In this document: one piece after another, positions 1-55,831 of the stretch
How the letters are laid out: each line of letters starts with the position of its first letter
Position numbering within the stretch: the first letter of the stretch is position 1
Source of the DNA: Tubiluchus corallicola
Taxonomy: Eukaryota > Animalia > Priapulida
Assembly (NCBI GenBank): GCA_030141605.1
Contig: JAQGDQ010002420.1
Coordinates: forward strand, 1-55,831
Direction: 5' to 3'
Length of the DNA: 55,831 bases
Position numbers and translations under genes: made by a program
Notes under the pieces: generated by a model
The model's database searches: none
Seen by the model: only the letters and a program-made list of their open reading frames with translations
What the model was told of the DNA's origin: nothing

Positions 1-1325
1 TGCAGTGTCGCTGTACATATTCAACACCAGCTTGTGTATTTCCGGCCAATTTTCGGTAAAGGCAAATGAAGCATAAGAGTAAAGGTCAAGAGTGTTGTAA
101 TAAGGGTATTCAGGACACTCAAGTATGGCAAAATACTCGAAATTGGTGCCTATCTCATATCCCCAAAATGTGTTGGACGTAAATAGAAACATCTCGTTAA
201 ACAGCGCAGAATGCACCGCATAGTTATCCACCTCTTTCCTACACTCGTCTTGCCAAGTTTCTATCCTTTTCAGCCATAGGTCTTTATTCTTTATCGTCTC
301 AAACAGTATCGATTTTGCGCCTTTAAAGCTCTCCACATACTTCCTGTGGTATCTTCTTCCATGTCCAAACTGAACCACCGGCAGATCCCAGACCAGCACA
401 AAGTTTAGTTTGCGAGTTTCACCCGGTTTTAGAATCACTTTGGAAGCCACAGCCCCACCCGGAATGCTGTTAAATCCATCGGCAAAACCGCAAGACATCT
501 TCCAGTCCTTTGCAGCATCAGGCGATAACACCCCGTCATCCTTAAACATCTCCCAGGCAATATCCCTATCGTAGACATCAAACGTACTGAGGTGCGATGT
601 AGTAACTCCCTCTTCCTTGAGAGCACTTATGGCAAATGTACCCCTGAATGGAGCAGACTTGTCGATCTGATCATTTGACATCAAAAAAACGGTATCTTCA
701 GATGAAGATTTCTCCGCCCTATTGTGGCTATCACAAGATATGGGAGCGTGAGGAGTGCCTCTGTTGTTGTCATCAAAGAAGCCGTTCATATTGGTAAAGC
801 TCAGCATTATGGAACATTCTGCATCCCTTTCCCCCTATTAGTGAGCGAATATTCAAAAACAGCAGTGGGCAAACTGCTCGCCTTATAATCACCCTTTATC
901 ACAGGAGAGTATTGTTTGCATTCAATGAGAACCGGGATACCGTCGAAATATTCATAAGCGGTGTTTGCAACGGGATACAGTGCATTGTATGTGCCCTTAA
1001 CATGATGGACATTATCATACCTTGACATATCAAACTTATCGCAAACATCCGGCTTTTCACTGTTTAGGGCTGATGCAAACTTTTTGTCGCCATATTTTAA
1101 GTTCACACAAAAGGAATTTGCAGGAATAGTAAAAGTTTTCACCAATCCGGGCTTTATGGTATATGAGCTAAAGTGCCCTTTATAGTCCCTATATATAGCT
1201 CCGGTTCCCATGGTACCAAGAGGTACTCCGGACACCACACCTTTGCCGTACAGCCTTTCATATTTTGGCTTTGTTTGTATCTTGTGATTTTCTCCTATCT
1301 TGTAAGAAACGTATGATCTGCTCAC
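1..1325 (-). CDS. GH116 family beta-glycosidase (non-lysosomal glucosylceramidase-like); runs off the left edge; apparent frameshift near 825
   Basis: N-terminal SGVPLGTMGTGAI..G and ALYP..YSPV..DYKASSLP motifs in ORF 807-1364. A shift in the GGGGG-AAA-GGG run continues as ..FVLVWDLP..LFNE..ILECPEYPYYNTLDLYSYAS (GH116 nucleophile region). Probable GTG start at 1325. Confidence 0.85.
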
Positions 1326-1349
1326 CAAAAAGCCCCCGATTTTATAGAT

Positions 1350-1387
1350 AAAAAGAAGCGGCACCGGATATCTGCATCAGGTGCCGC
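1350..1387 (-). terminator. Intrinsic terminator-like hairpin after TRAP dctP
   Basis: GCGGCACC/GGTGCCGC stem (1358-1365 / 1380-1387) followed on the minus strand by TTCTTTTT. Confidence 0.7.
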
Positions 1388-1399
1388 CATGAAACGCAA

Positions 1400-2440
1400 C
1401 TAATCAAGCTCTATGGCATAAGCCTTGTCGAGCTCCTTTTCACATTTGTCTATCACGTTGACAAACTTGTTGTACCAGCCCTGGTTCTCTTTGGACTTGT
1501 TCAAAAACCAATCCGCCATGCCCTTAGAAGCATCGACAAACATCTTCTTCTCTTCAGGACTTGGAGAGTACACAACGCCTCCCTTCTTCCTGAAAGCCTC
1601 ATACGACAGGCTGTCATGATATTTTGGGTAAGCATAGAGATACTGCTGCAACACCTGAAATCCTTCTGCGACGATCCTCTGATATTCTTTAGGCATGCTC
1701 CTGAGCTTCTGTTCGCTCATCATCCAAACTCCACTCATGTATGAGTGTTGATCCAGGATAATATATTTTAGGTGATCGTGAAGGTTCATAACCACGATGT
1801 CTGTTATGCCATTCTTTGTACCTTCTGCAACTCCGGTACCGAGAGATGTATAAACTTCTGGCCATGACACGCCCGTGGGAGTTGCCCCTAACTGTCTGGT
1901 CAACTCTTGCTGGAGAGGTGCGGGTATGGTTCTGATCTTGAGACCTTTCAAGTCTGACGGAGCTTTTACCTGCTTCTTTGTGGTGGCAAAGTTTCTCCAA
2001 CCTCCGGAATTGGTTATGGTCATTATTCGAACATTCGGCAAGCTCGTCTTCATACCAACCCTGAGGTCTTTTACAAAGTCGTGCTGTTCATAAACACATT
2101 CCGCCACATCATCATTTTTGAACATGTAAGGCAGGTCTAAAACCTCAATGGGGCTCCAAAACAGCGCCGCCTCACCGGCTGTGGTTTGAAATATGTCATA
2201 AACACCACTTTGAACCCCTTCCAAACATTCCCTTGCACTGCTGCAAAGCTGAGCGCCGATAAAAGCCTTGACGGTTATATTCCCATTACTGGCGTTCTCA
2301 ACGTAGTTTTTGAAAGCCATCATACCTATGTAGTTGTAATTATCCTTGCCAGTAACGCTGGGCCACACAAGGGTATAGGTCTTGGCATACGCACTCGCAG
2401 AAAACAGAACCGCAAGTAAAACTAATAATATCCTCTTCAT
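1400..2440 (-). CDS. dctP: TRAP substrate-binding protein (DctP family), HpsK-like organosulfonate clade
   Basis: Signal peptide ending ASAYA; DLKGLKIR motif; FKNYVE.ASNG, FIG.QLCS...ECL, GGWRNFA and KNGITDI segments that I recall from roseobacter HpsK. Confidence 0.9.
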   Translation of the reverse strand: MKRILLVLLAVLFSASAYAKTYTLVWPSVTGKDNYNYIGMMAFKNYVENASNGNITVKAFIGAQLCSSARECLEGVQSGVYDIFQTTAGEAALFWSPIEVLDLPYMFKNDDVAECVYEQHDFVKDLRVGMKTSLPNVRIMTITNSGGWRNFATTKKQVKAPSDLKGLKIRTIPAPLQQELTRQLGATPTGVSWPEVYTSLGTGVAEGTKNGITDIVVMNLHDHLKYIILDQHSYMSGVWMMSEQKLRSMPKEYQRIVAEGFQVLQQYLYAYPKYHDSLSYEAFRKKGGVVYSPSPEEKKMFVDASKGMADWFLNKSKENQGWYNKFVNVIDKCEKELDKAYAIELD

Positions 2441-2487
2441 AAATCCTCCTTAACTTATATTAACAAACTTGTCATCCGGCTTTAAAA

Positions 2488-3774
2488 TTATCTAAAAAGC
2501 AAATTTGGCAAAAACAGCACCAGTCCAGGTATAAATGTAATTAAAAATACAACAAATATCTCCACAGCAATGAACGGCAGGATAAATTTTGATATGGTCA
2601 TCACCTTTGAACCGCTAACGGATGATGCCACAAATAGTACTAGCCCCATAGGCGGAGTAGCAAGGCCTATGGTGACATTCACGCACATAACTATAGCAAA
2701 ATGAACTGGGTCAACCCCAAGATCCATCATAATAGGCTGCAAAATCGGTCCAAGTATCAATATTGCAGGGCCCGCATCCAAAAACATCCCTATGAAGAAC
2801 AAAAATATATTCACAAGAAACAGTATGAGATAGGTGTTGGAATTTGCCCCTATTACTTTTTCTGCTATTATGCTCGGCGTTTCAGAGTAGCTCACCACAA
2901 ATGAAAACGCTTGGGCTGCCGCAACGAGCAGCAGTATTGCACTGGCTTGAATCGCAGCTCGTTTAAATATTGGCCCTAAGTCCTTCACGTTTAGGGTACG
3001 TTTCACGATCAAGCCCACCAGGAGCGCATACGCAACAGCAACGGCGGCAGCTTCAGTAGGGGTAAACCAACCGCTCAGTATCCCTCCTAGTAATATCACA
3101 GGTGTCATGAGCGGCCAAAAAGCTATCTGTAAGCTCCTACCTCTCTCTTTCCAGCTGCATTTTTCATTTGCCGGGGCAAAGTTATACTTCTTCGACATAA
3201 AATATGTCACCGTCATCAAAGCCCCGCCCATGAGCAGACCTGGCAAAAGCCCTGCGGCAAACATTTCGCCCAAATTCACATTCATAACGAACGAATATAA
3301 CACCATCAGACCGCTAGGAGGTATGATGGGCCCGATAACGGACGAAGCCGCCGTAACCGCTGCGGCAAAGGATTTTGAATAACCGTTCCTCTCCATGGCG
3401 GGGATAAGCATGGAGCCTATGGCGGAAGTATCCGCAACGGCGGAACCGCTAAGACCTGCAAAAAGGATAGATGAGGCAATATTCACCTGGGCCAAACCAC
3501 CTCGGAAATGCCCTATCATGGATTTGGAAAAATCAACCAATGCCTTTGTCGTGCCTCCGTGGTTCATCACCTCTCCGGCGAGGATGAAGAACGGCAACGC
3601 CATTATGGGAAACGAATTAATACCGCCAAATATTCTACCCATTAGCCCCTTGAGCAGCATCGGCTCCGTGACCTGCAAGTAAATGCCTGAAGCCAAAAGC
3701 ATCCCGAAAAATACCGGTACACTCAAGATTAAAGCGACAATGAATATCCAAAAATATATAGTTGCGATCATCAT
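2488..3774 (-). CDS. dctM: TRAP large permease DctM
   Basis: ALPFFILAG, GLSGSAVAD, GPIIPPS, DPVHF, TPPMG motifs; about 12 hydrophobic segments. Confidence 0.95.
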   Translation of the reverse strand: MMIATIYFWIFIVALILSVPVFFGMLLASGIYLQVTEPMLLKGLMGRIFGGINSFPIMALPFFILAGEVMNHGGTTKALVDFSKSMIGHFRGGLAQVNIASSILFAGLSGSAVADTSAIGSMLIPAMERNGYSKSFAAAVTAASSVIGPIIPPSGLMVLYSFVMNVNLGEMFAAGLLPGLLMGGALMTVTYFMSKKYNFAPANEKCSWKERGRSLQIAFWPLMTPVILLGGILSGWFTPTEAAAVAVAYALLVGLIVKRTLNVKDLGPIFKRAAIQASAILLLVAAAQAFSFVVSYSETPSIIAEKVIGANSNTYLILFLVNIFLFFIGMFLDAGPAILILGPILQPIMMDLGVDPVHFAIVMCVNVTIGLATPPMGLVLFVASSVSGSKVMTISKFILPFIAVEIFVVFLITFIPGLVLFLPNLLFR

Positions 3775-3839
3775 TCCTCCTCAAGAAAAAGTCCGGCCAA
3801 ACAAAACCAGAAAACAACACCTATTGCGCCACAGGAGCG

Positions 3840-4541
3840 TCATATCTTAACATCGCTATGGTCTTCCAACTCTACTTCCGCTTCATGAAAAGACTCTTGG
3901 ATATTCAGCATACGGTGATAATTTTTGCCGTTCATCAACTCCATGATAAACATCAAACCCTTCTGCATTGATGCAACAAGCATCGATGCAATACCTATGG
4001 GTAGAGCAACATATATCCAGATAAGCTTAAAGCCCATGGAGCCGGAAGTTGAGTAAAAGCCGTTCTTGACAAAAATAAGACTGAGATGGAGCATCCCCAT
4101 TAAGACGACCAGCTCAATTATAAACACGAGCCCACTCAAAGCCGCCCTACCCCTCAACGGCAACTTCTCCATGATAATATCTATATTCACCAAAAGGCTA
4201 TGCTTGTAGGCGTAAGGCGCCACGAGAAAACACATCCACACCATCATATAAAGCGCCAATTCTTCTCCCCAGCTAGGGGCTACAAAAAACTTACGCATAA
4301 ACACCTGATAAAATATGGTGGCAGTCATAATGAACAGGGAAGAGATTGCCAAAATAAGGAATATTTTGAACACAAAGTTGGTAATGCGGTCAAGTCCAAA
4401 AAGAATCTTCTCCAGCACAAATTCCGCCCGCTTAGGCACAAGAGCCAACGACACCAGCGACACCGCAGTAAAGAGTATTATGAACAATATAAACACCTTC
4501 CACTCAGCGGATATATCTTTCAGAAAGCCAAACCAAGTCAT
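3840..4541 (-). CDS. dctQ: TRAP small permease DctQ (with an extra N-terminal TM segment)
   Basis: QVFMRKFF..PSWGEEL..Y..VW motif; adjacent to dctM; ATGA overlap with the upstream gene. Confidence 0.9.
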   Translation of the reverse strand: MTWFGFLKDISAEWKVFILFIILFTAVSLVSLALVPKRAEFVLEKILFGLDRITNFVFKIFLILAISSLFIMTATIFYQVFMRKFFVAPSWGEELALYMMVWMCFLVAPYAYKHSLLVNIDIIMEKLPLRGRAALSGLVFIIELVVLMGMLHLSLIFVKNGFYSTSGSMGFKLIWIYVALPIGIASMLVASMQKGLMFIMELMNGKNYHRMLNIQESFHEAEVELEDHSDVKI

Positions 4542-5413
4542 AATACCTCCAACAGGCTTTTTATGTCCGTGACGATAAGGCCGGAGTTTCTCAAAGACTC
4601 AATAAATTTCTCATCAGAAAACATCTCGTACTCCATCCTTCTTAAAAATGCATTATGCGGGGCAATGTGATACATATCCGCACAAGTATCCGGATGTATC
4701 GACAAGAAATGTATTCCCCTGGGCAAGTTCGTATACATTTTGTAGTAAAAATCCCTGACATCCGCACCATCCTCGAGATGACCGGGCGTCATTACAAAGC
4801 TATCGAATTTCAACGGGAGCTTAGATCCATAAATCTTAAACATCTCCTCATAAGCAGAAGCCTCTACTCCCGTGGGGTAGAAGAACTCCGCAAATGAAGC
4901 AGAATCCCGTACAAGCACGGGCAATACCTCGTACTCCTCACAAACACTCATGAACGCTTCCACAACATTCGGGAGCATAGCTGCACCCATGTGCGCATCA
5001 GCGTGACTCAGCCTGATACCATCCGCAAGCGCTCTGTCAAACTGAGCTCTAATCTCCGATTTGGCGTCACTTGGGGTGACATTGTTCAAAACTTGCAGGT
5101 TTTTCGAATGAAGATACCCAGAAGCATCAGTCAGTGACTTGCCATTTGTAAGACCTCTCCATCGATAGCTCTTCCACTCACTTGTAAGGGTTATGTGGAT
5201 ACCCACATCAACTTCAGCATCAAGCCGCCTGTAAAACTCCAAAACTCGGATAATACGGACATACTACCATGACAGATCCACAAGAAACGGTACCCTTTGT
5301 GCTCATAAGCAGGAGAATTCATTTGAACCATGACTCATCCCCAAATCATCCACATGAGGAACCACAACGACAGAACGCTCAAGCATATCTTTAGATACAG
5401 GCACGTCAATCAC
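4538..5413 (-). CDS. ChbG/YdjC-family carbohydrate deacetylase (two apparent frameshifts near 5248 and 5318)
   Basis: HVDDLGMSHGSN at the N-terminus (read by hand from 5413), then GIHITLTSEW, SHADAHM and HP metal-binding motifs; GTGA overlap with the nagB-like stop. Confidence 0.8.
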
Positions 5414-6264
5414 CTCAAAACAGGCTCGGGCATATCGAGTACACCTCTAGTAACGCCAACACTAACATCACAATGTCTCTGTACCAGTGAAGCGGGAAAA
5501 GCCCCGGTAATATCGCCGAATAGCATCCTACGCAATGCAGCACAATGCCAATCTCTGTTCATAAATATTCTGATCTTTTCAGCGCTCAAAATCTCCTTCA
5601 TCCCCACAGTAATGGCAAACTTAGGCATCCTCAAAGTATTGCCCCTTGCAGCAGTAACGGAGTTGATAGTGATGCTCATCTCACGGAGTTGGACAATTCT
5701 AGTCTCGAGCGATGCAAAAAGATCAGGATCCTCATAACCTTCCAAGGGGTCGTTAAAAGCCAAATGTCCCGTTATTCCAACACCTGCATATGTGACGTCC
5801 ACGCCATGTTCTTTGATAATATCAGTATATTCGTTGATATCGTCAGGTTTTGGAAAATAACATTCCGGTCTCCTATGCGTCTCCAGCTTGTTAATGAGAT
5901 GCTCATCGATGTGGCTGCGGAAGCTCAATGGGTCTTCTCTCGGTATCCACTTGCAGGATGGTGTCAAATACTCATCCATACCGAGCAGGATAAGACCGCT
6001 GAGGTCTATATTATCCTTGATCGCCTTTTCAGCCATTATGTCGTACTGCCCAACAGGCCCTACAGGAACTATAAACACAGCCCTTTTCTTCCCTTTGGAC
6101 ATGATAGTTGAGTAATCTTCAAGCATCTTTTCAGCGATGCTATTTATCATCTCTTCATTCTTCTCAAAAACTTCCACGGGGAAGGGGGAGCATCTGACAA
6201 CCTCTTCCCCGGTCATGCCAAGAGCCTTTTCGCTCAGAGAGCTCAACCCATAGTAAAAACTCAT
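5410..6264 (-). CDS. Glucosamine-6-phosphate deaminase (NagB)-like protein, PVGPVGQY variant
   Basis: MDEY catalytic Asp motif, GVGITGHLAFNDP, AITVGMKEIL and FPASL.QRH motifs. Confidence 0.85.
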   Translation of the reverse strand: MSFYYGLSSLSEKALGMTGEEVVRCSPFPVEVFEKNEEMINSIAEKMLEDYSTIMSKGKKRAVFIVPVGPVGQYDIMAEKAIKDNIDLSGLILLGMDEYLTPSCKWIPREDPLSFRSHIDEHLINKLETHRRPECYFPKPDDINEYTDIIKEHGVDVTYAGVGITGHLAFNDPLEGYEDPDLFASLETRIVQLREMSITINSVTAARGNTLRMPKFAITVGMKEILSAEKIRIFMNRDWHCAALRRMLFGDITGAFPASLVQRHCDVSVGVTRGVLDMPEPVLR

Positions 6265-6273
6265 AAATACCCC

Positions 6274-8490
6274 TTACCTGACAAACAGGACGTCACCCTT
6301 CACAAGAACGTCCGCCTTTCCATAAACTTTGTAGGAGACTTTCCCCGTTTTAAAAGCTATTTCCGCATGAGCATCAAAGACGGTCACTTTAATATCTTCA
6401 TCCTCATAGTTTTTATTGGGCACGCCGTAAATGCCGACAAAATCTAAAGTGCCGGTTGAGGCAAACTCTCCGGTATGTTGAACCTTCGGGGCAAACTTTA
6501 TCACCGCCCCATCTGCCACAAATACGGGCGCTCTATCCAGTTCGTACACAGAATCTACGACAACCCCTCCCCTGACAGATTCTCCAGTAAAGAAGTTGTA
6601 GAATGTGCCTTCGGGCAGCATATAGTTCGCACGCCCGCCCTCGGCTATTATCGGAGCACAAAAGATATCGTCCCCGAGCATATATTGGTACTCATAGCTC
6701 CAGAGTTCTTTATTGTTCGGATAAGCTAAAGGCATTGCCCGCACAATGGGGATCCCGTAGGCATTAGCTTGTTTGCCAGCATTCATTATGTATGGAATGA
6801 GGGAGTATCTATAGCCCAACCATTCCCTGGCAATCCTAATCCCTTCGTCGCCAAAGATCCAAGGCTCTCTATCCCCGATACCGTGAAATCTGGTATGGGA
6901 TGCGAGTATTCCGGCCTGCATATAACGCACAAATATCTCTAGGTTTGGCTGCTCTCCATAAAACCCTCCGATGTCGTAGGAATAGTACGCAGCGCCACAA
7001 AGACCCCAAGACAGATTGCCCATAATAGCCCCTCCCAGACCACCAAAGCTTGTCTGAGAGTCTGCCGACCACTGAGCTCCATACTTTTGGGAACCGGTCC
7101 AACCGCTCCTGCCCCACAGGACTGCATTGCCTGCCCCCATCTTTTCTTCTAAAGCTTCGAAGCAAGCTCTGTTATAAATCAGACCCAAGGCATTGTGATA
7201 GTATCTACCGCTGTCGCCATTTAGAGCTATCATGTCAGCTTCCACCTGTTCGCCAAAGTCAGGCTTGAGACAGGAAACACCCATATCGACCATCTTGTGT
7301 ATCTCTTCCTTCCACCACTTTACCATCTCAGGGTTTGTAAAATCATATATGCCGCTCTCGGGCAAAGGAGTCAAAACCTCCCCAAAAGGAGCCATATCCC
7401 ACTCAAACTTCGAAGGTGAACCGTCACTATTTTTTAGCAGAAAATCTTTGTCCGCAAGCTCAGAAAAACGCTCGTGATCAACGGATAAGTTTGGATACAG
7501 CCAGCAGTTGACATGAAAATTCAGGTCTTTCAAGTCTTTAGTAGATTTTTCGGGATCGTCAAACCGTTTTTTGTCCCATTCAAAGATAAATCTAGTGTCA
7601 GTATCCTGCCAAGCCCTGCCGTCGTAAGAGATAACATCTGCAGGCAGTTTTTTATCACGAAAAGTTTTCGCAGCCTCATAAGCGTCATCAGGGGTTGCAT
7701 AATATGCTTTTGATATCCAAGCCCCGTAAGACCAAAGCGGCAATATCGGGGGACGACCCGTAAGCTCAGTATATTTATACAGCATGGAAGCAGGTGTCGC
7801 AGCTCCAAATAGGAACAGGTCAAAAACCTCATCCTCCGTTTCAAGAATGTAAGATATGTGAGACAACGGAGCATATCCTATCGCATGCTTCGTGTCAGCA
7901 GTGGTGTGAAGATATATGCCCCAGCCCTTTGGGCTCCAAGCAAATGGAGTGTTTTTGTAAGTCTCCTCGTGATTGACACCCAAGGAATCTTCGTTTCTGT
8001 TCAGTATCAGCGCGCCGCGATGATTTAGTGCCTCGTGCTTTTCGCCTAAACCGTAAACCTTCTCCCCCAAAGGCAAGTCGAAACTGAACGTAAAACCGTT
8101 TGAAGTCGCAGCAATCGGAGGAAATTTAAACCTTTTGGTAAAGTAACTATCTGAAGAAGGAGAGAGCAGGACAGAACTGCCCATCAGCAGACTAACGCGC
8201 AGAGGAGACTTCTCCAATCGCAAAGTGTAACCTCCAGCTTTGACGTCGTAGCCCTCTTCATTGATGACGACCTCCAAACTCGCACGCTCATACTTCTCTA
8301 TTATCCCGTACTCATTCCTGTTCGCAGAATTGTTTATGGAAAATCTGAAAACACCACAACCATTAGAGGTCACCACAGCAGAACCAGCACTCGTCTGAAA
8401 ACTAAAACAATCATGAAATATCTTGGCGTCAGTAATCTCATCAATAGGAGCAACCTTATCAACATCAACCAAAAGTCTATTCATCTTCAT
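6274..8490 (-). CDS. GH31 alpha-glycosidase (YicI-like)
   Basis: YGLGE, YKNTPF, LTGRP..P.W, KPDFGE nucleophile, WSAD acid/base, DIGGF, RFHG..REPW motifs. Confidence 0.92.
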   Translation of the reverse strand: MKMNRLLVDVDKVAPIDEITDAKIFHDCFSFQTSAGSAVVTSNGCGVFRFSINNSANRNEYGIIEKYERASLEVVINEEGYDVKAGGYTLRLEKSPLRVSLLMGSSVLLSPSSDSYFTKRFKFPPIAATSNGFTFSFDLPLGEKVYGLGEKHEALNHRGALILNRNEDSLGVNHEETYKNTPFAWSPKGWGIYLHTTADTKHAIGYAPLSHISYILETEDEVFDLFLFGAATPASMLYKYTELTGRPPILPLWSYGAWISKAYYATPDDAYEAAKTFRDKKLPADVISYDGRAWQDTDTRFIFEWDKKRFDDPEKSTKDLKDLNFHVNCWLYPNLSVDHERFSELADKDFLLKNSDGSPSKFEWDMAPFGEVLTPLPESGIYDFTNPEMVKWWKEEIHKMVDMGVSCLKPDFGEQVEADMIALNGDSGRYYHNALGLIYNRACFEALEEKMGAGNAVLWGRSGWTGSQKYGAQWSADSQTSFGGLGGAIMGNLSWGLCGAAYYSYDIGGFYGEQPNLEIFVRYMQAGILASHTRFHGIGDREPWIFGDEGIRIAREWLGYRYSLIPYIMNAGKQANAYGIPIVRAMPLAYPNNKELWSYEYQYMLGDDIFCAPIIAEGGRANYMLPEGTFYNFFTGESVRGGVVVDSVYELDRAPVFVADGAVIKFAPKVQHTGEFASTGTLDFVGIYGVPNKNYEDEDIKVTVFDAHAEIAFKTGKVSYKVYGKADVLVKGDVLFVR

Positions 8491-8654
8491 AGCTCATTGC
8501 CTCCAAAAAGCCACAGGGCAGAATATAAAAAAACCACCATACGCGCGATATTACGAAAAATCGCACAAAACACCACACCCGACCGAGCGGTAATAAAATA
8601 CGCAAAAACACACATCGACAAGCACCACTCAAAGCTTGCACGTCAAATTAAAGT

Positions 8655-8737
8655 CTTCCTCCCCCGCAAGCGAAAAATGCCTATTTTTTTATGTTGATGC
8701 ACCATTCTGGAATGCCTTCCTCCCCCGCAAGCGAAAA
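8655..8737. repeat. 22-nt exact direct repeat, two copies, 39-nt spacer
   Basis: CTTCCTCCCCCGCAAGCGAAAA at 8655-8676 and 8716-8737. Confidence 0.9.
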
Positions 8738-8852
8738 CGACCACTCTTAGCCACCATCCCCATGCAAAACAGATGCTCCCTCACACACAAGCAAAAAATA
8801 ACAAACAACTATATATAATAACCAATTCAGAACATTTTTATAATAACAAATA

Positions 8853-8881
8853 CTTATAGTTCATAAATGTAATATTGTCAA
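8853..8881 (-). promoter_or_regulatory. sigma70 promoter for the GH31-nagB-chbG-TRAP-GH116 operon
   Basis: Minus strand TTGACA (8881-8876), 17 nt, TATAAG (8858-8853). Confidence 0.65.
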
Positions 8882-8987
8882 CATATTTCTACCATATTTG
8901 TTGTTTTTCTAACAAAGGCAAGGTTTGGGCTCAAATCTTCTATCAAGGTTTGGCGTAGGAAATTAAATACATCGCATTCGGCTTTAA

Positions 8988-9767
8988 TTATCTGATCTGT
9001 CTGGAACCGTTCTTCGTGGCAACTATGAGTTTTACACCACTGCCTATCATTTTATCCAACAGCCGCTTTGGGGGTTCTTTATCCGTGATTACGGTATCCA
9101 TATCTTCTATATTTGCCAACGCAACGTTGGCTTTTGTGTTGTACATTTCACTCTTCAACAACAGGAGTTTGTGCCTTGACATACTCATCATCTTTTGTGC
9201 CACATCCACTTCACCTCTATTGTAGTCTAGTATTATGCCATCTTCACCGATAGCACCTCCGGAAAAAACCACATAGTCCGCCACAAAAGAACCTACATAC
9301 CTGATAGCTTCATACCCCGTTATGCCGGAATTGGATGTATTAACCCTGCCAGGGACCACCGTGATCCCAACATTCTCCTTCATAGATAACATGCTTGCCA
9401 CATTCAGACTGTTGGTAACAACCTCGTAGCACTTATCGACCCTTGACGCAAAAGCCTCAACAGTGGTGCCTATAGTGACAAAGATCATAGAGTGTTCCGG
9501 GATGCAGTTTAGTGCGGCCTCTGCAATCCATTGCTTCTCCATGGCTTGCAATGCATATCTTGTCTGAAAATTGACATTCTTGACACTAGACAGCGCCAAC
9601 ACCCCGCCATGATACTTCGTCACAAGATTTTGGTTCACCATCTCCGCAATATCTCGCCTGATGGTCTGAGCACTCACCTTAAACTCTTCCGAAAGCCACT
9701 CCACACCGCAATAACCGTGCTTCTGTACTATTTCAAGTATTTCTTTATGTCTAGCATTCTTGTACAT
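8988..9767 (-). CDS. csqR: DeoR/GlpR-family regulator, CsqR (YihW)-like
   Basis: HTH VSAQTIRRDI; SSVKNVNF, IFVTIGTTVE, NSGITG, ADY..SGGAI resemble E. coli YihW as I recall it; divergent from yihU. Confidence 0.75.
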   Translation of the reverse strand: MYKNARHKEILEIVQKHGYCGVEWLSEEFKVSAQTIRRDIAEMVNQNLVTKYHGGVLALSSVKNVNFQTRYALQAMEKQWIAEAALNCIPEHSMIFVTIGTTVEAFASRVDKCYEVVTNSLNVASMLSMKENVGITVVPGRVNTSNSGITGYEAIRYVGSFVADYVVFSGGAIGEDGIILDYNRGEVDVAQKMMSMSRHKLLLLKSEMYNTKANVALANIEDMDTVITDKEPPKRLLDKMIGSGVKLIVATKNGSRQIR

Positions 9768-9832
9768 ATCCTAAATACTATACCTATTCCTTTCGCAAAT
9801 ATCAACAATTTACAACAAAAATAATCATAAAC

Positions 9833-9861
9833 TTGACATAAAATGTAATATTATGTACAAA
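9833..9861 (+). promoter_or_regulatory. Candidate sigma70 promoter of the yihU operon, overlapping a repeated motif
   Basis: TTGACA 9833-9838, 17 nt, TACAAA (imperfect -10); contains AAATGTAATATT, also present at 8865-8876. Confidence 0.5.
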
Positions 9862-10036
9862 GATAGCATGTTGTGAATTATATTTTTACAATGGCAGCGA
9901 TAATTTGCTCCGTGTAATCCACAGAAATACCGGAAGCAGTGCCATCTGAGTTGTCTATGCACAAGGCTGCATAGCTACTGTGAGCATTTTTTCTCACTCG
10001 TATGCTCGCTGCTAGAAATATCTAGGAGGATATTGT

Positions 10037-10927
10037 ATGAAGACAGGTTTTGTAGGTCTTGGAATAATGGGTTATCCCATGGTTATGAACCTTATTAATG
10101 GCGGTATTGATGTAAAAGTGTTTGATATAGATAAGGAAAAATTAAATAGCATTGTAAAAAATGGTGGAAAAGAGGCAAAAAGCCCGAAAGATGCCGCCAG
10201 CGATGTGGATATTGTAATCACTATGTTGCCAAATGGAGCCATCGTCAGGGATGCGGTGTTTGGTTCTGACGGCATTGCTAAAGGGTTGAAGCCTGACACT
10301 CTTTTTATCGACATGTCAACTGTTCACCCTTTGGAATCGGATGCTTTGCGCAAGGATCTAAATGCACTGGGCTTTCAGATGATGGACGCACCTGTGGGCA
10401 GAACTTCTGAACACGCAATTCAGGGAACTCTCTTAATACTTGCGGGGGGCACATCAGAACAGATAAAGAAAGCACAGCCCCTGTTTGACCTCATGGGGAG
10501 CGATACCGTCAACATGGGCGGAGAAGGAAAAGGGATAAGGATAAAGATCATCAACAATCTGATGAGCATCGCCCTAAACGGCTTATCTGCGGAAGTAATG
10601 GCGCTGTCTGAAAAGCTCGGATTGAAGTTTGACGATGTTATGTCCGTTTTTTCTGGAACTCCTGCGGGGAAAGGACACTTTACTACCACATGGCCCCAGA
10701 GGGTATTGAAGGATGATTTATCGCCTCTGTTTATGTTGGGGCTTGCACACAAAGACCTTGGGATTGCAATAGATGTTGGAGCAAAGCTGAATGTACCGCT
10801 ACCCATGTCAGCTTCTGCTCTCCAGGCGTACTCTACTGCCATGGCAAACGGCAGAGGGACTGAAGATTGGAGCGCAATGTTTGAAGATGCTAAAGTGAAT
10901 TGTGGATTAAAGCCCAAAAAGGGTTGA
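10037..10927 (+). CDS. yihU: 3-sulfolactaldehyde reductase (beta-hydroxyacid dehydrogenase family)
   Basis: GLGIMG Rossmann motif; DAPVGRTS carrying the Gly-Arg-Thr sulfonate pocket; KIINNLMSIALN; GKGHFTTTWP..VL..DLSP.FM..LAHKDLGIA closely matching recalled E. coli YihU; AGGAGG RBS. Confidence 0.9.
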   Translation: MKTGFVGLGIMGYPMVMNLINGGIDVKVFDIDKEKLNSIVKNGGKEAKSPKDAASDVDIVITMLPNGAIVRDAVFGSDGIAKGLKPDTLFIDMSTVHPLESDALRKDLNALGFQMMDAPVGRTSEHAIQGTLLILAGGTSEQIKKAQPLFDLMGSDTVNMGGEGKGIRIKIINNLMSIALNGLSAEVMALSEKLGLKFDDVMSVFSGTPAGKGHFTTTWPQRVLKDDLSPLFMLGLAHKDLGIAIDVGAKLNVPLPMSASALQAYSTAMANGRGTEDWSAMFEDAKVNCGLKPKKG

Positions 10928-10961
10928 CGTATTTTAATGGCAAGATCTACGGAGTTGCAAG

Positions 10962-12032
10962 ATGGGAAATTCGATAAAGGTGCACAAACGCAAAGATTGT
11001 GAAGACATTCATGAGATAAATCTTTTCTTACAGGGGATCGATATTTCTGTGCTCAACTACGGTTGCACGCTCAACAAACTACTTACCCTTGACCGGAACG
11101 GACACTTTGGGGATATTGTGCTGGGTTTTGACGATCCTTATCGGTATACGGAAGCTCACCCTTTTTTCGGATCTATAGCTGGCAGATTTGCAAACAGGAT
11201 TAAGAACGGAACATTCTATCTCGAAGGCAAGAAATACACCTTAGCTACAAACGAAATATCGACAGGAAGTCACCTCCATGGAGGTGTCAGGGGATTCGAT
11301 AAATATCGTTGGGATTACGATGTTTCGAGCGGCAAAGACTGTGAAGAGGTAATTTTCTACAGGCAGTCTGAAGACGGTGAGGAAGGCTACCCCGGGAAAC
11401 TACTTATAACCCACACAATAAGAATAACATCGAGCAATGAATTATTCTTCATATTTGAGGCGGAAGCCGAAGAGACCACCATATGCAACTTGGTCAATCA
11501 TAGCTATTACAATCTATCCGGTGGGTCTTCCGGCAACGTATTCAACCACAACATAGAGGTGTACGGAGATAATTATCAAAGAGTGGATTCCTCTTGCATT
11601 CCCAACGGAGAACTCGGATTTACCAAAGATATATTCAAAAATAGCGGCAATATTGGCGAAGCCATCGCTACCCATTATGACCCAAGCTTGGGTGTCCCTG
11701 GGGCTATAGACTACAACTTTATCTTAAACTCGGAAAGCGAGCACGGCTTAAGAAGAGCTGCACTGGTATCTGAGCCCTCTTCAGGAAGAATAATGGAAGT
11801 CAGCACAAACTTGGAGGGTGTACAGATTTATAACGGTTTTAAACTCGGGATAAAGAGGTGGATCGGAAAAGGCGGCACCACATATTCTTCATTTGGTGGC
11901 TTGTGCCTTGAAACGCAGCATTTTCCAAACTGTATCAATACCGAAGATGATGCACACCAATGCATCATAGACAAGGGCGAAAGGGCGAAGTATATCACCA
12001 GACACAAGTTTCTTTGCGATATTGGTGCTTAA
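10962..12032 (+). CDS. galM: Aldose 1-epimerase (mutarotase), likely sulfoquinovose mutarotase by context
   Basis: GRFANRI, HLHGG, GEEGYPG, NLVNHSYYNL, GLCLETQHFPN. Confidence 0.88.
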   Translation: MGNSIKVHKRKDCEDIHEINLFLQGIDISVLNYGCTLNKLLTLDRNGHFGDIVLGFDDPYRYTEAHPFFGSIAGRFANRIKNGTFYLEGKKYTLATNEISTGSHLHGGVRGFDKYRWDYDVSSGKDCEEVIFYRQSEDGEEGYPGKLLITHTIRITSSNELFFIFEAEAEETTICNLVNHSYYNLSGGSSGNVFNHNIEVYGDNYQRVDSSCIPNGELGFTKDIFKNSGNIGEAIATHYDPSLGVPGAIDYNFILNSESEHGLRRAALVSEPSSGRIMEVSTNLEGVQIYNGFKLGIKRWIGKGGTTYSSFGGLCLETQHFPNCINTEDDAHQCIIDKGERAKYITRHKFLCDIGA

Positions 12033-12072
12033 AGGATGCTTTGGCCAACTTTTTTAATGAGAGGCGTAGTCA

Positions 12073-12856
12073 ATGTTAGATGAAATATCCATTTTGACTG
12101 TATTTGCATTGTGCATAATTATAATGTTTGGTGGATTTGTTCAAGGTCTTACGGGCTTTGGATTGGCTTTGGTGAGTGTCCCCCTACTGTCTTTAGTTGT
12201 GGATGCCAAGATGGCGATCCCCCTGGCGGGCATATACGGTTGGCTTGTTACACTACCTATTGTTTACAAGATGAGGGGGTCGGTCGTATACCCTATCGGC
12301 ATTGCTATGTTTGTCTGTTCTATTCCCGGAGCATGGTTGGGGGTTGATCTGCTTATCATACTGCCGGAATGGGCAATTTTAGCCGCTATGGGCTCAGTGC
12401 TGATATTTGTCAGCCTATATTCTATACTCAAACACGGCACCAGCGGCGTTACGTTCAAAAACAGAATGTCAGAATACGGTTTTGGCGGCGCAGCCGGTTT
12501 CTTAGGGGGCGTGCTCGGAAGTGCTGTTGGAGAACCGGGACCACCCGTAATCGCTTATACATCTTTTCAGAAATGGACTGGAGATCAGATAAAGTCCACC
12601 TTGGCATTTTACTTCATGCTGCAGATGATGATAACTTTGAGCGCATATTACTATAAAGGGATATTCACAAGTGAAGTCACTTGTGGGTCGTGCCGCATAC
12701 ATGATGCCGACATTTATCATAGGCGCATGCGCAGGCATGTGGAGCTACGCGCATATGAAGAAAAACAACATCAATTTTCATAAAATAGTCCACATTTTAC
12801 TAATATTTATAAGCATAGGCATACTTTTTAAATCATACTCAAAGTTTGCGGCTTAA
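12073..12856 (+). CDS. TauE/SafE (TSUP) exporter, probable sulfonate (DHPS) exporter; frameshift near 12678
   Basis: GFVQGLTGFG..L..VP and G..GPP repeats; ORF 12073-12783 joins hydrophobic ORF 12671-12856. Confidence 0.82.
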
Positions 12857-12881
12857 TTTTTTTTAAAGGGAGAAATTGACC

Positions 12882-13836
12882 ATGGATAAGCTTAGTGCAT
12901 TAAAACAACACACAGTAGTAGTCGCAGATACCGGCGACTTTGAATTAATAGCAAAATACAGCCCAGAAGACGGAACAACAAACCCTACATTGATCTACAA
13001 CGCTTCGCAATTGCCCCAATATGCTCACCTTGTGGAGAAAGCTGTCAGCATAGGAAAGAAGAGCTCCCTTTCGGGAGAAAAGCTCCTGGACTACGTCAAT
13101 GACAGGCTTGCAATACTTTTTGGTCTTGAGATATTGAATATCGTGCCGGGAAGGGTCTCAACAGAAGTTGATGCCACCCTGTCTTTCAATAGAGACGGCA
13201 CCATTGACAAGGCAAAGCAGATTATAGACCTATACAAAGAGGCAGGCGTGGATAAAGAAAGGGTGTTGATAAAGATAGCAGCCACATGGGAAGGTATAAA
13301 AGCTGCTGAACAGTTGCAGAAGGAAGGCATAGACTGCAATCTCACATTGATTTTTCACAAAATACAAGCTGTCGCGTGCGCTCAAGCTGGCGCATATCTC
13401 ATATCCCCCTTCGTAAATAGGGTTCTCAATTATTTTGAAAACTTGGGGCAGACGTTTGATGATCCCGCAAAACACCCCGGCGTGGTCTATGTGAAGGAGA
13501 TACACAACTACTATAAGAAGTTTGATCACAAAACCATAGTCATGGCAGCCTCTTTGAGGAAAGTTACAGAAGTGTCAGAGCTTGCCGGTCTTGACAGGAT
13601 GACCATACCTGTTCCTTGGAAGAGCTGCAGAATACTGAAGGCAATATGGACAGGTCATTGAGTGTTGCAGCGGCAAGGCGTCGGATGAAGAGAAGATTGA
13701 CGCTAATGAAAATAGATTCCGCTGGGATATAAATTCATGTCCTATGACATGCGACAAGCTAAGTGATGGTATAAGACTATTTGCCAAGGATTTAAGCGCT
13801 CTAAAGGGCTTCATGGCAAAGAAACTCGAGATGTAG
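12882..13836 (+). CDS. tal: Transaldolase, TalA/TalB type (two apparent frameshifts near 13613 and 13675)
   Basis: VVADTGD, TTNP, STEVD, LIKIAATWEG (Schiff-base Lys), CNLTL, ISPFV, MAASLR; shifted C-terminus FRWDIN..M.CDKLSDGIRLFAKD ending at TAG 13834-13836. Confidence 0.9.
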
Positions 13837-13850
13837 GGGTTGATATAGAG

Positions 13851-15187
13851 ATGAATAAACCAAGAATTGTGTTGTTTGCCTTAGGCAGACCTTTATTTGA
13901 TGTTGAATTTGCGGAAGCACAGGTTCGCAAAGCGTTGGAAAATTTGCAAAACTTACCCATCGAGATCGTCCAAAAAGAGGGAATTTTATTTGACGAAGCA
14001 GAAGTCGATATCGCCATCAACGAGATGGAGGACAGAGACAACATCGATGCAGTCCTCATATTGCAAGCGACATTTTCGGATGCCAGCATAACGAAGAAGA
14101 TAGCGAGCATGATCGATGCTCCGATAATACTCTGGTCATTCCCGGAACCAAGACTTGAGGACGATTGAAGACCAACAGTTTTTGCGGCGTAAATCTGGCC
14201 TGTCACGTGCTGAGCAGAGAAGGAAAAAAATACTTCTTTGTCCACGGAGATGGCAGTGACAGCTCCATACCACCGGAAATTAATGGAATAGTCAGAGGGT
14301 CTTATTCCGTCAAAAAGGTAAAAGGCGGAAAGATTTTAGCTGTGGGCGATTTTCCTGGAGGGTTTGACAGTTGTGACTATAGCGCCGAAGAGCTGGCAGA
14401 AATATTTAATATCGAGATAGTCCCCAGGGATATTGGGGGATTTTTGTCCGACGTTGCGAAGGTGCCGAATGATGACGCGAGTAGGTTTTTTAATAAAATC
14501 AAGCCCATGTACGAAAACTTGGAAGAGCACGATTTTGAAACAACTCTAAAAACTTTGAAGGTATATCTTCATACAAAGCAGATGGTGGAAAGGGAAGGTT
14601 TTTTGGGTATTGCCATGAGGTGTTGGCCGGAATTCTTCACAGAATTTGGGGCGTCAGCCTGTGGAGCTTATTCATTTTTGGGGGAAGATCTCATTCCAGC
14701 AGGTTGTGAAAGGGATGTTTTTGGAGTTCTTACGAGTCTGACCTTGCAAAATATAGGAAATGACAAGGTATTTAATACAGACATCGTGGAGGTCTCATAC
14801 ACTGACGATTCTGCAGTCTTGTGGCACTGCGGCCAAGCTCCCATATCCATGGCAAAAGAGGATAAGATAAGGGCAACACTTCACAGCAACAGGAAAAAAC
14901 CACTACTAAACGAATTCACCCTAAAGCCGGGCTACATCACCATAGCAAGGCTAAGCAGAGGAAATAACAGGTTGAAAATGATCTTAACGGGAGGCGAGAT
15001 ACTTGACCGCCCATTGCCATTCTCTGGGACCTCTGGAGTTGTGAGATTTGATAAACCGTGCAAGACGACGATAGAGTTTCTCCTGAATGAGGGGTTAGAA
15101 CATCACGTGTCGATAGTGTATGGAGATCACAAAAATGGTGTGAAAACATTTGCAAAGCTGATGGACATAGATTTGCTGGAGATATAG
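13851..15187 (+). CDS. L-fucose/L-arabinose isomerase-family protein, SqvD/SftI-like sulfoquinovose isomerase candidate; frameshift near 14158
   Basis: QATFSDA..WSFPEPR(G)GRLKTNSFCGVNL across the junction; RCWPEFF, CERD, WHCG, EHH motifs. Confidence 0.78.
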
Positions 15188-15243
15188 CCCTTTTGCTTCT
15201 CCATTTACAGTTTTTGGGGAATGTCTTTGAAAAATATCTGGAA

Positions 15244-15334
15244 TAGTCCGCAAAGATTGTAGGCTTGTTTATACATGTCTTGCGGACTACGCCCCCGGTT
15301 TGACATCGGTGCTGGGTCGTTCGTTCTTTTTTTT
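15244..15334 (+). terminator. Hairpin(s) and T-run ending the yihU operon
   Basis: TAGTCCGCAA/TTGCGGACTA inverted repeat (15244-15289), then a weaker hairpin and T8 ending at 15334. Confidence 0.5.
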
Positions 15335-15428
15335 GATTGTGTAATGCTTATGAATTGATATATAATCTTAGACTGGTGGTCTGTCCTTCAATGGTCTTTC
15401 GGATAAATAAATATGCGTAGGTGATGTT

Positions 15429-16475
15429 ATGTTTTTTTCACGAGGCAAAAAAGATAAAACCTCAGGCAATGCCAGCAAAGTTTTCAAGAGCTTTAACTAC
15501 TTTCTTCACGACGATACGACAGCTGCTGTGAGAGAATTAAAGGACATTGCGGCAAACAGCAGCAGTGAGCATCTGGATACATACCTAACCCTCGGAACTA
15601 TTCTGCGAAAAAAAGGGGACTTTCTCAGGGCCATACAGATACATGAAAGTTTGCTGAGCAGAAATACGGCGAATAGAGATGAGATCACCCCGGTTATAGA
15701 AGAGCTTATCGCTTCCTACGTCAGCGTTGGAAGTGCACAAAAGGCGATACACTACATACACATGCTCGCACATGAGCACAATACCGAGAAATACCTAAAG
15801 TTGTTGGCTTCCCTCCACATGCAACAGGAAGATTTTGATCATGCCACAAAATATCTTGGGAAACTATACAAACAGAATGAAGCAAAGTACGGCAAAATCT
15901 TGAGTTATTGTTACGTATTAAAAGCGATGAAGAATGAACACACGATACAAAAAGACCTCTATGCGGCGTTAAAGTATTATCCGAACAACCATAAGGGGCT
16001 ATTCCTCCTTGCAGAGGAATATCAGAAGACAGGAAAGAAGAGCAAACTGTTCCAGACACTGGAAACTATACTGAAAAATGAGCTCGTATATTCTGCGTCC
16101 GATATGGATTACATCTACGAGATGTACACTATTCACAATAAACAGGATGAACTTTACCAGCTTGTCAGCGAACTAAATTCAAAAGAGGAGGTCAAAAATC
16201 CTTTTTACGCCGTATGGCTGGCAGAATATTACAATGAAAAAAATACAGAGGAGAGCCGTGTCAAAAGCCTGTCCACACTAAAAGATTTCATAACCCATAA
16301 AAAAGTATCGACCATTGTGGCAAAAAAATATGGGGAACTTTCCATGGACGATGTTTTGGTCAAATATGCGGAGAAAAAAGCTCCTTATATCTGTGCAAAG
16401 TGTGGCGCAACATACGCTCTGTACGCTTTTCAGTGCGCAAGTTGTAAAGACTATGAGGTCATAGCTCCACATTAA
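15429..16475 (+). CDS. lapB: LapB/YciM-like TPR protein with C-terminal rubredoxin-like CxxC..CxxC
   Basis: YLTLG.ILRKKGDF.RAI.IH TPR; YICAKCG...FQCASC. Confidence 0.7.
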   Translation: MFFSRGKKDKTSGNASKVFKSFNYFLHDDTTAAVRELKDIAANSSSEHLDTYLTLGTILRKKGDFLRAIQIHESLLSRNTANRDEITPVIEELIASYVSVGSAQKAIHYIHMLAHEHNTEKYLKLLASLHMQQEDFDHATKYLGKLYKQNEAKYGKILSYCYVLKAMKNEHTIQKDLYAALKYYPNNHKGLFLLAEEYQKTGKKSKLFQTLETILKNELVYSASDMDYIYEMYTIHNKQDELYQLVSELNSKEEVKNPFYAVWLAEYYNEKNTEESRVKSLSTLKDFITHKKVSTIVAKKYGELSMDDVLVKYAEKKAPYICAKCGATYALYAFQCASCKDYEVIAPH

Positions 16476-16563
16476 GTCTGTTTTGTGATCAGGCTTGAGT
16501 GTAGCCAAGAACGGTTCAGCCTATAACGGGCTCAGTCAATAAAGTTGGGATTTTGAGAGGTAA

Positions 16564-19115
16564 GTGTTGAAAAAAATCACCCCTATGATGCAACAATTTT
16601 TTGACATAAAGAAAGATTATCCTGACAGCATACTCTTCTTTCGCATGGGGGATTTTTATGAAATGTTTGGTGATGACGCCGTTATTGCATCCAAAATCTT
16701 GAATATTGCCCTCACCAGCCGCAATAAATCAAATGACACGGAACCGATGTGCGGCATACCGTACCACTCCTACAAATCATACCTCATTAAACTGTTGAAA
16801 GAGGGACAAAAAGTTGCCATATGCGAACAGCTGGAAAACCCAGCTGATGCCAAGGGGCTGGTAAAAAGGGGCGTCACGAGGGTCGTCACACCCTCTACTG
16901 CCATTGAGGAGGAGTTTGGCGATACGACAGAGAACAACTTCTTGATGTCTGCATATCACGATAACGGCACATTTTACATATGCTGCGCCGATGCATCCAC
17001 AGGAGACATCTATCTTCAGGAAGCAAAAGGCATTGACAAACTACAAAATATTGCAGAGCAGCTGCACATAAAGGAAGCCGCCTCCAACATAAATCTGGAC
17101 TTCTTCCCGAGCTCCATGTTGCGTATAATTAAAACCCAAGCGATCAACACGGCGTTAAGGGTTGTCTTAAATAGACTGCAAAGTACATCCATAAGGTCTC
17201 TGGGCATAGATAACGAAGGATATGTACATGCTCTTTTTCAAGTGTTTGAATACCTTGATGAAATAATGCTTGATGCGGAGTTTAAGCGCCCTGTGCTTAT
17301 CAATCCTACGGATCGCCTCGTCATAGACAGCGTTGCTGCCAGCAAATTAGAGCTTGTGACAAATAGTGACTTAGGCACCAACAACACTCTGTTTTCTGTG
17401 TTAAATTTTTGTAAAACGGGCATGGGGAGCAGACTTCTAAGGCGAAATATCCTCTACCCCCTACAGGATGCAAAAAAGATCAACAAACGATTGGATATAG
17501 TAGAAGCCCTGATAAGACACAAGAACGTGCTGCCGGAAATATCTAACATTTTGAAGAATATCCACGATATAGACAGAATTTTTGTCAGGATCAATACCAA
17601 TCGCAGCAACCCGAGGGATTTAGTTTGGCTCAAAAATTCCTTGCACAGCCTGCCTATGTTGCAGAAAATACTTGTGAATCTGGAAGAAGGGCTCCTGTCG
17701 GAGCTCACCACAAAATTTTCCAAAAGTTCACAGATTTACGAGCTTCTGGAGCAAAGCATATGCGACGAACCATCCTTAAATTTGAAGGAAGGCAATATCG
17801 TAAAGCTGGGTTATAACGCCACCGTGGATGAGCTGCGCGACATAAAGGATAATAGCCATAAAATCCTAAAGGAGATGGAGACGGACGAAAGAGAGAGCAG
17901 TGGAATAAATAACTTGCGCATAAACTACAACAAGGTGTTCGGCTACTATATAGAGGTCTCAAAGTCGAACCTTTCCAAGGTTCCGAAACATTATGAGCGG
18001 AAACAAACCTGGTAAATAACGAACGTTTCGTAACAGAAAAGTTGAAAGAGCTGGAGAGTAAAATTTTAGATGCCGAAGAGAGGCTCTATGGTGTAGAGTA
18101 CGAAATTTTTTGCAAGGTGCGGGAAGAGTTGCTCACCTTTGGCTCTCTGATCAGAGAGCTTTCTGAAAAGACGGCAGAAATAGATTTCTTTGTATCCTTG
18201 GCAAACGCGGCGTTGAAGTATAGGTACGTCCGCCCCATCGTTGATGATGATAACAAAATAAGCATCATGAAGGGACGACATCCGGTTGTAGAACACTCTG
18301 TCGAGGGGGATTTCGTATCGAATGATATCTATATGGATACGGAAGATGCTAGGCTTTTGGTTATCACAGGGCCGAACATGTCCGGCAAAAGCACATACAT
18401 ACGGATGACGGCGACGCTGGTTGTTATGAGTCATATCGGTTCGTACATTCCGGCAGATTATGCTAAAATAGGAGTTGTGGATAGGGTTTTTGCAAGGATA
18501 GGGGCTGGAGATAATCTATCCAGAGGAGAATCCACATTCATGGTTGAGATGGTTGAGGTGGCAAATATCCTGAATAATGCCACAAAAAAATCTCTGCTCA
18601 TAATGGACGAAATAGGACGGGGTACCTCTACTTATGATGGAATATCCATAGCTTTTGCGGTGTCTGAATACGTCTTGTGCAGCTTAAAGTCCAAGACTAT
18701 GTTGGCAACTCACTACCATGAGCTGACGGATCTCGTGACGGGTATTCACGGAGCTAAAAATTTGACGATCCAAGTAAAGGAGCACAACGGCAGCATAGCA
18801 TTCACAAGAAAGATAACCGAAGGAAGTGCCGATAAAAGTTATGGTATATACGTCGCCCAGCTTGCGGGGTTGCCAAAAGAGATTATAGAGAGAGCAAACG
18901 AGATATTGCATCATTTAGAATTAAATAACAGTAACAATGCCCAAAATACCAGAGTGGTGCCAAAAGAGAGAATAGTGGAACATGTACTCGTGTTTGAAGA
19001 TAGTGAAGCTGTGGAAAAGCTGAAAAACCTGGATATCAACAGCCTAACCCCCATTGAAGCGCTAAATGTTTTAAGCGAGCTAAAAGTTGTAGCAGAGAAG
19101 GAATGTGCGTCATGA
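16564..19115 (+). CDS. mutS: DNA mismatch repair protein MutS (apparent frameshift near 18010)
   Basis: TPMMQQ, FFRMGDFYE, PMCGIP; GPNMSGKST Walker A, MDEIGRGT, ATHYHEL, SYG; junction KQT(L)VNNER needs one extra base. Confidence 0.95.
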
Positions 19116-19693
19116 TAACATCTCAAGCTATTAGAGATAGTTTAAACCCGTATCTTAACGTATCTCTGTTTATCGGTGGCGTGCCGCTGTGGTTTCCTCT
19201 GATCTGCGCCATACAGCTTTACATCCAGGGCAAAGAAGGGCTATTGCCCCCTTTTATTCTCATCCTATCTATGATAATCGGGAGCAGAATGGTATTCCGC
19301 TCTCTGGTGAATGATAAAAAAATCACTCACACCGTACTTGTCACATCCCTGCAGTTTATATTCTCTATAATATTCACCTTAACTCTCACAGCACTGGTTA
19401 TCATTGGTGAACTGATTTTTTTGAGCAAAGGCACCTCCGTCGATATTATCTTGCTGATTATCGCCTACGTAGGCATCATGTATGGTTTCAAAACTCTCTT
19501 TGCATATGAAGGCAAAATGCCGCCAACCTATGGTAGACTAATAATTAGTATTGCGTGGATCGTGGTGTTTTTTAACAAAGATTACGTCATATTGTGCGCC
19601 GTATTGACCTACGTCTACAATGCATATTATATGATATATAGGGAGCATTGCACTAAGAATAGAATGTCCTTTTATTATGATGAAAAGATTTAG
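19112..19693 (+). CDS. Hypothetical polytopic membrane protein
   Basis: About six hydrophobic segments; ATGA overlap with the mutS stop. Confidence 0.6.
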   Translation: MITSQAIRDSLNPYLNVSLFIGGVPLWFPLICAIQLYIQGKEGLLPPFILILSMIIGSRMVFRSLVNDKKITHTVLVTSLQFIFSIIFTLTLTALVIIGELIFLSKGTSVDIILLIIAYVGIMYGFKTLFAYEGKMPPTYGRLIISIAWIVVFFNKDYVILCAVLTYVYNAYYMIYREHCTKNRMSFYYDEKI

Positions 19694-19721
19694 TTGACTA
19701 AATATTTTAATGCTATATAGT
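19694..19721 (+). promoter_or_regulatory. Candidate sigma70 promoter of the HU-OmpA gene
   Basis: TTGACT, 16 nt, TATAGT. Confidence 0.45.
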
Positions 19722-19776
19722 GGTATTCTTCGGGGTGTGGTTTTGCCCGGCAAAATTTTTTATGTTAAGAGGTTTT

Positions 19777-20784
19777 ATGAACAAATCTCAATTAATCGAG
19801 AGGTTATCGGAAGATACCGAGCTCACGGGAGAGCAGGTTAGCGAATTTTTAACGGCTCTGCAGGATACGATTGTGGAAACCGTCCACGATGGAGATATCG
19901 TTAAGATAAGCTCTTTTGGCACATTTGCTCCTCACAAGCTTCCGTCGAGGGTGATAAGGAGCATACAAGATGCTTCTCTGATTGTTACACCTGAAAAAGA
20001 CACGGTAAAGTTTAAGCCTGGTTCAAAGCTCAAGGAGCCATTTGCGGTTAAAGCTGTGCCTGTCAAGAGAAAGCATGTTCAGATGCCTGAAGCGTCTGAG
20101 ACGGTTGAGACGGTTCCTGCTAAAGAGAAATCGAAGAAGCCGCAGCTGATCATCGCTGTTGTTTTAGTCTTGGCCATAGGATTATTCGCTCTTAACCAAT
20201 ACATGCGGGACAAAAGCACAGGCGAGGACGCGATGGTCGTACCGGAGCCCGAAGTTGTGGTGGCAAGCGTTGAAGAAGTACCTCCGCCGATTGTGGAAGA
20301 AGTGCCGCCGGTCGTGGAGGAAACACCACCGGAACCGCCAATTGTGGAAGAAGTGCCGCCGGTCGAAGTTGAAGAGGAAATTAATATCATCGATCAGCTT
20401 TTCCTCGTGCATAATGAGCATGTCCAATCTTACATAGAGGATGATGTCTACATTATGTTGGTGTTTTTCAAGCCCTACGGCGTTGCGCTCACTTCTGACA
20501 TGAAGAGTTCTATGCAGCCAGTGATGCAGCAGATATTTGAGCATAGTGAACACATAGACAGGATAATAGTGGAAGGGCACGCGGATGCTTCCGGAGATAA
20601 AGATGAAAATATTATGCTTTCGAGCCTCCGAGCAGAGAATGCGTACTACTACATTGAGCAGTACAGTCCTCAAATTGAATTTTTCATTGAGAATAAAGGG
20701 ACTGTCGCCCCCATGGGTTCAAACGATACGACTGAGGGAAGATCTCTGAATAGAAGGGCCCAAGTGATGATATTTTTCAAGTAG
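19777..20784 (+). CDS. HU/IHF domain - TM helix - Pro/Glu/Val-rich linker - OmpA-like peptidoglycan-binding domain fusion
   Basis: MNKSQLIERLS..V.ISSFGTF..VKFKPGSKLKE (HU); LIIAVVLVLAIGLFAL (TM); VEGHAD..G....N..LS..RA and N.T.EGR.LNRR (OmpA-C). Confidence 0.85.
   Translation: MNKSQLIERLSEDTELTGEQVSEFLTALQDTIVETVHDGDIVKISSFGTFAPHKLPSRVIRSIQDASLIVTPEKDTVKFKPGSKLKEPFAVKAVPVKRKHVQMPEASETVETVPAKEKSKKPQLIIAVVLVLAIGLFALNQYMRDKSTGEDAMVVPEPEVVVASVEEVPPPIVEEVPPVVEETPPEPPIVEEVPPVEVEEEINIIDQLFLVHNEHVQSYIEDDVYIMLVFFKPYGVALTSDMKSSMQPVMQQIFEHSEHIDRIIVEGHADASGDKDENIMLSSLRAENAYYYIEQYSPQIEFFIENKGTVAPMGSNDTTEGRSLNRRAQVMIFFK
20290..20365 (+). repeat. Intragenic 25-nt direct repeat encoding IVEEVPPV
   Basis: ATTGTGGAAGAAGTGCCGCCGGTCG at 20290-20314 and 20341-20365. 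Confidence 0.9.
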
Positions 20785-20884
20785 TGATTCTGTTTATAGG
20801 TGTGCTGCTTGCGGCTAGCTTTAGCAGCTTCCTTTTAATAGGATTGGCAAGAGAGTTCATTTAAAAAGTTTAGAGAATTTGTCG

Positions 20885-20911
20885 AAGCCCCCGGATTTTC
20901 GGGGGCTTTTT
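20885..20911 (+). terminator. Intrinsic terminator
   Basis: AAGCCCCCG-gatttt-CGGGGGCTT then T-run; lies between convergent genes. Confidence 0.85.
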
Positions 20912-20950
20912 ATGTGGGGCAAGTGTTGCCTTGTGTACTTTATGCACATA

Positions 20951-21682
20951 TCATTTCCAGGCCTTGACAAAGTATCTGCCGGCTAAAGAGCTGTCCCTCA
21001 GGTCTTCCTCTCCGTCGATTATCTGTATATTTTTGAACCCTCCCTGAAGGAGGAGGTCATGTATAGTTTCTTTGCTATAGGCCCTTTCAAACACGACGGA
21101 ACTATTCCTTTCCCAGCATTTTTCATCAATCGGATTAAATACCGTTACTTCATAACGCGCGATCTTGTTGAGCTTATTGTAGGAAAATGACACGATACTC
21201 ACCACATCATCTTCAACAAACGTGAGGTCTTTATCATCGTCGCTGTCATATGCGCTCTCTTCATTCGCATCAAAGAAGATAACCCCGTTATCCTTGAGAT
21301 TGAAGTATGCATTCTCAAATACCTGTAGCATATCCCTATTATCCGTAAAATGGTTTACACTGTCAAACATGCATATAATGGCATCGTAGGTCTCTTTTCT
21401 ATGAAAAGCGAGGACGTCACTATGCACAAAGCACCCGCCCTTAACATTTTCTTTAGCAAACTGCAACATGGCTTTTGAGTTATCCACACCGGTAACGTCA
21501 AATCCATCCTCGCTCAAGAGCTTGCAAATATCCCCGGTGCCGCAGCACATATCCAGTATTTTGCCATTTTTCCGAATATCCCTTAAAAAAAGATTCTGCA
21601 TAATGCCGTAAAACTTTTCAGGAACGTCCAAAGTCCAATGTCTGCTATACACATCCGCAAATATATCGTAAGGAGATTTCAT
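20951..21682 (-). CDS. Class I SAM-dependent methyltransferase
   Basis: ILDMCCGTG, GVDNS..ML, FDSVNH motifs. Confidence 0.88.
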   Translation of the reverse strand: MKSPYDIFADVYSRHWTLDVPEKFYGIMQNLFLRDIRKNGKILDMCCGTGDICKLLSEDGFDVTGVDNSKAMLQFAKENVKGGCFVHSDVLAFHRKETYDAIICMFDSVNHFTDNRDMLQVFENAYFNLKDNGVIFFDANEESAYDSDDDKDLTFVEDDVVSIVSFSYNKLNKIARYEVTVFNPIDEKCWERNSSVVFERAYSKETIHDLLLQGGFKNIQIIDGEEDLRDSSLAGRYFVKAWK

Positions 21683-21779
21683 ATCAGAAAATTGTTACTA
21701 CAAATTATTTGACTTATCAAGGATAAATAATCATAATTTAGCCTGGAAGGTCAGGAATAAAGCTTTAAAGGCAAAGTAA

Positions 21780-22522
21780 TTGAAGAATATACCAATACTT
21801 TTATCAAAGATCCAAGGCCCTGCAAACTTAGGTTTGATAATGCGAGCGATGGCGAATACGGGCTTTAAGGAAGTTCGGTTCACTGGTGAGTTGAACGGAG
21901 ACGAGTTTGATGTCAAGCGATATGCCTTGAAAAGCTCGGCGATGACAGTTGTTAAGAAGATGCCTTCCTCGCAGAAATGACTTCGGATCTACACACGGTG
22001 GTGGGTCTTACTACAAAAACCCCGTGGATGGACAATAAAAACGTTCTTTACAGCGATTTTGTCAATCTGGTAAGGGATGAGATGAGTGCGGGGAAAAGAG
22101 TCGGTCTTCTATTCGGAAACGAAGAAGCCGGACTCTCAAACTCAGAACTGGCCAGATGCACGTACAGATTATCGCTGCCAACAAATAAATCCTTCACAAG
22201 CCTAAACATCGCCCAAGCAGCCATGATAGTTATGTGGCAAATTCACACCAATCTTCTCGATAAGGACGATCTGAATATTGATGCAAAAGTAGAAATAGCG
22301 ACCAATAAAAATAAAGAGCTGCTCTTAGGCAAATTGCAGGACTTGTTAATAACCATAAACTATCTAAAAGCCCAAAATAGAGAGCGGATGTGGGAAGAAA
22401 TGCTTAACGCACTTCAACACAAAAGCATAAATGAAAGAGAGCTAAACATATGTACAGGCATGATATCCAAGTGTCTGGCGTACATAGAAAGCTTGAAGGA
22501 AGATATCAAACATGGAAAATGA
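21780..22522 (+). CDS. trmJ: SPOUT RNA methyltransferase, TrmJ/TrmH family (frameshift near 21965)
   Basis: NLGLIMRAMANTG; LLFGNEEAGLSN; SLNIAQA. Confidence 0.75.
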
Positions 22523-23324
22523 AATATTTATATATATTATTCTAGTACTTGGCGGATGCTTTGCCGGCTTTATCAATGCTTTAGCCGGTGGAGGTTCATT
22601 CTTGACCGTTCCCCTACTGATATTTGCAGGTCTTCCGCCAAACATCGCCAATGCCACAAATAGGCTCGCCGTAGTTATGCAAAATATCTCTGCGCTGACG
22701 AGATATCATTCTTCAGGGTATCTGCCCGTCAAGTTTTCTGTGTGGGTATCGATACCGGCGGTTATCGGAGCGCTTTTTGGGGCATATATTGCCACCGTAA
22801 TATCTGACGAAGGGTTTAAGAATCTGTTTGCAATAATCATGATCTTGATAAGCTTAAACTCCATACTAAACAGACCGCTCAACTCCATAAAAAAACTTTT
22901 TAGCAAAGAAAAAGGGGAAAAAGAATCTGATAATAATGCAAAAATAGACGAATTGCAGATATTCACTGGAGATACCCAAAGGCCCATTCATTTTGTCGTA
23001 TTTTTCTTCATAGGACTTTATGCAGGATTTATACAAGCGGGAGTGGGTTTCTTAGTTCTCGGTGGTCTGGCCATGCTGGGAATGGATCTTGTGAGAGGAA
23101 ACGCCGTCAAAATATTCGTAATATTCATGACAACCCTTATATCTCTCCTATTCTTTATGTATCACGGAATGGTACTCTACTCCTACGGCTTGATCTTAGG
23201 CACGGGAAGCATGATAGGCGGATATGTCGGCGCGGGCCTGGCTATCAAAAAAGGGACAAAGTTTATTAAACTATTCGTAACTATTGCAATCATCACATTT
23301 GCAATAGTCCTCATCCTGACGTGA
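22512..23324 (+). CDS. TSUP (TauE/SafE) family membrane protein
   Basis: AGFINALAGGGSFLTVP, ANATNR, YAGFIQAGVG. Confidence 0.88.
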   Translation: MENEIFIYIILVLGGCFAGFINALAGGGSFLTVPLLIFAGLPPNIANATNRLAVVMQNISALTRYHSSGYLPVKFSVWVSIPAVIGALFGAYIATVISDEGFKNLFAIIMILISLNSILNRPLNSIKKLFSKEKGEKESDNNAKIDELQIFTGDTQRPIHFVVFFFIGLYAGFIQAGVGFLVLGGLAMLGMDLVRGNAVKIFVIFMTTLISLLFFMYHGMVLYSYGLILGTGSMIGGYVGAGLAIKKGTKFIKLFVTIAIITFAIVLILT

Positions 23325-23525
23325 GATAGATGAACTCTTGCCCGAGCATCCATTAAAAGATTTTGAACGCAGTGGAAAAAGCTCTCTAAGAGAAGAAGAT
23401 AGATACGCTTATTGTTGCAACCTGTGAAGAAGCATTATGCGCCGATATAGCCTTAAAGGTAACCACACACCCTAGCCCACTATCTTGGTACATTTCATCT
23501 TTTTTATAAAAAGTAGAGATCTTCA

Positions 23526-23662
23526 GCGCAATAAGTTGCGCAATGCTATATTCTTTCACACTTTTATTGTGCAAAAGATGCATACTCTTCAGCAGAGCAA
23601 TAAAAAAAAACCTTATATATCAATAAGTTACACGATGCCAATTGTTTGGCACACATCCTGCT
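23526..23662 (+). promoter_or_regulatory. sigma54 promoter with IHF site and two palindromic activator sites
   Basis: TGGCACACATCCTGCT (GG-N10-GC) 23647-23662; exact IHF consensus TATCAATAAGTTA 23618-23630 with upstream A-tract; palindromes at 23526-23541 and 23568-23584. Confidence 0.75.
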
Positions 23663-23703
23663 CTATAACAAAACATAAAAAAAATATAAAGGAGACAAAT
23701 CGT

Positions 23704-24126
23704 ATGAAAAAATTATTGGCAGTAATCGGTATTATCAGCCTTTTTGGAGCGTACGCGTATGCGGAATCCGGCTTTGGCTTAGACAGTGATGGCAAGGGCA
23801 AAAGGGGCAAATACAACAGTTGCGAGCAGCAAGATAATTTTGCAGCGCTAACTGAGGAAGAAGCCACTCTGAAGGTGGAAGAATTTATTTCTAACAACTT
23901 CAAAGGCTACAGCCTCAGTGGCAGCCCTGAAGTCAAAACTGGCAAAAGGGGCAGCGCCTATATCTTTCCCGCCACTGATGCAGCTGGAAATGAATTTTAC
24001 TTCGCGGCACATCCAAAAGGTGGCGTGAAGGGCCCTATATCCAAAGCGCAGTTTGAAGCTATGGCTGAGAAAAAGGAACAGAAAAAACAAGAGCGTGAAA
24101 ATAGGAAAAATAACGACACGCAGTAA
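23704..24126 (+). CDS. Secreted small protein, possibly PepSY-like
   Basis: AAGGAG RBS; signal peptide MKKLLAVIGIISLFGAYAYA; LTEEEA..KV..FI helix followed by beta strands. Confidence 0.7.
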   Translation: MKKLLAVIGIISLFGAYAYAESGFGLDSDGKGKRGKYNSCEQQDNFAALTEEEATLKVEEFISNNFKGYSLSGSPEVKTGKRGSAYIFPATDAAGNEFYFAAHPKGGVKGPISKAQFEAMAEKKEQKKQERENRKNNDTQ

Positions 24127-24144
24127 ATAAAAAATTATTTTATA

Positions 24145-24193
24145 GAGGGAGCTACATAATAACTCCCTCCATTTATTTATTTATTTATTTTAT
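24145..24193 (+). terminator. Intrinsic terminator followed by an (ATTT)n run
   Basis: GAGGGAG/CTCCCTC stem 24145-24169. Confidence 0.65.
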
Positions 24194-24295
24194 TCCAAGG
24201 GGAAAAACTGATGAAAACTTTTATTATTGACCTACTACTTTGGCTGCTTCTACTATTCCTTCTGACCGCATTTTTATCCCTGTAACCACGCCAGT

Positions 24296-24334
24296 GTAAG
24301 CCCCAGCGACAGCACAGCCTTCGCTGGGGTTTAC
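24296..24334. terminator. Strong hairpin just past the HAD gene stop
   Basis: GTAAGCCCCAGCGA / TCGCTGGGGTTTAC. Confidence 0.65.
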
Positions 24335-24336
24335 GA

Positions 24337-25083
24337 TCAATTAAAATGGTTTAAAATATCATTGAGATAGATAACTCCATCAAAACCATCTATCTCTCCG
24401 CTGATGATACTTCCCTTCTCGCCCGACTCAGCTCCTAAGCAAGTGACCACTATATCAGCTTGCCCCAAATCTTCATCCACGGTGTATGGATTCACGGTAG
24501 CCAAGACATTTGTCCCAGCTCTTTTTGCAGCGGTTACGCCTATGTGCGAATCCTCCACAACTAAGCATTCAGAAGCTTCAATCCCCACCCTGTCGAGACC
24601 GGTTTGATATATTTCAGGGTCAGGTTTCTTTTTGTTTACCATATCTCCTGCAAGGATAAAGTCAAACTTTATATCGGATAAAAACTTCTCGGAGATTAGG
24701 CTAGCGACCCTTTCGTTAGAAGTGGTACAGATACCGATATGCAACCCCTTATTCTGTATCTCCTTCATAAACCTGAGCACACCTGGGCGCAAAGGCAACT
24801 CGCCACCCTCTAGCATCTCCAAAAATATGTCAGTTTTCCTCTTGTGCAACTTAGGCACCAGAGTATCCACACTCTCCGGAAGCTTCACATTATTGGTCTC
24901 AAAAAAATGTTTCATCCGCTCCTTTCCACCACCAACCTGCAACAACTTGTGGTACCCATCAACACTCCATGACGCATCTATGCCAAACTCCTCGAAGACT
25001 TTGTTAAAAGCAACCCGATGTCCATCCTTTTCAGTGTCTATGATTACTCCATCTTGATCAAAAAATACCGCCTTAATAGCCAT
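24337..25083 (-). CDS. HAD-superfamily sugar phosphatase, CbbY-like
   Basis: FFDQDGVIIDTEKDGHRVAFN, GGGKERM, KKPDPEIY, VVEDS; RBS before ATG 25083. Confidence 0.88.
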   Translation of the reverse strand: MAIKAVFFDQDGVIIDTEKDGHRVAFNKVFEEFGIDASWSVDGYHKLLQVGGGKERMKHFFETNNVKLPESVDTLVPKLHKRKTDIFLEMLEGGELPLRPGVLRFMKEIQNKGLHIGICTTSNERVASLISEKFLSDIKFDFILAGDMVNKKKPDPEIYQTGLDRVGIEASECLVVEDSHIGVTAAKRAGTNVLATVNPYTVDEDLGQADIVVTCLGAESGEKGSIISGEIDGFDGVIYLNDILNHFN

Positions 25084-25144
25084 TGTCCCCTCCTCATCTA
25101 TCTTAACAAAAGGATAGTCGTATTGCATCAGAGTATCACAGGGT

Positions 25145-26014
25145 CTATGCCTTGCCAGCACAACCCAAAAGATCAATAAACCTCTCAATGCTCTGCACTA
25201 TCTTCCCTCTTACATACTTATCAATCTTTCCCGGATTATATTCATCCCTATGTCCGTCTATGTACTCATAAGTTGCATCGATCAGGACTCTCTTCAGCTC
25301 TGTTGAAACATTAAACTTTGCTCCACCTGCAGACACCAACCTCTTAACGACATCATCGCTTAGCCCCGTTCCCCCATGTATGACAAGAGCTGATCTGTAG
25401 GCGTCGCCATTCACTATTTGTGCAATCTTTTCAAACCTGTCAAAATCCACATTGGGTTCTCCCTTGTAAACTCCATGCGCTGTGCCGATAGCGGGAGCAA
25501 AAAGATCTACCCCGGTCTTTGAAACAAACTCAAGCGCCTCATCAGGATCACACAATCTCGCCTCGTCTTCGTCGACGACGAGTTCATCCTCAACACCCAA
25601 GACCCTGCCTAATTCGCCTTCAACGGTAATGTCACCCTTATCTCTGCAATAATCTACAACACCCTTTGTAATCTCGATATTTTTATCAAGCTCATTATGG
25701 GATGCATCGATCATGATATTTGTATATCCTGCATCGGCACAACGGATGCATAAGTCCACATCCTCACAGTGATCAAGATGCAGGCAAACAGGGATATCTA
25801 CCCCTCTTGCTATGGCCTTATAAGCGGACGCAATGACCTCAGGGCCGATAAACTTCACGGGGGAGACGGATGTCTGTATAATGACGGGAGATCGCTTGTT
25901 ATGCGCAGCCTCCACAACAGCTTCCATCTGCAAAATGTTCGTAATGTTGAATGCCCCGACAGCATAGCCACCTAGGCTAGCCTTTCTTAACATCTCTCTT
26001 GCGTTCTCTATCAT
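25145..26014 (-). CDS. Class II (metal-dependent) ketose-phosphate aldolase
   Basis: AVGAFN, HLDH, MIDAS, VEGELG, GTAHG, IHGGTG, KFNVST. Confidence 0.92.
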   Translation of the reverse strand: MIENAREMLRKASLGGYAVGAFNITNILQMEAVVEAAHNKRSPVIIQTSVSPVKFIGPEVIASAYKAIARGVDIPVCLHLDHCEDVDLCIRCADAGYTNIMIDASHNELDKNIEITKGVVDYCRDKGDITVEGELGRVLGVEDELVVDEDEARLCDPDEALEFVSKTGVDLFAPAIGTAHGVYKGEPNVDFDRFEKIAQIVNGDAYRSALVIHGGTGLSDDVVKRLVSAGGAKFNVSTELKRVLIDATYEYIDGHRDEYNPGKIDKYVRGKIVQSIERFIDLLGCAGKA

Positions 26015-26038
26015 TACAGAAGACCTCCTGATTACAAT

Positions 26039-27358
26039 CTACCTAAGAGCGTCGAGACCCAAAATAGCCGCACCCCTCTCCGCAGTCTCGCCGATATCCA
26101 CAAACTCATACCCAGCACCAAAAACTTCCCTTTTAAGATCCGTGTAAGGAGCAACAGCACCGCCGCCAACGTGGAATATATCCCTCTTCAGCTGAATCTC
26201 TTCTTCCCAAATCGGAATGATTTCCGCCTGAAATTTGATATTGTTGTAAAAGATAGAGTAAAGAAAATCTTCTCTGGAACTGTCGAGAGTAACGCCGTCA
26301 AAAGAAGCGGTAACCTGCTCCATTTTGTGCCTATCTCCGCTCAGGTAAGGTTTGAATACAATATCGCCACTACGATCTTTGAGAACGTTAATGACATATT
26401 CGTTGTAAAACTCTTTTTCGCTCATATCCAGGCAGAATGTCCTGCGAAACCACTCAATGGACGCCCCGCCAGCTCCAAGAGTCCTCATAGCGAGCCAGAG
26501 ACCCTTGTAGGCGTGTGTCCTAAGTAGATGCTTCTCATGCGCAAACGGCTTGTCAGTACAGACAAGCAGAATTTCCACGGTGCCCGAAGTGTTTAACATC
26601 ACTCCAGGTTCCTTTATTCCAGCGCCAGTGACAGCGCAAACCGTGTCATTAGCCCCAATAACTACGGGCAAACCACTCGTCAAGCCGAGCTGTCTAGCTA
26701 TATCGCTCTTAAGATATCCGCATACGTCCGTGCAATCCACAATTTCCGGTAAATCATCTCTGGAAATACCCGCTGCAGAAAGAAGATAATCGCTCCATCC
26801 ACCATAACTCGTAGTCTCGTACAGACCAGAAAAGGATGTGTTGGTGGGTTCAGCCACAAAGTTGCCCGTGAGCTTCCTCACAAAAAAGGTAGACACAGGA
26901 CCAAAAATCATGTCATCGGCAATCTCCGGCATATTCCTCTTGAACCACATCATACTGGTGACTGTGATCCCCCCGGGAATTGGTAGATTGCCCGTGATTG
27001 CTCGGCACTTCTCAGACCCGACGTTATCAATAATAGATTGAGCCTCTGCAGCGCTGCGACGATCAAGGTGAGCAACTATGGGAGCAAGAGCCTCGCCATC
27101 CTTTCTGCTCATGACCATCAAGGACAGAAGACTGGAAAAAGATAATACATCCACATCAAGTTTATTTTCAAGTTGGTCACAAGCTGTAACAAAGGCTGAC
27201 CACAGAACACCCTCGTCCATCTCAACCCTGTTCTTGCCTGCGGAATAAAAGCTCTTCTCATACGGAACCTTTACCCTCTCCAAGGTATTTAGTTCCTCAT
27301 CAAAAATGGAAGCTTTGAGAGACTGTGTCCCGATGTCAACCGCCAAAACCTTTTTCAT
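26039..27358 (-). CDS. FGGY-family carbohydrate kinase
   Basis: AVDIGTQSLK, HLDRRS, GAND, TSGT, PYLSGDR, VGGGA. Confidence 0.88.
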   Translation of the reverse strand: MKKVLAVDIGTQSLKASIFDEELNTLERVKVPYEKSFYSAGKNRVEMDEGVLWSAFVTACDQLENKLDVDVLSFSSLLSLMVMSRKDGEALAPIVAHLDRRSAAEAQSIIDNVGSEKCRAITGNLPIPGGITVTSMMWFKRNMPEIADDMIFGPVSTFFVRKLTGNFVAEPTNTSFSGLYETTSYGGWSDYLLSAAGISRDDLPEIVDCTDVCGYLKSDIARQLGLTSGLPVVIGANDTVCAVTGAGIKEPGVMLNTSGTVEILLVCTDKPFAHEKHLLRTHAYKGLWLAMRTLGAGGASIEWFRRTFCLDMSEKEFYNEYVINVLKDRSGDIVFKPYLSGDRHKMEQVTASFDGVTLDSSREDFLYSIFYNNIKFQAEIIPIWEEEIQLKRDIFHVGGGAVAPYTDLKREVFGAGYEFVDIGETAERGAAILGLDALR

Positions 27359-27397
27359 ACAAAAATCCCCCAGCGTCTTTACATGCAAATGTAGTAA

Positions 27398-28354
27398 TCA
27401 CATGTAAATCCATCCATTGAAAACCCATTCAGGTCTTCTTCCTTCTAAAACATCCACCATGCCCCGAACACTGTGCTCTGCCATCCGATACCTACACTCA
27501 ACAGTCAATGCGGCAGAATGAGGCGTCATTATTACTCTATCAAACTTTAATAGGGGATTATCTTCCCTAATAGGTTCCTCACTAAAGACGTCCAGACAAA
27601 CATTTCTGAATCGTCCCTTTGTAAGTTCATTACAAAGAGCCTCTTCATCTATCACTCTTCCCCTTGCAACGTTGAGTATAATAGCATCATCCTTCATGGC
27701 CTTTAAAAAATCCTCTCCAACTATGCCTTTCGTAGAATCGGTCAAGGGCATATGGATAGACAACACATCCATCTCACCAAGTTTGCTGTATAGATTGCTG
27801 CACAGCACGACCCCATCCTCGACATCACTTTCGGACAAAAAAGGGTCGTAAGCATACACATTCATGCCCAAAAAACGGGCAAACTTGCCCAGACTGCGCC
27901 CTATCCTGCCATATCCCAAGATATAGATGTTTTTACCAAAAACATCATAAGCTCCCGCATCGTTTCGGATATCCCAGTTCAAATGCCTAACCTCGCGATC
28001 AAGCATCTTCATATTCTTAAAAGCCATCATTAAAAAAGCTATGACGTGCTCCGCAACCGAGGAGTAATTCGCCTCAGGAGTGTAGCAAACAGGAATCTTC
28101 CTTTCGCTGGCAGCATCAACATCCACATTGTCAACACCAACCCCCGTCCGGGTGATAACCTTCAGACTATCAGCACCCATGATGGTATCTCTGCTGAGAT
28201 TAGTATTCGTGCGAACGAGAATCCCCTCACAACCCTCAATATATTCCCTCACCACAGACTCATGGGGAGAAGGGGGTAAAACGACCTCAAACTTTCCCTT
28301 CAGGTATTCAATCAAAGGCTCAGGTATCGCCTGGGCAAGCATGATTTTTTTCAT
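27398..28354 (-). CDS. D-2-hydroxyacid dehydrogenase (SerA-like)
   Basis: RTGVGVDNVD, SVAEH, LGYGRIG, NVARG, LDVF..EP, TPHSA. Confidence 0.92.
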   Translation of the reverse strand: MKKIMLAQAIPEPLIEYLKGKFEVVLPPSPHESVVREYIEGCEGILVRTNTNLSRDTIMGADSLKVITRTGVGVDNVDVDAASERKIPVCYTPEANYSSVAEHVIAFLMMAFKNMKMLDREVRHLNWDIRNDAGAYDVFGKNIYILGYGRIGRSLGKFARFLGMNVYAYDPFLSESDVEDGVVLCSNLYSKLGEMDVLSIHMPLTDSTKGIVGEDFLKAMKDDAIILNVARGRVIDEEALCNELTKGRFRNVCLDVFSEEPIREDNPLLKFDRVIMTPHSAALTVECRYRMAEHSVRGMVDVLEGRRPEWVFNGWIYM

Positions 28355-29233
28355 AATAGGCTGTTCACTCTAAACAGCTCTTCAATATCGGCATATTCTT
28401 GAGCCGATACGGGCAAAAGAGGCAACCTGGGAACGCCTGCTTGTATCCCATAATATTCATTGCAGCTTTAACCCCCGCAACGCCGCCCTTTCCGAAACAC
28501 GCTGGTTCAGCATGTATATAAAGAAGTGCAGATCAAGGCCCCTCTTGGCATCTCCGTCCAGAAAGCTTCATAAAGCCGCAGCGATCAGCATATAGTTTGC
28601 AAGGGAGATTATTCCACCGCTTGCGCCGTAGCTAAGACCTGTGTAAAAAAAGTTTGCAGAGCCTGCCAACAGATGAAAATCGTCAGCCTCTCTGAGGCAC
28701 TCAAGATAAGACATCAAACCAGAAGTAGAGCTATCCTTCATCCCGACAATATTGGGATGCTCGGCAAGCTTTGCCACCACAGACGGGCTAACTGACACAT
28801 TTGAGCAAAAACCTGGAGCGTTGTATATGAGCAAAGGTATAGGCGACTTATCTCCAAGATCTGAATAGTATTTTAACAAAACATCATCACTCATGCTCTT
28901 AGAAAAATAATGAGGCGGCAACACACTGATGAAATCCACATTAAATTCGGACACCTTCTTGATAAATTCAAAAGTCTCGTGCAGAGATTCCCGACTTGCG
29001 CCAACCATCAAGACCTTATCACCCTTCTTTTCGCTAAATACTCTAACGACAGACAGCTGCTCACCCTCAGACAGGCTCATAAATTCACCATTGCTCCCCA
29101 ATGCCAAATAACCCCTCAGACTCGACCCGCTCATCTTTTCCAAATTGTATTCAAGCCAATCAAGCCGCAACTCTTCGTTGTGAAAAGGAGAAACCAACGG
29201 AGCAAATACCCCGGACAGCAAATTTTCAAGCAT
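28351..29233 (-). CDS. DapA/DHDPS-family aldolase, GSNGE (HOGA-like) type; several indels in the 3' third
   Basis: GSNGE, IYNAP, IVGMKDSS; shifted frames give GVAGVKAAM..MGY..G.PRLPL, ending in an ATGA overlap with the next gene. Confidence 0.82.
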
Positions 29234-29279
29234 AATAAACCTCAAACGAATGTTGTACAACCAACAAAAATCGTCTCCC

Positions 29280-29308
29280 ATCCTACAACAAAACCAGCCC
29301 CATGTCAA
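29280..29308 (-). promoter_or_regulatory. sigma70 promoter of the aldolase operon
   Basis: Minus strand TTGACA, 17 nt, TAGGAT. Confidence 0.65.
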
Positions 29309-29502
29309 ACAATTATACAAAACACCCCATACGCTCCAAATTACTGCACAGCCCCTTATTATGGACTGCTTGAAGGCATCTCAAGTGCCAATTACAGATA
29401 CAGGACAATAATCTCTCACGGCAAACAAACACTCAAACTTGTGCAAATTTACGACTAGAAAGCACTCCTAACATAATGATGTTGTATTTTCTCTAAAAAG
29501 TA

Positions 29503-29531
29503 TTGACAAGTAACATAAGGTTTTGCATAAT
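29503..29531 (+). promoter_or_regulatory. sigma70 promoter of the first dctP paralog
   Basis: TTGACA, 17 nt, CATAAT. Confidence 0.7.
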
Positions 29532-29575
29532 GCCGCAGCAATGTAGAAATAGTTTGTCAAGGAGGAAATAGACAA

Positions 29576-30541
29576 ATGACTAGAAAAATTTTGATGTTAG
29601 CTGCCATATTGTTGGTCCCTACCATGGGTTATGGGAAAACATTGAATTGGAAGTTCGCCGATGTGTTGCCCGATGATCATCCGTCGGTGATTGCGAACAA
29701 CCACTTCGCAGATTTAGTCAGAAGCGAGACTGACGGTAGAATCAATATACAGGTTTTCAATAACTCCGTTCTAGGAAATGAAAAAACATCCATAGAGCAG
29801 GTGCAGTTTGGGAGCATTCAGTTTACACGTGTCAGCTTGGCACCCATGACACAGTTTTCCAAAAAACTTAGCGTCTTGATGTTGCCATACCTTTATGACG
29901 ATGAAAAACATATGTTCAGGGTATTGGACGGGCCGATAGGTGATGAGTTTCTGGAAAGTATGACAAATAAAAATATACTAGGTATTGCATGGATTGATGC
30001 AGGATCGAGAAACTTTTACAATTCTGTCAAGGAGATCAAGACACCGGAAGATCTAAGGGGGATGAAGATCAGGGTGCAACAATCTGACATCATGGTAGAT
30101 CTGGTGAAGGCTCTTGGGGCTTCACCCGTTCCGATGAGTCACGGGGAAGTTTACAGCGCTATGCAGACAGGTGTCATCGACGGCGCTGAAAACAACTGGT
30201 CGACCTATAGGACGACTAGCCATTACGAAGTTGCAAAGTACATCTCGACAGACGGTCACGCAAGAGTGCCCGAAATGATCATAATGAGCTACAAAGCGTA
30301 CAATTCTCTGAGTGACGCAGACAAAAAGATCATCAAAGAATCAGCTCGCAAGGCGGGGCTTCTTCAGAGAGAATTGTGGCAAGAAGCACAAAAAGAGGCA
30401 GAAAAAATCGTCAGGGACAATGGAAACATAGTGACGATAATAGAAGACGTGGGACCTTTCCAAGAAAAGGTTGGACCACTCTACAAAAAATACGGAAAAG
30501 GGAATGAAGAACTCTTAAAGAGAATATTGGAAACGGAATAA
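29576..30541 (+). CDS. dctP: TRAP substrate-binding protein, sugar-acid type (paralog 1)
   Basis: Signal peptide; DLRGMKIRVQ, EVYSAMQTGVIDGAENN, HYEVAKY. Confidence 0.93.
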   Translation: MTRKILMLAAILLVPTMGYGKTLNWKFADVLPDDHPSVIANNHFADLVRSETDGRINIQVFNNSVLGNEKTSIEQVQFGSIQFTRVSLAPMTQFSKKLSVLMLPYLYDDEKHMFRVLDGPIGDEFLESMTNKNILGIAWIDAGSRNFYNSVKEIKTPEDLRGMKIRVQQSDIMVDLVKALGASPVPMSHGEVYSAMQTGVIDGAENNWSTYRTTSHYEVAKYISTDGHARVPEMIIMSYKAYNSLSDADKKIIKESARKAGLLQRELWQEAQKEAEKIVRDNGNIVTIIEDVGPFQEKVGPLYKKYGKGNEELLKRILETE

Positions 30542-30551
30542 GCACCAAATC

Positions 30552-30603
30552 GAGGGGTACCCCCATTTTGCACAAAACTGAGGGGTGCCCCCATTTTCCA
30601 AAA
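30552..30603. repeat. Imperfect tandem repeat, 28-nt period, with palindromic core
   Basis: GAGGGGTACCCCCATTTTGCACAAAA and GAGGGGTGCCCCCATTTTCCAAAA. Confidence 0.75.
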
Positions 30604-30731
30604 GATCACGAAGAAAAAGAAAACGCAGCATTTTGCGTTCCCATCTCAGAACAGTCAGTCCTGACCCTACACCAGTCTTGGCAAGTCCTTTGAAGATTGC
30701 GGCGCTTATCTCTAAGCAGCTTCGGGTGCGG

Positions 30732-31478
30732 TTATTCCAAGCCTACCGGAGGCATGCATATTTTAGAAACTATTGACTCCTCAAGCATATTCTCTCTAGC
30801 CCCTCTTAGGATAGATGAGGACAATATCTCCTTGATGTTGGCTATCGCTATGCGGTTGCTTCTGCGGACGTTATGAGTAAGATTTTCCAGATACTGGTCA
30901 AGTTCTGAATCGCTGCCCACATAATTTACCAATCCGATATTCAGGGCAGTCCCAGCATCAATCATGCTGCCGCTAAACATCATCTCCATGGCTTTTGGAT
31001 ATCCGATCCTTGCAGGGAGCCTTCTCAGCCCCCCCCAGTTTGGAACCAGACCCAGGCCAACCCCACACATGCCAAACCTCGCCTTATCATTTGATACGAT
31101 AAAGTCGCAAGCAAGCGCCAACTCCAAACCTCCACCCAAGGTTAAGCCCCTTGTAACTGCCACTATCGGAATTGAGAGTTTTGCAAATTTGTTGAACACT
31201 CTATGCCCTTTAAAGACCCAATCGTCTACAATATCGCTGTAACCGTCTTTGCTCCCCTCCTCTGTCCCGCCAAGACCAGCATCCACCAAAAAATATTTTT
31301 CAGAACTACTACAGACAATAAGTAGCCTAATTTTATCCGTTTCCACACTCTCAATCACGCCTTCCGTGATCCCTAAGACATTTAAGTCAAGAAGGCATTC
31401 ATCCCCAGTGCTCGGAGGGTTGAACGTAATGTAACCAACTTCATTTTCGATTCGATAGTCAACAGTAGTAGTGCCCAT
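30732..31478 (-). CDS. Enoyl-CoA hydratase/isomerase (crotonase) family protein, divergent
   Basis: LGGGLELALACD, GL.PNWGG..RL..IG, A...GLVN; lacks FcaGaD and the PE glutamate. Confidence 0.8.
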   Translation of the reverse strand: MGTTTVDYRIENEVGYITFNPPSTGDECLLDLNVLGITEGVIESVETDKIRLLIVCSSSEKYFLVDAGLGGTEEGSKDGYSDIVDDWVFKGHRVFNKFAKLSIPIVAVTRGLTLGGGLELALACDFIVSNDKARFGMCGVGLGLVPNWGGLRRLPARIGYPKAMEMMFSGSMIDAGTALNIGLVNYVGSDSELDQYLENLTHNVRRSNRIAIANIKEILSSSILRGARENMLEESIVSKICMPPVGLE

Positions 31479-31610
31479 ATAGATACAACCTCACAATAGT
31501 ACTTATGAAGTATTGTATAGGAAACAATGGATATTTTTCAACAGCAACTTTGCATAAACTAGCACAACCTCTGCTTTAAAAAACCTCGTTTTGTTTATAT
31601 GCGGAACTTG

Positions 31611-31639
31611 TTGACAACTACTGGCAACGTGTGTACAAT
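31611..31639 (+). promoter_or_regulatory. sigma70 promoter of dctP2-dctQ-dctM
   Basis: TTGACA, 17 nt, TACAAT. Confidence 0.75.
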
Positions 31640-31677
31640 CGACTGCAACTTTGGAACCTATAAGGGGGTATTTTGTA

Positions 31678-32646
31678 ATGACATTAAAGAAAATATTTTT
31701 AGTGATGACGGTGTTGCTGCTTTCTTCTGCGGCATATAGCAAAACATTGAATTGGAAACTTGCAGAGGTGCATCCTGATGGATACCCTACGGTGGTAGCT
31801 GTCCAGCACTTTGCTGAAGTGGTTAAGGATAAAACCGATGGCAGGATCAATATACAGGTTTACAACAACTCTGTCCTTGGGGATGAAAAAGCGATCATAG
31901 AACAGGTACAGTTTGGCGGCATACAGCTTGCACGAGTTAGCTTGTCACCTATGACGCAGTTTTCCAGTAAGCTGAACGTACTCATGCTGCCTTACCTCTA
32001 TGACGACACAGACCATATGTTCAGGGTACTAGACAGCCCCATTGGGGACGAATTTTTAGAGAGCATGACTCGCAAAAACCTGCTCGGTCTGTCTTGGTTT
32101 GACGCAGGTTCGAGAAACTTTTACAACACGTCCAGAGAGATAAAAACCCCTGAAGATATGAAAGGTCTAAAGATCAGAGTGCAGCCATCTGACATTATGA
32201 TAGACCTTGTGAGGGCTCTCGGTGCTTCGCCCACGCCTATGGGATATAGCGAAGTTTATAGCGCCCTGCAAACCGGAGTCATTGATGGAGCCGAAAACAA
32301 CTGGTCAAGCTATCAGACTACAAGCCATTACGAGGTTGCAAAATATTTCACGACGGATGGCCACACAAGGGTCCCTGAAATGATCATAATTAACTACAAG
32401 GCCTATCAGTCTGTATCTGCCGAAGATCAAAAGGTATTGAAAGAGGCAGCTTATGAAGCGGCACTGTTGGAGAGGGAATTGTGGCAAAAAGCGGAAAGTG
32501 ATGCAGAAGCTATAGTGCGTGAAAGTGGGAGCATAATTACCGTGATAGAAGATGTTGAACCTTTCCAAGAAAAGGTTAAGCCCCTCTATGAAAAGTATGG
32601 TAAGGGGAATGAAAAGCTGCTGGAAAGAATCTTAGCGGTAGAATAG
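31678..32646 (+). CDS. dctP: TRAP substrate-binding protein, sugar-acid type (paralog 2)
   Basis: Colinear with, and visibly similar to, 29576-30541; RBS AAGGGGG before ATG 31678. Confidence 0.93.
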   Translation: MTLKKIFLVMTVLLLSSAAYSKTLNWKLAEVHPDGYPTVVAVQHFAEVVKDKTDGRINIQVYNNSVLGDEKAIIEQVQFGGIQLARVSLSPMTQFSSKLNVLMLPYLYDDTDHMFRVLDSPIGDEFLESMTRKNLLGLSWFDAGSRNFYNTSREIKTPEDMKGLKIRVQPSDIMIDLVRALGASPTPMGYSEVYSALQTGVIDGAENNWSSYQTTSHYEVAKYFTTDGHTRVPEMIIINYKAYQSVSAEDQKVLKEAAYEAALLERELWQKAESDAEAIVRESGSIITVIEDVEPFQEKVKPLYEKYGKGNEKLLERILAVE

Positions 32647-32678
32647 GTTTGATCTCTTCTTTGAGCTAATTTAGGGTA

Positions 32679-32714
32679 AAGGTGCAAGGTGGCGTGTTTG
32701 TTGCTTTGCACCTT
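32679..32714 (+). other. Intercistronic hairpin after dctP2 (likely mRNA stabiliser or partial terminator)
   Basis: AAGGTGCAAGG / CTTTGCACCTT. Confidence 0.55.
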
Positions 32715-32768
32715 GTGCTCTGTATCATCAAAAAAAACTATTCAAAATAATTTTATCGGAGTTGCGTC

Positions 32769-33245
32769 ATGCGTTTAGTGATAGTGGACAAGGTTGCGAC
32801 CTTCACAGAGAGGATCTTTGTGGGGCTTGCGGTGGTTATGCTTGTCGTAATGATTATTACCATCACGTTTCAGGTATTCACGAGATACACACTTAACTTT
32901 ACTCCAAAATGGTCTGAACAGCTGTCCCTTCTCTGTATGGTGTGGTTTAGCTTCATCGGGATGGCCTTGGGTGTGAAAAAGGGTTCGCATATATGCTTGG
33001 AGTTTTTTGTATCCAAGCTCCCTGAAAAGGGGAGGAAGATAACTGCATTTGCCGTGCATCTCCTTACATGCGGTTTTGGAGTGTTTTTGTTGGTCTATGG
33101 GAGCATCCTCGCAAATTATGCCAAGTACTCGACAATCCCAGGCTTGCATGTGCCGACATCTTTTCTTTATGCCATGGTACCCGTGTCAGGATTTATGATG
33201 ATCCTCTACACAATACCGAAAATACTTGGGGGGGAAACAAAATGA
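32769..33245 (+). CDS. dctQ: TRAP small permease DctQ
   Basis: QVFTRY..NFTPKWSEQ..L..VW; four TM segments. Confidence 0.92.
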   Translation: MRLVIVDKVATFTERIFVGLAVVMLVVMIITITFQVFTRYTLNFTPKWSEQLSLLCMVWFSFIGMALGVKKGSHICLEFFVSKLPEKGRKITAFAVHLLTCGFGVFLLVYGSILANYAKYSTIPGLHVPTSFLYAMVPVSGFMMILYTIPKILGGETK

Positions 33246-34531
33246 TCCAAGGGGACGCAATCGCAATACTATTTACATCATTTTTCTTAATGCTGATATT
33301 CAGAGTTCCTATAGCGTTCGTTTTGGGTATATCTTCTCTGATCACGGCCATTTACGTGGGTATTCCACCCGTAGCTATTGCCCAACAGATGGTGCAAGGC
33401 GTGAATTCATTTTCCCTCATGGCAATACCATTCTTTATCGTAGCCGGTGAGATAATGAGTACGGGGGGCATCAGTACAAAGCTTATCAACTTTGCAAACG
33501 TCGTCGTAGGGAGGCTACGGGGAGGACTGGCTCAAGTAAACATTCTTGCAAGTATGTTTTTTGGAGGCATTTCCGGTTCATCCGTCGCCGATACCTCATC
33601 CATAGGCTCCGTCATGATACCCATGATGGAAGAGAACGGATATGACAAAGATTTTGCTGTAAACGTCACCATTACATCCTCCACCCAAGGGATAATAATT
33701 CCACCTAGCCACAACGTTATTATCTATTCTGTATCAGCCGGAGGGTTGTCTGTGGGAGATCTTTTCTTGGGAGGAATAATTCCAGGGATCTTGCTGGGAC
33801 TGTCGATAATGGTGTTGTCATATGTGATCGCCCTGAAAAGAAACTATCCTAGAGGGGAGAGAGTCCCGTTGAAGGAAGCTATCCGGGTTATCATAGACAG
33901 CTTTTTAGGACTTCTCACAGCCGTCATCATCGTTTTGGGTGTAATTTTGGGTGTAATGACTGCTACAGAATCTGCGGCAATTGCCACAGTTTACGCTTTT
34001 ATCATCACATTTTTTGTATACAAAACTGTAAACCTCAAATCAGCAATAGGTATATTAAAAAGGTCACTTATTACCTTGTCTATAGTTATGTCAATTATTG
34101 CAGCCTCATCTGCTTTTGGCTACATGTTGTCAATCCTGAGAGTCCCCGCACTGATAACGGAAACCATGCTACAAATATCGGACAATAGGATAGTCATACT
34201 CTTGATAGTCAACCTGACGCTCTTGATGCTCGGCATGATTATGGATATGGCACCACTTATATTGATCACAACCCCGATACTTTTGCCAGTGGTAACCGCT
34301 GTCGGTATGGACCCTATACAGTTTGGAATAGTTATGATGCTAAACCTCGGTATAGGACTGCTCACACCTCCTGTGGGCACAACTCTATTTGTGGGGTGCT
34401 CGATAGGAAAGTTGCCTATGGAAAAAGCTGCAAGGGGCTTAATCCCATTTTATTTGGACTTGGTTGTGTACCTAATGGCGATAACCTTTGTACCGGCATT
34501 TACATTGTACCTGCCTGGTGCACTGAAATGA
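33242..34531 (+). CDS. dctM: TRAP large permease DctM
   Basis: AIPFFIVAG, GISGSSVAD, IIPPSHN, TPPVG; ATGA overlap with dctQ. Confidence 0.95.
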   Translation: MIQGDAIAILFTSFFLMLIFRVPIAFVLGISSLITAIYVGIPPVAIAQQMVQGVNSFSLMAIPFFIVAGEIMSTGGISTKLINFANVVVGRLRGGLAQVNILASMFFGGISGSSVADTSSIGSVMIPMMEENGYDKDFAVNVTITSSTQGIIIPPSHNVIIYSVSAGGLSVGDLFLGGIIPGILLGLSIMVLSYVIALKRNYPRGERVPLKEAIRVIIDSFLGLLTAVIIVLGVILGVMTATESAAIATVYAFIITFFVYKTVNLKSAIGILKRSLITLSIVMSIIAASSAFGYMLSILRVPALITETMLQISDNRIVILLIVNLTLLMLGMIMDMAPLILITTPILLPVVTAVGMDPIQFGIVMMLNLGIGLLTPPVGTTLFVGCSIGKLPMEKAARGLIPFYLDLVVYLMAITFVPAFTLYLPGALK

Positions 34532-34675
34532 TGTTAAGTTTTGGACAAGAGCAAAAAGGTTCAGCCTCATTTTATTTGGTCTTGGCTGCGTACCTAATGG
34601 TGGTAACCTTTGTATCGGCATTTACATTGTACTTATCTAGTGCATTGAAATGATGTTAAGTTTGGACAAGAGCAA
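34446..34675 (+). repeat. Diverged tandem duplication (about 109 bp, 122-bp period) of the dctM 3' end and its flank
   Basis: 34446-34554 aligns with 34568-34675 with scattered substitutions. Confidence 0.9.
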
Positions 34676-34705
34676 GGACGAGGCCACAACAAAGCGACCT
34701 CGTCC
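34676..34705 (+). terminator. Hairpin after the dctM duplication
   Basis: GGACGAGG / CCTCGTCC; no clear T-tail. Confidence 0.4.
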
Positions 34706-34947
34706 CTGGTCTAGAGGGGCATAACATTAAACCTAATGTATATACAAAACGCAATGTCACATCTCCATGATACCTTTATCGAAAAATAATTCAAGATGTT
34801 TTTTCATCCAAAAGATAATTGGTGGCATTTTACCAGCATAGACTTACGAAAATAAAGCGCGTTTGGTGGAATTTTTATGATACTATTGAAATTATTGCTT
34901 ATTTTGTTTATATATTTGAGTCATGTGTTTAGCTGTCAAAGGAATTT

Positions 34948-36612
34948 ATGAAAGTTAGTATTACGCCCTTAGGCGGTCTCGGAGAGATAGGCATGAACAT
35001 GTATGTCTACGAGACGAGCGGTTCTGCAATAGTAGTTGATGCCGGGGTAATGTTTGCGGACTCGTCTTATCCCGGTATCGACTATATGATCCCGGATCTA
35101 TCCTACCTTGAAGAGATTAAGAACAAAGTTAAGGGTGTTGTCCTATCCCACGGACATGAAGACCACGTTGGGGCTTTGCCTTATGTGCTTAAGCGTGTAA
35201 ACGTTCCCGTCTATCTACCAAAACTCGCCGCAAGAATAGTGAAACCAAAACTTGCAGAGCACAAGATAAGGGGCAATTTATCCATATACAACGAAGACAC
35301 TTCATTGACGTTGGGCGATTTCAACATATCATTTCTTCAGGTTTTACATTCCATTCGCGATACGTTCGCTATTTATCTCAGATGCGGGAAGTTTAGCGCC
35401 TTGCACATATCCGATTTCAAGATGGAAGAGACTATGGGAAGACATACTTCAAAGATGATAAGCAAATTTGAAGAAATAGGTAAAAATGGTCTGACTTGCC
35501 TTTTATCAGACTCCACCAATGTGGACGTGGATGGCTTTTCTCATTCTGAGAAATCGATTATGGAAGGATTGAGAAAAGTTTTTAAAGAATGTAAAGGCAG
35601 AATATTCTTCACCACCTTCTCGTCAAACACGGAGAGACTGAACAACGTCATCAAGGTTGCAAAGGGTATGAAAAGAAAGGTTTGCGTGATGGGCTCTTCC
35701 GCTAGAAAACACTTGGATATAGCCAACAACATTAATTACATCAGTATCCCCAAAGGCTCAACCATATCTTTGACTGAAGCATTAAGTATGCCGTCGTCCC
35801 AGGTATGTTTTATAGTAACAGGCTCTCAAGGAGAGTCGAGTAGCTCTTTATTCAAGATAGTGTCGGGAGAGAGACGACAACTCAAGGTGGAAGAAGGGGA
35901 CACATTTATATTGAGCTCCCGAACCATTCCGGGCAATGAAAAGAGTGTAGGACAGCTCATAAACAGCATATACTACCAAAAAGGAAAAGTAGTGGAGCAG
36001 TCTGATGAAAATAATATACACGTATCCGGGCACGCCACAAAAAAAGAACTAGAACTCCTGATGAATTTGAGCAAGCCCAGGTATCTTATTCCGATTCATG
36101 GGGAATACGTTCATGCCATGAAGCATATAGATTTGGCTGTTGAAAGGACATCTATACCGAGAGAGAACTGCTTTTTGGCGTCTACGGGGGAAAAACTCAA
36201 CTTTGTGAATGACCTCTACGACAGCACCGAAAATGTCACCTGTGGCAAGCTGTACGTTGACTTGCGAGGGGGCTTTATCTATGATGAAGATGGCTTGAGA
36301 GAAAGGAAGCATTTGGCAAGAGATGGCATTGTCATCGTAAATTTCAAATTTGACCCACTGGCAATGACCTATACTGAACTGCCTGAGATAATCACTGCTG
36401 GATTTTCCCTGGAAACAAATACGATCATCGAATTGCAAAAGTTTTTGGTACACTCCCTTGACTCGATTGCAGAAGAGGCATATTCTGACAACGATGCGTT
36501 GAAAGATTGCCTAATGAAGCTGACGAAAAGATTTTTTAAAAAAAATATGGAAAGACGCCCAGCGGTCACTCCCATCATCTCTTTGCTGTACAAGATTAGG
36601 TTTTTTCTATAA
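34948..36612 (+). CDS. rnj: Ribonuclease J
   Basis: PLGGLGEIGMN, SHGHEDHVG, LLSDSTN, IPGNE, HVSGH, PIHGE. Confidence 0.95.
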   Translation: MKVSITPLGGLGEIGMNMYVYETSGSAIVVDAGVMFADSSYPGIDYMIPDLSYLEEIKNKVKGVVLSHGHEDHVGALPYVLKRVNVPVYLPKLAARIVKPKLAEHKIRGNLSIYNEDTSLTLGDFNISFLQVLHSIRDTFAIYLRCGKFSALHISDFKMEETMGRHTSKMISKFEEIGKNGLTCLLSDSTNVDVDGFSHSEKSIMEGLRKVFKECKGRIFFTTFSSNTERLNNVIKVAKGMKRKVCVMGSSARKHLDIANNINYISIPKGSTISLTEALSMPSSQVCFIVTGSQGESSSSLFKIVSGERRQLKVEEGDTFILSSRTIPGNEKSVGQLINSIYYQKGKVVEQSDENNIHVSGHATKKELELLMNLSKPRYLIPIHGEYVHAMKHIDLAVERTSIPRENCFLASTGEKLNFVNDLYDSTENVTCGKLYVDLRGGFIYDEDGLRERKHLARDGIVIVNFKFDPLAMTYTELPEIITAGFSLETNTIIELQKFLVHSLDSIAEEAYSDNDALKDCLMKLTKRFFKKNMERRPAVTPIISLLYKIRFFL

Positions 36613-36664
36613 TTTTGCTCACTTGTCGCAAAGTTATACTTATTTCGTATTGAGGTTGTTTTTG

Positions 36665-37458
36665 ATGAGCTTTTTGATGCGTTGTGGTTGGGTATTGTTC
36701 AGGGGGCTACGGAGTTTCTGCCGATCTCCAGCTCAGGACACTTGGTTATTGCTAAGAGTTTGATGAATAGTTTTCCATCACAGGACATATTTTTTGACAT
36801 ACTTCTCCATTTGTCGACCTCTCTCAGCATAATTATATTTTTCAGGCGTAGAATTTATAAGCTTTTCATAGGTTTTTTGGGAATATTTACAAGCAAATAC
36901 TCCCTGGAATACTATGAGCAGAAAAGGTTTTTGTACGCACTTGTAATGGCATCTATTCCCACAGCCATTATAGGCTTCTTGATAAGCAAACATTCCTACA
37001 GCCTGTTTACGTACCCCACATTGACGGGCTATGCGCTGATAATAACATCAATACTTCTTGCATCTTCAGACAGGTTGAGAGGAGAAAACCGAGTTACGGC
37101 AAGCTCAGGTTTTTTGATAGGAATAGCCCAAGGGATAGCTGTAATCCCCGGTTTATCCCGCTCTGGTCTCACTATCTCAGCGGGCCTTTTCCTTGGGATA
37201 TCTCGAAAGGAGATTGCAGAGTTTTCATTCCTGGCGTCATTGCCGGCAATATTTGGTGCAGCACTGTACGAATACACAAAAACTGACATAACACATTATC
37301 TGGATAACGCAATCGTATACGCAGCAGGCATGTGTGCCGCATTTATCACCGGCTTGCTTGCGATAGGCGTATTTATAATAGTATTAAAACGGGCAAAGAT
37401 GATCTATTTTGCGACATATTGCCTAATATTGGGGATAATATCTGTCATATGGTTATGA
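36665..37458 (+). CDS. uppP: Undecaprenyl-diphosphate phosphatase (BacA); likely start ATG 36665 with a homopolymer indel
   Basis: GIVQGATEFLPISSSGHL; PGLSRSG.TI. Confidence 0.93.
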
Positions 37459-40099
37459 ATAAAAGAAATAAATTACTTATCGATACCCTTATAGTCATGG
37501 TCTCCTTTGTGATACTGTTTTGTCTTACCTCTTACGTGTCCTACTCCCCTTCTGACATCTCATTTAGCCACGTGGTGATCCCCCAGGACACCCAGGATAC
37601 AAAAAATCTGTTCGGCAATACAGGGGCTTATTTTGCCGATATTTCCGGTGTATATTTGGGTTTTTCGGCCATATTCATACCACTTCTCATGATCAGAACG
37701 TGCTATATGCTCGTCTTGATAAGGAAAGGCACATTCAAAAATATACCCTTACTCATATTCCAATTGCTCTTAATATTTGTAATAGCTGCGTTGATGTCCG
37801 GAATGCTCGGCATATATGGAGGGAGTGATTATGTATTTAAGAGCAAACCGCTAGGCGGCATCTTTGGGGTACTGGCAAATGAATATCTGTCAGCTATTTT
37901 GGGTAAATTTGGCGGCAGTGTGACGCTATTCTTCCTTCTAGTAATCATCAGTGCGCTCTTCTTTTCACGATCGGTCTTTGAATGGATAGGTGCTTTTGTA
38001 AGGCCCTTGGACTTTATGGCATCCAAGCTTGCGTTCTGCATAGCGTTAGCGGGTAAGGCTGAGGAGCTTTTGAAGGCTTTAATCGACCACGCACATGCAG
38101 TATATCTGGAAACTAAGAATAAAATTGAAAATAGGAATACCGTTAAAGCAGTCGAGGATGAAAATAATGAAACTGTCGAGAATGAGGAAAAGCCTGTAAT
38201 CGTACGAAGCTATGAACCTCAGGAAACCGTCTCCACGGTAATGCACAATGAAGGGGAAGAGATGTCAGATACTGAACCCCAAGAGGTTCAAACAGAAGCC
38301 GCGATGGATTACGGCACCACCCTAACTTATGACAGTGATGAAACGGAGACACCTGTGAGAGAAGAAACGGAGCATATCGAAGGTTATCGTTATAGCCCCA
38401 CATCTCCCAGGGAGTACGTTAGGGACGCAAATGCCGATTACTACAAAGATATCCAGGATGATGAAGAGGACGAAAAGGATGAAGTAAGCGACATTGACAT
38501 CGATTCTCAACTCAAGAAGCCGTTTGTGGATGAAGAGCCTTATTCTTCGTTCCTCGAGGATATTGATGAAGGGGATGTAGCTCGCTCAGAAGAGGATACA
38601 ACCCCTTCCGAAGCGTCAATTTATGACACCAGCGTCAGTTATGAAGAGGAGATTAAAGCTATTCAGATGAGGCACGAAGATGCTCATGCACCGTCACCTT
38701 ATGCCACTTACCGTCTGAATTTAGATCTTCTTGATGAAATTCCCCAAGTCAGCATAAGCGAAACGGAAGAATCTTTGAGAGATAAGGCAGATCTGCTCGT
38801 ACAAAAGCTCAGTGACTTCGGCGTGAATGGTAAGGTACGTGAGATACAACCGGGGCCTGTAGTCACACTATTTGAGTTTGAGCCGGCTCCAGGAATAAAG
38901 ATCAACAAAATCGCAAACCTTGGCGATGATTTGGCATTAGGCATGAGCGCTTTGAGTGTGCGCATCATAGCTCCAATTCCGGGCAAAGCCGCTGTGGGTG
39001 TGGAGATTCCGAATAAAGACCGTCTGCCGGTATATCTGCGAGACCTTCTTGAGTCAAACGATTATGAAAGAAATGAACACCCTCTGACGATAGCTCTGGG
39101 CAAAACTGCCTCAGGCTCGCCATATATCACGGATTTGGCAAAGATGCCCCACCTACTCGTGGCAGGAACTACCGGAAGCGGCAAGTCAGTATCTGTGAAC
39201 ACTATTATATGTTCTGTCCTCTATAAGTCATCTCCTGATCTGGTCAAGTTTGTCATGATCGACCCAAAAATGGTGGAATTGAGCGTATACGAGGGCATCC
39301 CCCATCTATTGGCGCCGGTAGTAACGGATCCTCGCCAAGCTGCGGGAGTTTTAAAGAATGTTGTCAAGGAGATGGAGAGAAGATACTCTCTTCTGGCGTC
39401 CCAAAAGATTCGAAGCATCACATCTTACAACGATATAGCAGTTTCAGACGACGCATTGGAGCCCATGCCGTATTTGGTCGTTATAGTGGATGAATTTGCC
39501 GATTTGATGTTGGTAGCTGGAAAAGAGGTGGAACAATCAGTAATACGCATTGCTCAGATGGCTAGAGCCGTAGGCATCCATCTGGTGCTTGCAACCCAAC
39601 GCCCTTCTGTAAACGTAATAACCGGAATTATCAAGGCCAATATGCCATCAAGATTATCATTCAAGGTATCACAAAGATAGACTCAAGGACGGTAATCGAC
39701 CAAAATGGAGCTGAGATGCTCCTAGGCAAAGGCGACAGTCTATTCATACCCCCAGGTTCTAGTGAGGCTATCCGTATTCACGGTTGCTTCGTCAGCGAAC
39801 AGGAGGTCAACAGAATAGTAAGTACTCTAAAAACCTATGGAGAGCCGAAGTACGATATGGCACTTGTGGAGAGCTTTGATGATGCGTCCGACGTTGATGA
39901 TGACGAAATGGATGAAAAATATTACGAAGCCCTCAGTCTGGTGAAGGACAAAGGGCAAGCCAGCATATCCATGATACAGCGCCATCTGAGGATAGGATAT
40001 AATAGAGCGGCTAGAATAGTCGAAATAATGGAAAAACAGGGAGTGGTTGCACCAAGTGACGGCACTTCAAAGCCCAGAGAAGTGCTCGACAGAGACTGA
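37455..40099 (+). CDS. ftsK: DNA translocase FtsK (frameshift near 39675)
   Basis: N-terminal TM region, acidic linker, GPVVT, AGTTGSGKS, VDEFADL, ATQRPS; SQ(K)IDSR junction lacks one A; gamma domain QRHLRIGYNRAAR. Confidence 0.95.
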
Positions 40100-40188
40100 A
40101 TTATTCTTGCGATGGGGAGGAAAACAGGGTAACATGTTTTATCAATTGTCTTTCTCGATAATCGTTTAATTACTCAACGGAGGCGATC

Positions 40189-41157
40189 ATGGCTGATCTT
40201 TCTGTGGATTTTTTAGGGTTTAAGTTTTCAAACCCATTGATAGTGGGCAGCTCTCCACTGACATCTACTTTGGACAACATTAGGGAGATTTGTGACAAAA
40301 ATGCAGGTGCTTTGGTGCTGAAGTCCCTTTTTGAAGAGGAACTTCGTGACAACAGCTTTGCAGCAACCTATGATCATCCAGAATCCTATGACATGCATTA
40401 CCTAGATGCCCACCTCCATTATGGTTCTAAAAATTATCTCAAATTTGTGGAAGACGTGAAAAAGATATCGAGCGTCCCCACATTTGCGAGCATCAACTGC
40501 CTTGAGGGCAAGTGGTGGGCTCAATACGGGGTAGACATAGAAAATGCAGGCGCAGACGCCGTTGAGATGAATATATCTTACTTCTCATTCAGCAACAAGA
40601 TCAACAGCTCAGATGTGGAGCGGTTCTATGTGGATACGGTTCATAAAGTGAAAGAAAGTATAAATATCCCGCTCTTGGTGAAGATCGGCAACTGGTTCCC
40701 CTCTTTGCCAAATTTTGTATCAAAGTTGGAAAAAGCCGGAGCAGATGGCGTCACTCTGTTCAACAGATACTACAATGTATCCTATGACATAGAGACTATG
40801 GACTTCACAACGCTCAATCCCCAAAGTCACAGTGATGAACACGCCTCATCATTCAGATGGATAGGCACAATAAGCCCTCAGACCAATATTGACCTTTGCG
40901 GTTCATCCGGCATTCACAGTGCAGAATCCGTCATCAAGATACTCCTTGCAGGTGGAAAAGCCGCACAGATAACCACTATCCTATATCAGAAGGGGTTTGA
41001 AGCTATCCCTGAAATACTCAGAGACATAAATAGTTGGTTGGATAACAAAGGCTACGCCTCTGCATCGGAGATAATAGGCCACATAACTAGGAATAGGGTC
41101 GAAGATATCAAGAATTTTGAAAGGACGCAGTACGTCAAGACTATTCAAAACCGTTAA
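40189..41157 (+). CDS. Dihydroorotate dehydrogenase-like FMN oxidoreductase
   Basis: NPLIVGSSPLT, GALVLKSLFEE, ASINC, EMNI, LFNRYY. Confidence 0.8.
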   Translation: MADLSVDFLGFKFSNPLIVGSSPLTSTLDNIREICDKNAGALVLKSLFEEELRDNSFAATYDHPESYDMHYLDAHLHYGSKNYLKFVEDVKKISSVPTFASINCLEGKWWAQYGVDIENAGADAVEMNISYFSFSNKINSSDVERFYVDTVHKVKESINIPLLVKIGNWFPSLPNFVSKLEKAGADGVTLFNRYYNVSYDIETMDFTTLNPQSHSDEHASSFRWIGTISPQTNIDLCGSSGIHSAESVIKILLAGGKAAQITTILYQKGFEAIPEILRDINSWLDNKGYASASEIIGHITRNRVEDIKNFERTQYVKTIQNR

Positions 41158-41196
41158 CCTGTATCAGCTACCCGCTCAAGTTTGCGTTGTCTGCGT

Positions 41197-42479
41197 TTAT
41201 CCAAGCTTGTTCGGCAAATACAAAGATATCTGAGGCACAAATGTCACGAGTAACAGCACTAGAAACATAACGAACACCATCGGCAATATCTCTCTGATTA
41301 CGGATGACAGCTTTGTTCCGGATATGCCCGACGTCACAAACAGCAACATGCCGAATGGCGGGGTGGAAAGCCCTATCATCATATTCAAGGTCAGAACCAC
41401 TCCGAAATGCACAAGGTCAATATCCAAAGCAATAGCTGCTGGCAACACTATGGGTATAAATATCAGCTGCAATACAGACGTGTCTAAGAGCATCCCCAGT
41501 ATGATGAAGATGATATTGACTATGATAAAGAATAGTATTTTGCTATTGATATTTTCCAGCATAAAGTCTGAAATAAGGTAAGGTATTCTTTCATTTGCCA
41601 CTATATATGAAATTACGGCGGCAGCACCTATGATTATAGCCACAGTTCCCGTCATACGCACTGTTTCTACCATGATGCTGATCAAGGACTTAAGGTCAAG
41701 TACCCGGTAAACGATGTATGAAATGCCCAAGGCATAAAGAGCAGCTACAGCTCCAGCCTCTGTAGGAGTAAACTTACCACTGTACAAACCCGTAAGCAAT
41801 ATTACCGGCGTGAGTAATGCGGGGAATGACTTGAAGGTAAACAACAAAAATTCGGTAAAGGCATACCTTTTGCCATAAGGGTATTTTCTCCGCTGAGAAA
41901 CTATATAGACATACGTCATGAGGAAGGCGCATAACAAAATTCCCGGTACCATACCGGCAATGAAGAGTGCGCCTACGGATGTCCCCGATAACATGGCATA
42001 TATAACCATAGGTATGCTCGGTGGAAATATGGGGCCAATGGTGGCAGAAGCTGATGTGACAGCACAAGCAAAAGCCTCGTCGTATCCATCACTCTTCATC
42101 TGCTCTATCTCCATTTTTCCTAAACCTGAAGCATCCGCAATGGCAGAACCGGTCATACCGGAAAATATGAGAGATGCCAAAACATTTACATGGGCAGTAC
42201 CCCCACGCCATCTACCCACCAGAGATGTGGCAAAATCAAATATAATGTGTGTTATTCTCCCATTATTCATAACTTGTGCGGTAAATATAAACAACGGTAT
42301 AGCGAGCAAAACATACTGGGCGTGCAAAGTGGTGATCAGTTTAGATGGAACTATCGATATATCGGATCCAGAAGCTATAAAGTAGACAGTGGCTGACGCC
42401 ACCATTCCCAGAACAAGGGAGCTCTAATTACAAAAAGGAGCAGCAAAACCGCAACAAACAGCAAAAAGGCGAAACTCAT
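41197..42479 (-). CDS. dctM: TRAP large permease DctM (frameshift near 42415)
   Basis: GMTGSAIAD, GPIFPPS, TPPFG; hydrophobic N-terminus from ATG 42479 overlapping the dctQ stop. Confidence 0.92.
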
Positions 42480-42970
42480 TCTCTATCCCCTCCTCTCATA
42501 TTCTTCAGCTCAACACTTCTCCTAAACAGGTCTCGCGCGGAAAAGAACAGGATAAAGACGATATATGCAGTCACAATGCTAAACACAAGCGGGTAAGGTA
42601 TCCTCAGCACTGTGGATTTTCTCTTGTCAATGGACATCAAGAATTCAACACTGTAAGGGAGCAACACCAAAAACAGGAGCAAAATCAGACCATTGCTCAA
42701 GATGCACAATCGAAGTTGGTGTCTGCGGCTCAACGCATCGTAAAATGATGTAAAGGATACATCTTTGCCTTGAGAACGGGTCATAATAGCCCCGATAAAT
42801 ACAACCCAAATGTACGCAAAAGTCGTAATTTCGTACGTCCAGGGAACGTTAATGGAGGGGAAGAAGTGGCGCGCCACCACCTGAAGCACAAATACCAAAA
42901 ACAACAATGTAAACACAGCCACAGGAAGCCACTTTCCGCCTATAATTCCTAAAATGCGCCACATCTTCAC
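42476..42970 (-). CDS. dctQ: TRAP small permease DctQ
   Basis: QVVARHFF...WTYEI..AYIW; four TM segments. Confidence 0.88.
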   Translation of the reverse strand: MKMWRILGIIGGKWLPVAVFTLLFLVFVLQVVARHFFPSINVPWTYEITTFAYIWVVFIGAIMTRSQGKDVSFTSFYDALSRRHQLRLCILSNGLILLLFLVLLPYSVEFLMSIDKRKSTVLRIPYPLVFSIVTAYIVFILFFSARDLFRRSVELKNMRGGDRE

Positions 42971-43011
42971 ATCAACCCCCCTATTTTAACAAAAAGCAGG
43001 ACAAACTTACA

Positions 43012-44016
43012 TTATCTGCCTACAGCTTGAACTTGTTCGTACAGTTTCTTATCCCAGGACGATACGATAGCCTCGTTTTGTAAGTACACGCTTTGGACAT
43101 GCTTGCTAAAAGCATCCACGTCCGGTTTATAAACTGACAAGCCTTCATCTTCAAAGAAGCGTATAAGCTCAGCCTCTCCATCCTTTGTAACACCGTCTGC
43201 AACCTCTCTACCCTTTTGGGCGGCAATCAATACCCACTCCTGTTGTTCAGCAGTCAAGCTGCTCCACCTCTCCTCATTCATAACTGGCCAAACAGAATCC
43301 ACCAAATGGTTTGTCAGAGTAATGCTCTTTGTCACTTCATAAAATTTTGCATTTTTAATGGTGGGCAATGGGTTATCCTGACCATCAATGATCCCCTGCT
43401 GAAGGGCAACATACAACTCATTGAATGGTATAGGTATGGCTCTTGCCCCCAGAGCATTCCCCAAGAACAGCCACGCTTCAGAATCCGGCATGCGCAAGTT
43501 TATTCCACTTAGATCTTCCGGTGTTTTAATGGCCTTGTCGACGCGCAAATTAATCTGCCTTGCTCCAAGGTACCACGCTCCAAGGGGTCTTGTGCCGGTC
43601 TCTTCCGCAATATCTTGGAAGATAGCTTTGCCTATTTCACCATTGAAGGTACTTGTCATGTGCTCGTAATCACGAAACATATAGCCTGCAGCAAACATGG
43701 ACACGTAAGGAACATAATCCGCATACCACTGAGCTGAAAGATCCACAACCATATCTATATTGCCCCGCTGCAAAGCAGGAAACATGTCACTCTGACCGAA
43801 AAGGGAGCCTGAATCGTGTATCTCAACCTTCATGGAGCCATCACTCAACCTTTCTAGCTCTTCCCCAAAAGCTCTCAAACCCTTATTGTGAGGATCTTGC
43901 GCGACAGAAGCGGTCGCAGCTTTGAGGACAATCACATCCCTATCACTATCCTTTTTGCAAGCCCCAACTAAGGAAGATGCAAATACTATCGCCAACAACA
44001 GATAAATTCTTTTCAT
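43012..44016 (-). CDS. dctP: TRAP substrate-binding lipoprotein, SiaP-like
   Basis: Lipobox-like LVGAC; YLGARQ, DLSGINLRMP, ELYVALQQGIIDGQDNPL, KFYEV. Confidence 0.9.
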   Translation of the reverse strand: MKRIYLLLAIVFASSLVGACKKDSDRDVIVLKAATASVAQDPHNKGLRAFGEELERLSDGSMKVEIHDSGSLFGQSDMFPALQRGNIDMVVDLSAQWYADYVPYVSMFAAGYMFRDYEHMTSTFNGEIGKAIFQDIAEETGTRPLGAWYLGARQINLRVDKAIKTPEDLSGINLRMPDSEAWLFLGNALGARAIPIPFNELYVALQQGIIDGQDNPLPTIKNAKFYEVTKSITLTNHLVDSVWPVMNEERWSSLTAEQQEWVLIAAQKGREVADGVTKDGEAELIRFFEDEGLSVYKPDVDAFSKHVQSVYLQNEAIVSSWDKKLYEQVQAVGR

Positions 44017-44110
44017 ATCATCCCTCCAGCGGTTAAAACCACCATATTTTCATCACTCAAAGATACAGCCACAAGCTTGAGTTAAGGACCTGCCCAAACT
44101 GGATACATCC

Positions 44111-44869
44111 TCAACCGCCGCCGCTCCACAAAGCAGACATCCTATCTGCAAACTCTATCACATCGGATGCAATCGCGGGAGTTTTTTCCTCATCAAATCT
44201 CTGATCTAAAAAACTCACGCTAATAGCTCCAAAAACACGCCCTTTCTCATTGCGCACAGGAGCTGCAACACATCTCAGATAGTTTTCATGCTCCATGTTA
44301 TCGACGGCATAACCCTGCTCGTAAATATTATTCAGCTCCCGTTTCAGAAGATGCGGCTCAACTATAGTCATCTCAGTATAACGGGGCAAGCCATTTTGAA
44401 TGATCTCATCAATCTTTGCATCATCCTGAAAAGCGAGAACAGCCTTACCAAGTCCAGTGCAATGCAACGGTGCGCGCACCCCTATCACAGAGTGAGACCT
44501 CAAAGCCCTTGCAGCCTCTACACAAGATATGTAGAGCACCTTGTCATGGCTCAATATTCCCATATGTGCTGTTTCATTAAACCGCTCCTGAAGAAGTCTG
44601 AGAATTTCCGTACTCTTGCCAACAGTATCAGAAAAATCTAGGATATCACCCTGAAAACCTAAAAACGCACAACCCAAGCAGTATTTTTTACTCTTTGGAT
44701 CTTTAAAAATAAAAAAATCGTTTTCAAGAGTCCTGATTATGGAGTAGGCAGTGCTCTTAGGGATCCTCAATCTGTTACATATGTCCAAAAAGGAGAGCCC
44801 ACCCTCATGCTGAAGAAGATATAACACACTCAATGCCTTGCTGACAGTATTATTCAAAGAATCCCCCAT
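44111..44869 (-). CDS. IclR-family transcriptional regulator
   Basis: HTH IPKSTAYSII; PLHCTGLGKA; GYAVDNMEH..RCVAAPV. Confidence 0.93.
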   Translation of the reverse strand: MGDSLNNTVSKALSVLYLLQHEGGLSFLDICNRLRIPKSTAYSIIRTLENDFFIFKDPKSKKYCLGCAFLGFQGDILDFSDTVGKSTEILRLLQERFNETAHMGILSHDKVLYISCVEAARALRSHSVIGVRAPLHCTGLGKAVLAFQDDAKIDEIIQNGLPRYTEMTIVEPHLLKRELNNIYEQGYAVDNMEHENYLRCVAAPVRNEKGRVFGAISVSFLDQRFDEEKTPAIASDVIEFADRMSALWSGGG

Positions 44870-44886
44870 CGCCAAATATGGATTTA

Positions 44887-45024
44887 GTTCATATATAAAA
44901 ACCGAAGCACACCACATGCTAACACATAATCACACAATATCAATAGAAAAAACTTTATTCAGCAAACAATAGATGGTACTATTGGCAGAAGGGTGCGAAT
45001 ATTTAGTTGTTCGTATATAGAAAC
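44887..45024. promoter_or_regulatory. Two candidate IclR operators
   Basis: GTTCATATATAAAAAC (44887-44902) and GTTCGTATATAGAAAC (45009-45024), each just upstream of a divergent start codon. Confidence 0.65.
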
Positions 45025-45035
45025 TACAGAGGTTA

Positions 45036-45947
45036 ATGATGAAAACTTTATATGGTGTTACGGCAGCGTTGACGACGCTATTTGATGAAAGAGGTGATAT
45101 TGATGAAAGCGCCATGCTGAATCAAGCGAGACATATTCTTTCAAGGGGAGCTCACTGTCTATTTCTGTGTGGCACTACTGGGGAGATGCACCATCTCACT
45201 ATTTTTGAGAGGAAGAGAATTGTAGAGATTATAGTTGAAGAAGCTCGCAAAATAGACAGCAACATCCCGATTTATGTACATTCAGGCTCCATGCTTTACA
45301 GTGACACGGTGGCTCTGAGCAGACATGCGCTCGAAGTGGGAGCCGACGGCATCAGCATCGTGACCCCGTCATATTTTCATGTATCTGACTCTGATATGAT
45401 ACGCTACTATACGGACATCGCAAATGATTTGCCGTCCGATTTTCCGATTTATCTATACAGCATACCCCAACTTGCGGGGAATAGCATCACCCCCCAAGTA
45501 GCTGAGACGCTCGCTGAGAATAATCCAAACATTGTGGGAATCAAGTATAGTTATCCGGATTTTGCTTATCTTCAACAATATAAGAACATCAAAGATGGCA
45601 ATTTTTCCGTTCTCATGGGAGCAGACACACTAATCACAGCCGTTTTGAGCATGGGGGCATCCGGGGTTGTATCCGGCTTGTCTTGCGCTTATCCAGACAC
45701 ATTTGTAAAAGCATGATGCGTTTACTAAGGGCGACTTAAAGAGTTCTCTCCACCACAAAAGGCGGGATTTGAACTAGGCAAAATACTGGAAGACGGTCGC
45801 AGGGCAGCCATATTCAAGGCTGCTCAGAACTACCTAGGAGTAAAGAATAGAGGATTTAGATCACCGCTCAGACCCATCTCAGCGGAAGAAGAGGAAAGAC
45901 TCATTCTCAACCTTCAGCAGTGGGAAGAAGAGTATAATGTTCAGTAA
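45036..45947 (+). CDS. NanA/DapA-family pyruvate-dependent aldolase (indels near 45713 and 45755)
   Basis: CGTTGE, YLYSIPQ, IVGIKYS; shifted C-terminus FKAA..YLG...FRSPLRP ending at TAA 45945-45947. Confidence 0.85.
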
Positions 45948-45977
45948 TTTCATCGTTTGAAACAAACACCACTCCCC

Positions 45978-46021
45978 TTTTTATAGGGCGCCTAGAAATA
46001 TCTAGCCGCCCTATTTTTTTT
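45978..46021. terminator. Intrinsic terminator between convergent genes
   Basis: ATAGGGCG-c-CTAGA aata TCTAG-c-CGCCCTAT followed by T-run. Confidence 0.85.
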
Positions 46022-46054
46022 ATCTACTATTCTGTCTATGTTGGGTGTTTTGCT

Positions 46055-47689
46055 TTAACCTGCCAAGTACACCTTCATATTTTGGGTCAACGCCTGGGAC
46101 ACAAACGCTTCCACAACGGCATCTATTTTATCTTCATCCACATATGCCACGGTAATATGATTGCTCTGGTGCCCTGCCATTAATTGATCGCGGCTAACGC
46201 CATCCAATATGACATTCATCAAGGGCCATTCCTTTGTAGTTGCGTTCAAACGGCGGTTAACCTCATCTTCAGGCAGTTCATAAGCCTTGCCAGTTCCCAC
46301 ATGCATGTGCACTTCCAATCCTTCATAATGGGCTCTTGCCCAAATAAATGATCCCGCCTTACACTGTCCACCTATGGTGGAGCCTCCATTCGGGAAGTAC
46401 ATAGCGGGCTGACGATAACCCTTTGCCCCTGAAATGCCACCCTTGATATGCTCAAACGGGACATTGCCGGAGATCAGAAAATCCCAATAGAACTGTCCGT
46501 CATACTCGCTTCCCCAACGGATGTCGTGCAGAGTGGTCTCAGAGGGCAATGACAGAGTATCGAGCAAGCGGAAAAGCATAGTTTGAGGAATAGCCGTCCC
46601 CATATCAACTTCGTTAGCGCAAGGTATAGGCTTGCCGGGGCGAATAATCTCACCATTCTCGTCCTTAATAGGGTAACGCTCACTACTTCCTATGGCGCCT
46701 TCTGCAAAATCCGAGGCAGGGCAAACATCTTTCAAGCCCTGCTGATATTGGACACCCACAGTGCTCAAGCCAAAGCGCTGAGTAAATCTCGCCATGGCAA
46801 TCATCATAGCGCACTGTTCTAACACCTGCTCTTTGGTCAGTTCCGTCGAGTGGTCAGTGCCAAATTTAAAATCCATACCCCTATCGGTGTAAAAACGCAA
46901 ACACTCTTCCCTCTCCTCTTGTTTCACCAAAGACATTTCATAAACAAGAGCTGACTGGGATAAAGCTTCTAAAGGCATGCCGATATCATACAGCGATTTT
47001 ATGGGGAACAGTCCATTTACCATTCCCATGCAAAACATGTCGAACAAACCGATAATCTCTTTATCCCTTAGAATTTTTTTGCCAAGCTTCACTCCCAACT
47101 TTCCAGCATCCGTGGCATACACCTCTTTTACCTCTTTGAGGTATGACACGTCATGATTGATAAAACCATCAGTGAGCCACTTTTCCAGCGAATTATAGAA
47201 AAAATCGTCGTCAAAGTTTTCAGACCACAATCTGGAGTAGCTTCTATCCATGGAGGTTAAAGTACCCGCCAGATTCAACATACCCACAAGACCAGGCCAC
47301 GTACCGTCAAAATTTGTCAAGAGTAGAATAGGCCCCCTGTGGGTCATCAATGATGGAGCCAGATGATGAGAATATTGCCACGCCGTTAGCAGTACTATAA
47401 GTGGCGCCTCAGGATCTACATGGCTCAATATGCCCACACCCTCAGATTGACTAGAGATAAAGCCGTGCCCTACAGAATCCTTCACATTGTGCACCCGTAC
47501 AGCTTTGTAGTCAAACCTATCTTCAAGAACTTTGTGCAGTTTCTGCTCAAACTTTTGCTGGACAGCCCAACAGTTTTTATTTGCGCTCTCCCTCAAGTCT
47601 CCATTTGTGATCAGGAATACCTCTTTTTCGGATGACAATGTCAAGTAGTTTATATCCGAAACCTGTGAAATAGCTTGCTGAATGTTCAT
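46055..47689 (-). CDS. L-fucose/D-arabinose isomerase-like protein
   Basis: NGDLRESAN, WQYSHH, WPGLVG.LNL, CANEVD, SNH motifs of FucI-like proteins; next to a pentulose kinase. Confidence 0.68.
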   Translation of the reverse strand: MNIQQAISQVSDINYLTLSSEKEVFLITNGDLRESANKNCWAVQQKFEQKLHKVLEDRFDYKAVRVHNVKDSVGHGFISSQSEGVGILSHVDPEAPLIVLLTAWQYSHHLAPSLMTHRGPILLLTNFDGTWPGLVGMLNLAGTLTSMDRSYSRLWSENFDDDFFYNSLEKWLTDGFINHDVSYLKEVKEVYATDAGKLGVKLGKKILRDKEIIGLFDMFCMGMVNGLFPIKSLYDIGMPLEALSQSALVYEMSLVKQEEREECLRFYTDRGMDFKFGTDHSTELTKEQVLEQCAMMIAMARFTQRFGLSTVGVQYQQGLKDVCPASDFAEGAIGSSERYPIKDENGEIIRPGKPIPCANEVDMGTAIPQTMLFRLLDTLSLPSETTLHDIRWGSEYDGQFYWDFLISGNVPFEHIKGGISGAKGYRQPAMYFPNGGSTIGGQCKAGSFIWARAHYEGLEVHMHVGTGKAYELPEDEVNRRLNATTKEWPLMNVILDGVSRDQLMAGHQSNHITVAYVDEDKIDAVVEAFVSQALTQNMKVYLAG

Positions 47690-47712
47690 AACGATACTTA
47701 CCTCCCGCAATA

Positions 47713-49299
47713 TTATTTATTCATAATGCTCTTATAAGCCAGTTGATGCTTATACATTTCGTGAAATACTTCATATTTCTTTTGATGAAAATCGGCATTC
47801 TCTTTACGAGGAGTAATCTTGTCGCCGATGGATGACATCCTCTCGATAGCGTCAAACAGTGTTGAGTACACCCCTGCCGCAGTTGCAGCGAGCATTGCGC
47901 TGCCCAAAAGGACGGCCTCACTCTCAAGGCTCAGATAGAGCGGCAAACCGACGGCATCAGCATGTTCTCTCAGCCATATGGGGTTTTTTGTCCCCCCTCC
48001 GCACATATGGATCTTTTCTATGGCAAAGCCGGACTTATTCATTTCATCGATTATGTGACGAGTACCGTATGCAACAGACTGGATAGCAGCCAAATAGTGA
48101 ATTGATAAAGAATCTTTTCCCTTATCCATACTTAAGCCCGACATCATGCCTCTCAAGTGAGGGTTCGCCCTTGGCGAGCGGTTGCCATGAAAATAACCGA
48201 GCACATGAACCTGTTCGGTCAAATATGGATTGCTCTCCTCCAACAATAGAACATGCTCGTTCAGCACTTCATATATCGTCTTGCCCTCACCTGTCGCTTC
48301 TTTAACGAGCGTGGGATAATATGGATGGCTCTCTATGACCTGCTCCACCAGAGCTCCAGCGGTAGTTTGCCCCCCTTCAGCCAGCCAATAGCCGGGCAGC
48401 ATCGCCCCGTAATAGGGGCCCCACACACCGGGTACAAATAATTTTTCAAGGTTGACCGCCATATGGCACGCAGAGGTGCCTCCGATAATTCCAAGGGTTT
48501 TCTCGGGCTCTTTCCCTATAATTCCTATTCCACCTGCATGGGCATCTATGATGCCCACCGCGACAACCACATTCTCCGTCAGAGAAAAATGCTCCGCAGC
48601 TTCAGCACTCAAAGTGCCTGCCGCGTCACCCAAAGGGGCAATATTCTTTCCTATTTTATCTTCATTTAACAGATCTTCAAGGTCGAGCTGCTTAAAGAGA
48701 TCTTCCTGCCAACCTCCCTCACGCTCGAGATATGTCCATTTGCAAGTTGTGGTGCATATGCTCCGAACATCCACACCGCTCGACCTATAGACAAGAAAGT
48801 CCGCCAAATCAAAGAAACGATGTACCCTTCTGTAGGAATCTGGCTTGTTATTTTTCAACCAGGATATCTTGGGCAACTCCATCTCGACACTGACCTGCCC
48901 ACCCACATAATCCAGCACCTTGTGGCCTGTGCTATTAATAATTTCAGCCTCTTCAAAAGCCCTGTGATCCATCCACAGAACCACATTCCAACGATCATTA
49001 TCATCCAAAGACACACTCACCGGAGCATCACTATAATCTAGGGCAACCAAAGAGCAAGTTGCATCAAAGCCGATACCGACAACATCCTCAGCACAAATGC
49101 CAGCCTCCTTGACGACAGAAGAAACCACTAATCCAGTCTTCTGCCAAATATCTTCAGAAGACTGTTCATAAAATAGAGGTCTCGCATTATTGATGAGAAT
49201 CGGCTCAACCTTTAATCCATACCGAACACCATCCAAATCATAAAGCCCAGCGCGAACGCTGGATGTCCCCACATCAACACCTACAACATATCGCTTCAT
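47713..49299 (-). CDS. FGGY pentulose kinase, D-ribulokinase type
   Basis: GVDVGTSS, GIGFDATCSLV, WMDHRA, IDAHAG, GTSACH, VPGVWGPY, FHGNRSP. Confidence 0.9.
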   Translation of the reverse strand: MKRYVVGVDVGTSSVRAGLYDLDGVRYGLKVEPILINNARPLFYEQSSEDIWQKTGLVVSSVVKEAGICAEDVVGIGFDATCSLVALDYSDAPVSVSLDDNDRWNVVLWMDHRAFEEAEIINSTGHKVLDYVGGQVSVEMELPKISWLKNNKPDSYRRVHRFFDLADFLVYRSSGVDVRSICTTTCKWTYLEREGGWQEDLFKQLDLEDLLNEDKIGKNIAPLGDAAGTLSAEAAEHFSLTENVVVAVGIIDAHAGGIGIIGKEPEKTLGIIGGTSACHMAVNLEKLFVPGVWGPYYGAMLPGYWLAEGGQTTAGALVEQVIESHPYYPTLVKEATGEGKTIYEVLNEHVLLLEESNPYLTEQVHVLGYFHGNRSPRANPHLRGMMSGLSMDKGKDSLSIHYLAAIQSVAYGTRHIIDEMNKSGFAIEKIHMCGGGTKNPIWLREHADAVGLPLYLSLESEAVLLGSAMLAATAAGVYSTLFDAIERMSSIGDKITPRKENADFHQKKYEVFHEMYKHQLAYKSIMNK

Positions 49300-49601
49300 C
49301 CACAACCCCCTTAAAGACACTCACCACTTAACTAATTAAGTAGACAATCCAAAGAGACTATTGTCAACAATTTTTCACATGTGGCAGAAAATTGCATAAT
49401 CGATCACCACTCGGCATTGACGCGCATATAATACGCAATCGCACAAAAACTGAAACTAAACTAAATATTTGCTGAAAACACAACGATAATCTGGACCAAC
49501 TTGACGCAAAATGAGGTGTATGAAGATATACATGAAGATGGCTCGTGCGAAGAAAAACTGCAAAACACAGCCCTTCTCACACAAGCCAGCCTAGTTCGAG
49601 A

Positions 49602-50012
49602 TTATTCATCACACATCATATATAAGCTCCTGTTAGAAGGACTATAGCTACCAACATAAACCTCATACCCATCAGTCGTACAACCTTCACGACTAGCTTG
49701 CAGATAATAAGTGCCAGAATATAAGCTAGTAAACATATAACGCCCAAGATCGTCTGTGATACCCTCCCTGATGACTTCACCACCAGACAAAAGTTCCACT
49801 TTCGCCCCCTCAATCAACCCAACATACGACCCTGGTGCAACAATTTGCATTACGTAACCAAAAAGAGCATAATTTCCACCATCTCCGCCATCAATAGGTG
49901 GAAGAGTGCCACCTCCGCCATCAACAACACCGCCATCACCAGACGAACCGCATGACACCAAACCAAAAATAAGCAGAACCGCAAAGACCTTCAAAATCCA
50001 GATCTTCTTCAT
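49602..50012 (-). CDS. Lipoprotein with Gly-rich linker and carboxypeptidase-regulatory-like beta domain (copy 1)
   Basis: GGAGG RBS; LVSC lipobox; GAKVEL..TDDLGRY.F..L..GTY.L.AS. Confidence 0.8.
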   Translation of the reverse strand: MKKIWILKVFAVLLIFGLVSCGSSGDGGVVDGGGGTLPPIDGGDGGNYALFGYVMQIVAPGSYVGLIEGAKVELLSGGEVIREGITDDLGRYMFTSLYSGTYYLQASREGCTTDGYEVYVGSYSPSNRSLYMMCDE

Positions 50013-50221
50013 GAAACAATGCCTCCACATGATTGACCGTAACAAACTGTTAAACGGCAGCATAGTTTTGCAGAATATAACAGCGACACCGATAGATAAT
50101 AAGTATTACTTACGCCCACCATGGACGGTATTTATAATAATCACCACCCAATTATAGCGCCGCTGCAAATAACAATGCACCAAAACACAGCCCTTCTCAC
50201 ACAAGCCAGCCTAGTTCGAGA

Positions 50222-50611
50222 TTATTGAATACACTCTAGAGGTAGAGGAAGGCCACTGAGACTTTGGACAACTGGAAATGCACTTTCATAAGTCGTACAA
50301 CCTTCCGCACTAACTCTCAGAGTATAAACGTCAGACTCTAGATTAGAGAGCATATAACTCCCATCACTTTCTGAGATAGACAAACTGACAACTTTATCAC
50401 CAGACAAAAGTTCCACTCTCGCACCAGAAATCGCCCCAATAAGATCACCTGTAACAGCATCAACTCCTGCTACCTTGCCAGAAATGGAATACCCACTTCC
50501 GCCACCACCAGGTGGAAGAGTACCACCTCCGCCATCACCAGACGAACCGCATGACACCAAACCAAAAATAAGCAGAACCGCAAAGACCTTCAAAATCCAA
50601 ACCTTCTTCAT
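50222..50611 (-). CDS. Lipoprotein with Gly-rich linker and carboxypeptidase-regulatory-like beta domain (copy 2)
   Basis: GGAGG RBS; LVSC lipobox; ISGKV..ISGARVEL..SDGSY.L..L...YTL.VS. Confidence 0.8.
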   Translation of the reverse strand: MKKVWILKVFAVLLIFGLVSCGSSGDGGGGTLPPGGGGSGYSISGKVAGVDAVTGDLIGAISGARVELLSGDKVVSLSISESDGSYMLSNLESDVYTLRVSAEGCTTYESAFPVVQSLSGLPLPLECIQ

Positions 50612-51113
50612 AAAACAATACCTCCATTTAATTGACCGTAACAAACTGTTAAACAGCAGCATAATTTTGCAAAATATAGCAGCAATACATAAGAATATAA
50701 CAGTGATACCAATAGGCGATAAGCATTCTATAGCCCACCATAGAAGACACTTACAATAATCACAACTCCGCGATGGTGCCGTTGCAAACAACAATACACC
50801 ATACGCATACCCCCACAATTAAATTACTGTAACAGTACGATGTTATTATGCATATTTTTACACACATGTCTATTCCAATCTGTATGCATTTTGTACACAC
50901 AATACTGTCATCGATTTGCAAGCCTTAGAAAGCGATATTTTTGTAATCAACGGGTCACACTTAAGGTGATGTGTAATTTACAACACTAGGTTGTGTATAA
51001 AACAAGCAAGGGGTTGTGCAAAAGTTGTTAAAAGAAACTTACCACAGCAGATATTGCGGTTAAGAATTGCCTTAGCAAAGGCAGTTATGAAAGTGCGGTT
51101 ACCAAAAACACTC

Positions 51114-51142
51114 TTGACTTTTGAGCACATAAATATTATGTT
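51114..51142 (+). promoter_or_regulatory. sigma70 promoter of the yceD-rpmF-fab operon
   Basis: TTGACT, 17 nt, TATGTT. Confidence 0.55.
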
Positions 51143-51171
51143 TACTGGCTTGGCGTGGGAGTTTTTGTAGA

Positions 51172-51672
51172 GTGAAGATCGACGTACTTAGTATAACGGA
51201 AGAGCAGCAGGACATTCAGTTTGAGGGTAAGTTTTCCGAGGACGGTTCCGAGTACACGTACTCATTCTCGGGCTTTGTGCTCAAGATGGATGAGGACAAT
51301 TACCTGCTTGAAGGGCAGGTGAAGTATGCTCGTAGTGCTGTGTGCCACAGATGTGCTGAAGGCTTCTCAAAGGACAATAGCTTGAATGTGCGCGTGGTCG
51401 CGTCTCGGGTCGCTCCCATGTTGTTCATGGATGCAAACGTTGAGATAGATCTCAACGGGATTGATTCCTTGAATGATGAGGATACGTACCCTATTTTGGG
51501 CGATGTTATTGACTTGTGTGCCATTTTGCACGAAGAGATGCTTATCCACCCCTCCACCCAAGTGCTGTGCAGTGATGACTGCATCGGTGTAGAGGGTACT
51601 TCCTTTGGAGATGAAGAGGATGATAAGCCCCTAGACGACAGATGGAAGTCGTTGAAGGGCATTGTACAATAA
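51172..51672 (+). CDS. yceD: YceD/DUF177 family protein
   Basis: CHRC, LCSDDC.G, DDRWKSLK; conserved position upstream of rpmF. Confidence 0.88.
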   Translation: MKIDVLSITEEQQDIQFEGKFSEDGSEYTYSFSGFVLKMDEDNYLLEGQVKYARSAVCHRCAEGFSKDNSLNVRVVASRVAPMLFMDANVEIDLNGIDSLNDEDTYPILGDVIDLCAILHEEMLIHPSTQVLCSDDCIGVEGTSFGDEEDDKPLDDRWKSLKGIVQ

Positions 51673-51699
51673 AGATTTTTTTTCAGGAGATAATTCGTT

Positions 51700-51882
51700 A
51701 TGGCAGGACCAAAGAATAAAACCAGCAGAAGCAAGAGGGGACACAGGAGAAGCCATCACACTGCATCCTTTGTGGCTAGTGCCAAGTGTGGTAATTGTGG
51801 TGATGACATGCTTCCACACATGATCTGCCCTTCTTGTGGCTACTACAAGAGTAGGCAAGTGCTGAACAAGAGTGAAGTGTAG
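51700..51882 (+). CDS. rpmF: 50S ribosomal protein L32 (Zn-ribbon type)
   Basis: PKNKTSRSKR..RRSH; CGNC..PHMICPSCGYY. Confidence 0.95.
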   Translation: MAGPKNKTSRSKRGHRRSHHTASFVASAKCGNCGDDMLPHMICPSCGYYKSRQVLNKSEV

Positions 51883-52935
51883 ATGAAGATAGCTGTCGAC
51901 GTCATGGGGGGCGACTTTGGACCAGCAGAGATAATCAATGGCGCCTTTCTTGCAGCAAAGAAGTTTTCTATAGAGCCGGTGTTTGTGGGTGATGAGGGGG
52001 CTGTGCTCGAAGAGGTTAAGAAGATCCCTCATGCTAAGTCTATTGAGTATAGCGTTGTCCACTCGGATGTGAGCGTTGCTATGGAGGACAAACCATCCTA
52101 TGTGCTTCGCCACAAGAAGGACTCGTCCATTCACAAAGGCCTCACCCTTGTGAGGGACGGCGAGGCTTCTGCTTTTTTCAGTGTTGGCAACACTGGCGCC
52201 GTCATGGCGGTTGCCATGGCTGTTCTTAAGCGCATAGACGGTGTTGAGCGCCCTGCTATAGGAGCTATATTGCCCGGTTCATCCGGTCGCAGCATAATGT
52301 TGGACGTCGGCGCCAATGTGGAGTGCAGCGCAAATCATCTGCTGCAGTTTGCGGTCATGGGGTCAGCTTACTACAGCGCACTTTTCGGCAAGGAGCTCCC
52401 AAGGGTAGGAATTCTGAACATAGGTGAAGAGGACATCAAAGGCAATGACACCACTCGCAAGACGCTCTCTCTCATCAGAAGTATCTCACCTAACAACATT
52501 TTCGATTTTCATGGCAATGTAGAGGGGAAAGAGGTATTTAAAAGCGTTGTTGATGTCATAGTGACGGATGGTTTTTCCGGAAACATAGCGTTAAAAGTAA
52601 GCGAATCCGCCGGTCTCTTCTTGAGGCAACTCATCAAAGAGGAGCTATCCGGCAGTATTTCTTCCAAGCTTGGGGCGGTATTCAGCGCCAGTGCCTTGAG
52701 GAGAATAAAGAAGCGGGCCGACTATTCCGAATATGGAGGAGCACTCCTTTTGGGGGTCAATGGCATATGTACACTGGGACACGGCAGCTCCAACAGCGTT
52801 GCGATTATGAATGCGCTGAAGATATCCAGAGACCTGATTGATAATCAATTAAACAGATCGGTTGAGGATAAAATTCGAGAATCTTTTGAGTTTCTCAAAC
52901 TGAGTGAAGAATACGATAACATACCTAGCTTTTAA
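51883..52935 (+). CDS. plsX: Phosphate acyltransferase PlsX
   Basis: IAVDVMGGD, GNTGA, LDVGAN, NIGEE..KG, DGFSGN, HGSS. Confidence 0.96.
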   Translation: MKIAVDVMGGDFGPAEIINGAFLAAKKFSIEPVFVGDEGAVLEEVKKIPHAKSIEYSVVHSDVSVAMEDKPSYVLRHKKDSSIHKGLTLVRDGEASAFFSVGNTGAVMAVAMAVLKRIDGVERPAIGAILPGSSGRSIMLDVGANVECSANHLLQFAVMGSAYYSALFGKELPRVGILNIGEEDIKGNDTTRKTLSLIRSISPNNIFDFHGNVEGKEVFKSVVDVIVTDGFSGNIALKVSESAGLFLRQLIKEELSGSISSKLGAVFSASALRRIKKRADYSEYGGALLLGVNGICTLGHGSSNSVAIMNALKISRDLIDNQLNRSVEDKIRESFEFLKLSEEYDNIPSF

Positions 52936-52993
52936 GTGACTTTTAAGATACCTTAGGAGTTGTTTTTCTCCCAAAGTTAAGGAAAGGTGTGGG

Positions 52994-53980
52994 ATGATGA
53001 AAATATATACCAAACTTTCTGGGACGGGTGCGTACTTCCCTGAAAAAGTGGTAACAAATTTTGATTTAGAAAAGATTGTAGATACAACAGACAGCTGGAT
53101 AGTAAGTAGAAGCGGGATTCATTCTCGTCACATGGCTTCTGCCAGTGAGACTACATCCTATATGGGTTATGTATCTTCTAAAAGGGCCATAGAAGCCAGT
53201 GGACTTGTACCCAACGACATTGACGGTATAATATTTTCCACAATAACTCCGGACAGGATCATGCCCTCTTGTGCGTGTACTGTTCAAAAGCTTCTTGAAA
53301 TCAAGGACTGCTTTGCGTTCGACATTAGTCCTGCGTGTTCTGGCTTCACGTATGCCCTCACCTTGGCAGATTCTTTAATCCAAACCGGTAAATACAAACA
53401 CATCTTGATAGTCACTTCAGAGTTGCTCACGCGCACTCTCAATTGGAAAGATAGAGCCAGTTGCGTGCTTTTTGGGGACGGTTCTGGCGCTGTTGTGGTA
53501 TCTGCGACAGAAACCGACACTTCTCGTCTTCACTTCGTTGACATGAAGTCGGATGGTCGCCACGGCGATATACTCACTCTAAACGCCATAGGACTGGAAG
53601 GGATGAAGAGGAATCAATTGCATGATGAATCTCTGCTCCTCTCCATGGAGGGCAAAGAGGTATATAGGCTGGCGGTGAGAAATATGGCAAATATCGCTGA
53701 AACCGCCGTGAAGAACAGCGGTCTCAAGCTGAACGAAATAGATTATCTTGTGCCTCATCAAGCCAATATCAGGATTATTGAAGCAGTTGCAAAGAGGTTG
53801 AAGCTTCCCCTGGACAGGGCAATAATAAATCTTGACAGAAGAGGCAATGTGAGTGCTGCAAGTATAGTGACAGCTCTTGATGAAGGGATAAGAAGCGGTA
53901 CTTTGCAGAAGGGGAACAATATAGTCGGAGTGACATTCGGTGGTGGAGCCACTTGGGGCGCTTTTGTCCTCACTCTATAG
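52994..53980 (+). CDS. fabH: 3-oxoacyl-ACP synthase III
   Basis: ACSGF, FGDG, PHQAN.RI, GNVSAAS, FGGG. Confidence 0.96.
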   Translation: MMKIYTKLSGTGAYFPEKVVTNFDLEKIVDTTDSWIVSRSGIHSRHMASASETTSYMGYVSSKRAIEASGLVPNDIDGIIFSTITPDRIMPSCACTVQKLLEIKDCFAFDISPACSGFTYALTLADSLIQTGKYKHILIVTSELLTRTLNWKDRASCVLFGDGSGAVVVSATETDTSRLHFVDMKSDGRHGDILTLNAIGLEGMKRNQLHDESLLLSMEGKEVYRLAVRNMANIAETAVKNSGLKLNEIDYLVPHQANIRIIEAVAKRLKLPLDRAIINLDRRGNVSAASIVTALDEGIRSGTLQKGNNIVGVTFGGGATWGAFVLTL

Positions 53981-54013
53981 ATTATCTTGCAATATTTTAA
54001 CGAGGTGTGACAT

Positions 54014-54937
54014 ATGGCGATAGCTGTAGTATTTCCGGGGCAGGGTTCCCAATACGTTGGAATGGGCAAAGACTTTTATGAGGAATACAAAGAAGTAAGG
54101 GAGCTGTTCTCTTTGACCGATGAAGCCTTAGAGTTTAGCCTAACAGATATAATATTTGGGGAAGATGAAGAGAAGCTCAAGTTGACTTACCATACGCAGC
54201 CTGCTCTTCTTCTTTTGAGCTACGCCATTTGGGAAGTAACAAAATCTCGCATATCACCGTCATACATGGCGGGTCATTCTTTGGGTGAGTACAGCGCACT
54301 GACAGCCGCCGGCGGTTTTAATATCAGGGATGCTATCTTGGCGGTTTACCATCGTGGTTGCTTCATGCAAGAAGCTGTACCTGTCGGTGTCGGCAGCATG
54401 GCGGCGATTCTTGGTGCTGATGATGAGTTAGTGCTGTCGGTTTGTAACGAAATATCCTCCCAAGACCACGTGGTGGAGGTGGCAAACCTCAATTCTCCCG
54501 GTCAAGTAGTGGTTTCCGGTCATACAAAAGCTGTGGGCGAGTTCTGCAGCAAAATTAAGGAAAAAGGCGCCAAGCGTACAATCTCTTTGCCCGTTAGCGC
54601 TCCGTTTCACTCAAGCCTCATGGAGCCTGCAAAAGCTAAAAAGCCAAACTACTTGAATGACACTACAATAAATAACCTGTCGTTGCCGGTGTTCAACAAC
54701 GTGGATGCGTTGAGTGTGGATAAGAGCAGCGAGGTTTTGGATGCCCTGATAAGACAGATGACAGGCAGTGTAAAATGGACCTTGAGCGTACAAAATATGA
54801 TCAAGGCAGGATGTGATACGTTCATAGAGTTAGGAGCCGGTACGGTTTTGTCCGGGCTAATTAAGAAGATTGACAAAAATGTGAAGTGTATAAATATATC
54901 CAAGGTGGAAGATTTGGCTAAGCTGGATGCTATCTGA
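54014..54937 (+). CDS. fabD: Malonyl-CoA:ACP transacylase
   Basis: FPGQGSQ, GHSLGEY, VSAPFHS. Confidence 0.96.
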   Translation: MAIAVVFPGQGSQYVGMGKDFYEEYKEVRELFSLTDEALEFSLTDIIFGEDEEKLKLTYHTQPALLLLSYAIWEVTKSRISPSYMAGHSLGEYSALTAAGGFNIRDAILAVYHRGCFMQEAVPVGVGSMAAILGADDELVLSVCNEISSQDHVVEVANLNSPGQVVVSGHTKAVGEFCSKIKEKGAKRTISLPVSAPFHSSLMEPAKAKKPNYLNDTTINNLSLPVFNNVDALSVDKSSEVLDALIRQMTGSVKWTLSVQNMIKAGCDTFIELGAGTVLSGLIKKIDKNVKCINISKVEDLAKLDAI

Positions 54938-55019
54938 TCTTTAGTCAAGTTTGGGCGCTTCGGTCAAATTGCGCCGATGTCCGTTATCCGCACGACTTTT
55001 TAGAGGGGAGATTGAGAAA

Positions 55020-55766
55020 TTGAAACAGTTGGAAGGAAAGGTGGCTCTCGTCACGGGAGCTTCAAGAGGTATAGGACGTAGCATCGCCGTGAAGTTAGGG
55101 GAAAGTGGCGCAAAGGTGGCGGTGAACTACAGCAGCAGTCGGGAAAAAGCTGAGGAAGTCGTCAAAGAGCTGCAAAATGTCGGTGCAGAAGGTATTGCGG
55201 TACAATGTTCTGTGGAGTCGCCTAGCGACGTTGAGGCTATGTTTAAAACCATCGAATCATCTCTTGGCAGCGTGGATGTACTGGTGAATAATGCCGGCGT
55301 AACAAGGGACGGTCTCCTTATGCGCATGAAGGTTGAAGATTGGGAGCAGGTCGTTGATGTAAATCTTAAGAGCGTGTTCCTGTGTACAAAAGCAGCCCTT
55401 CGCCCTATGATGAAGAAGAGATACGGCAAAATCATCAATATATCGAGTGTTGTGGGTTTTACCGGCAATCCCGGACAGATGAATTATGCCGCTACAAAGA
55501 GCGGGGTTATAGGCGTCACTAAGACATCCGCCCTTGAGTTTGCATCCAAGGGTATCAGGGTCAATGCAGTGGCTCCGGGATTTATAGAAAGCGATATGAC
55601 AGACATATTGGCAGAAGATATTAAGACAGCAATGAAAGATAGAATTGCTCTGAACACATTTGGGAAACCGGAAGATGTGGCAAATACTGTGCTCTTTTTG
55701 GCGTCCGAACAATCGGACTACATCACAGGGCAGGTTTTGCACGTCAATGGCGGACTTTATATGTAG
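55020..55766 (+). CDS. fabG: 3-oxoacyl-ACP reductase
   Basis: TGASRGIG, NNAG, YAATK, PGFI; TTG start 55020 after AGGGGAG. Confidence 0.96.
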   Translation: MKQLEGKVALVTGASRGIGRSIAVKLGESGAKVAVNYSSSREKAEEVVKELQNVGAEGIAVQCSVESPSDVEAMFKTIESSLGSVDVLVNNAGVTRDGLLMRMKVEDWEQVVDVNLKSVFLCTKAALRPMMKKRYGKIINISSVVGFTGNPGQMNYAATKSGVIGVTKTSALEFASKGIRVNAVAPGFIESDMTDILAEDIKTAMKDRIALNTFGKPEDVANTVLFLASEQSDYITGQVLHVNGGLYM

Positions 55767-55799
55767 TTTGGGGTAAATTAAAAGAAAGGAGGTCATTAA

Positions 55800-55831
55800 A
55801 TGGCTGACATTGAATCAAAAGTAAAACAAAT
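55800..55831 (+). CDS. acpP: Acyl carrier protein, 5' end only
   Basis: AAGGAGG RBS; MADIESKVKQ; follows fabG. Confidence 0.8.
   Translation, partial: MADIESKVKQ

Follow-up and report, generated by a model that had tools for sequence, protein, structure and literature searches.

The window analysed here is a stretch of 55,831 nucleotides (contig JAQGDQ010002420.1), and its first 15,187 nucleotides carry a confirmed sulfoquinovose (SQ) locus. A left operon and a CsqR-like regulator gene lie on the reverse strand, divergent from a forward-strand operon with the order yihU, mutarotase, tauE, transaldolase and SqvD-like isomerase. The left operon comprises genes for a GH31 enzyme, NagB-like and YdjC-like proteins, the TRAP transporter DctQMP and a GH116 enzyme, and runs off the left window edge. 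The host is probably a deep-branching member of the Deferribacterota. Profile searches of the window open reading frames (ORFs) recovered every gene named in an earlier, sequence-only reading at the place assigned to it, including the regulator divergent from yihU and the linked glycosidase/TRAP operon. The features are as follows.

1..1364, reverse strand: GH116 glycosidase (PF12215/PF04685), split into the ORFs 807-1364 and 1-807 and truncated at the left edge
1400..2440, reverse strand: TRAP substrate-binding protein DctP (PF03480), predicted binder of SQ or SQ-glycerol
2488..3774, reverse strand: TRAP large permease DctM (TIGR00786, above cut-off)
3840..4541, reverse strand: TRAP small permease DctQ (PF04290)
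4538..5400 (5' end approximate), reverse strand: YdjC-like carbohydrate deacetylase (PF04794)
5410..6264, reverse strand: NagB-like deaminase/isomerase (weak TIGR00502 match and alignments)
6274..8490, reverse strand: SqgH-clade GH31 sulfoquinovosidase (motifs common to AmSqgH)
8885..8906, reverse strand: possible weak CsqR-type operator upstream of the sqgH operon (ranked fifth in the window, 22-nt matrix)
8988..9767, reverse strand: DeoR-family regulator, CsqR-like (PF00455 and PF08220)
9810..9831, forward strand: possible weak CsqR-type operator upstream of yihU (ranked third in the window, 22-nt matrix)
10037..10927, forward strand: YihU sulfolactaldehyde (SLA) reductase (NCBIfam NF012005, 397 bits, cut-off 348)
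10962..12032, forward strand: aldose 1-epimerase, predicted SQ mutarotase (PF01263)
12073..12856, forward strand: TauE-type exporter, predicted DHPS exporter (PF01925)
12882..13836, forward strand: TalB-class transaldolase, candidate sulfofructose transaldolase
13851..15187, forward strand: SqvD/SftI-like SQ isomerase of the fucose-isomerase family (NF048012, 48 + 211 bits)

The tauE, transaldolase and isomerase genes are frameshifted in the assembly and intact in short-read contigs. The breaks at 12681-12690 in tauE (259 aa when read through), at 13615 and 13669 in the transaldolase gene (319 aa) and at 14156 in the isomerase gene (445 aa; X1 and X2 contigs both) are assembly errors, as are the frameshifts in ydjC (indels at 5240-5313 in the contigs of run X1). 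A short-read contig spanning the whole transaldolase gene shows zero base substitutions. The break between the two GH116 ORFs is not resolved by these contigs, one of which (X1) extends about 1 kb past the left window edge. The same kind of assembly error is carried by mutS. A pseudogene reading was rejected on two grounds: the frames are restored in the short-read contigs, and mutS has this error type.

The reductase matches NF012005 far better than the GarR-type profile (397 versus 212 bits) and PDB 6sm7 with 354 bits (next match 165). Alignment to 6sm7 places in it the GRT motif and the Asn/Ser residues of the YihU pocket (PMC8006165), and its identification as YihU rather than a GarR-type enzyme stands. 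The genes proposed downstream of it also hold up: the mutarotase is 38-45% and the TauE exporter 47-54% identical to their counterparts in loci anchored on SqvD. The isomerase reaches about 259 bits for its two pieces combined, against an NF048012 equivalog cut-off of 700, below which the isomerases of clear SQ clusters likewise fall (269-322 bits); its motifs are conserved across 23 relatives. The regulator is 31-39% identical to DeoR proteins of SQ loci, the best match among the loci being that of a Pseudovibrio cassette (39%). By family and position it fits CsqR, and its release by SQ is predicted. The 22-nt operator matrix was trained on other genomes, and the site upstream of sqgH was not found with an 18-nt matrix; the operator evidence is weak because the sites were found with one of two matrix widths. 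An Rfam search gave no matches and a promoter scan a result at chance level.

In the left operon, DctP is 38-51% identical to DctP proteins encoded beside SqvD or SqgH and 23-28% to the other DctP proteins of the window, and DctM is 46-63% identical to DctM of SqvD loci. The GH31 enzyme, previously described only as a linked glycosidase, can now be placed in the SqgH clade by its clade motifs and binding set: R300, T374, K409 and F510 have the spacing of SqgH R302, T377, K412 and F513, R and T being matched on the printed AmSqgH sequence and K and F by spacing only. Membership of the YihQ clade (GH31_13) was rejected, the Q/E-R-W-Y motif lacking its W and Y and identity being 24-30%. The NagB-like protein has a PVGP loop where the usual phosphate loop would be in the alignments. 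Entry of an amino-sulfosugar via the YdjC-like and NagB-like enzymes was considered, as 5 of 80 SqvD-anchored loci contain a NagB-like gene and 3 a YdjC-like gene. Neighbourhood counts do not support it: neither gene occurs in 80 SqgH-anchored loci, and the 17 regions centred on the NagB-like gene (leaving out the G001 match, which is L064, the search centre) held one partial SqvD-like match and no SqgH, YihQ, SqvA or SqiA. A literature search yielded nothing on such a route.

As had been read from the sequence, no PfkB/PfkA kinase, YihT-type aldolase or transketolase is present among the window ORFs. The locus thus contains neither the sulfofructose (SF) kinase (YihV/SqiK) nor the SFP aldolase (YihT/SqiA) used by the sulfo-EMP and the sulfo-EMP2 pathway. 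A class II aldolase (25145-26014) lies 10 kb away in a separate FGGY-kinase operon; it is 31-37% identical to aldolases of SQ clusters, of which the YihU-linked ones are 69-94% identical among themselves, and it is unlikely to be the missing SFP aldolase. Within the window, whose left edge is open, an SqvD-type isomerase, a transaldolase and an SLA reductase are clustered with no kinase or aldolase. Sulfo-TAL is defined by SqvD, SqvA and SlaB or YihU (PMC12890257); the reductase SftR is homologous to YihU, and the original SFT cluster includes TauE (PMC7491151). The gene set had been said to match no described pathway, but YihU-like reductases and TauE are already part of described sulfo-TAL clusters, and a neighbourhood search found CsqR, YihU, TauE, SqvD and a transaldolase together in two further loci (L024 and L027). 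The "hybrid" framing is therefore mostly not new. What is truly new in the locus, and also its least secure element, is the class of its transaldolase.

The transaldolase had been taken to be of the SqvA/SftT class. It belongs instead to the large TalB class: it has 319 aa, compared with about 220 aa for the small class, and scores 276 bits with E. coli TalB but 48 bits with BmSF-TAL. A quick tree sets it apart from SqvA (SH-aLRT 100). In alignment to E. coli TalB the residues D16, N34, E95, K131 and F177 are kept, among them the catalytic Asp-Glu-Lys set (D16, E95, K131), and aldolase activity in TalB requires F178Y (PMC3962226); these residues point to a functional transaldolase and not to an aldolase. 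The SqvA signature (TTNP[RK], SPF[VI]GW, AAxR), found in BmSF-TAL and in 29/29 transaldolases of loci L001-L160, is absent. The SqvA/SftT class has a sulfonate-orienting WAR motif (W138, with the Ala and Arg positions derived from the alignment) and, separately, an Arg/Lys after TTNP; a W138R change has been treated as questioning SF activity (PMC11659671). At these positions the window enzyme has R180, S224, R226 and T36, and its phosphate site is still the canonical Arg-Ser-Arg. Conserved columns are changed at 14 of 37 positions in residues 176-245 versus 7 of 91 elsewhere (Fisher p ~1e-4, the region having been chosen post hoc). One change, G179N, adjoins the anion-binding Arg and is seen in none of 144 homologues with that motif. 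Six of the odd residues recur in an unrelated fragment (P0247), so that some of the divergence may have arisen by drift in the lineage. Loci L001-L160 contained no TalB-class gene (best match 35% over 107 aa). In a region search for relatives with the altered motif, 34 candidates were scored, 27 passed, and the 19 examined all had Gly-Arg; the window enzyme is a single case with no close relative found.

The transaldolase gene starts 25 nt after tauE and ends 14 nt before sqvD. In 5/5 YihU loci of the Pseudovibrio family, regulator and kinase genes are followed divergently by yihU, mutarotase, tauE and a class II aldolase; the window has this order minus the kinase, with talB in the aldolase slot. 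A YihU ortholog occurs in 14 of the 80 SqvD-anchored loci, each with a cleavage module (12 kinase plus aldolase, 2 SqvA), and 27 of the 80, some on short contigs, match none of four cleavage-enzyme references. Searching 401 alphaproteobacterial and 400 scored gammaproteobacterial genomes for YihU added three matches, none with SQ neighbours or TalB.

From the observed gene identities and order, together with the intact frames and the class and residues of the enzyme, we infer a pathway and its history. The TalB-class enzyme, the sole C-C-cleaving gene product of the locus, would be an independently recruited SF transaldolase leading to fructose-6-phosphate (F6P) and excreted DHPS, a reading to which we assign a probability of roughly 55%. 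The TRAP transporter would import SQ or SQ-glycerol, SqgH would free SQ, and the mutarotase and SqvD would convert it to SF. Transfer of the C1-C3 unit of SF to glyceraldehyde-3-phosphate (GAP) would give F6P and SLA; YihU would turn SLA into DHPS and recycle NADH, and DHPS would leave via TauE. The route from SQ through SF to SLA and F6P with DHPS excretion, as originally proposed, remains the simplest reading, although the transaldolase is not of the SqvA type assumed. A Pseudovibrio-type cassette (csqR and kinase divergent from yihU, mutarotase, tauE, class II aldolase and sqvD) may have lost its kinase while talB replaced the aldolase in place. We give even odds that SF transaldolase activity arose twice, TalB having been recruited into an EMP2-type cassette and its anion site reshaped without the SqvA Trp motif, giving a Deferribacterota sulfo-TAL route. 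E. coli has both TalA and TalB. Counting against an SF role of the window transaldolase, E. coli yihV and yihT mutants nevertheless fail to grow on SQ (PMC6278857). The missing SqvA signature, the retained phosphate site, the single occurrence and the open left edge also weigh against this role; the position of the gene, the kept catalytic residues and the changes around the anion site favour it.

An ordinary sugar-phosphate transaldolase, co-expressed to rebalance F6P, GAP and S7P, with SF cleaved by kinase plus aldolase, SqvA or a transketolase beyond the left edge or elsewhere, is a rather unlikely but serious alternative. In its favour are the canonical phosphate site, the missing SqvA marks and the loci that match no cleavage reference; the operon is open on the left where the X1 contig continues, and a second, non-SF transaldolase-family gene has been described in an SQ cluster (PMC11659671). 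However, all 14 loci with YihU and SqvD keep their cleavage genes in the cluster, and talB occupies exactly that slot; the distant aldolase is a poor match in another operon, and no accessory TalB-class gene was seen in L001-L160. We consider it improbable that the locus is a relic which lost kinase and aldolase, with a housekeeping talB in the gap and only the front end in use, for example for glycerol from SQ-glycerol. A short yih cassette in E. coli Nissle no longer responds to SQ (PMC12608037), and the window locus is known from a single genome; against a relic, the breaks in tauE, the transaldolase, isomerase and ydjC genes are assembly errors, and YihU, SqvD and TauE have roles only around SF cleavage, all three being full-length proteins whose motifs are conserved. 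Least probable is an acceptor-free aldolase that would split SF into dihydroxyacetone and SLA. The Asn before the anion-binding Arg, which we take to resemble E. coli FSA, speaks for it, as do dihydroxyacetone kinase genes downstream in one Pseudovibrio cassette, yet the transaldolase residues E95 and F177 are kept, aldolase activity in TalB needing the F178Y change noted above, and the window showed no Dak gene.

SQ, a sulfur sugar plentiful in the membranes of plants and algae, ranks among the most abundant organosulfur compounds, and DHPS from SQ feeds sulfide producers. If the TalB-class enzyme is an SF transaldolase, EMP-type and TAL-type routes are linked by a one-gene swap, and there is a second structural solution to the binding of sulfonate and phosphate in one pocket. 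Because surveys recognise sulfo-TAL by its resemblance to SqvA/SftT, they would miss such an enzyme and call its genome incomplete. Regardless of the function of its transaldolase, the locus widens the range of SQ genes to a probable member of the Deferribacterota and places SqgH in sulfoglycolytic clusters. A literature search turned up no paper connecting Deferribacterota with SQ catabolism, in keeping with the earlier remark that the lineage was not known as sulfoglycolytic.

Among known systems, the Yersiniaceae hybrid sulfo-EMP/EMP2 (PMC9594981) and Pseudovibrio (L011, L016, L205-L207) cassettes share with the window a regulator divergent from yihU, mutarotase, tauE, a cleavage enzyme and sqvD, and hold the best matches for its YihU (61%) and regulator (39%); the window differs in lacking the PfkB kinase and in having TalB in place of the class II aldolase. 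The SqgH of Alteromonas macleodii (PMC12780224) has common motifs and the same binding-residue spacing. Published SqgH members come from 10 marine Gammaproteobacteria with a dioxygenase (sulfo-SDO) route (PMC12780224), whereas the window SqgH would feed a sulfoglycolytic cluster.

The sulfo-TAL/SFT clusters of Priestia aryabhattai SOS1, P. megaterium DSM 1804 and Agathobacter rectalis (SftI/SqvD, SftT/SqvA, SftR, SftE, SftX) likewise combine a fucose-isomerase-family isomerase, a transaldolase, a YihU-homologous reductase and TauE with no kinase or aldolase. In contrast to these, the window has a large TalB-class transaldolase without the WAR motif, SqgH instead of YihQ, TRAP uptake, a DeoR-type regulator and a GalM-type mutarotase in place of SqvB/SftX (DUF4867), for which tblastn with the L027 SftX gave no match in the window. 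The betaproteobacterial sulfo-TAL loci of a Rhodocyclaceae member (L024) and Propionivibrio soli (L027) also unite DeoR, YihU, TauE, SqvD and a transaldolase, but carry a true SqvA (295 bits to BmSF-TAL), SftX and a YihQ-type GH31. E. coli transaldolase B resembles the window enzyme in fold (TM-score 0.97), identity (about 52%) and catalytic and phosphate-site residues, whereas the window enzyme departs from the family at 21 of 128 conserved columns, most of them close to the anion site, and is encoded inside an SQ operon.

The cluster at the left end of the window is a sulfoquinovose (SQ) locus, and every gene that the sequence-only reading had listed for it is present. Rightward from the regulator follow yihU, mutarotase, tauE, transaldolase and isomerase, with intergenic gaps from yihU to isomerase of 34, 40, 25 and 14 nt; the leftward order is DeoR regulator, GH31, NagB-like, YdjC-like, TRAP DctQMP and a GH116 running off the edge. 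The reductase is indeed YihU (397 bits against an equivalog cut-off of 348; 354 bits with PDB 6sm7, next match 165 bits). A family scan of 16 ORFs and, to the right of 15.2 kb, of 39 out of 67 stop-to-stop frames (the remaining frames mostly overlap scanned genes; a separate scan took in RNase J, FabH and FabG) revealed no member of the PfkB/PfkA kinase, YihT or transketolase families among the window ORFs, nor did tblastn of the window with locus-derived references, which bears out the earlier statement that, within the window, the locus has no sulfofructose (SF) kinase, SFP aldolase or transketolase.

Features of the window
4538-6264: YdjC-like and NagB-like genes within the SQ uptake operon; in the NagB-like protein a PVGP loop replaces the phosphate-binding loop
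8650-8797: three direct copies of a 27-nt repeat, spaced 60-61 nt apart, within the long sqgH leader
12882-13836 (+): transaldolase
19720-20784: fusion of HU-like DNA-binding domain, membrane segment with Pro/Glu-rich linker, and OmpA-like domain
24337-29320: genes for a DapA-like protein, a 2-hydroxyacid dehydrogenase, an FGGY kinase, a class II aldolase and a HAD phosphatase in one operon; putative sugar pathway
29576-34531 and 41197-49320: rich sugar-acid uptake set with two further TRAP systems, IclR regulator, second DapA-like gene, pentulose kinase and a 551-aa gene without Pfam or NCBIfam match
49602-50818: two paralogous ORFs that resemble lipoproteins, their signal regions almost the same, with carboxypeptidase-regulatory-like domains

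Frameshifts interrupt tauE, tal, isomerase, ydjC and mutS. Indels in contigs of the short-read run X1 restore these frames, as do contigs of run X2 for isomerase and mutS, and the read-through proteins measure 259 (TauE), 319 (transaldolase) and 445 aa (isomerase); the short-read contigs do not mend the GH116 break. Since both runs stem from one sample, perhaps the source sample, they correct the assembly and do not count as independent occurrences.

The left operon is part of the SQ locus. Its GH31 lies outside the YihQ clade and has motifs in common with Alteromonas SqgH, an assayed sulfoquinovosidase (PMC12780224), and its four predicted binding residues are spaced as in that enzyme. Of the 80 genome loci anchored on SqvD, the SqgH type is present in 14, YihQ in 14, an SqgA-like gene in 7 and none of these in 45, two types never together (0/80); an SqvD-like gene is found in 21 of 80 metagenome loci anchored on the window-type GH31. 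The window DctP is 38-51% identical to DctPs of such SqvD/SqgH loci. With a 22-nt operator matrix built from six other genomes, sites ahead of yihU and sqgH come 3rd and 5th in the window; because an 18-nt matrix missed both, the operator evidence is weak.

Among the collected loci, SqgH with SqvD neighbours (L001, L005, L007, L012, L014, L015, L025, L028, L048, L053, L062, L071, L073, L076; L081-L160) occurs in clusters of both EMP and TAL type from Alphaproteobacteria, Desulfobacterota, SAR324 and Chloroflexota, and in no case is YihQ alongside; the PMC12780224 supplement lists only 10 SqgH members, all marine Gammaproteobacteria. SqvD with class II aldolase and TRAP was found in Desulfobacterota or delta-type MAGs (L002, L014, L015; also L003, L007, L012, L018, L022), PfkB being verified in L002, L014 and L015 and aldehyde dehydrogenase present in L014 and L015; these are possible SQ-degrading sulfate reducers. 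Three Chloroflexota loci (L031, L064, L078) combine SqvD-like and YdjC genes, the latter two adding NagB-like, GH4 and Gfo/Idh genes; none of the three has a recognised cleavage enzyme less than 10 kb away. Another sugar may be the substrate of their SqvD-like enzymes, with GH4 (L064, L078) as a candidate glycosidase.

The transaldolase belongs with the large class: its match to E. coli TalB reaches 276 bits and that to BmSF-TAL 48 bits, its model (244 of 319 residues, pLDDT 96) overlays TalB with a TM of 0.97, and a quick tree groups it with TalB, on a long terminal branch without close kin. In contrast to SqvA, it is without any SqvA signature and keeps the Arg-Ser-Arg site, two positions of which are presumably S226 and R228 in E. 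coli TalB numbering. The remaining one is R181 (PMC3962226). L001-L160 yielded 29 transaldolases, every one of the small class and bearing the SqvA signature, and the literature searched gave no description of an SF transaldolase of the TalB class. Within residues 176-245, a region picked after looking, 14 of 37 conserved columns differ, as against 7 of 91 elsewhere; across 145 homologues, chosen as nearest matches, the same comparison gave a median of 0 and a maximum of 8. P0247, an unrelated fragment, has 6 of these changes, and among the homologues searched no relative had the Asn-Arg motif.

We favour, at a probability of about 0.55, a route from SQ to DHPS in which a TalB-class enzyme cleaves SF, all activities being predicted. 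TRAP would bring in SQ-glycerol or SQ, SqgH would release SQ, mutarotase and SqvD would yield SF, the transaldolase would convert SF and GAP to sulfolactaldehyde (SLA) and F6P, YihU would turn SLA into DHPS and TauE would export it. SF cleavage is the weak step. E. coli possesses TalA and TalB. It nevertheless fails to grow on SQ without yihV or yihT (PMC6278857), so an ordinary TalB would be insufficient. SF activity has also been doubted where Trp is Arg (PMC11659671); as the GAP phosphate has to be bound in the same pocket too, we infer that the kept Arg is not disqualifying.

The TalB could instead be an accessory enzyme, the cleavage genes being encoded elsewhere; all 14 SqvD loci that include a YihU ortholog have the cleavage module inside the cluster, and we consider this explanation rather unlikely. 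A relic cassette is less likely still; the frames broken in the assembly are restored in the short-read contigs. Aldolase-type SF cleavage by the TalB-class enzyme itself is very improbable.

The host is likely a deep-branching member of the Deferribacterota, as judged from one marker, RNase J. Its best match among 1.84 billion representatives (43% identity) falls in a cluster containing Deferribacterales; the top nine clusters include two more under the names Mucispirillum and Deferribacteraceae and one under Dysosmobacter, several having another name or none. The literature searched gave no paper describing SQ use in Deferribacter or Mucispirillum; the supplementary genome tables of the 2026 surveys could list Deferribacterota. 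A fish skin microbiome preprint contains both 'sulfoquinovose' and 'deferribacter'.

The sequence-only reading saw a match to no single described pathway; the hybridity is less than that, for the parts already occur in published sulfo-TAL and EMP/EMP2 clusters. The original SFT cluster includes SftR, a YihU homologue, and a TauE exporter (PMC7491151), a 2026 review places YihU under sulfo-TAL (PMC12890257), and mixed EMP/EMP2 clusters with SqvD have been published (PMC9594981); the literature consulted further includes PMC13372026, PMC13219744, PMC12965863, PMC8006165, PMC8873060, PMC13436972 and PMC12608037. The combination of DeoR, YihU, TauE, SqvD and transaldolase does recur in Rhodocyclaceae (L024) and Propionivibrio soli (L027), but there the transaldolase is a true SqvA. 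Both are complete sulfo-TAL clusters; the reviews consulted name only Firmicutes, Thermotogae and Chloroflexi as hosts. A YihU ortholog is present in 5 of 132 Pseudovibrio-family genomes, where all five loci have regulator and kinase on one side and yihU, mutarotase, tauE and class II aldolase on the other, with sqvD next in three; downstream of one such cassette (L011, 16521-18220) lie dihydroxyacetone kinase genes. Compared with these cassettes, the window keeps the gene order but lacks the kinase and has talB where they have the aldolase, and the new element would be one candidate SF transaldolase, from one genome.

Follow-up and report, generated by a model that had tools for sequence, protein, structure and literature searches.

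A NagB-like deaminase and a deacetylase in sulfoquinovose clusters: a possible entry route for an amino-sulfosugar

Introduction

Sulfosugar catabolism has so far meant sulfoquinovose (SQ) and, since 2025, sulfofucose. The window analysed here, the whole 55,831-nucleotide stretch of contig JAQGDQ010002420.1 (Tubiluchus corallicola assembly GCA_030141605.1), carries a sulfosugar cluster in which a NagB-like deaminase gene is followed by a YdjC-family deacetylase gene. What might such a pair do there? An earlier note on this DNA proposed that it admits an amino-sulfosugar, which would be a third substrate class. Sulfoquinovosamine itself presumably occurs in the N-glycans of Haloarcula hispanica and in a Halococcus wall.

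The cluster in the window

The minus-strand genes run in the order GH31 (6274..8490), NagB-like deaminase (5410..6264), YdjC deacetylase (4538..5413), dctQ (3840..4541, TRAP small permease), dctM (2488..3774, large permease), dctP (1400..2440, binding protein) and GH116 (1..1364). Beyond the GH31 gene lies a gene for a DeoR/GlpR (CsqR-like) regulator (8988..9767, minus strand), then a divergent plus-strand run encoding the sulfolactaldehyde reductase YihU (10037..10927), an aldose 1-epimerase (YihR-like mutarotase, 10962..12032), a TauE-type exporter (12073..12856, end approximate), a TalB-type transaldolase predicted to act on sulfofructose (12876..13836, end approximate) and an SftI/SqvD-like SQ isomerase (13851..15187).

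This is an SQ cluster, since YihU passes its curated model (397 bits, cut-off 348) and the GH31 protein has the residues of SqgH sulfoquinovosidases. Isomerase, transaldolase, reductase and TauE together make up the sulfo-TAL set, as laid out in part of PMC7491151, albeit with a transaldolase of TalB size and an isomerase under its model cut-off. The sole family match of the isomerase is NF048012, at 211 + 48 bits against a cut-off of 700; SftI-like matches overall score 211 to 309 bits, and a search for a solved structure of an SftI-like protein found none. The TalB-size transaldolase (12876-13836) within an SQ cluster is unlike the TalC-type SftT.

The GH116 gene, a candidate β-glycosidase of the module, is cut by the end of the window, and the analysis covers the genes on this side of that end. 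It is read in two frames, and its frame break near 810-830 is absent from the short-read contig differences listed. GH116 also occurs in sulfo or pair loci of deaminase-bearing genomes (window 1-1364; L001, L006, L014, L187) and is a candidate β-sulfoglycosidase. A promoter scan gave a signal no better than chance.

The claim that kinase, PTS and sulfatase genes are missing near the pair held for the 16 open reading frames scanned in 1-16475; two FGGY kinases, at 26039 and 47713, lie in other operons of the window.

The deacetylase gene and assembly errors

As the earlier note had read them, overlapping codons chain the genes on the minus strand (GTGA at 5410-5413 between deaminase and YdjC, ATGA at 4538-4541). 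In the window the YdjC gene is broken by two in-frame stops, with one piece in another frame. Relative to the window, a short-read contig that covers 3960-7892 carries an extra base at each of 5240, 5246 and 5313, and with X placed at the three indel sites the gene stays open over 292 aa (profile score 265 against 218 bits); translation could equally well begin at an ATG ten codons after the GTG. As the frame is whole in the short-read contig, the break stems from the assembly; the read run may be from the window's own sample and thus speaks to assembly error, not to an independent strain. A pseudogene is ruled out by this repair and by the 292-aa read-through. The same run also repairs the genes for TauE (259 aa read through), the transaldolase (321 aa) and the isomerase (445 aa), so the window carries indel errors. 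Both mutS and ftsK (16564-19115 and 37332-40099) are split over two frames, probably by further assembly indels.

The YdjC fragment matches PF04794 at 96 bits (cut-off 29.7). Its metal-binding motifs (HxDD, His, HxDxH) are kept in the read-through, as in 34 relatives. The ChbG equivalog PRK02134 (cut-off 227 bits) gives 34 bits for the fragment and 61 for an intact relative. We predict that the enzyme is an N-acetyl-sulfoquinovosamine deacetylase.

A NagB fold with an altered phosphate site

The deaminase has 284 aa. The reading of its motifs proved correct in the translated frame: the catalytic MDEY (96-99) and GHLAFNDP (166-173) are kept, and the loop VPVGPVGQY (66-74) no longer has the hydroxyl residues of the usual LxTGxTP. 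An AlphaFold model (pLDDT 94) has the NagB fold, the top Foldseek and VIA rows all being NagB (Z 28.3, rmsd 2.1 over 231), at 20-25% identity. The protein falls outside NagB proper and scores 80.7 bits with TIGR00502 (cut-off 236.9). It belongs to an unnamed NagB-like family (2454 matches) whose relatives are labelled glucosamine-6-phosphate deaminase in source databases, and the Atlas holds only unnamed glucosamine-6-phosphate isomerase family clusters for it.

For the comparison of residues we take Asp72, His143 and Glu148 as the catalytic residues, and Thr41, Gly43, Thr44, Arg172 and Lys208 as the phosphate ligands, in E. coli NagB numbering. Asp97, His167 and Asp172 match Asp72, His143 and Glu148, with Thr165 at the position of Asp141; the catalytic Asp and His are invariant in the deaminase subfamily. 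The phosphate ligands correspond to Val68, Pro70, Val71, Val203 and His240, as mapped by sequence alignment to 7LQM and three canonical rows (L143, L144, L146) rather than by coordinate overlay. At the Lys208 position 66 of 73 subfamily rows have Gln, where the window protein has His240. Loss of both basic phosphate ligands, judged from the aligned residues, supports and strengthens the earlier reading, which had pointed to the loop. Gained is an Arg237-x-Trp239 motif, with Arg237 in 73/73 subfamily rows; Arg237 is predicted to bind the sulfonate.

Neither motif proves sulfonate binding, since PVGP is family-wide and Arg-x-Trp recurs in gut Clostridia loci that have PGI, PFK, FBA and TIM paralogues and an SQ marker in 0/19 cases. 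The caveat that PVGP occurs outside sulfo loci was thus well placed: the motif extends to a nucleoside locus on a Vibrio plasmid and to G842, and was dropped as a sulfonate signature.

Other members of the family have their own surroundings. PVGP NagB-like genes, possibly for amino-pentose deaminases, lie in nucleoside catabolism loci (L162:9001-16227, L227); the Vibrio plasmid locus holds nucleoside hydrolase, adenosine deaminase, ribokinase and NupC. A Haloarcula plasmid (L161:10124-25006) has two PVGP NagB-like genes with an aldolase, a Gfo protein and an ABC transporter. A variant of the deaminase that has no Arg237 stands beside a fructokinase-like gene (L036:9941-11874) and is possibly a phosphate-free glucosamine deaminase.

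Recurrence of the pair with SQ genes

Relatives were surveyed in the best 80 of 275 genome loci, the best 80 of at least 590 metagenome loci and two plasmid loci. In the subfamily with the N-R-x-W motif an SQ marker was present in 20 of 72 loci, 19 of which also have a YdjC or NagA deacetylase; the locus DNA examined held no marker in the other 52. The other motif groups gave 0/19, 0/16 and 0/54, with marker queries that were derived from the N-R-x-W group and that missed, in two control-group loci (L094, L101), a transketolase and RpiB resembling sulfo-TK. As kin loci are not independent, we place weight on the different pathway types rather than on the count. Both control-group loci have an amidohydrolase with a PVGP deaminase, and no SQ isomerase was found in the locus DNA examined; L094 has two PVGP deaminases, an Fe-ADH, TauE and a Gfo protein with part of the sulfonate triad.

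The 15 closest loci of the best-80 set all come from marine Alphaproteobacteria; 13 of them have YdjC behind the deaminase, and 10 have SQ genes within 10 kb. The SQ genes encode a PfkB kinase, a LacD-type aldolase, an SftI-like isomerase, a GH188 sulfoquinovosidase, ComC and SuyAB. The aldolase is closest to 8TNF, which we take to be the Paracoccus sulfohexulose-phosphate aldolase. GH188 matches 8QC2, 8QC3 and 8ZN9 at E 1e-104 or better (8QC entries are named in a part of PMC10755693). Four loci keep the window order of deaminase, YdjC, dctQ, dctM and dctP, and in the tree their DctPs group with that of the window; a single DctP ligand clade was rejected, as eight other pair-linked DctPs fall outside this group. 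A MauG-like di-haem peroxidase and a Sel1-repeat gene lie upstream of the deaminase in seven loci (L001, L003, L007, L009, L010, L013, L014); the Sel1-repeat gene also recurs in SQ clusters that have no pair.

In Clostridia (L065, L071, L078) deaminase and NagA lie inside clusters with a true YihQ (890 and 759 bits, cut-off 553), an SftI-like isomerase and a split transketolase. Two of the three (L071, L078) also have RpiB and SauS-like genes, and SucCD-like genes were scanned in L071; this gene set is the sulfo-TK variant known from portions of PMC12890257. A further locus (L058) has SuyAB, PFK and NagA. Host clusters of the pair are of transaldolase, EMP and transketolase type, routes that all pass through sulfofructose (PMC12890257, in part). 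Co-occurrence with sulfo genes, which the earlier note had expected for yihU/sqvD, stood for SftI/SqvD-like, GH188, YihQ and SuyAB genes across several phyla and pathway types and failed for YihU, found beside no related locus.

An SftI-like gene is present in 14/15 of the closest genomes versus 32/401 sampled Rhodobacteraceae. In the ABC-linked group, where many genomes are incomplete, 15 of 39 have an SftI-like match and 24 have none, a result that counts against the amino-sulfosugar reading, as do the 52 subfamily loci with no SQ marker. Five Falsiroseomonas genomes of the latter kind have GH188 in 0/5, SuyB in 5/5 and a LacD-type aldolase in 4/5. In two cases that aldolase adjoins a PfkB kinase with no isomerase, as it does in Paracoccus wurundjeri, whose kinase-aldolase pair is not induced by sulfofucose (from part of PMC12421959).

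A gut Clostridia/Collinsella cluster (L059, L063, L064, L067, L068, L070, L074, L075, L083-L086) encodes a PVGP deaminase, NagA, divergent PGI, PFK, class II aldolase, TIM and an SsuABC-like transporter, in some cases with a LarA-like epimerase. A reading of its aldolase as SqiA found no support, true FBP aldolases ranking first.

An add-on module

The deaminase and deacetylase pair is an add-on module that travels as a unit and is dispensable for SQ itself, because the 20 SQ clusters inspected from genomes that have no deaminase also have no deacetylase. In 401 Rhodobacteraceae genomes the deaminase occurs in 3, all already known from the first scan, and the SftI-like gene in 32, which include the 3. 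YdjC and GH116 were each found in 0/20 of the SftI clusters inspected, drawn from the 29 of deaminase-free Rhodobacteraceae genomes. Among 401 Hyphomicrobiales genomes there were five deaminase matches, one of them new and strong (G614), in a genome with the YdjC module and an SQ cluster elsewhere.

Rhodobacteraceae and relatives (L166-L185, L189, L190) also have a conserved cluster of DeoR, TRAP, PfkB, LacD-type aldolase, SftI-like, GH188, mutarotase and SlcC-like genes. It looks like a hybrid sulfo-EMP route; reviews tie roseobacters mainly to sulfo-SMO.

Glycosidases

The GH31 protein of the window is YicI-like rather than YihQ-like. The SQ-binding residues of Alteromonas SqgH (AmSqgH) are R302, T377, K412 and F513 (given in a part of PMC12780224). 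The window protein has R300, T374, K409 and F510, with spacing 74/35/101 versus 75/35/101, a match by spacing rather than by alignment to AmSqgH; these residues are conserved in 117-121 of 121 rows. Since they match SqgH, a new sulfoquinovosidase lineage was discarded, as was a module-specific role, the gene also occurring in SQ clusters that have no pair. In the 401 Hyphomicrobiales genomes GH31 had 13 matches, 11 at ≥ 42% identity; all ten inspected of these 11 lie directly behind an SftI-like gene, and the two weak matches do not. There an SqgH-type GH31 stands in for GH188 (window 6274-8490; L187, L215-L223). SqgH is reported only with sulfo-SDO in Gammaproteobacteria in the relevant part of PMC12780224.

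Six loci of the sister group (L062, L065, L069, L071, L076, L078) encode, after the deaminase, a Gfo protein whose best matches are GH188 structures; the window has no such gene. These SqgA paralogues keep Lys107, Arg166, Leu170, Lys172, Glu189 and His193, with Leu in place of Tyr136 (numbering set by exact spacing) and no GDHHG histidine motif. In SqgA the triad Arg166/Leu170/Lys172 contacts the 6-sulfonate and Tyr136 the C2-OH (PMC10755693, in part). Since a normal YihQ is also encoded in three of the six loci, the likely target of the paralogue is a sulfonate sugar with a change at C2. Going by these residues, SqgA paralogues are candidate glycosidases for N-acetyl-sulfoquinovosaminides. 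A comparison of NagA motifs gave no clear signal.

Proposed route and its alternatives

Four unrelated deacetylase families occur next to the deaminase (YdjC, NagA, PIG-L in L066 and a polysaccharide deacetylase in L060), which points to an N-acyl amino sugar. Recurrence with SQ genes supports the amino-sulfosugar reading of the earlier note. We consider it probable that the pair feeds N-acetyl-sulfoquinovosamine, via sulfoquinovosamine and 6-sulfofructose, into sulfoglycolysis, a substrate and reactions that we infer. Gluco stereochemistry is assumed; the manno epimer would give the same ketose.

In the proposed route, the TRAP system would import the amino-sulfosugar and GH116, elsewhere the SqgA paralogues, would free it from glycosides. 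Deacetylation of N-acetyl-sulfoquinovosamine would fall to the metal-dependent YdjC enzyme, and the NagB-fold enzyme, our predicted sulfoquinovosamine deaminase-isomerase, would deaminate and isomerise the product to 6-sulfofructose plus ammonia. His167 and Asp172 would open the ring and Asp97 would enolise, after which ammonia would leave and 6-sulfofructose would form. NagB chemistry is established; its extension to sulfoquinovosamine is our proposal. Sulfofructose would enter the SQ route below the isomerase, transaldolase would convert it to sulfolactaldehyde and F6P, YihU would reduce sulfolactaldehyde to DHPS and TauE would export DHPS. No kinase would be needed, because the C6 sulfonate takes the place of the 6-phosphate.

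The substrate might instead be another N-acyl amino-sulfosugar, such as a galacto epimer giving sulfotagatose, a sugar carrying some other acyl group, or a conjugate substituted on its nitrogen. This would suit the LacD (tagatose) type of the alphaproteobacterial aldolase, the several amidase families that partner the deaminase, and the kinase and aldolase of Falsiroseomonas and Paracoccus that come with no SQ isomerase. We regard it as unlikely, given that the transaldolase of the window and the transketolase of L065, L071 and L078 require the fructose configuration (textbook knowledge) and that YdjC and NagA are acetyl-specific families.

GlcNAc-6-sulfate, a sulfate ester, could be turned into fructose-6-sulfate with no desulfation and passed on by promiscuous SQ enzymes. 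It is an abundant natural sugar derived from sulfated glycans (textbook knowledge), and as a monoanion would also suit a pocket that has no phosphate ligands. For the ABC-linked group this reading stays in play, as three of its loci have a sulfatase close to the pair (L022, L030 and, less clearly, L226); in at least 69 of 72 loci there is no sulfatase match. The neighbours of the pair are enzymes of C-S sulfonates (YihU, YihQ, GH188, SuyAB, ComC, SauS-like), and SuyAB or SauS would be unable to process a sulfate ester product. A sulfonate is also favoured because SqgA paralogues keep the sulfonate triad and have Tyr136 changed, which makes the ester rather improbable.

Little credence can be given to a phosphate-free route for plain GlcNAc, in which GlcNAc would go to GlcN and fructose and then to a fructokinase, the SQ neighbourhood being shared housing. 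Every phosphate ligand is lost from the deaminase, the L036 variant adjoins a fructokinase-like gene, and the closest solved YdjC relative is 8JQE, which we take to be CmCBDA. CmCBDA deacetylates free GlcNAc (shown in a part of PMC8619855). However, the window cluster has no kinase, the route would not explain why SQ clusters of three kinds have each taken up the pair, and it is the L036 variant that has no Arg237, which fits a role of that residue in anion binding. That an ordinary GlcNAc-6-phosphate recycling pair sits here by chance is very improbable: NagB plus deacetylase is a common pair and relatives are annotated as glucosamine-6-phosphate deaminase, yet the NagB model score is far under its cut-off, the phosphate ligands are gone and the SQ context is conserved.

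We see about an even chance that a catabolic branch for N-acetyl-sulfoquinovosamine is widespread, reaching marine Alphaproteobacteria, Betaproteobacteria, Clostridia, Spirochaetes and this organism, and that it has a deaminase subfamily of its own, deacetylases that can replace one another, and specialised glycosidases (Tyr136-to-Leu SqgA paralogues, GH116). If so, amino-sulfosugars would be a hidden, common source of carbon, nitrogen and sulfur in sea, soil and gut. The large unnamed NagB-like family would gain a first function, a NagB would read sulfonate in place of phosphate, and the genes would serve as markers for asking where amino-sulfosugars are made.

Comparison with known systems

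A full-text literature search, covering mostly papers outside subscription, found no amino-sulfosugar catabolic route and no mention of the proposed substrate; the main texts of two reviews and an ISME J paper, all from 2026, contain neither 'glucosamine' nor 'deacetyl'. The proposed route would work like NagA/NagB grafted onto sulfoglycolysis, and is likely new as far as found.

Like NagA/NagB (E. coli NagB 1DEA, B. subtilis NagB 2BKV), it would use a deacetylase and then a deaminase-isomerase of the same fold (Z 28), with Asp72 and His143 kept and Glu148 as Asp. In contrast, identity is 20-25%, Thr41, Gly43, Thr44, Arg172 and Lys208 are replaced in the window protein, the window deacetylase is of YdjC type, and the pair is housed in SQ clusters with no kinase or PTS. 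With ChbG/YdjC deacetylases (8JQE, 2E67) the window protein shares PF04794 and the HxDD, His and HxDxH metal motifs; it differs in falling far under the ChbG model and in its predicted substrate, a sulfonated monosaccharide.

With the sulfo-TAL pathway (sulfo-SFT) described for Bacillus aryabhattai and Clostridia in part of PMC7491151, the window shares an SLA reductase, a TauE exporter and a GH31 sulfoquinovosidase, and its transaldolase and SftI-like isomerase are candidates for the two remaining enzymes. The window differs in its extra deacetylase and deaminase, TRAP importer and GH116, in a TalB-size transaldolase rather than a TalC-type SftT, and in a GH31 of SqgH rather than YihQ type. 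The sulfofucose pathway of Paracoccus wurundjeri (PMC12421959, in part) likewise brings a rarer sulfosugar through its own entry enzymes into sulfolactaldehyde metabolism. However, that route is Entner-Doudoroff-like and oxidative, whereas the route proposed for the window would strip off an acetyl and an amino group and join at sulfofructose.

Follow-up and report, generated by a model that had tools for sequence, protein, structure and literature searches.

The stretch of DNA analysed here (the window; 55,831 nucleotides) encodes a full-length transaldolase of the TalA/B type, which has probably been recruited as the sulfofructose (SF)-cleaving enzyme of a sulfoquinovose (SQ) pathway predicted from the surrounding genes (Table 1). 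The first-pass annotation of this DNA had proposed such a recruitment together with a convergent remodelling of the anion pocket for a sulfonate; the content of the operon and its synteny with clusters of Pseudovibrio support the former, whereas the latter is not supported by the residues of the pocket.

The predicted sulfoglycolysis operon

Five genes on the same strand, from yihU through the mutarotase gene, tauE and tal to the sqvD-like isomerase gene, follow each other with gaps of 34, 40, 25 and 14 bases, and a divergent deoR gene lies next to yihU. The YihU protein scores above the cut-off of its family model and keeps R123, N174 and S178, the sulfonate pocket residues given in PMC8006165; a pathway with this reductase would need a C3 sulfoaldehyde and thus a cleavage of SF between C3 and C4. 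Both the sulfolactaldehyde reductase and the sulfonate exporter that characterize reductive sulfo-TAL clusters are present (YihU, TauE), and, as far as the window extends, the cluster is likewise free of an SF kinase and an SFP aldolase: SF kinases and LacD-type aldolases gave no match in the 55.8-kb window at E<=1e-3, and the sole match of SqvA queries across it was tal itself. A class II aldolase gene, 36% identical to SqiA-type genes, lies 10 kb from tal and adjoins an FGGY kinase gene. Against NF048012 (cut-off 700) the isomerase scored 48 and 211 bits in two pieces, compared with 304 bits for its Pseudovibrio orthologue; it falls into the same subfamily as the isomerases found beside SqvA, YihV and SqiA.

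Table 1. Features of the window that bear on the predicted SQ pathway
Feature	Position	Strand	Remarks
NagB-like, YdjC deacetylase-like, TRAP transporter DctQ/DctM/DctP	1400..6264	-	probably the uptake arm of the locus
GH31 glycosidase, YicI-like	6274..8490	-	candidate entry glycosidase; 412 bits YicI-type vs 189 YihQ-type
DeoR-family regulator, divergent, likely CsqR-like	8988..9767	-	closest, among the loci, to the regulator of the Pseudovibrio cluster (39%)
YihU sulfolactaldehyde reductase	10037..10927	+	NF012005 397 bits (cut-off 348); PDB 6SM7 354 bits
Aldose 1-epimerase, likely SQ mutarotase	10962..12032	+	PF01263; 45% to the gene at the same Pseudovibrio position
TauE-family exporter, likely for DHPS	12073..12856	+	PF01925; 55% to Pseudovibrio, 49-52% to TauE of SqvA clusters
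TalA/B-type transaldolase (tal)	12882..13836	+	319 aa after correcting indels at 13615 and 13669; likely SF-cleaving
EVDATLS segment of tal	13164-13184	+	R100T
SPFVNRVLNY motif of tal	13404..13433	+	S176, F178, R181 kept; G180N, D184N, W185Y changed (E. coli numbering)
MAASLRK motif of tal	13542..13562	+	phosphate ligands S226, R228 kept; G224A, F227L, N229K changed
SqvD/SftI-like SQ isomerase	13851..15187	+	445 aa with indel at 14156 corrected; NF048012

Synteny with sulfo-EMP clusters

Of 556 genome loci with a relative of the window isomerase, the best 80 were compared. SqvA is encoded at 24 of them and a PfkB kinase and/or an aldolase at 30 (27 have both); the remaining 26 have neither nearby, many of these being cut by contig ends. 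SqvA and kinase/aldolase genes share a locus in none of the best 80, which indicates that the cleavage slot is interchangeable. Two Pseudovibrio loci (L011 and L016), the best matches among these 80 for DeoR, YihU, epimerase and TauE, show the gene order deoR, yihU, mutarotase, tauE, X, isomerase, which is that of the window. In Pseudovibrio, X is a class II aldolase with 463 bits to the structures 8Q57/8Q58, listed as SqiA entries in PMC10665668. The Pseudovibrio kinase gene sits between deoR and yihU, and the L011 copy matches the SF kinase 7AG6 with 353 bits; the 269 bases that separate deoR and yihU in the window leave no room for a kinase. The window locus thereby resembles the hybrid sulfo-EMP clusters with SqvD, YihV and SqiA (Hafnia/Yersinia type; L011, L016) in gene order and in an identity of 39-61% per gene, but differs from them in that X is a TalB instead of SqiA, that the SF kinase is absent, that the genes for TRAP transporter and glycosidase are placed on the opposite side, and that a YicI-like GH31 takes the place of YihQ. 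The presence of a TalB in the aldolase slot, combined with the loss of the kinase, makes a role in SF cleavage likely and is the main argument for it.

Alternatively, tal might encode an ordinary F6P/S7P transaldolase which landed or hitch-hiked in the operon, SF being cut by a kinase and aldolase or by SqvA encoded elsewhere in the genome. Cleavage genes located elsewhere are conceivable given the 26 isomerase loci among the best 80 without one nearby and the class II aldolase 10 kb away. However, tal occupies exactly the aldolase slot, the kinase too is gone from its usual place, and not a single TAL-family gene was found at the 30 kinase/aldolase loci among the best 80 of 556. To our knowledge, a transaldolase has no evident use in a kinase/aldolase route. 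We therefore consider an ordinary transaldolase rather unlikely, although further observations on the active site, described below, count in its favour.

Two other observations were made on related loci. An apparent sulfo-EMP-type cluster is found on the Zymomonas mobilis plasmid NZ_CP003710.1 (L118, 5501-18936), with genes for a PfkB kinase, a class II aldolase, a mutarotase, an SqvD-like isomerase, a Gfo/Idh/MocA oxidoreductase, a TonB receptor and an aldehyde dehydrogenase. In genomes of betaproteobacteria, SAR324, Spirochaetia and Solibacteraceae (L024, L027, L019, L021, L041, L049, L070), the isomerase gene has an SqvA-type neighbour with the W-A-R residues; these groups lie outside the sulfo-TAL phyla listed in the review PMC12890257.

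The tal gene and its product

In the window sequence tal starts with an ATG at 12882, its stop codon ends at 13836, and the frame is shifted near 13615. Compared to contigs of run X1, 4 bases are missing at 13615 and 1 base at 13669; correction of these indels, as suggested in the first-pass annotation, recovered the complete frame. The X1 contigs also lack the window's frameshifts in tauE, where an assembly error lies near 12681-12690, and in the isomerase gene, whose correction is present in run X2 as well (X2 derives from the same sample as X1). Since a single X1 short-read contig covering 11707-13938 is identical to the window at the motif codons, the unusual residues of the tal protein are not assembly errors. 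X1 possibly represents the window's own sample, so these contigs correct the assembly and do not constitute an independent occurrence. GC content (0.45) and GC3 (0.49) of tal are like those of the neighbouring genes and thus give no sign of recent transfer. A promoter scan performed at chance level (20 found vs 16.1 +/- 4.6).

The product of tal is a TalA/B transaldolase. Its best NCBIfam model is TIGR00874 (talAB), which the truncated frame of 261 aa matches with 341 bits (cut-off 396), vs 84 bits for the short FSA/TalC model, and the protein scores 276 bits against E. coli TalB and 48 against BmSF-TAL. Its length of 319 aa is close to the approximately 317 aa of the TalA/B group, and an alignment-based model of residues 1-243 (pLDDT 97.5) adopts the TalB fold, lying within 1.1-1.4 A of TalB structures; a single-sequence fold was uninformative (pLDDT 41.6). 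Thus, the earlier description as a long TalA/B-type protein between exporter and isomerase was accurate, as was its statement that the catalytic residues are kept: D17, N35, E96, K132, N154, T156, S176, F178, R181, S226, R228 and F302 are all found (E. coli numbering, used throughout unless noted). These include the set D17, N35, E96, K132 and F178 typical of transaldolases and not of FSA, and E95 and F177 in the protein's own numbering mark it as a transaldolase rather than an FSA. With the housekeeping TalBs of E. coli and Francisella the window protein shares 50% identity (157 of 315 positions for E. coli TalB), the fold, the catalytic residues and the phosphate site R181/S226/R228 (R180, S224 and R226 in its own numbering); it differs from them in lying within a predicted sulfoglycolysis operon and in carrying G180N, D184N, S37T, W185Y, F227L and N229K. 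In a tree of 133 sequences tal is sister to P0003, P0007 and P0048 with a support of 0.62, which is too weak for naming a donor.

The branch of tal in this tree is terminal and long (0.96 vs a median of 0.56), which, together with the frameshifts in the window sequence, might point to a decaying, relaxed copy whose odd residues reflect drift. This seems very improbable, because the X1 contig is free of the frameshifts, the corrected gene is full length with all catalytic and anion-binding residues kept, and the structural model is confident.

Residues around the anion pocket

The replacement of SPFVGRILDW by SPFVNRVLNY beside the phosphate-binding Arg, recorded in the first-pass annotation, is real. 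In a survey of 299 pooled TalB homologues (the aligned number varies by column), G180N and D184N were each found in 0 of 288, W185Y in 15 of 288 and N229K in 5 of 259, and S37T occurs in 28 homologues of the pooled set; the last three substitutions are known as variants. N180 was also absent from 15 further TalBs (Spirochaetota and one betaproteobacterial genome) and from 29 further TalBs of the SAR324 phylum. The change is therefore rare within TalB, and, judged from the homologues compared, G180N and D184N exceed ordinary variation. At well-conserved columns the tal protein departs at 12 of 107; 56 of 229 homologues, among them many divergent cluster representatives, come to the same share. 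The reading of EVDARLS as EVDATLS was likewise correct, but its use as a sign of remodelling was rejected: R100T is ordinary variation, as 79 of 298 TalBs have a residue other than Arg at this position, with Thr in 3.

For several reasons the motif changes lend no support to a convergent remodelling as proposed. The residues of the TalB phosphate site, which we take to be numbered S226 and R228 in addition to R181, are intact, and the changed residues flank the pocket, the ligands themselves being unreplaced. In addition, VNR is normal outside TalB, the fsa genes of E. coli and Salmonella reading APYVNR; E. coli FsaA acts on phosphosugars. According to PMC3962226, the site, which includes R181, holds a sulphate ion by two Arg and one Ser, indicating that the native site is able to hold a sulfur oxyanion. 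That the substitutions are an adaptation to the sulfonate seems to us about half as probable as SF cleavage itself.

The marks of SqvA are absent from the tal protein as well. In BmSF-TAL the pocket segments read TTNPR, SPFVGW and AALR; R30, the basic residue after TTNP, presumably serves sulfonate binding, and the motif W138-A170-R172 (WAR) reportedly goes back to Snow et al. 2023 and the BmSF-TAL structure. WAR is postulated to orient the sulfonate in SF transaldolase, as stated in PMC11659671. Among 24 SqvA-type genes examined, W138 is present in all 24, position 30 is R in 18 and K in 6, and A170 (A-x-R) was matched in 21. Where SqvA has R30, W138 and A170, the tal protein, which reads TTNPT, has T36, R180 and S224 (own numbering), so that R-S-R stands for WAR; this combination of Thr, Arg and Ser is of the phosphate type, and the protein has therefore not converged on SqvA. 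The window enzyme shares with SqvA/SftT (BmSF-TAL, PDB 8BC2-8BC4) the superfamily, the Schiff-base chemistry, the kind of partners (mutarotase, TauE exporter, YihU/SftR reductase and, here as an SqvD/SftI-like protein, the isomerase) and a kinase-free cluster, but belongs to the TalA/B subfamily with 319 aa, whereas SqvA/SftT are TalC/FSA-type subunits of about 220 aa. It plausibly works like the transaldolase of the sulfo-TAL pathway, as a TalA/B and non-SqvA member known from one genome. According to PMC7491151, the characterised SftT accepts S7P as well, and SftI accepts F6P as well; an overlap between phosphate and sulfonate is thus normal in the sulfo-TAL pathway.

The intact R181/S226/R228 site, the missing SqvA marks and the occurrence of VNR in E. 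coli FsaA would suit an ordinary transaldolase, for which there is also a precedent: PMC11659671 describes Faecalicatena F2 as a second, SQ-induced TAL-family gene with Arg at W138, which its authors regard as probably not an SF transaldolase. Like tal, F2 differs from SqvA, belongs to an SQ cluster and seems to be a longer member of the TAL family; as described there, however, its catalytic Glu is replaced by Gln and a true SqvA accompanies it, whereas tal keeps the Glu and is the sole cleavage candidate of its cluster.

Search for further cases

The first-pass annotation had proposed to examine whether TalBs of the NRVLNY type track sulfoglycolytic loci; no second such TalB emerged from isomerase loci, metagenomes or phylum samples. 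None of the best 80 of 556 isomerase loci contains a TalB. Close relatives of tal did not turn up, the best of 8000 scored candidates showing 63% identity over residues 1-243; VNR was absent from the 29 matches of a motif-region search, and N at position 180 from the 150 best cluster representatives. Metagenome contigs were scanned with the pattern AG-x-x-[LIMF]-[IVM]-S-P-[FY]-V-N-R, which is strict and would miss variants; the 9 matches comprised 3 small TAL/FSA genes and 6 without a TAL match, and thus no TalB. The loci of the 3 small genes with VNR show no match to the YihU or isomerase of the window, which again fits an ordinary transaldolase. A Spirochaetota sample contained TalB in 13 of 301 genomes, only one of these 13 having the isomerase, approximately 113 kb or another contig away. 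In the SAR324 phylum TalB was present in 26 and the isomerase in 9 of 88 genomes, and the 5 genomes with both never had them on one contig. For Desulfobacterota, 6 of 301 sampled genomes had an isomerase match, with no TAL gene within 1.5 kb in any of them.

In a Spirochaetia genome, a sugar ABC cluster (L098, 7744-12313) includes a second, divergent TalB (APYVAR, AASFR) flanked by an FGGY kinase and a DeoR regulator; the same genome also carries a normal TalB. This paralogue shares with tal the A for G224, a non-F residue at 227 and P at 245. Such changes can therefore mark any non-housekeeping copy, and their recurrence is another point for an ordinary transaldolase in the window.

The left-hand genes and the substrate

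The genes on the other side of deoR show links to the isomerase family. Among the best 80 of 556 loci, 14 have relatives of the GH31 (38-49%) in the vicinity of the isomerase; they come from Desulfobacterota, SAR324, Alphaproteobacteria and Chloroflexota. DctM is 57-63% identical to the five best TRAPs in these loci. A YihQ-type sulfoquinovosidase was not found in the window, and GH188-like queries gave no match there. The GH31 clade of the window may represent an undescribed clade of sulfoquinovosidases. The segment 4538-6264 on the minus strand encodes a NagB-like protein, whose PVGPxGQY loop is conserved, and the YdjC deacetylase-like protein; both recur near SqvD-like isomerases (L039, L047, L049, L064, L078, L031). 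One might speculate that they feed a sulfonated amino sugar into sulfofructose; a literature search for such a route returned nothing.

The left-hand GH31/NagB-like/YdjC/TRAP operon raises the question whether tal cleaves a sulfonated ketose other than SF, for instance one that stems from a sulfonated amino sugar or epimer taken up through this operon. The YicI-like rather than YihQ-like nature of the GH31 would agree with this, as would the fact that, of the best 80 of 556 loci, 5 have NagB-like and 3 have YdjC genes close to a member of this isomerase family. We consider it improbable, however: the sugar-orienting residues N35, N154, T156, S176 and F178 are unchanged, which favours the stereochemistry of fructose; a route through deacetylase and deaminase would, by NagB chemistry, itself end at SF; and elsewhere this isomerase subfamily accompanies SF kinases and SFP aldolases of the characterised type.

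Proposed pathway

In the known pathway, as outlined in PMC7491151 and PMC12890257, an isomerase converts SQ to SF, a transaldolase converts SF and GAP to sulfolactaldehyde and F6P, and DHPS, which YihU forms from sulfolactaldehyde, is exported through TauE. By analogy, the mutarotase and the SqvD-like isomerase of the window would convert SQ to SF. TalB would form a Schiff base with SF through K131, D16 and E95 acting as in E. coli TalB (own numbering), release sulfolactaldehyde and pass the three-carbon unit on to glyceraldehyde-3-phosphate, which yields fructose-6-phosphate; YihU would then form DHPS, which would leave via TauE. The ordinary phosphate pocket of Arg-Ser-Arg would accommodate the sulfonate while still having to take the phosphorylated acceptor, and N179, N183 and perhaps K227 may tune this pocket. 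Most likely, tal would have taken over from the paired kinase and aldolase in an operon of the sulfo-EMP type. We put forward only tentatively that this represents a second, independent origin of SF transaldolases, in which a housekeeping-type TalB replaced these two enzymes in place and binds the sulfonate without the SqvA residues, by way of second-shell changes at N179, N183 and K227 around an intact Arg-Ser-Arg site.

The SF transaldolases described in the literature consulted by full text are all short enzymes of the SqvA/SftT kind, and SqvA serves as the query or marker in searches for sulfo-TAL. A TalA/B-type SF transaldolase was not found in the open full-text literature; the gene-cluster tables in supplements of SQ surveys could hold one. 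If the window TalB does cleave SF, searches based on SqvA overlook part of the sulfoquinovose degraders, and a short step would separate housekeeping in the pentose-phosphate pathway from the cleavage of sulfosugars. E. coli TalB, the window protein and BmSF-TAL form a clean three-way set for sulfonate vs phosphate selectivity. The weight of these points is limited by the single genome and by an SF cleavage that is predicted from sequence.

Further observations in the window

Downstream of the operon, mutS (16564-19115, plus strand) is read in two frames near 18015-18042, probably owing to an assembly indel, and a 354-aa frame at 19720-20784 (plus strand) fuses an HU/IHF-like DNA-binding domain with an OmpA-like C-terminal domain. 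A sugar-acid cluster at 24337-30541 comprises a HAD phosphatase, a class II aldolase, an FGGY kinase, a 2-hydroxyacid dehydrogenase, a DHDPS-family lyase and DctP; the window encodes at least 4 TRAP binding proteins. The left-hand operon is closed by a GH116 N-terminal domain (3-1364, minus strand), whose gene is split and runs off the window edge.

Follow-up and report, generated by a model that had tools for sequence, protein, structure and literature searches.

The window analysed here, the whole 55,831-nucleotide stretch of DNA, contains a gene for a 335-residue protein, P0001, in which an HU/IHF domain is joined through a linker, a predicted transmembrane (TM) helix and an acidic stalk to an OmpA C-terminal (OmpA-C) domain, and this HU-OmpA fusion is real. 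The reading that P0001 is a wall-fixed anchor with a loose hold on the nucleoid, its HU domain probably pairing with a second copy of itself or with free HU, is given about an even chance. The features of the locus are the following:

19694..19721, + strand: sigma-70-like promoter match, TTGACT-16-TATAGT, 10/12 (pattern scan; a lead only)
19766..19773, + strand: Shine-Dalgarno-like motif ahead of ATG 19777 (sequence)
19777..20784, + strand: ORF P0001, HU-linker-TM-stalk-OmpA-C, 335 aa (stop-free frame, Pfam, contigs)
19777..20043, + strand: HU/IHF domain, residues 1-89, full-length arm, core kept (Pfam, alignment)
20044..20145, + strand: putative cytoplasmic linker, residues 90-123, two lysine-rich clusters (composition; GC3 0.53)
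20146..20202, + strand: predicted single TM helix, residues 124-142 (hydropathy; topology inferred)
20203..20385, + strand: acidic Pro/Glu/Val stalk, residues 143-203 (composition, repeat)
20386..20781, + strand: OmpA-C domain of the peptidoglycan-binding type, residues 204-335; a beta hairpin is added at its N-terminus (Pfam, model, alignment)
20584-20586, + strand: D270, diaminopimelate-binding residue kept
20629-20631, + strand: R285, diaminopimelate-binding residue kept
20884..20909, + strand: 11-bp GC-rich hairpin followed by U, terminator-like (folding energy vs shuffles)

Reading frame and gene context

The first-pass annotation had described a single uninterrupted ORF joining an HU domain, a basic stretch, a TM helix, a stalk and an OmpA domain, and the stop-free frame and the Pfam matches agree with it; by frame count, the other two forward frames across 19777-20784 carry 20 and 28 stops. 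The ATG at 19777, whose codon coincides with residue 1 of the HU profile, is favoured over a longer alternative GTG start at 19720 because a Shine-Dalgarno-like motif precedes the ATG, whereas the GTG sits inside the promoter-like -10 box. The promoter match is the best of 5 in a region where 4.8 are expected by chance. The terminator-like hairpin between the P0001 gene and a convergent methyltransferase gene (-19.8 kcal/mol, z -2.7, 2/200 shuffles equally good) was missed by the pattern scan. Together, the promoter-like and terminator-like elements suggest that the gene may form a lone transcript.

Directly upstream, a 196-aa very hydrophobic multi-pass membrane ORF (19103-19693) overlaps the end of mutS. 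Elsewhere, reading of the translations points to several clusters of TRAP-type transporters and to genes of sugar catabolism, and the window also holds a tandem duplication at 49561-50801 (period about 600-620 nt, 72-94% identity) with two paralogous lipoprotein-like ORFs carrying glycine-rich linkers. The N-terminal part of the window's MutS reached at most 39% identity over its full length in the 35 genomes tested, 29 of which gave a match, and the lineage of the window is distant from all genomes tested.

Assembly support for the fusion

The first-pass annotation had pointed to read support over the junctions as a check on the fusion, and same-sample contigs bridge every junction, with the ORF intact in run X1. 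The X1 contigs span 19300-19938 and 19918-21300 with 0 differences from the window; the second, 2635 nt long, runs from 19918 to beyond the stop and bridges the HU end, the TM helix, the stalk and the OmpA domain. The contigs of run X2 span 19834-20403 and 20377-20867 and agree over the HU-TM-stalk junctions, with one discrepancy: at 19914, where the depth is about 5, a T4 run is one nucleotide short. This loss is absent from X1 and would cut the HU domain within the conserved FGTF turn (invariant F47-G48) and not at a junction. No joint, loose end or indel lies at any junction of the ORF in the X1 and X2 contigs, which represent one sample, possibly the window's own source, and therefore do not amount to independent support.

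An artefactual fusion of two genes by indel or misjoin would have precedents in the window, where contigs restore bases at 13615, 13669, 14156, 18009 and 21966, and would be in keeping with the X2 loss at 19914. It is nevertheless considered very improbable, as the 2635-nt X1 contig is identical to the window within the ORF from 19918 through the stop, and the X2 contigs match over the HU-TM-stalk junctions with the 19914 loss internal to the HU domain.

The apparent split of mutS (16564-19115) is an assembly indel, the base being restored at 18009 by same-sample contigs; the transaldolase-like gene and the adjoining sugar-isomerase-like gene (12876-13661 and 13851-15187) likewise look cut through assembly indels and are not pseudogenes. 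The base that same-sample contigs insert at 21966 marks a further assembly indel.

Predicted membrane helix, stalk and probable wall-binding domain

The C-terminal half of P0001 carries the better supported part of the proposed link between DNA and wall. The domain at 204-335 was matched by Pfam OmpA (PF00691) at residues 230-326 (E 7.9e-8, 33 bits vs a cut-off of 27.2) and modelled from 36 aligned sequences with a pLDDT of 93.1; the top Foldseek matches of the model were PA0833, YfiB, AbOmpA, MotB and T6SS anchors (TM-scores of about 0.7-0.8, E 2e-10), and the best ESM Atlas match, at 0.82, fell in OmpA clusters. An ESM Atlas search with residues 1-205 gave no usable match. Among the 36 aligned sequences R285 is invariant and D270 is at least 90% conserved; in AbOmpA, according to the available part of PMC5974059, Asp271 and Arg286 bind diaminopimelate, and this D271/R286 pair is 15 residues apart, as is D270/R285. 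The OmpA/MotB type first assigned to this domain is thus upheld by Pfam, the pLDDT of 93, the fold matches and the D270/R285 pair, and on the model and the alignment the domain likely binds peptidoglycan.

Between the HU and OmpA-C domains, the 34-residue linker (90-123) contains 8 K/R and 4 D/E. The basic stretch described by the first-pass annotation is therefore present, but it amounts only to net +4 and is divided into two clusters. One hydrophobic 19-mer follows at 124-142 (Kyte-Doolittle 2.35, no charged residue), in line with the single TM helix noted before, and an N-in/C-out topology is inferred from the positive-inside rule because four Lys lie directly N-terminal to the helix. The 61-residue stalk (143-203) comprises 18 D/E, 13 P and 2 K/R and is built in part of a 31-nt direct repeat of 97% identity (20284-20314 and 20335-20365), so that its earlier description as an acidic Pro/Glu/Val repeat was accurate; by general polypeptide dimensions, a stalk of this size would measure at most about 20 nm when extended. 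That the cell is diderm, with a periplasm, is suggested by a LapB-like gene of the window (match below cut-off).

The same layout could belong to a subunit of a larger membrane machine of the MotB, ZorB or TssL type (stator, defence or secretion anchor) that has acquired an HU head, a possibility to which very little weight is given. The OmpA domain does match the models of these proteins, weakly and far below the cut-off where one exists, and the 196-aa multi-pass membrane ORF is situated upstream. However, no family in Pfam, NCBIfam, PHROGs or PADLOC matches that ORF, which is not a recognisable MotA, ZorA or ExbB, and no secretion or flagellar genes flank the P0001 gene, which is suggested to be a lone transcript. 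The TM helix of MotB carries a conserved Asp, whereas the segment 124-142 has no D/E. Two specific identities were rejected: TssL-long/TagL, since the match reached 38.9 bits vs 139.8 over the OmpA part only, with no DotU head and no T6SS genes among the scanned neighbours; and MotB/ZorB, given the TM helix without Asp and the upstream neighbour matching no MotA/ZorA family. Overall, NCBIfam models scored 20-48 bits on P0001 vs cut-offs of 125-700.

The HU domain

The N-terminal domain was matched by Pfam Bac_DNA_binding (PF00216) at 1-88 of 90 profile positions (E 5.8e-21, 75 bits vs a cut-off of 22.4). It was compared with 132 free HUs (133 domains including the query) that were found by searches with P0001 and are biased towards it. 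Residues 1-88 align to these free HUs without gaps, with at most 41% identity to any of them, and P0001 retains the core, the FGTF turn, R58, R61, K80 and K86, together with 17 of the 23 positions conserved in at least 80% of the 132, a comparison that favours kept positions because the references were picked by likeness to the query. The clasp (48-89) has 42 residues with 8 basic ones, and the arm is not shortened.

Much of the basic surface is gone. Eight of the 14 usually basic positions are lost (K13, K18, K19, K23, R55, K/R64, K75 and K83), the substitutions including P63I, R55L, K18G and K83S. The net charge of the domain is -3, against a reference mean of +4.9 (SD 3.1; 1/132 references as low), and that of the helical body (residues 1-47) is -7 (2/132 as low). 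As had been reported for the arm tip, the motif reads RSIQ (R61-S62-I63-Q64), which is shared with a free 89-aa HU, P0138; position 63 is Pro in 99/132 references and Ile in 3, with Pro63 absent from 33/132. In E. coli, as given in the available part of bioRxiv 2021.06.17.448862, HU K3, K18 and K83 are needed for chromosome association, and the HU-alpha P63A substitution abolishes structure-specific binding while co-localisation with the chromosome stays. P0001 keeps only K3 of these three lysines (G18, S83), with K84 adjoining position 83. Own DNA binding by the P0001 HU domain is probably weak, since 8/14 basic positions and the intercalating proline are lost and the net charge is -3; we read it as a folded domain whose DNA contact would be weakened and non-bending.

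HU-family proteins bind DNA as an intertwined dimer. The complex prediction for two copies of the P0001 HU domain scored 0.35 vs a mark of 0.42, which speaks neither for nor against a dimer, and a single-sequence fold of the whole of P0001 had a pLDDT of 37.6, too low to be usable. P0001 is the sole HU ORF in the window, with no adjoining free HU gene.

The loss of charge also opens the leading alternative, a RodZ-like reading, unlikely in our assessment, in which the HU fold would no longer bind DNA and would serve as a dimerisation or docking module tying to the wall a cytoplasmic protein with a role in the cytoskeleton, in division or in polarity. RodZ, a 337-aa protein in the available part of PMC6946637, has an HTH at 1-84, a basic linker at 85-111 and a TM helix at 112-133, nearly the same layout as P0001; DNA is not bound by its HTH, which interacts with MreB and with itself. 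The acidic helical body (net -7, 1-47) and the loss of K18, K83, R55 and P63 are consistent with this reading, as are the protein binding that Burroughs 2017 proposes for two-HU forms (available part of PMC5499826) and the existence of other cytoplasmic heads on TM-stalk-OmpA modules, e.g., the AAA_22 ATPase in P0100. On the other hand, the arm is full length, the clasp retains 8 basic residues including R58, R61, K80 and K86, and no cytoskeletal or division partner gene adjoins.

Relatives and origin of the fusion

The domain-architecture search named as a check in the first-pass annotation found HU and OmpA together in no other protein among the collections searched, and P0001 is known from one genome. 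One protein search gave 1 match from 6286 candidates, to OmpA only; in a second, the best 150 of 2827 matches comprised 15 with HU only, 135 with OmpA only and 0 with both; and in a third, the best 120 of 850 consisted entirely of free HUs no longer than 142 aa. Among 7989 candidates, 5 HU proteins of 250-2000 aa were found, 0 with OmpA, which is weak evidence. Locus scans of the best 80 of 371 and the best 80 of 315 gave 0/160 with both domains in one frame, and no match in 38 plasmid records or 10 phage records covers 80% of P0001. When 791 genomes from four phyla were searched at a limit of E 1e-9, 46 had a match and 0 had one spanning both domains; this search scored only some candidates per genome and would hide weaker fused relatives. 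Of the 6 frames matching OmpA, 4 were extracted, as were 2 long HU frames, and none of these is a fusion.

The nearest C-terminal relative, P0029 (212 aa), shares 29% identity with P0001 over 178 aa (E 1e-16, among the best 150 of 2827). P0029 and similar proteins (P0096, P0045) resemble P0001 in having a TM helix after a lysine cluster, a Pro/Glu stalk and an OmpA-C domain with the extra hairpin, and differ from it in lacking HU. A canonical HU was likely grafted onto an existing TM-stalk-OmpA protein; the addition of HU to an existing anchor is suggested because P0029 is such a protein without HU.

Several other arrangements of these domains were observed. In P0100 (528 aa) a different cytoplasmic head, an AAA_22 ATPase, is carried by the same kind of anchor, made up of a TM-like segment, an acidic stalk and OmpA-C. 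At L101:652-2656, a free HU ends about 40 nt before a same-strand gene for a signal-peptide OmpA-domain protein, the two adjoining and unfused. P0273 (706 aa), a single member, has an N-terminal HU joined to a long region that matches WYL weakly, under the cut-off. In the P0271 cluster (Anaerococcus by member names), a SurA-like lipoprotein is read through into a downstream HU in 8/15 listed members (422 aa vs 302 aa), probably a stop-loss polymorphism.

The fusion might also be young and lineage-restricted, the HU domain being a passenger and the working part a TM-stalk-OmpA clamp between the inner membrane and the wall, which we regard as quite improbable. P0001 is a singleton in all searches, P0029 carries the TM helix, stalk, extra hairpin and OmpA-C without HU, stop-loss HU fusions do occur (the SurA-HU read-throughs), the HU branch is long (1.36 vs a median of 0.53) and an in-frame Met102 stands ahead of the TM helix. 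The changes in the HU domain are, however, non-random, with the core retained and the losses at surface lysines and the arm; the linker is coding-like (GC 0.51, GC3 0.53 vs 0.33 in the upstream spacer), and no clear Shine-Dalgarno motif precedes Met102.

Proposed function

As an anchor, P0001 would sit in the inner membrane by its predicted single helix, with the HU end cytoplasmic and the stalk and OmpA-C periplasmic; the 61-residue stalk would span the gap to the wall, and OmpA-C would hold peptidoglycan via mDAP through D270/R285. The HU part would dimerise, either with a second copy of itself or, with greater likelihood, with free HU or IHF, and would make weak non-specific contact with DNA through R58, R61, K78, K80, K86 and the basic linker. 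Little DNA bending would be expected because P63 is lost. The protein might be used in nucleoid positioning or segregation.

This anchor reading is supported by the recurrence of the layout with LysM or SPOR (P0274, L162, L194, L197) and by the 8 basic residues kept in the clasp, together with the continued chromosome co-localisation of E. coli HU P63A in the available part of bioRxiv 2021.06.17.448862. It is weakened by the absence of 8/14 basic positions, K18 and K83 among them, the net charge of -3, and the finding of neither a neighbouring free HU gene nor a second example. The link between DNA and wall across the inner membrane that was first proposed therefore stands well on the wall side (D270/R285, fold), whereas direct DNA tethering is less secure in view of the charge loss, P63I and the RodZ precedent. 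A more specific proposal is held tentatively and as somewhat unlikely: that P0001 is an independently evolved one-gene chromosome-wall tether, a classical HU on a TM-stalk-OmpA anchor, that would have converged on the HU-TM-LysM/SPOR design of Bacteroidota and would capture the nucleoid via a heterodimer with free HU.

How the chromosome is attached to the envelope is an open question in most bacteria, and a third, well-understood wall-binding domain suggests that the design arose more than once. P0001 offers one small gene with residues that could be mutated on either side of the membrane, D270/R285 at the wall end and R58/R61/K80/K86 at the HU end; its weight is limited by its occurrence in one genome.

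Comparison with known systems

With canonical HU/IHF (PF00216; E. coli HU-alpha), P0001 shares the gapless alignment of 1-88, the core, the FGTF turn, R58, R61, K80 and K86; it differs in its acidic body, P63I, the fusion to a membrane anchor and an identity of at most 41%. With the OmpA-C family (PA0833, AbOmpA, YfiB, Pal, MotB, TssL-long/TagL) it shares the fold and the Asp/Arg pair, whereas P0001 is without a beta-barrel, lipobox, TM aspartate, and motor or T6SS neighbours. MotB and TssL/TagL are anchored in the inner membrane by a TM helix and stalk, a layout like that of P0001. RodZ, as presented in the available part of PMC6946637, is likewise a bitopic protein of about 335 aa with a DNA-binding-type fold, a basic juxtamembrane linker, a TM helix and a periplasmic part, but its head is an Xre HTH and not HU and it lacks OmpA-C; no homology is implied.

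The closest design was noted computationally by Burroughs 2017, who, in the available part of PMC5499826, proposed bacterial HU-disordered-TM-LysM/SPOR proteins as nucleoid-envelope tethers; the first-pass annotation had mentioned related HU-TM-LysM/SPOR architectures, mainly in Bacteroidetes. It knew of no functional characterisation, and searches of the open-licence PMC/bioRxiv literature likewise found no follow-up of the 2017 proposal, which is still a prediction, and no HU-OmpA fusion; the term 'OmpA' has 0 occurrences in the main text of PMC5499826. The known design was also recovered with other wall binders in our searches, namely as HU-TM-LysM in P0274, as an HU plus HU-TM-LysM pair in L162 (LysM match below cut-off), and as HU plus HU-TM forms in L194 and L197, with tails that are SPOR-like by sequence reading and not by scan. 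The L162 locus (L162:2845-4088, genome G004, outside Bacteroidota) encodes a free divergent HU overlapping an HU-TM-Pro-rich stalk-LysM-like protein; a search of 300 further genomes from the same phylum gave no full-length relative among its best 150 matches.

The HU tree (50 rows, 91 columns) includes only four fused comparators because the P0290 searches found no more single-HU LysM forms (0/21 and 0/61 genomes at strict limits). In this tree P0274 and L162 group at 96/96, whereas P0001 falls among canonical HUs on its long branch, away from the LysM forms and in a group (90/94) that is not starred; AU tests on the 91 columns did not reject a single clade of P0001 and the LysM forms (p 0.257 and 0.354). 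An independent origin of P0001 is at most suggested.

As described in the available part of PMC5499826, the bacterial HU-CCDC81 group shares with P0001 an N-terminal HU, one TM helix, a low-complexity spacer, a periplasmic peptidoglycan-binding domain and a fast-evolving HU. Where proteins of that group end in LysM, SPOR or a small disordered tail, P0001 ends in OmpA-C; P0001 moreover has a short 34-aa cytoplasmic linker and a long acidic stretch that would be periplasmic. The clasp of the group is shortened, with about 2.8 basic residues (8.1 in classical HU, on segment limits that may differ from 48-89), whereas the clasp of P0001 is full-length with 8 K/R, compared with 5, 4, 2 and 2 in the four fused HU-TM-LysM/SPOR comparators. 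Single-HU forms of the group typically come with an operonic stand-alone HU (seen in L162, L194 and L197), and P0001 does not. The best HU-CCDC81 Pfam model on P0001, PF18174, scored 13.7 bits vs 26, in a weak test, as P0274 and L162, which are genuine single-HU LysM forms, stay under the cut-offs too (19.5 and 15.7 vs 35). Because it differs in its C-terminal domain, in the length and charge of its clasp and in lacking an operon partner, P0001 is not filed as an HU-CCDC81 member; it is apparently an undescribed variant of the predicted tether design, possibly a convergent one.

Follow-up and report, generated by a model that had tools for sequence, protein, structure and literature searches.

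A candidate Kdo scavenging locus that combines a pyruvate aldolase with a FucI-fold isomerase and a D-ribulokinase-type kinase

Kdo, a sugar of eight carbons, occurs in the outer membranes of bacteria and in the pectin of plants; almost all Gram-negative bacteria produce it, as do plants. To our knowledge, it is the one common natural 3-deoxy-ulosonate whose cleavage yields a pentose that isomerises to D-ribulose. The described systems closest to the locus presented here are the nan/sia clusters of sialic-acid catabolism (SiaPQM, NanA and sialidase), with which it shares a SiaP-group TRAP transporter, a class I pyruvate aldolase and predicted products of pyruvate plus an aldose, and the use of D-arabinose via FucI and a D-ribulokinase (DarK, RbtK or RblK), with which it shares a predicted aldose-ketose isomerisation by a FucI-fold enzyme followed by a TIGR01315 kinase leading to D-ribulose-5-phosphate. 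TIGR01315 has been reported as the means of retrieving D-ribulokinases, including DarK for D-arabinose use (bioRxiv 10.1101/2025.02.06.636802), and RbtK has been placed in the FGGY tree (PMC3245297), each in the available part of the source. The C. rodentium Rbl locus was considered as a known equivalent and rejected, as its isomerase is KpsF-like and unrelated.

A Kdo aldolase activity (EC 4.1.2.23), corresponding to the first enzymatic step predicted for the locus, was purified in 1966 (as cited in the accessible text of PMC12199768), and NanA-family lyases are described as splitting Kdo in vitro in the accessible text of PMC13220900. We found no sequenced reference for EC 4.1.2.23 and, in the literature searched, no assignment of Kdo-catabolic genes; the supplements of a TRAP screen might propose such a pathway. 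In their available sections, PMC5788505 treats Kdo only as biosynthesis, PMC9535733 only suggests that azido-Kdo may be catabolised, and Rosa 2018 (PMC5812351) does not mention Kdo.

The window, a stretch of 55,831 nucleotides of a contig assigned to Tubiluchus corallicola, carries the TRAP genes, the IclR gene, the aldolase, the FucI-like gene and the kinase where the original prediction had placed them (Table 1). The kinase and isomerase form a separate transcript convergent with the aldolase, as had been proposed, with a hairpin and T-run in between. In contrast to the nan/sia clusters, a pentose isomerase and a pentulose kinase take the place of NanK, NanE and NagA. No match to the nanE, nanK or nagA families turned up among the genes of the locus or in a scan of 45 of the 59 window ORFs of at least 150 aa. 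The gene order is also seen in short-read contigs of set X1, which span 45832-49546 and 43875-45673; these probably come from the source sample and hence give no independent confirmation. GC content across the window reveals no island, and scans of promoters (18 versus 16.2) and terminators (9 versus 8.0) are at chance level.

Table 1. Features of the candidate Kdo locus, in positions of the window
Feature	Position	Strand	Support
dctM, TRAP large permease	41197..42479	-	Pfam DctM 359 bits; TIGR00786 over cut-off
dctQ, TRAP small permease	42476..42970	-	Pfam DctQ 79 bits
dctP, TRAP binding protein (4PF6/SiaP-like group), predicted to bind an ulosonate	43012..44016	-	
IclR-family regulator, likely start 44869	44111..44917	-	Pfam IclR_C and HTH_IclR
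Predicted IclR operator copy 1, GTTCA-N6-AAAAC	44887..44902	no strand	
Predicted IclR operator copy 2, 5' of the aldolase gene	45009..45024	no strand	
DapA/NanA-family class I pyruvate aldolase	45036..45947	+	Pfam DHDPS (PF00701) 161 bits
14-bp hairpin, then T-run, between the convergent aldolase and isomerase genes	45983..46014	+	
FucI-fold aldose-ketose isomerase of an uncharacterised family; predicted D-arabinose isomerase	46055..47689	-	
FGGY pentulose kinase, D-ribulokinase type	47713..49299	-	TIGR01315 595 bits (cut-off 409)

On the strength of gene context, we favour with moderate confidence the reading that the locus serves to scavenge Kdo. Kdo would enter through the TRAP system and be split by the class I aldolase into pyruvate and D-arabinose; the FucI-fold enzyme would isomerise the D-arabinose to D-ribulose, which the FGGY kinase would phosphorylate to D-ribulose-5-phosphate, and this would enter the pentose phosphate pathway. 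The context suggests the substrates proposed for the aldolase and the transporter, as well as the joint action of the two halves. The route as first proposed is partly supported by the families, the folds, the linkage and the recurrence elsewhere, but the relatives of the aldolase and of DctP also occupy other contexts. Its logic mirrors that of sialic-acid catabolism, and would thus represent a new branch of a known design with no new chemistry.

The predicted phosphorylation of D-ribulose is well grounded in the family of the kinase, which exceeds the TIGR01315 cut-off, falls under those for L-ribulokinase, has 3GG4/3L0Q as its best PDB match (E 1e-157) and carries a TCSLV motif at residue 81. 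The isomerase is FucI-like by fold, as the original prediction had it, and only weakly so by sequence: Pfam Fucose_iso_C reaches 26 bits, under the cut-off of 29.3, the N1 and N2 domains are unmatched, a sequence search of the PDB gave no match, and the profile alignment with FucI is not significant (probability 0.3). In contrast to the FucI and D-ribulokinase systems, it belongs to a separate family, 14-17% identical to FucI, that also matches L-arabinose isomerases. Its structure model (pLDDT 89.6) aligns with 1FUI over 329 residues with a Z score of 34.3 and an rmsd of 2.6 (VIA), versus Z scores of at most 29.5 for L-arabinose isomerases and at most 9.3 for unrelated rows, which, together with a Foldseek E value of 1e-18, places it in the FucI/AraA structural superfamily. 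Residues E329, D361 and H510 (counted from the residue after Met) are invariant in 35 of 35 aligned rows and align with the E, D and H of the FucI motifs of the spirochaete genome G384, in an alignment that is not significant alone. We take the metal ligands of E. coli FucI to be E337, D361 and H528, and the isomerase likely keeps the Glu-Asp-His ligands. Judging by its gene context, its substrate is quite probably D-arabinose.

A single search found no fewer than 7,964 members of the family; RefSeq names the relatives "signal transduction protein", and the protein atlas has only automatic names, either "fucose isomerase" or "hypothetical". We assembled 87 isomerase loci (the 80 best of 571 metagenome matches and 7 of 22 plasmid records), of which dereplication at 90% identity left 68. 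An aldolase of the DapA, HpcH or RraA type is encoded within 8 kb of the isomerase in 15 of the 22 loci with a TIGR01315-like kinase versus 5 of the 46 without, and in 9 of 11 versus 4 of 21 when loci have 2.5 kb of flank on both sides (Fisher p 3e-6 and 0.002, respectively, with kinship ignored). The isomerase-kinase pair recurs with pyruvate aldolases across phyla, contrary to the refuting condition set in the original prediction, and the DctP family accompanies the isomerase in 5 of the 68 dereplicated loci (L017, L047, L050, L051 and L065). At least five different lineages fill the aldolase slot, so that selection seems to act on function. Aldolases were not seen in 7 of the 22 kinase-isomerase loci. 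One of these is L013, the closest (71%), where an ABC sugar transporter is present and the sequence extends only 1.8 kb downstream. Sialidase-fold (BNR) genes are found in 5 of the 68 loci, a neighbourhood shared with nan/sia clusters; the BNR neighbour, a possible Kdo hydrolase, has only weak PDB matches, to streptococcal sialidases (E 5e-5). In Qingshengfaniella and Alloyangia, GH78 rhamnosidases flank DctP-DapA, and GH78 and a Kdo hydrolase are described as acting together on RG-II chain C in the available part of PMC13501991. Culturable carriers include Endozoicomonas, Deinococcus deserti, Sinorhizobium meliloti and Pseudooceanicola algae.

The alternative that survives best, although we regard it as unlikely, is that two unrelated modules adjoin each other, with IclR, TRAP and aldolase serving a short 2-keto-3-deoxy acid of the KDG/KDGal type, which would give a triose, and with kinase and isomerase serving free D-arabinose or D-ribulose. 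Convergent transcription, different nearest relatives and the lack of a common operator would all fit such an arrangement, and the density of sugar clusters across the window makes chance adjacency possible. The locus looks like a mosaic assembled from two sources, in which the IclR-controlled TRAP-aldolase half has Firmicute and spirochaete relatives and the kinase-isomerase half marine gammaproteobacterial ones. The regulator is 40-43% identical to IclR proteins encoded beside the same TRAP in L001, L108 and L109, the latter two of which carry GTTCG-N6-CGAAC, an operator of the same form, just upstream of iclR. The predicted operator pair lies at iclR and the aldolase; upstream of the kinase this operator is absent, and a LacI-type palindrome that 6 of 119 loci carry does not occur in the window. 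As no operator is common to both halves, and aldolase and DctP relatives occur in other contexts, the caveat that the halves are separate transcripts stands.

The relatives of the aldolase also speak for two modules. Its best PDB match is YagE, a KDGal aldolase (E 2e-31), and none of the aldolases that accompany the isomerase in other loci exceeds 34% identity to it. Its own relatives, at 41-43% identity in 5 of 401 spirochaete genomes, lie beside TTT transporters, in one case with DhaKL, and in none of the five were the isomerase, a FucI or a pentulose kinase found within ~9 kb. Whole-genome sampling covered Spirochaetota, where the isomerase was matched in 5 of 251 genomes, all of a distant clade, two of which also have a close DctP unlinked to it; the four genomes with the closest DctP matches, which are incomplete, gave no isomerase match (0 of 4). 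Against two modules, however, the same four functions come together again and again in other lineages, where the aldolases and transporters differ, and canonical FucI joins the set in G384. In this genome, a DctP 51% identical to that of the window sits beside an aldolase and FadR, together with a canonical FucI of three domains, which replaces the isomerase next to the same DctP clade. Moreover, KDG kinase, triose kinase and dehydratase are all absent from the locus, and DctP falls in the SiaP/4PF6 group, among Firmicute and spirochaete homologues, rather than with the hexuronate binders.

We consider it improbable that the locus encodes a single pathway for another ulosonate, such as a Kdo epimer, 3-deoxy-D-arabino-heptulosonate or KDN/Neu5Ac. 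Cleavage of a Kdo epimer gives D-ribose, which is also isomerised to D-ribulose, and that of 3-deoxy-D-arabino-heptulosonate gives D-erythrose. In L006 and L050 the set is accompanied by ribokinase-like genes, and in an E. coli island it is extended by a dehydratase of the enolase family and an SDR, so that upstream substrates vary; both observations, as well as the SiaP proteins being the next-best structural matches of DctP, would suit another ulosonate. However, KDN and Neu5Ac yield mannose or ManNAc and need hexose/ROK kinases and NanE rather than a pentulose kinase, and genes for these are absent from the locus, while the occurrence of FucI next to the DctP clade indicates D-arabinose. 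We know of no abundant natural source of Kdo epimers.

The TRAP transporter had been termed SiaP-like; its binding protein belongs to the SiaP/4PF6 group but matches 4PF6 (E 1.5e-64) better than it does SiaP (E 1.7e-44). 4PF6, which is RD1_0742 of Roseobacter denitrificans and which we take to have co-purified with Kdo, is its best PDB match by sequence, Foldseek and VIA (Z 37.4, rmsd 2.3, 301 aligned residues, 38-39% identity), followed by SiaP structures at 26-29% identity. Despite this similarity in sequence and structure, RD1_0742 belongs to a separate subclade, and its close orthologue in Marinovum (510 bits) sits in a quinate/shikimate cluster, as do relatives at five further plasmid loci; the DctP family is not Kdo-specific. 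Import of quinate or shikimate, unrelated to the enzymes, nevertheless seems very improbable for the window, since its DctP lies outside the subclade of quinate-context proteins (SH-aLRT 97, in a quick tree with no bootstrap), the aroE, aroQ and quiC genes of such clusters are absent from the locus, the 45 window ORFs scanned gave no match to shikimate dehydrogenase or dehydroquinase, and the window's DctP clade adjoins aldolases. A close DctP was found in 6 of 401 spirochaete genomes, with a DapA gene in the cluster in five of the six and a contig that ends early in the sixth; a scan of genome contigs with DctP alone gave one locus.

The family and motifs of the proposed NanA/DapA-type aldolase were confirmed (GTTGE at 46, YLYSIP at 139 with Y141, and GIKYS at 168 with K170), but its frame is broken as assembled: the ORF stops at 45714-45716 after 226 aa and the C-terminal part runs on in other frames to a stop at 45947. 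The 226-aa piece is under the cut-offs of the dapA, nanA and KDG aldolase models, with 131 versus 206 bits for TIGR00674 (DapA) on this shortened piece, where the gene context is catabolic. In contrast to the aldolases of nan/sia clusters, it lies far below the NanA level (TIGR00683 and PRK04147, 101 versus 382 and 108 versus 281 bits), a gap that the missing quarter could not close. In a contig of short-read set X2 (depth 3.5), 45712 is followed by two additional bases, and a further one is implied by a loose end at 45756; the aldolase so corrected would have ~304 aa, in line with homologues mostly of 290-305 aa. Since short-read contigs carry the missing bases, the premature stop at 45714 is probably due to an indel in the assembly. 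The dctM gene is likewise frameshifted near its 5' end, with a longest open frame of 41197-42405 and an N-terminal segment in another frame beginning at 42479, at a site bridged by no short-read contig. That the aldolase is instead a true pseudogene and the route dead in this organism is the least probable reading, as the two in-frame stops, the low depth of the correcting contig and the absence of any X1 contig across the break are set against X2 contigs carrying the very bases predicted by the frames and against the same kind of indel, relative to short-read contigs, in ftsK, a second DapA gene and others.

Beyond this locus, we lean slightly towards a widespread and so far unassigned Kdo catabolic pathway. 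If this is true, the orphan Kdo aldolase activity would gain genes, and a large family mislabelled as "signal transduction protein" would represent a new class of D-arabinose isomerase. The route would have been rebuilt many times with interchangeable aldolases (several DapA lineages, HpcH and RraA) and importers (TRAP, TTT, MFS and ABC). Four proteins of the locus and its relatives lend themselves to testing; were the outcome positive, the whole isomerase family could be annotated and a Kdo-preferring aldolase of use in sugar synthesis would become available. With a widespread pathway, the Kdo of LPS and RG-II would be recycled as a carbon source by bacteria ranging from marine symbionts to gut enterobacteria.

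Family searches recovered every gene that the original prediction had named at 41197–49299, and we favour, with reservations, a single route through the locus for the breakdown of Kdo (3-deoxy-D-manno-octulosonate). The TRAP system would import Kdo, the aldolase would split it by retro-aldol cleavage into pyruvate and D-arabinose, the isomerase would convert D-arabinose to D-ribulose and the kinase would phosphorylate the latter to ribulose-5-P, a design that parallels nan clusters. Kdo aldolase activity is documented by citations dating from 1966–1990 in the available text of PMC12199768. A full-text literature search, with thin subscription coverage that left most such papers, including a TRAP ligand screen, outside, returned no Kdo-catabolic gene assignment and no paper on a function for the isomerase family.

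Coordinates of features in the window and in comparison loci from other bacteria (L-numbers)
Feature	Position	Strand	Remark
dctM, dctQ, dctP, iclR	within 41197–49299	−	
DapA-family aldolase gene	within 41197–49299, readable to 45947	+	
Kinase–isomerase pair	within 41197–49299	−	convergent with aldolase gene
GH31-containing gene set	6274–15187		
mutS	16564–19115		in two pieces
Second acid-sugar cluster	24337–34531		
ftsK	37332–40099		in two pieces
AT-rich loose ends	42247, 42893		
Lipoprotein-like gene pair	49602–50818		tandem
TGCTAAC-type palindrome	L002:7323, L003:8267, L013:3101, L019:3639, L046:1787, L048:4008		
GH78–GntR–DapA–TRAP unit	L009:4579–11801, L010:4445–11787		
Quinate/shikimate cluster	L011:7107–16121		Marinovum
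Kinase–isomerase–DapA island	L103:8112–17380, L023–L058		L103: E. coli NZ_CP033762.1

On sequence comparison, the kinase step is the best-grounded of the proposed route, the protein scoring 595 bits against the D-ribulokinase-type model TIGR01315 (cut-off 409) and below the cut-offs of the L-ribulokinase models, with 3GG4/3L0Q as the closest PDB entry (E 1e-157). The same model served to gather D-ribulokinases, including DarK for D-arabinose use, in the Rbl preprint (10.1101/2025.02.06.636802). The description of the isomerase as FucI-like holds for the fold and not for the sequence, which scores under the cut-off of Pfam Fucose_iso_C and finds no match among NCBIfam models or in a PDB sequence search. 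The confident predicted structure (pLDDT 89.6) reaches Z 33–34 with L-fucose/D-arabinose isomerases in the VIA structure comparison, with which Foldseek concurs, as against 26–29.5 with L-arabinose isomerases and at most 9.3 with unrelated folds. Residues E329, D361 and H510 are invariant in 35/35 aligned rows and fall, in an alignment that is itself weak, onto the E, D and H motifs of FucI. Together, fold match and invariant residues point to a metal-dependent aldose-ketose isomerase, with D-arabinose suggested as substrate by the adjoining kinase. The family is large (7,964 of 8,000 candidates scored), its members carry the database names 'signal transduction protein' or 'hypothetical', and the closest relatives among the candidates scored (73% identity) belong to Endozoicomonas and other marine gammaproteobacteria.

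We compared 87 isomerase loci, comprising the best 80 of 571 metagenome matches and 7 of 22 plasmid records, which dereplication at 90% identity reduced to 68 and which split into a close (63–75% identity) and a distant (41–47%) clade. A TIGR01315-like kinase lies nearby in 18/31 close-clade versus 4/37 distant-clade loci. The pair does meet aldolases elsewhere: a pyruvate aldolase is found near 15 of the 22 loci with such a kinase and 5 of the 46 without, counts that include many short contigs and are uncorrected for kinship. These aldolases represent several lineages, among them the Klebsiella/Proteus DapA clade, with HpcH and RraA in rhizobia. The DctP family of the window and BNR sialidase-fold genes each accompany 5/68 loci.

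Within the window, the isomerase–kinase pair is a separate, convergent transcript, as the original prediction had cautioned. A 16-bp near-palindrome precedes both iclR and the aldolase gene, recurs in the same form before iclR in L108 and L109, and was not found before the kinase gene in the window. The two halves are probably under separate regulation, which fits a mosaic origin of the locus and keeps alive the leading alternative, that of two unrelated modules, to which we give a clearly smaller share of probability than to the Kdo route.

The aldolase retains the class I catalytic motifs, and its 226-residue piece, open as assembled, scores under the cut-offs of all named models; Kdo cleavage is within reach of NanA-family enzymes according to the available text of PMC13220900. 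The identity of the window aldolase to those adjoining the isomerase elsewhere does not exceed 34%, and its nearest relatives are Firmicute proteins (about 50%). Five spirochaete relatives at 41–43% lie beside TTT transporters, one with DhaKL, and pentose genes were found in none of these five loci. The lineage does not speak for Kdo and lends some support to a substrate of six carbons. A single route for another ulosonate is rather unlikely.

By sequence, Foldseek and VIA, the window DctP is closest to 4PF6, the solved binding protein RD1_0742 of Roseobacter denitrificans, ahead of the sialic-acid SiaP structures. 4PF6 reportedly co-purified with Kdo. This likeness is weaker support than it looks because close relatives sit in quinate/shikimate clusters: the gene of a Marinovum protein (510 bits to 4PF6) has shikimate dehydrogenase, dehydroquinase and QuiC-like genes around it, and relatives in five further plasmid loci have similar neighbours. 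Given this near orthologue, the natural ligand of the 4PF6 protein may be quinate rather than Kdo. That the window system itself imports quinate is improbable; in a quick tree the quinate-context DctPs form a nested subclade surrounded by aldolase-linked members, and the window DctP, its own placement unstarred, groups with Firmicute and spirochaete homologues. A close DctP occurs in 6/401 spirochaete genomes, five of them with a DapA gene in the cluster. In the spirochaete genome G384 the DctP cluster ends in a canonical FucI, a substitution that is the strongest sign that this DctP clade feeds D-arabinose. GH78 rhamnosidase adjoins DctP and DapA on two roseobacter-type plasmids. In L009 and L010, GH78 rhamnosidase, GntR, DapA and the TRAP family of the window are combined in a single unit that may serve to take up the RG-II rhamnose–Kdo side chain. 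The available text of PMC13501991 describes dismantling of RG-II chain C by GH78 and a Kdo hydrolase in Bacteroides.

The original prediction overlooked that the aldolase frame meets a stop at 45714 after 226 residues, homologues being mostly 290–305 aa long; the C-terminal remainder is readable 3′ of the stop. In contigs of short-read run X2, two additional bases follow 45712 and a third is implied near 45756; those of both X1 and X2 add one base at 39672 in ftsK, and further indels affect the second DapA gene and other places. The window assembly is indel-prone, and given these differences the aldolase gene is very likely intact, its stop an assembly indel; a dead aldolase is the least probable reading. 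The dctM start shows a similar frame shift, bridged by no short-read contig. The three runs derive from one sample, probably the source sample, and therefore serve for sequence correction, not as independent biology. With mutS and ftsK split and the short-read contigs disagreeing, pseudogene calls in the window are unsafe; across the mutS region these contigs have a gap. Long AT-rich loose ends in both X1 and X2 are probably short matches from other organisms.

Elsewhere in the window, one gene set comprises a GH31 glycosidase, a DeoR regulator, a 3-hydroxyacid dehydrogenase, an aldose epimerase, a TauE exporter and a transaldolase, together with a second protein that has a FucI C domain. The set resembles the sulfoquinovose transaldolase (sulfo-TAL) pathway and has a TRAP system and GH116 as neighbours. 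The second acid-sugar cluster encodes a DapA-family protein, frameshifted through assembly indels, a 2-hydroxyacid dehydrogenase, an XylB-like FGGY kinase, a class II aldolase, a HAD phosphatase and a TRAP system whose two dctP genes (70% identical) flank an enoyl-CoA hydratase gene. The two lipoprotein-like genes encode a carboxypeptidase-regulatory-like domain; the N-termini of their products are nearly identical, and the pair is apparently a duplication.

The isomerase is present in 82/5,426 E. coli genomes, and in the two inspected its island holds kinase, isomerase, MFS, enolase-family enzyme, SDR, DapA, GlcG and LacI. Kinase–isomerase–DapA islands with an enolase-superfamily enzyme, SDR and GlcG are also represented by L023–L058, and rhizobial loci are accompanied by an SDR of the same family (46–48%). 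Such an island would, speculatively, suit an entry step in which a hydroxylated analogue of Kdo, for example Ko, is first reduced and then dehydrated. A palindrome other than that before iclR, TGCTAAC-N-CGA-N-KYAGCA, immediately precedes the kinase or isomerase gene in 6/119 loci, every one a close-clade isomerase locus, and was not found in the window. It is a candidate LacI operator by which the regulon might be traced through complete genomes.
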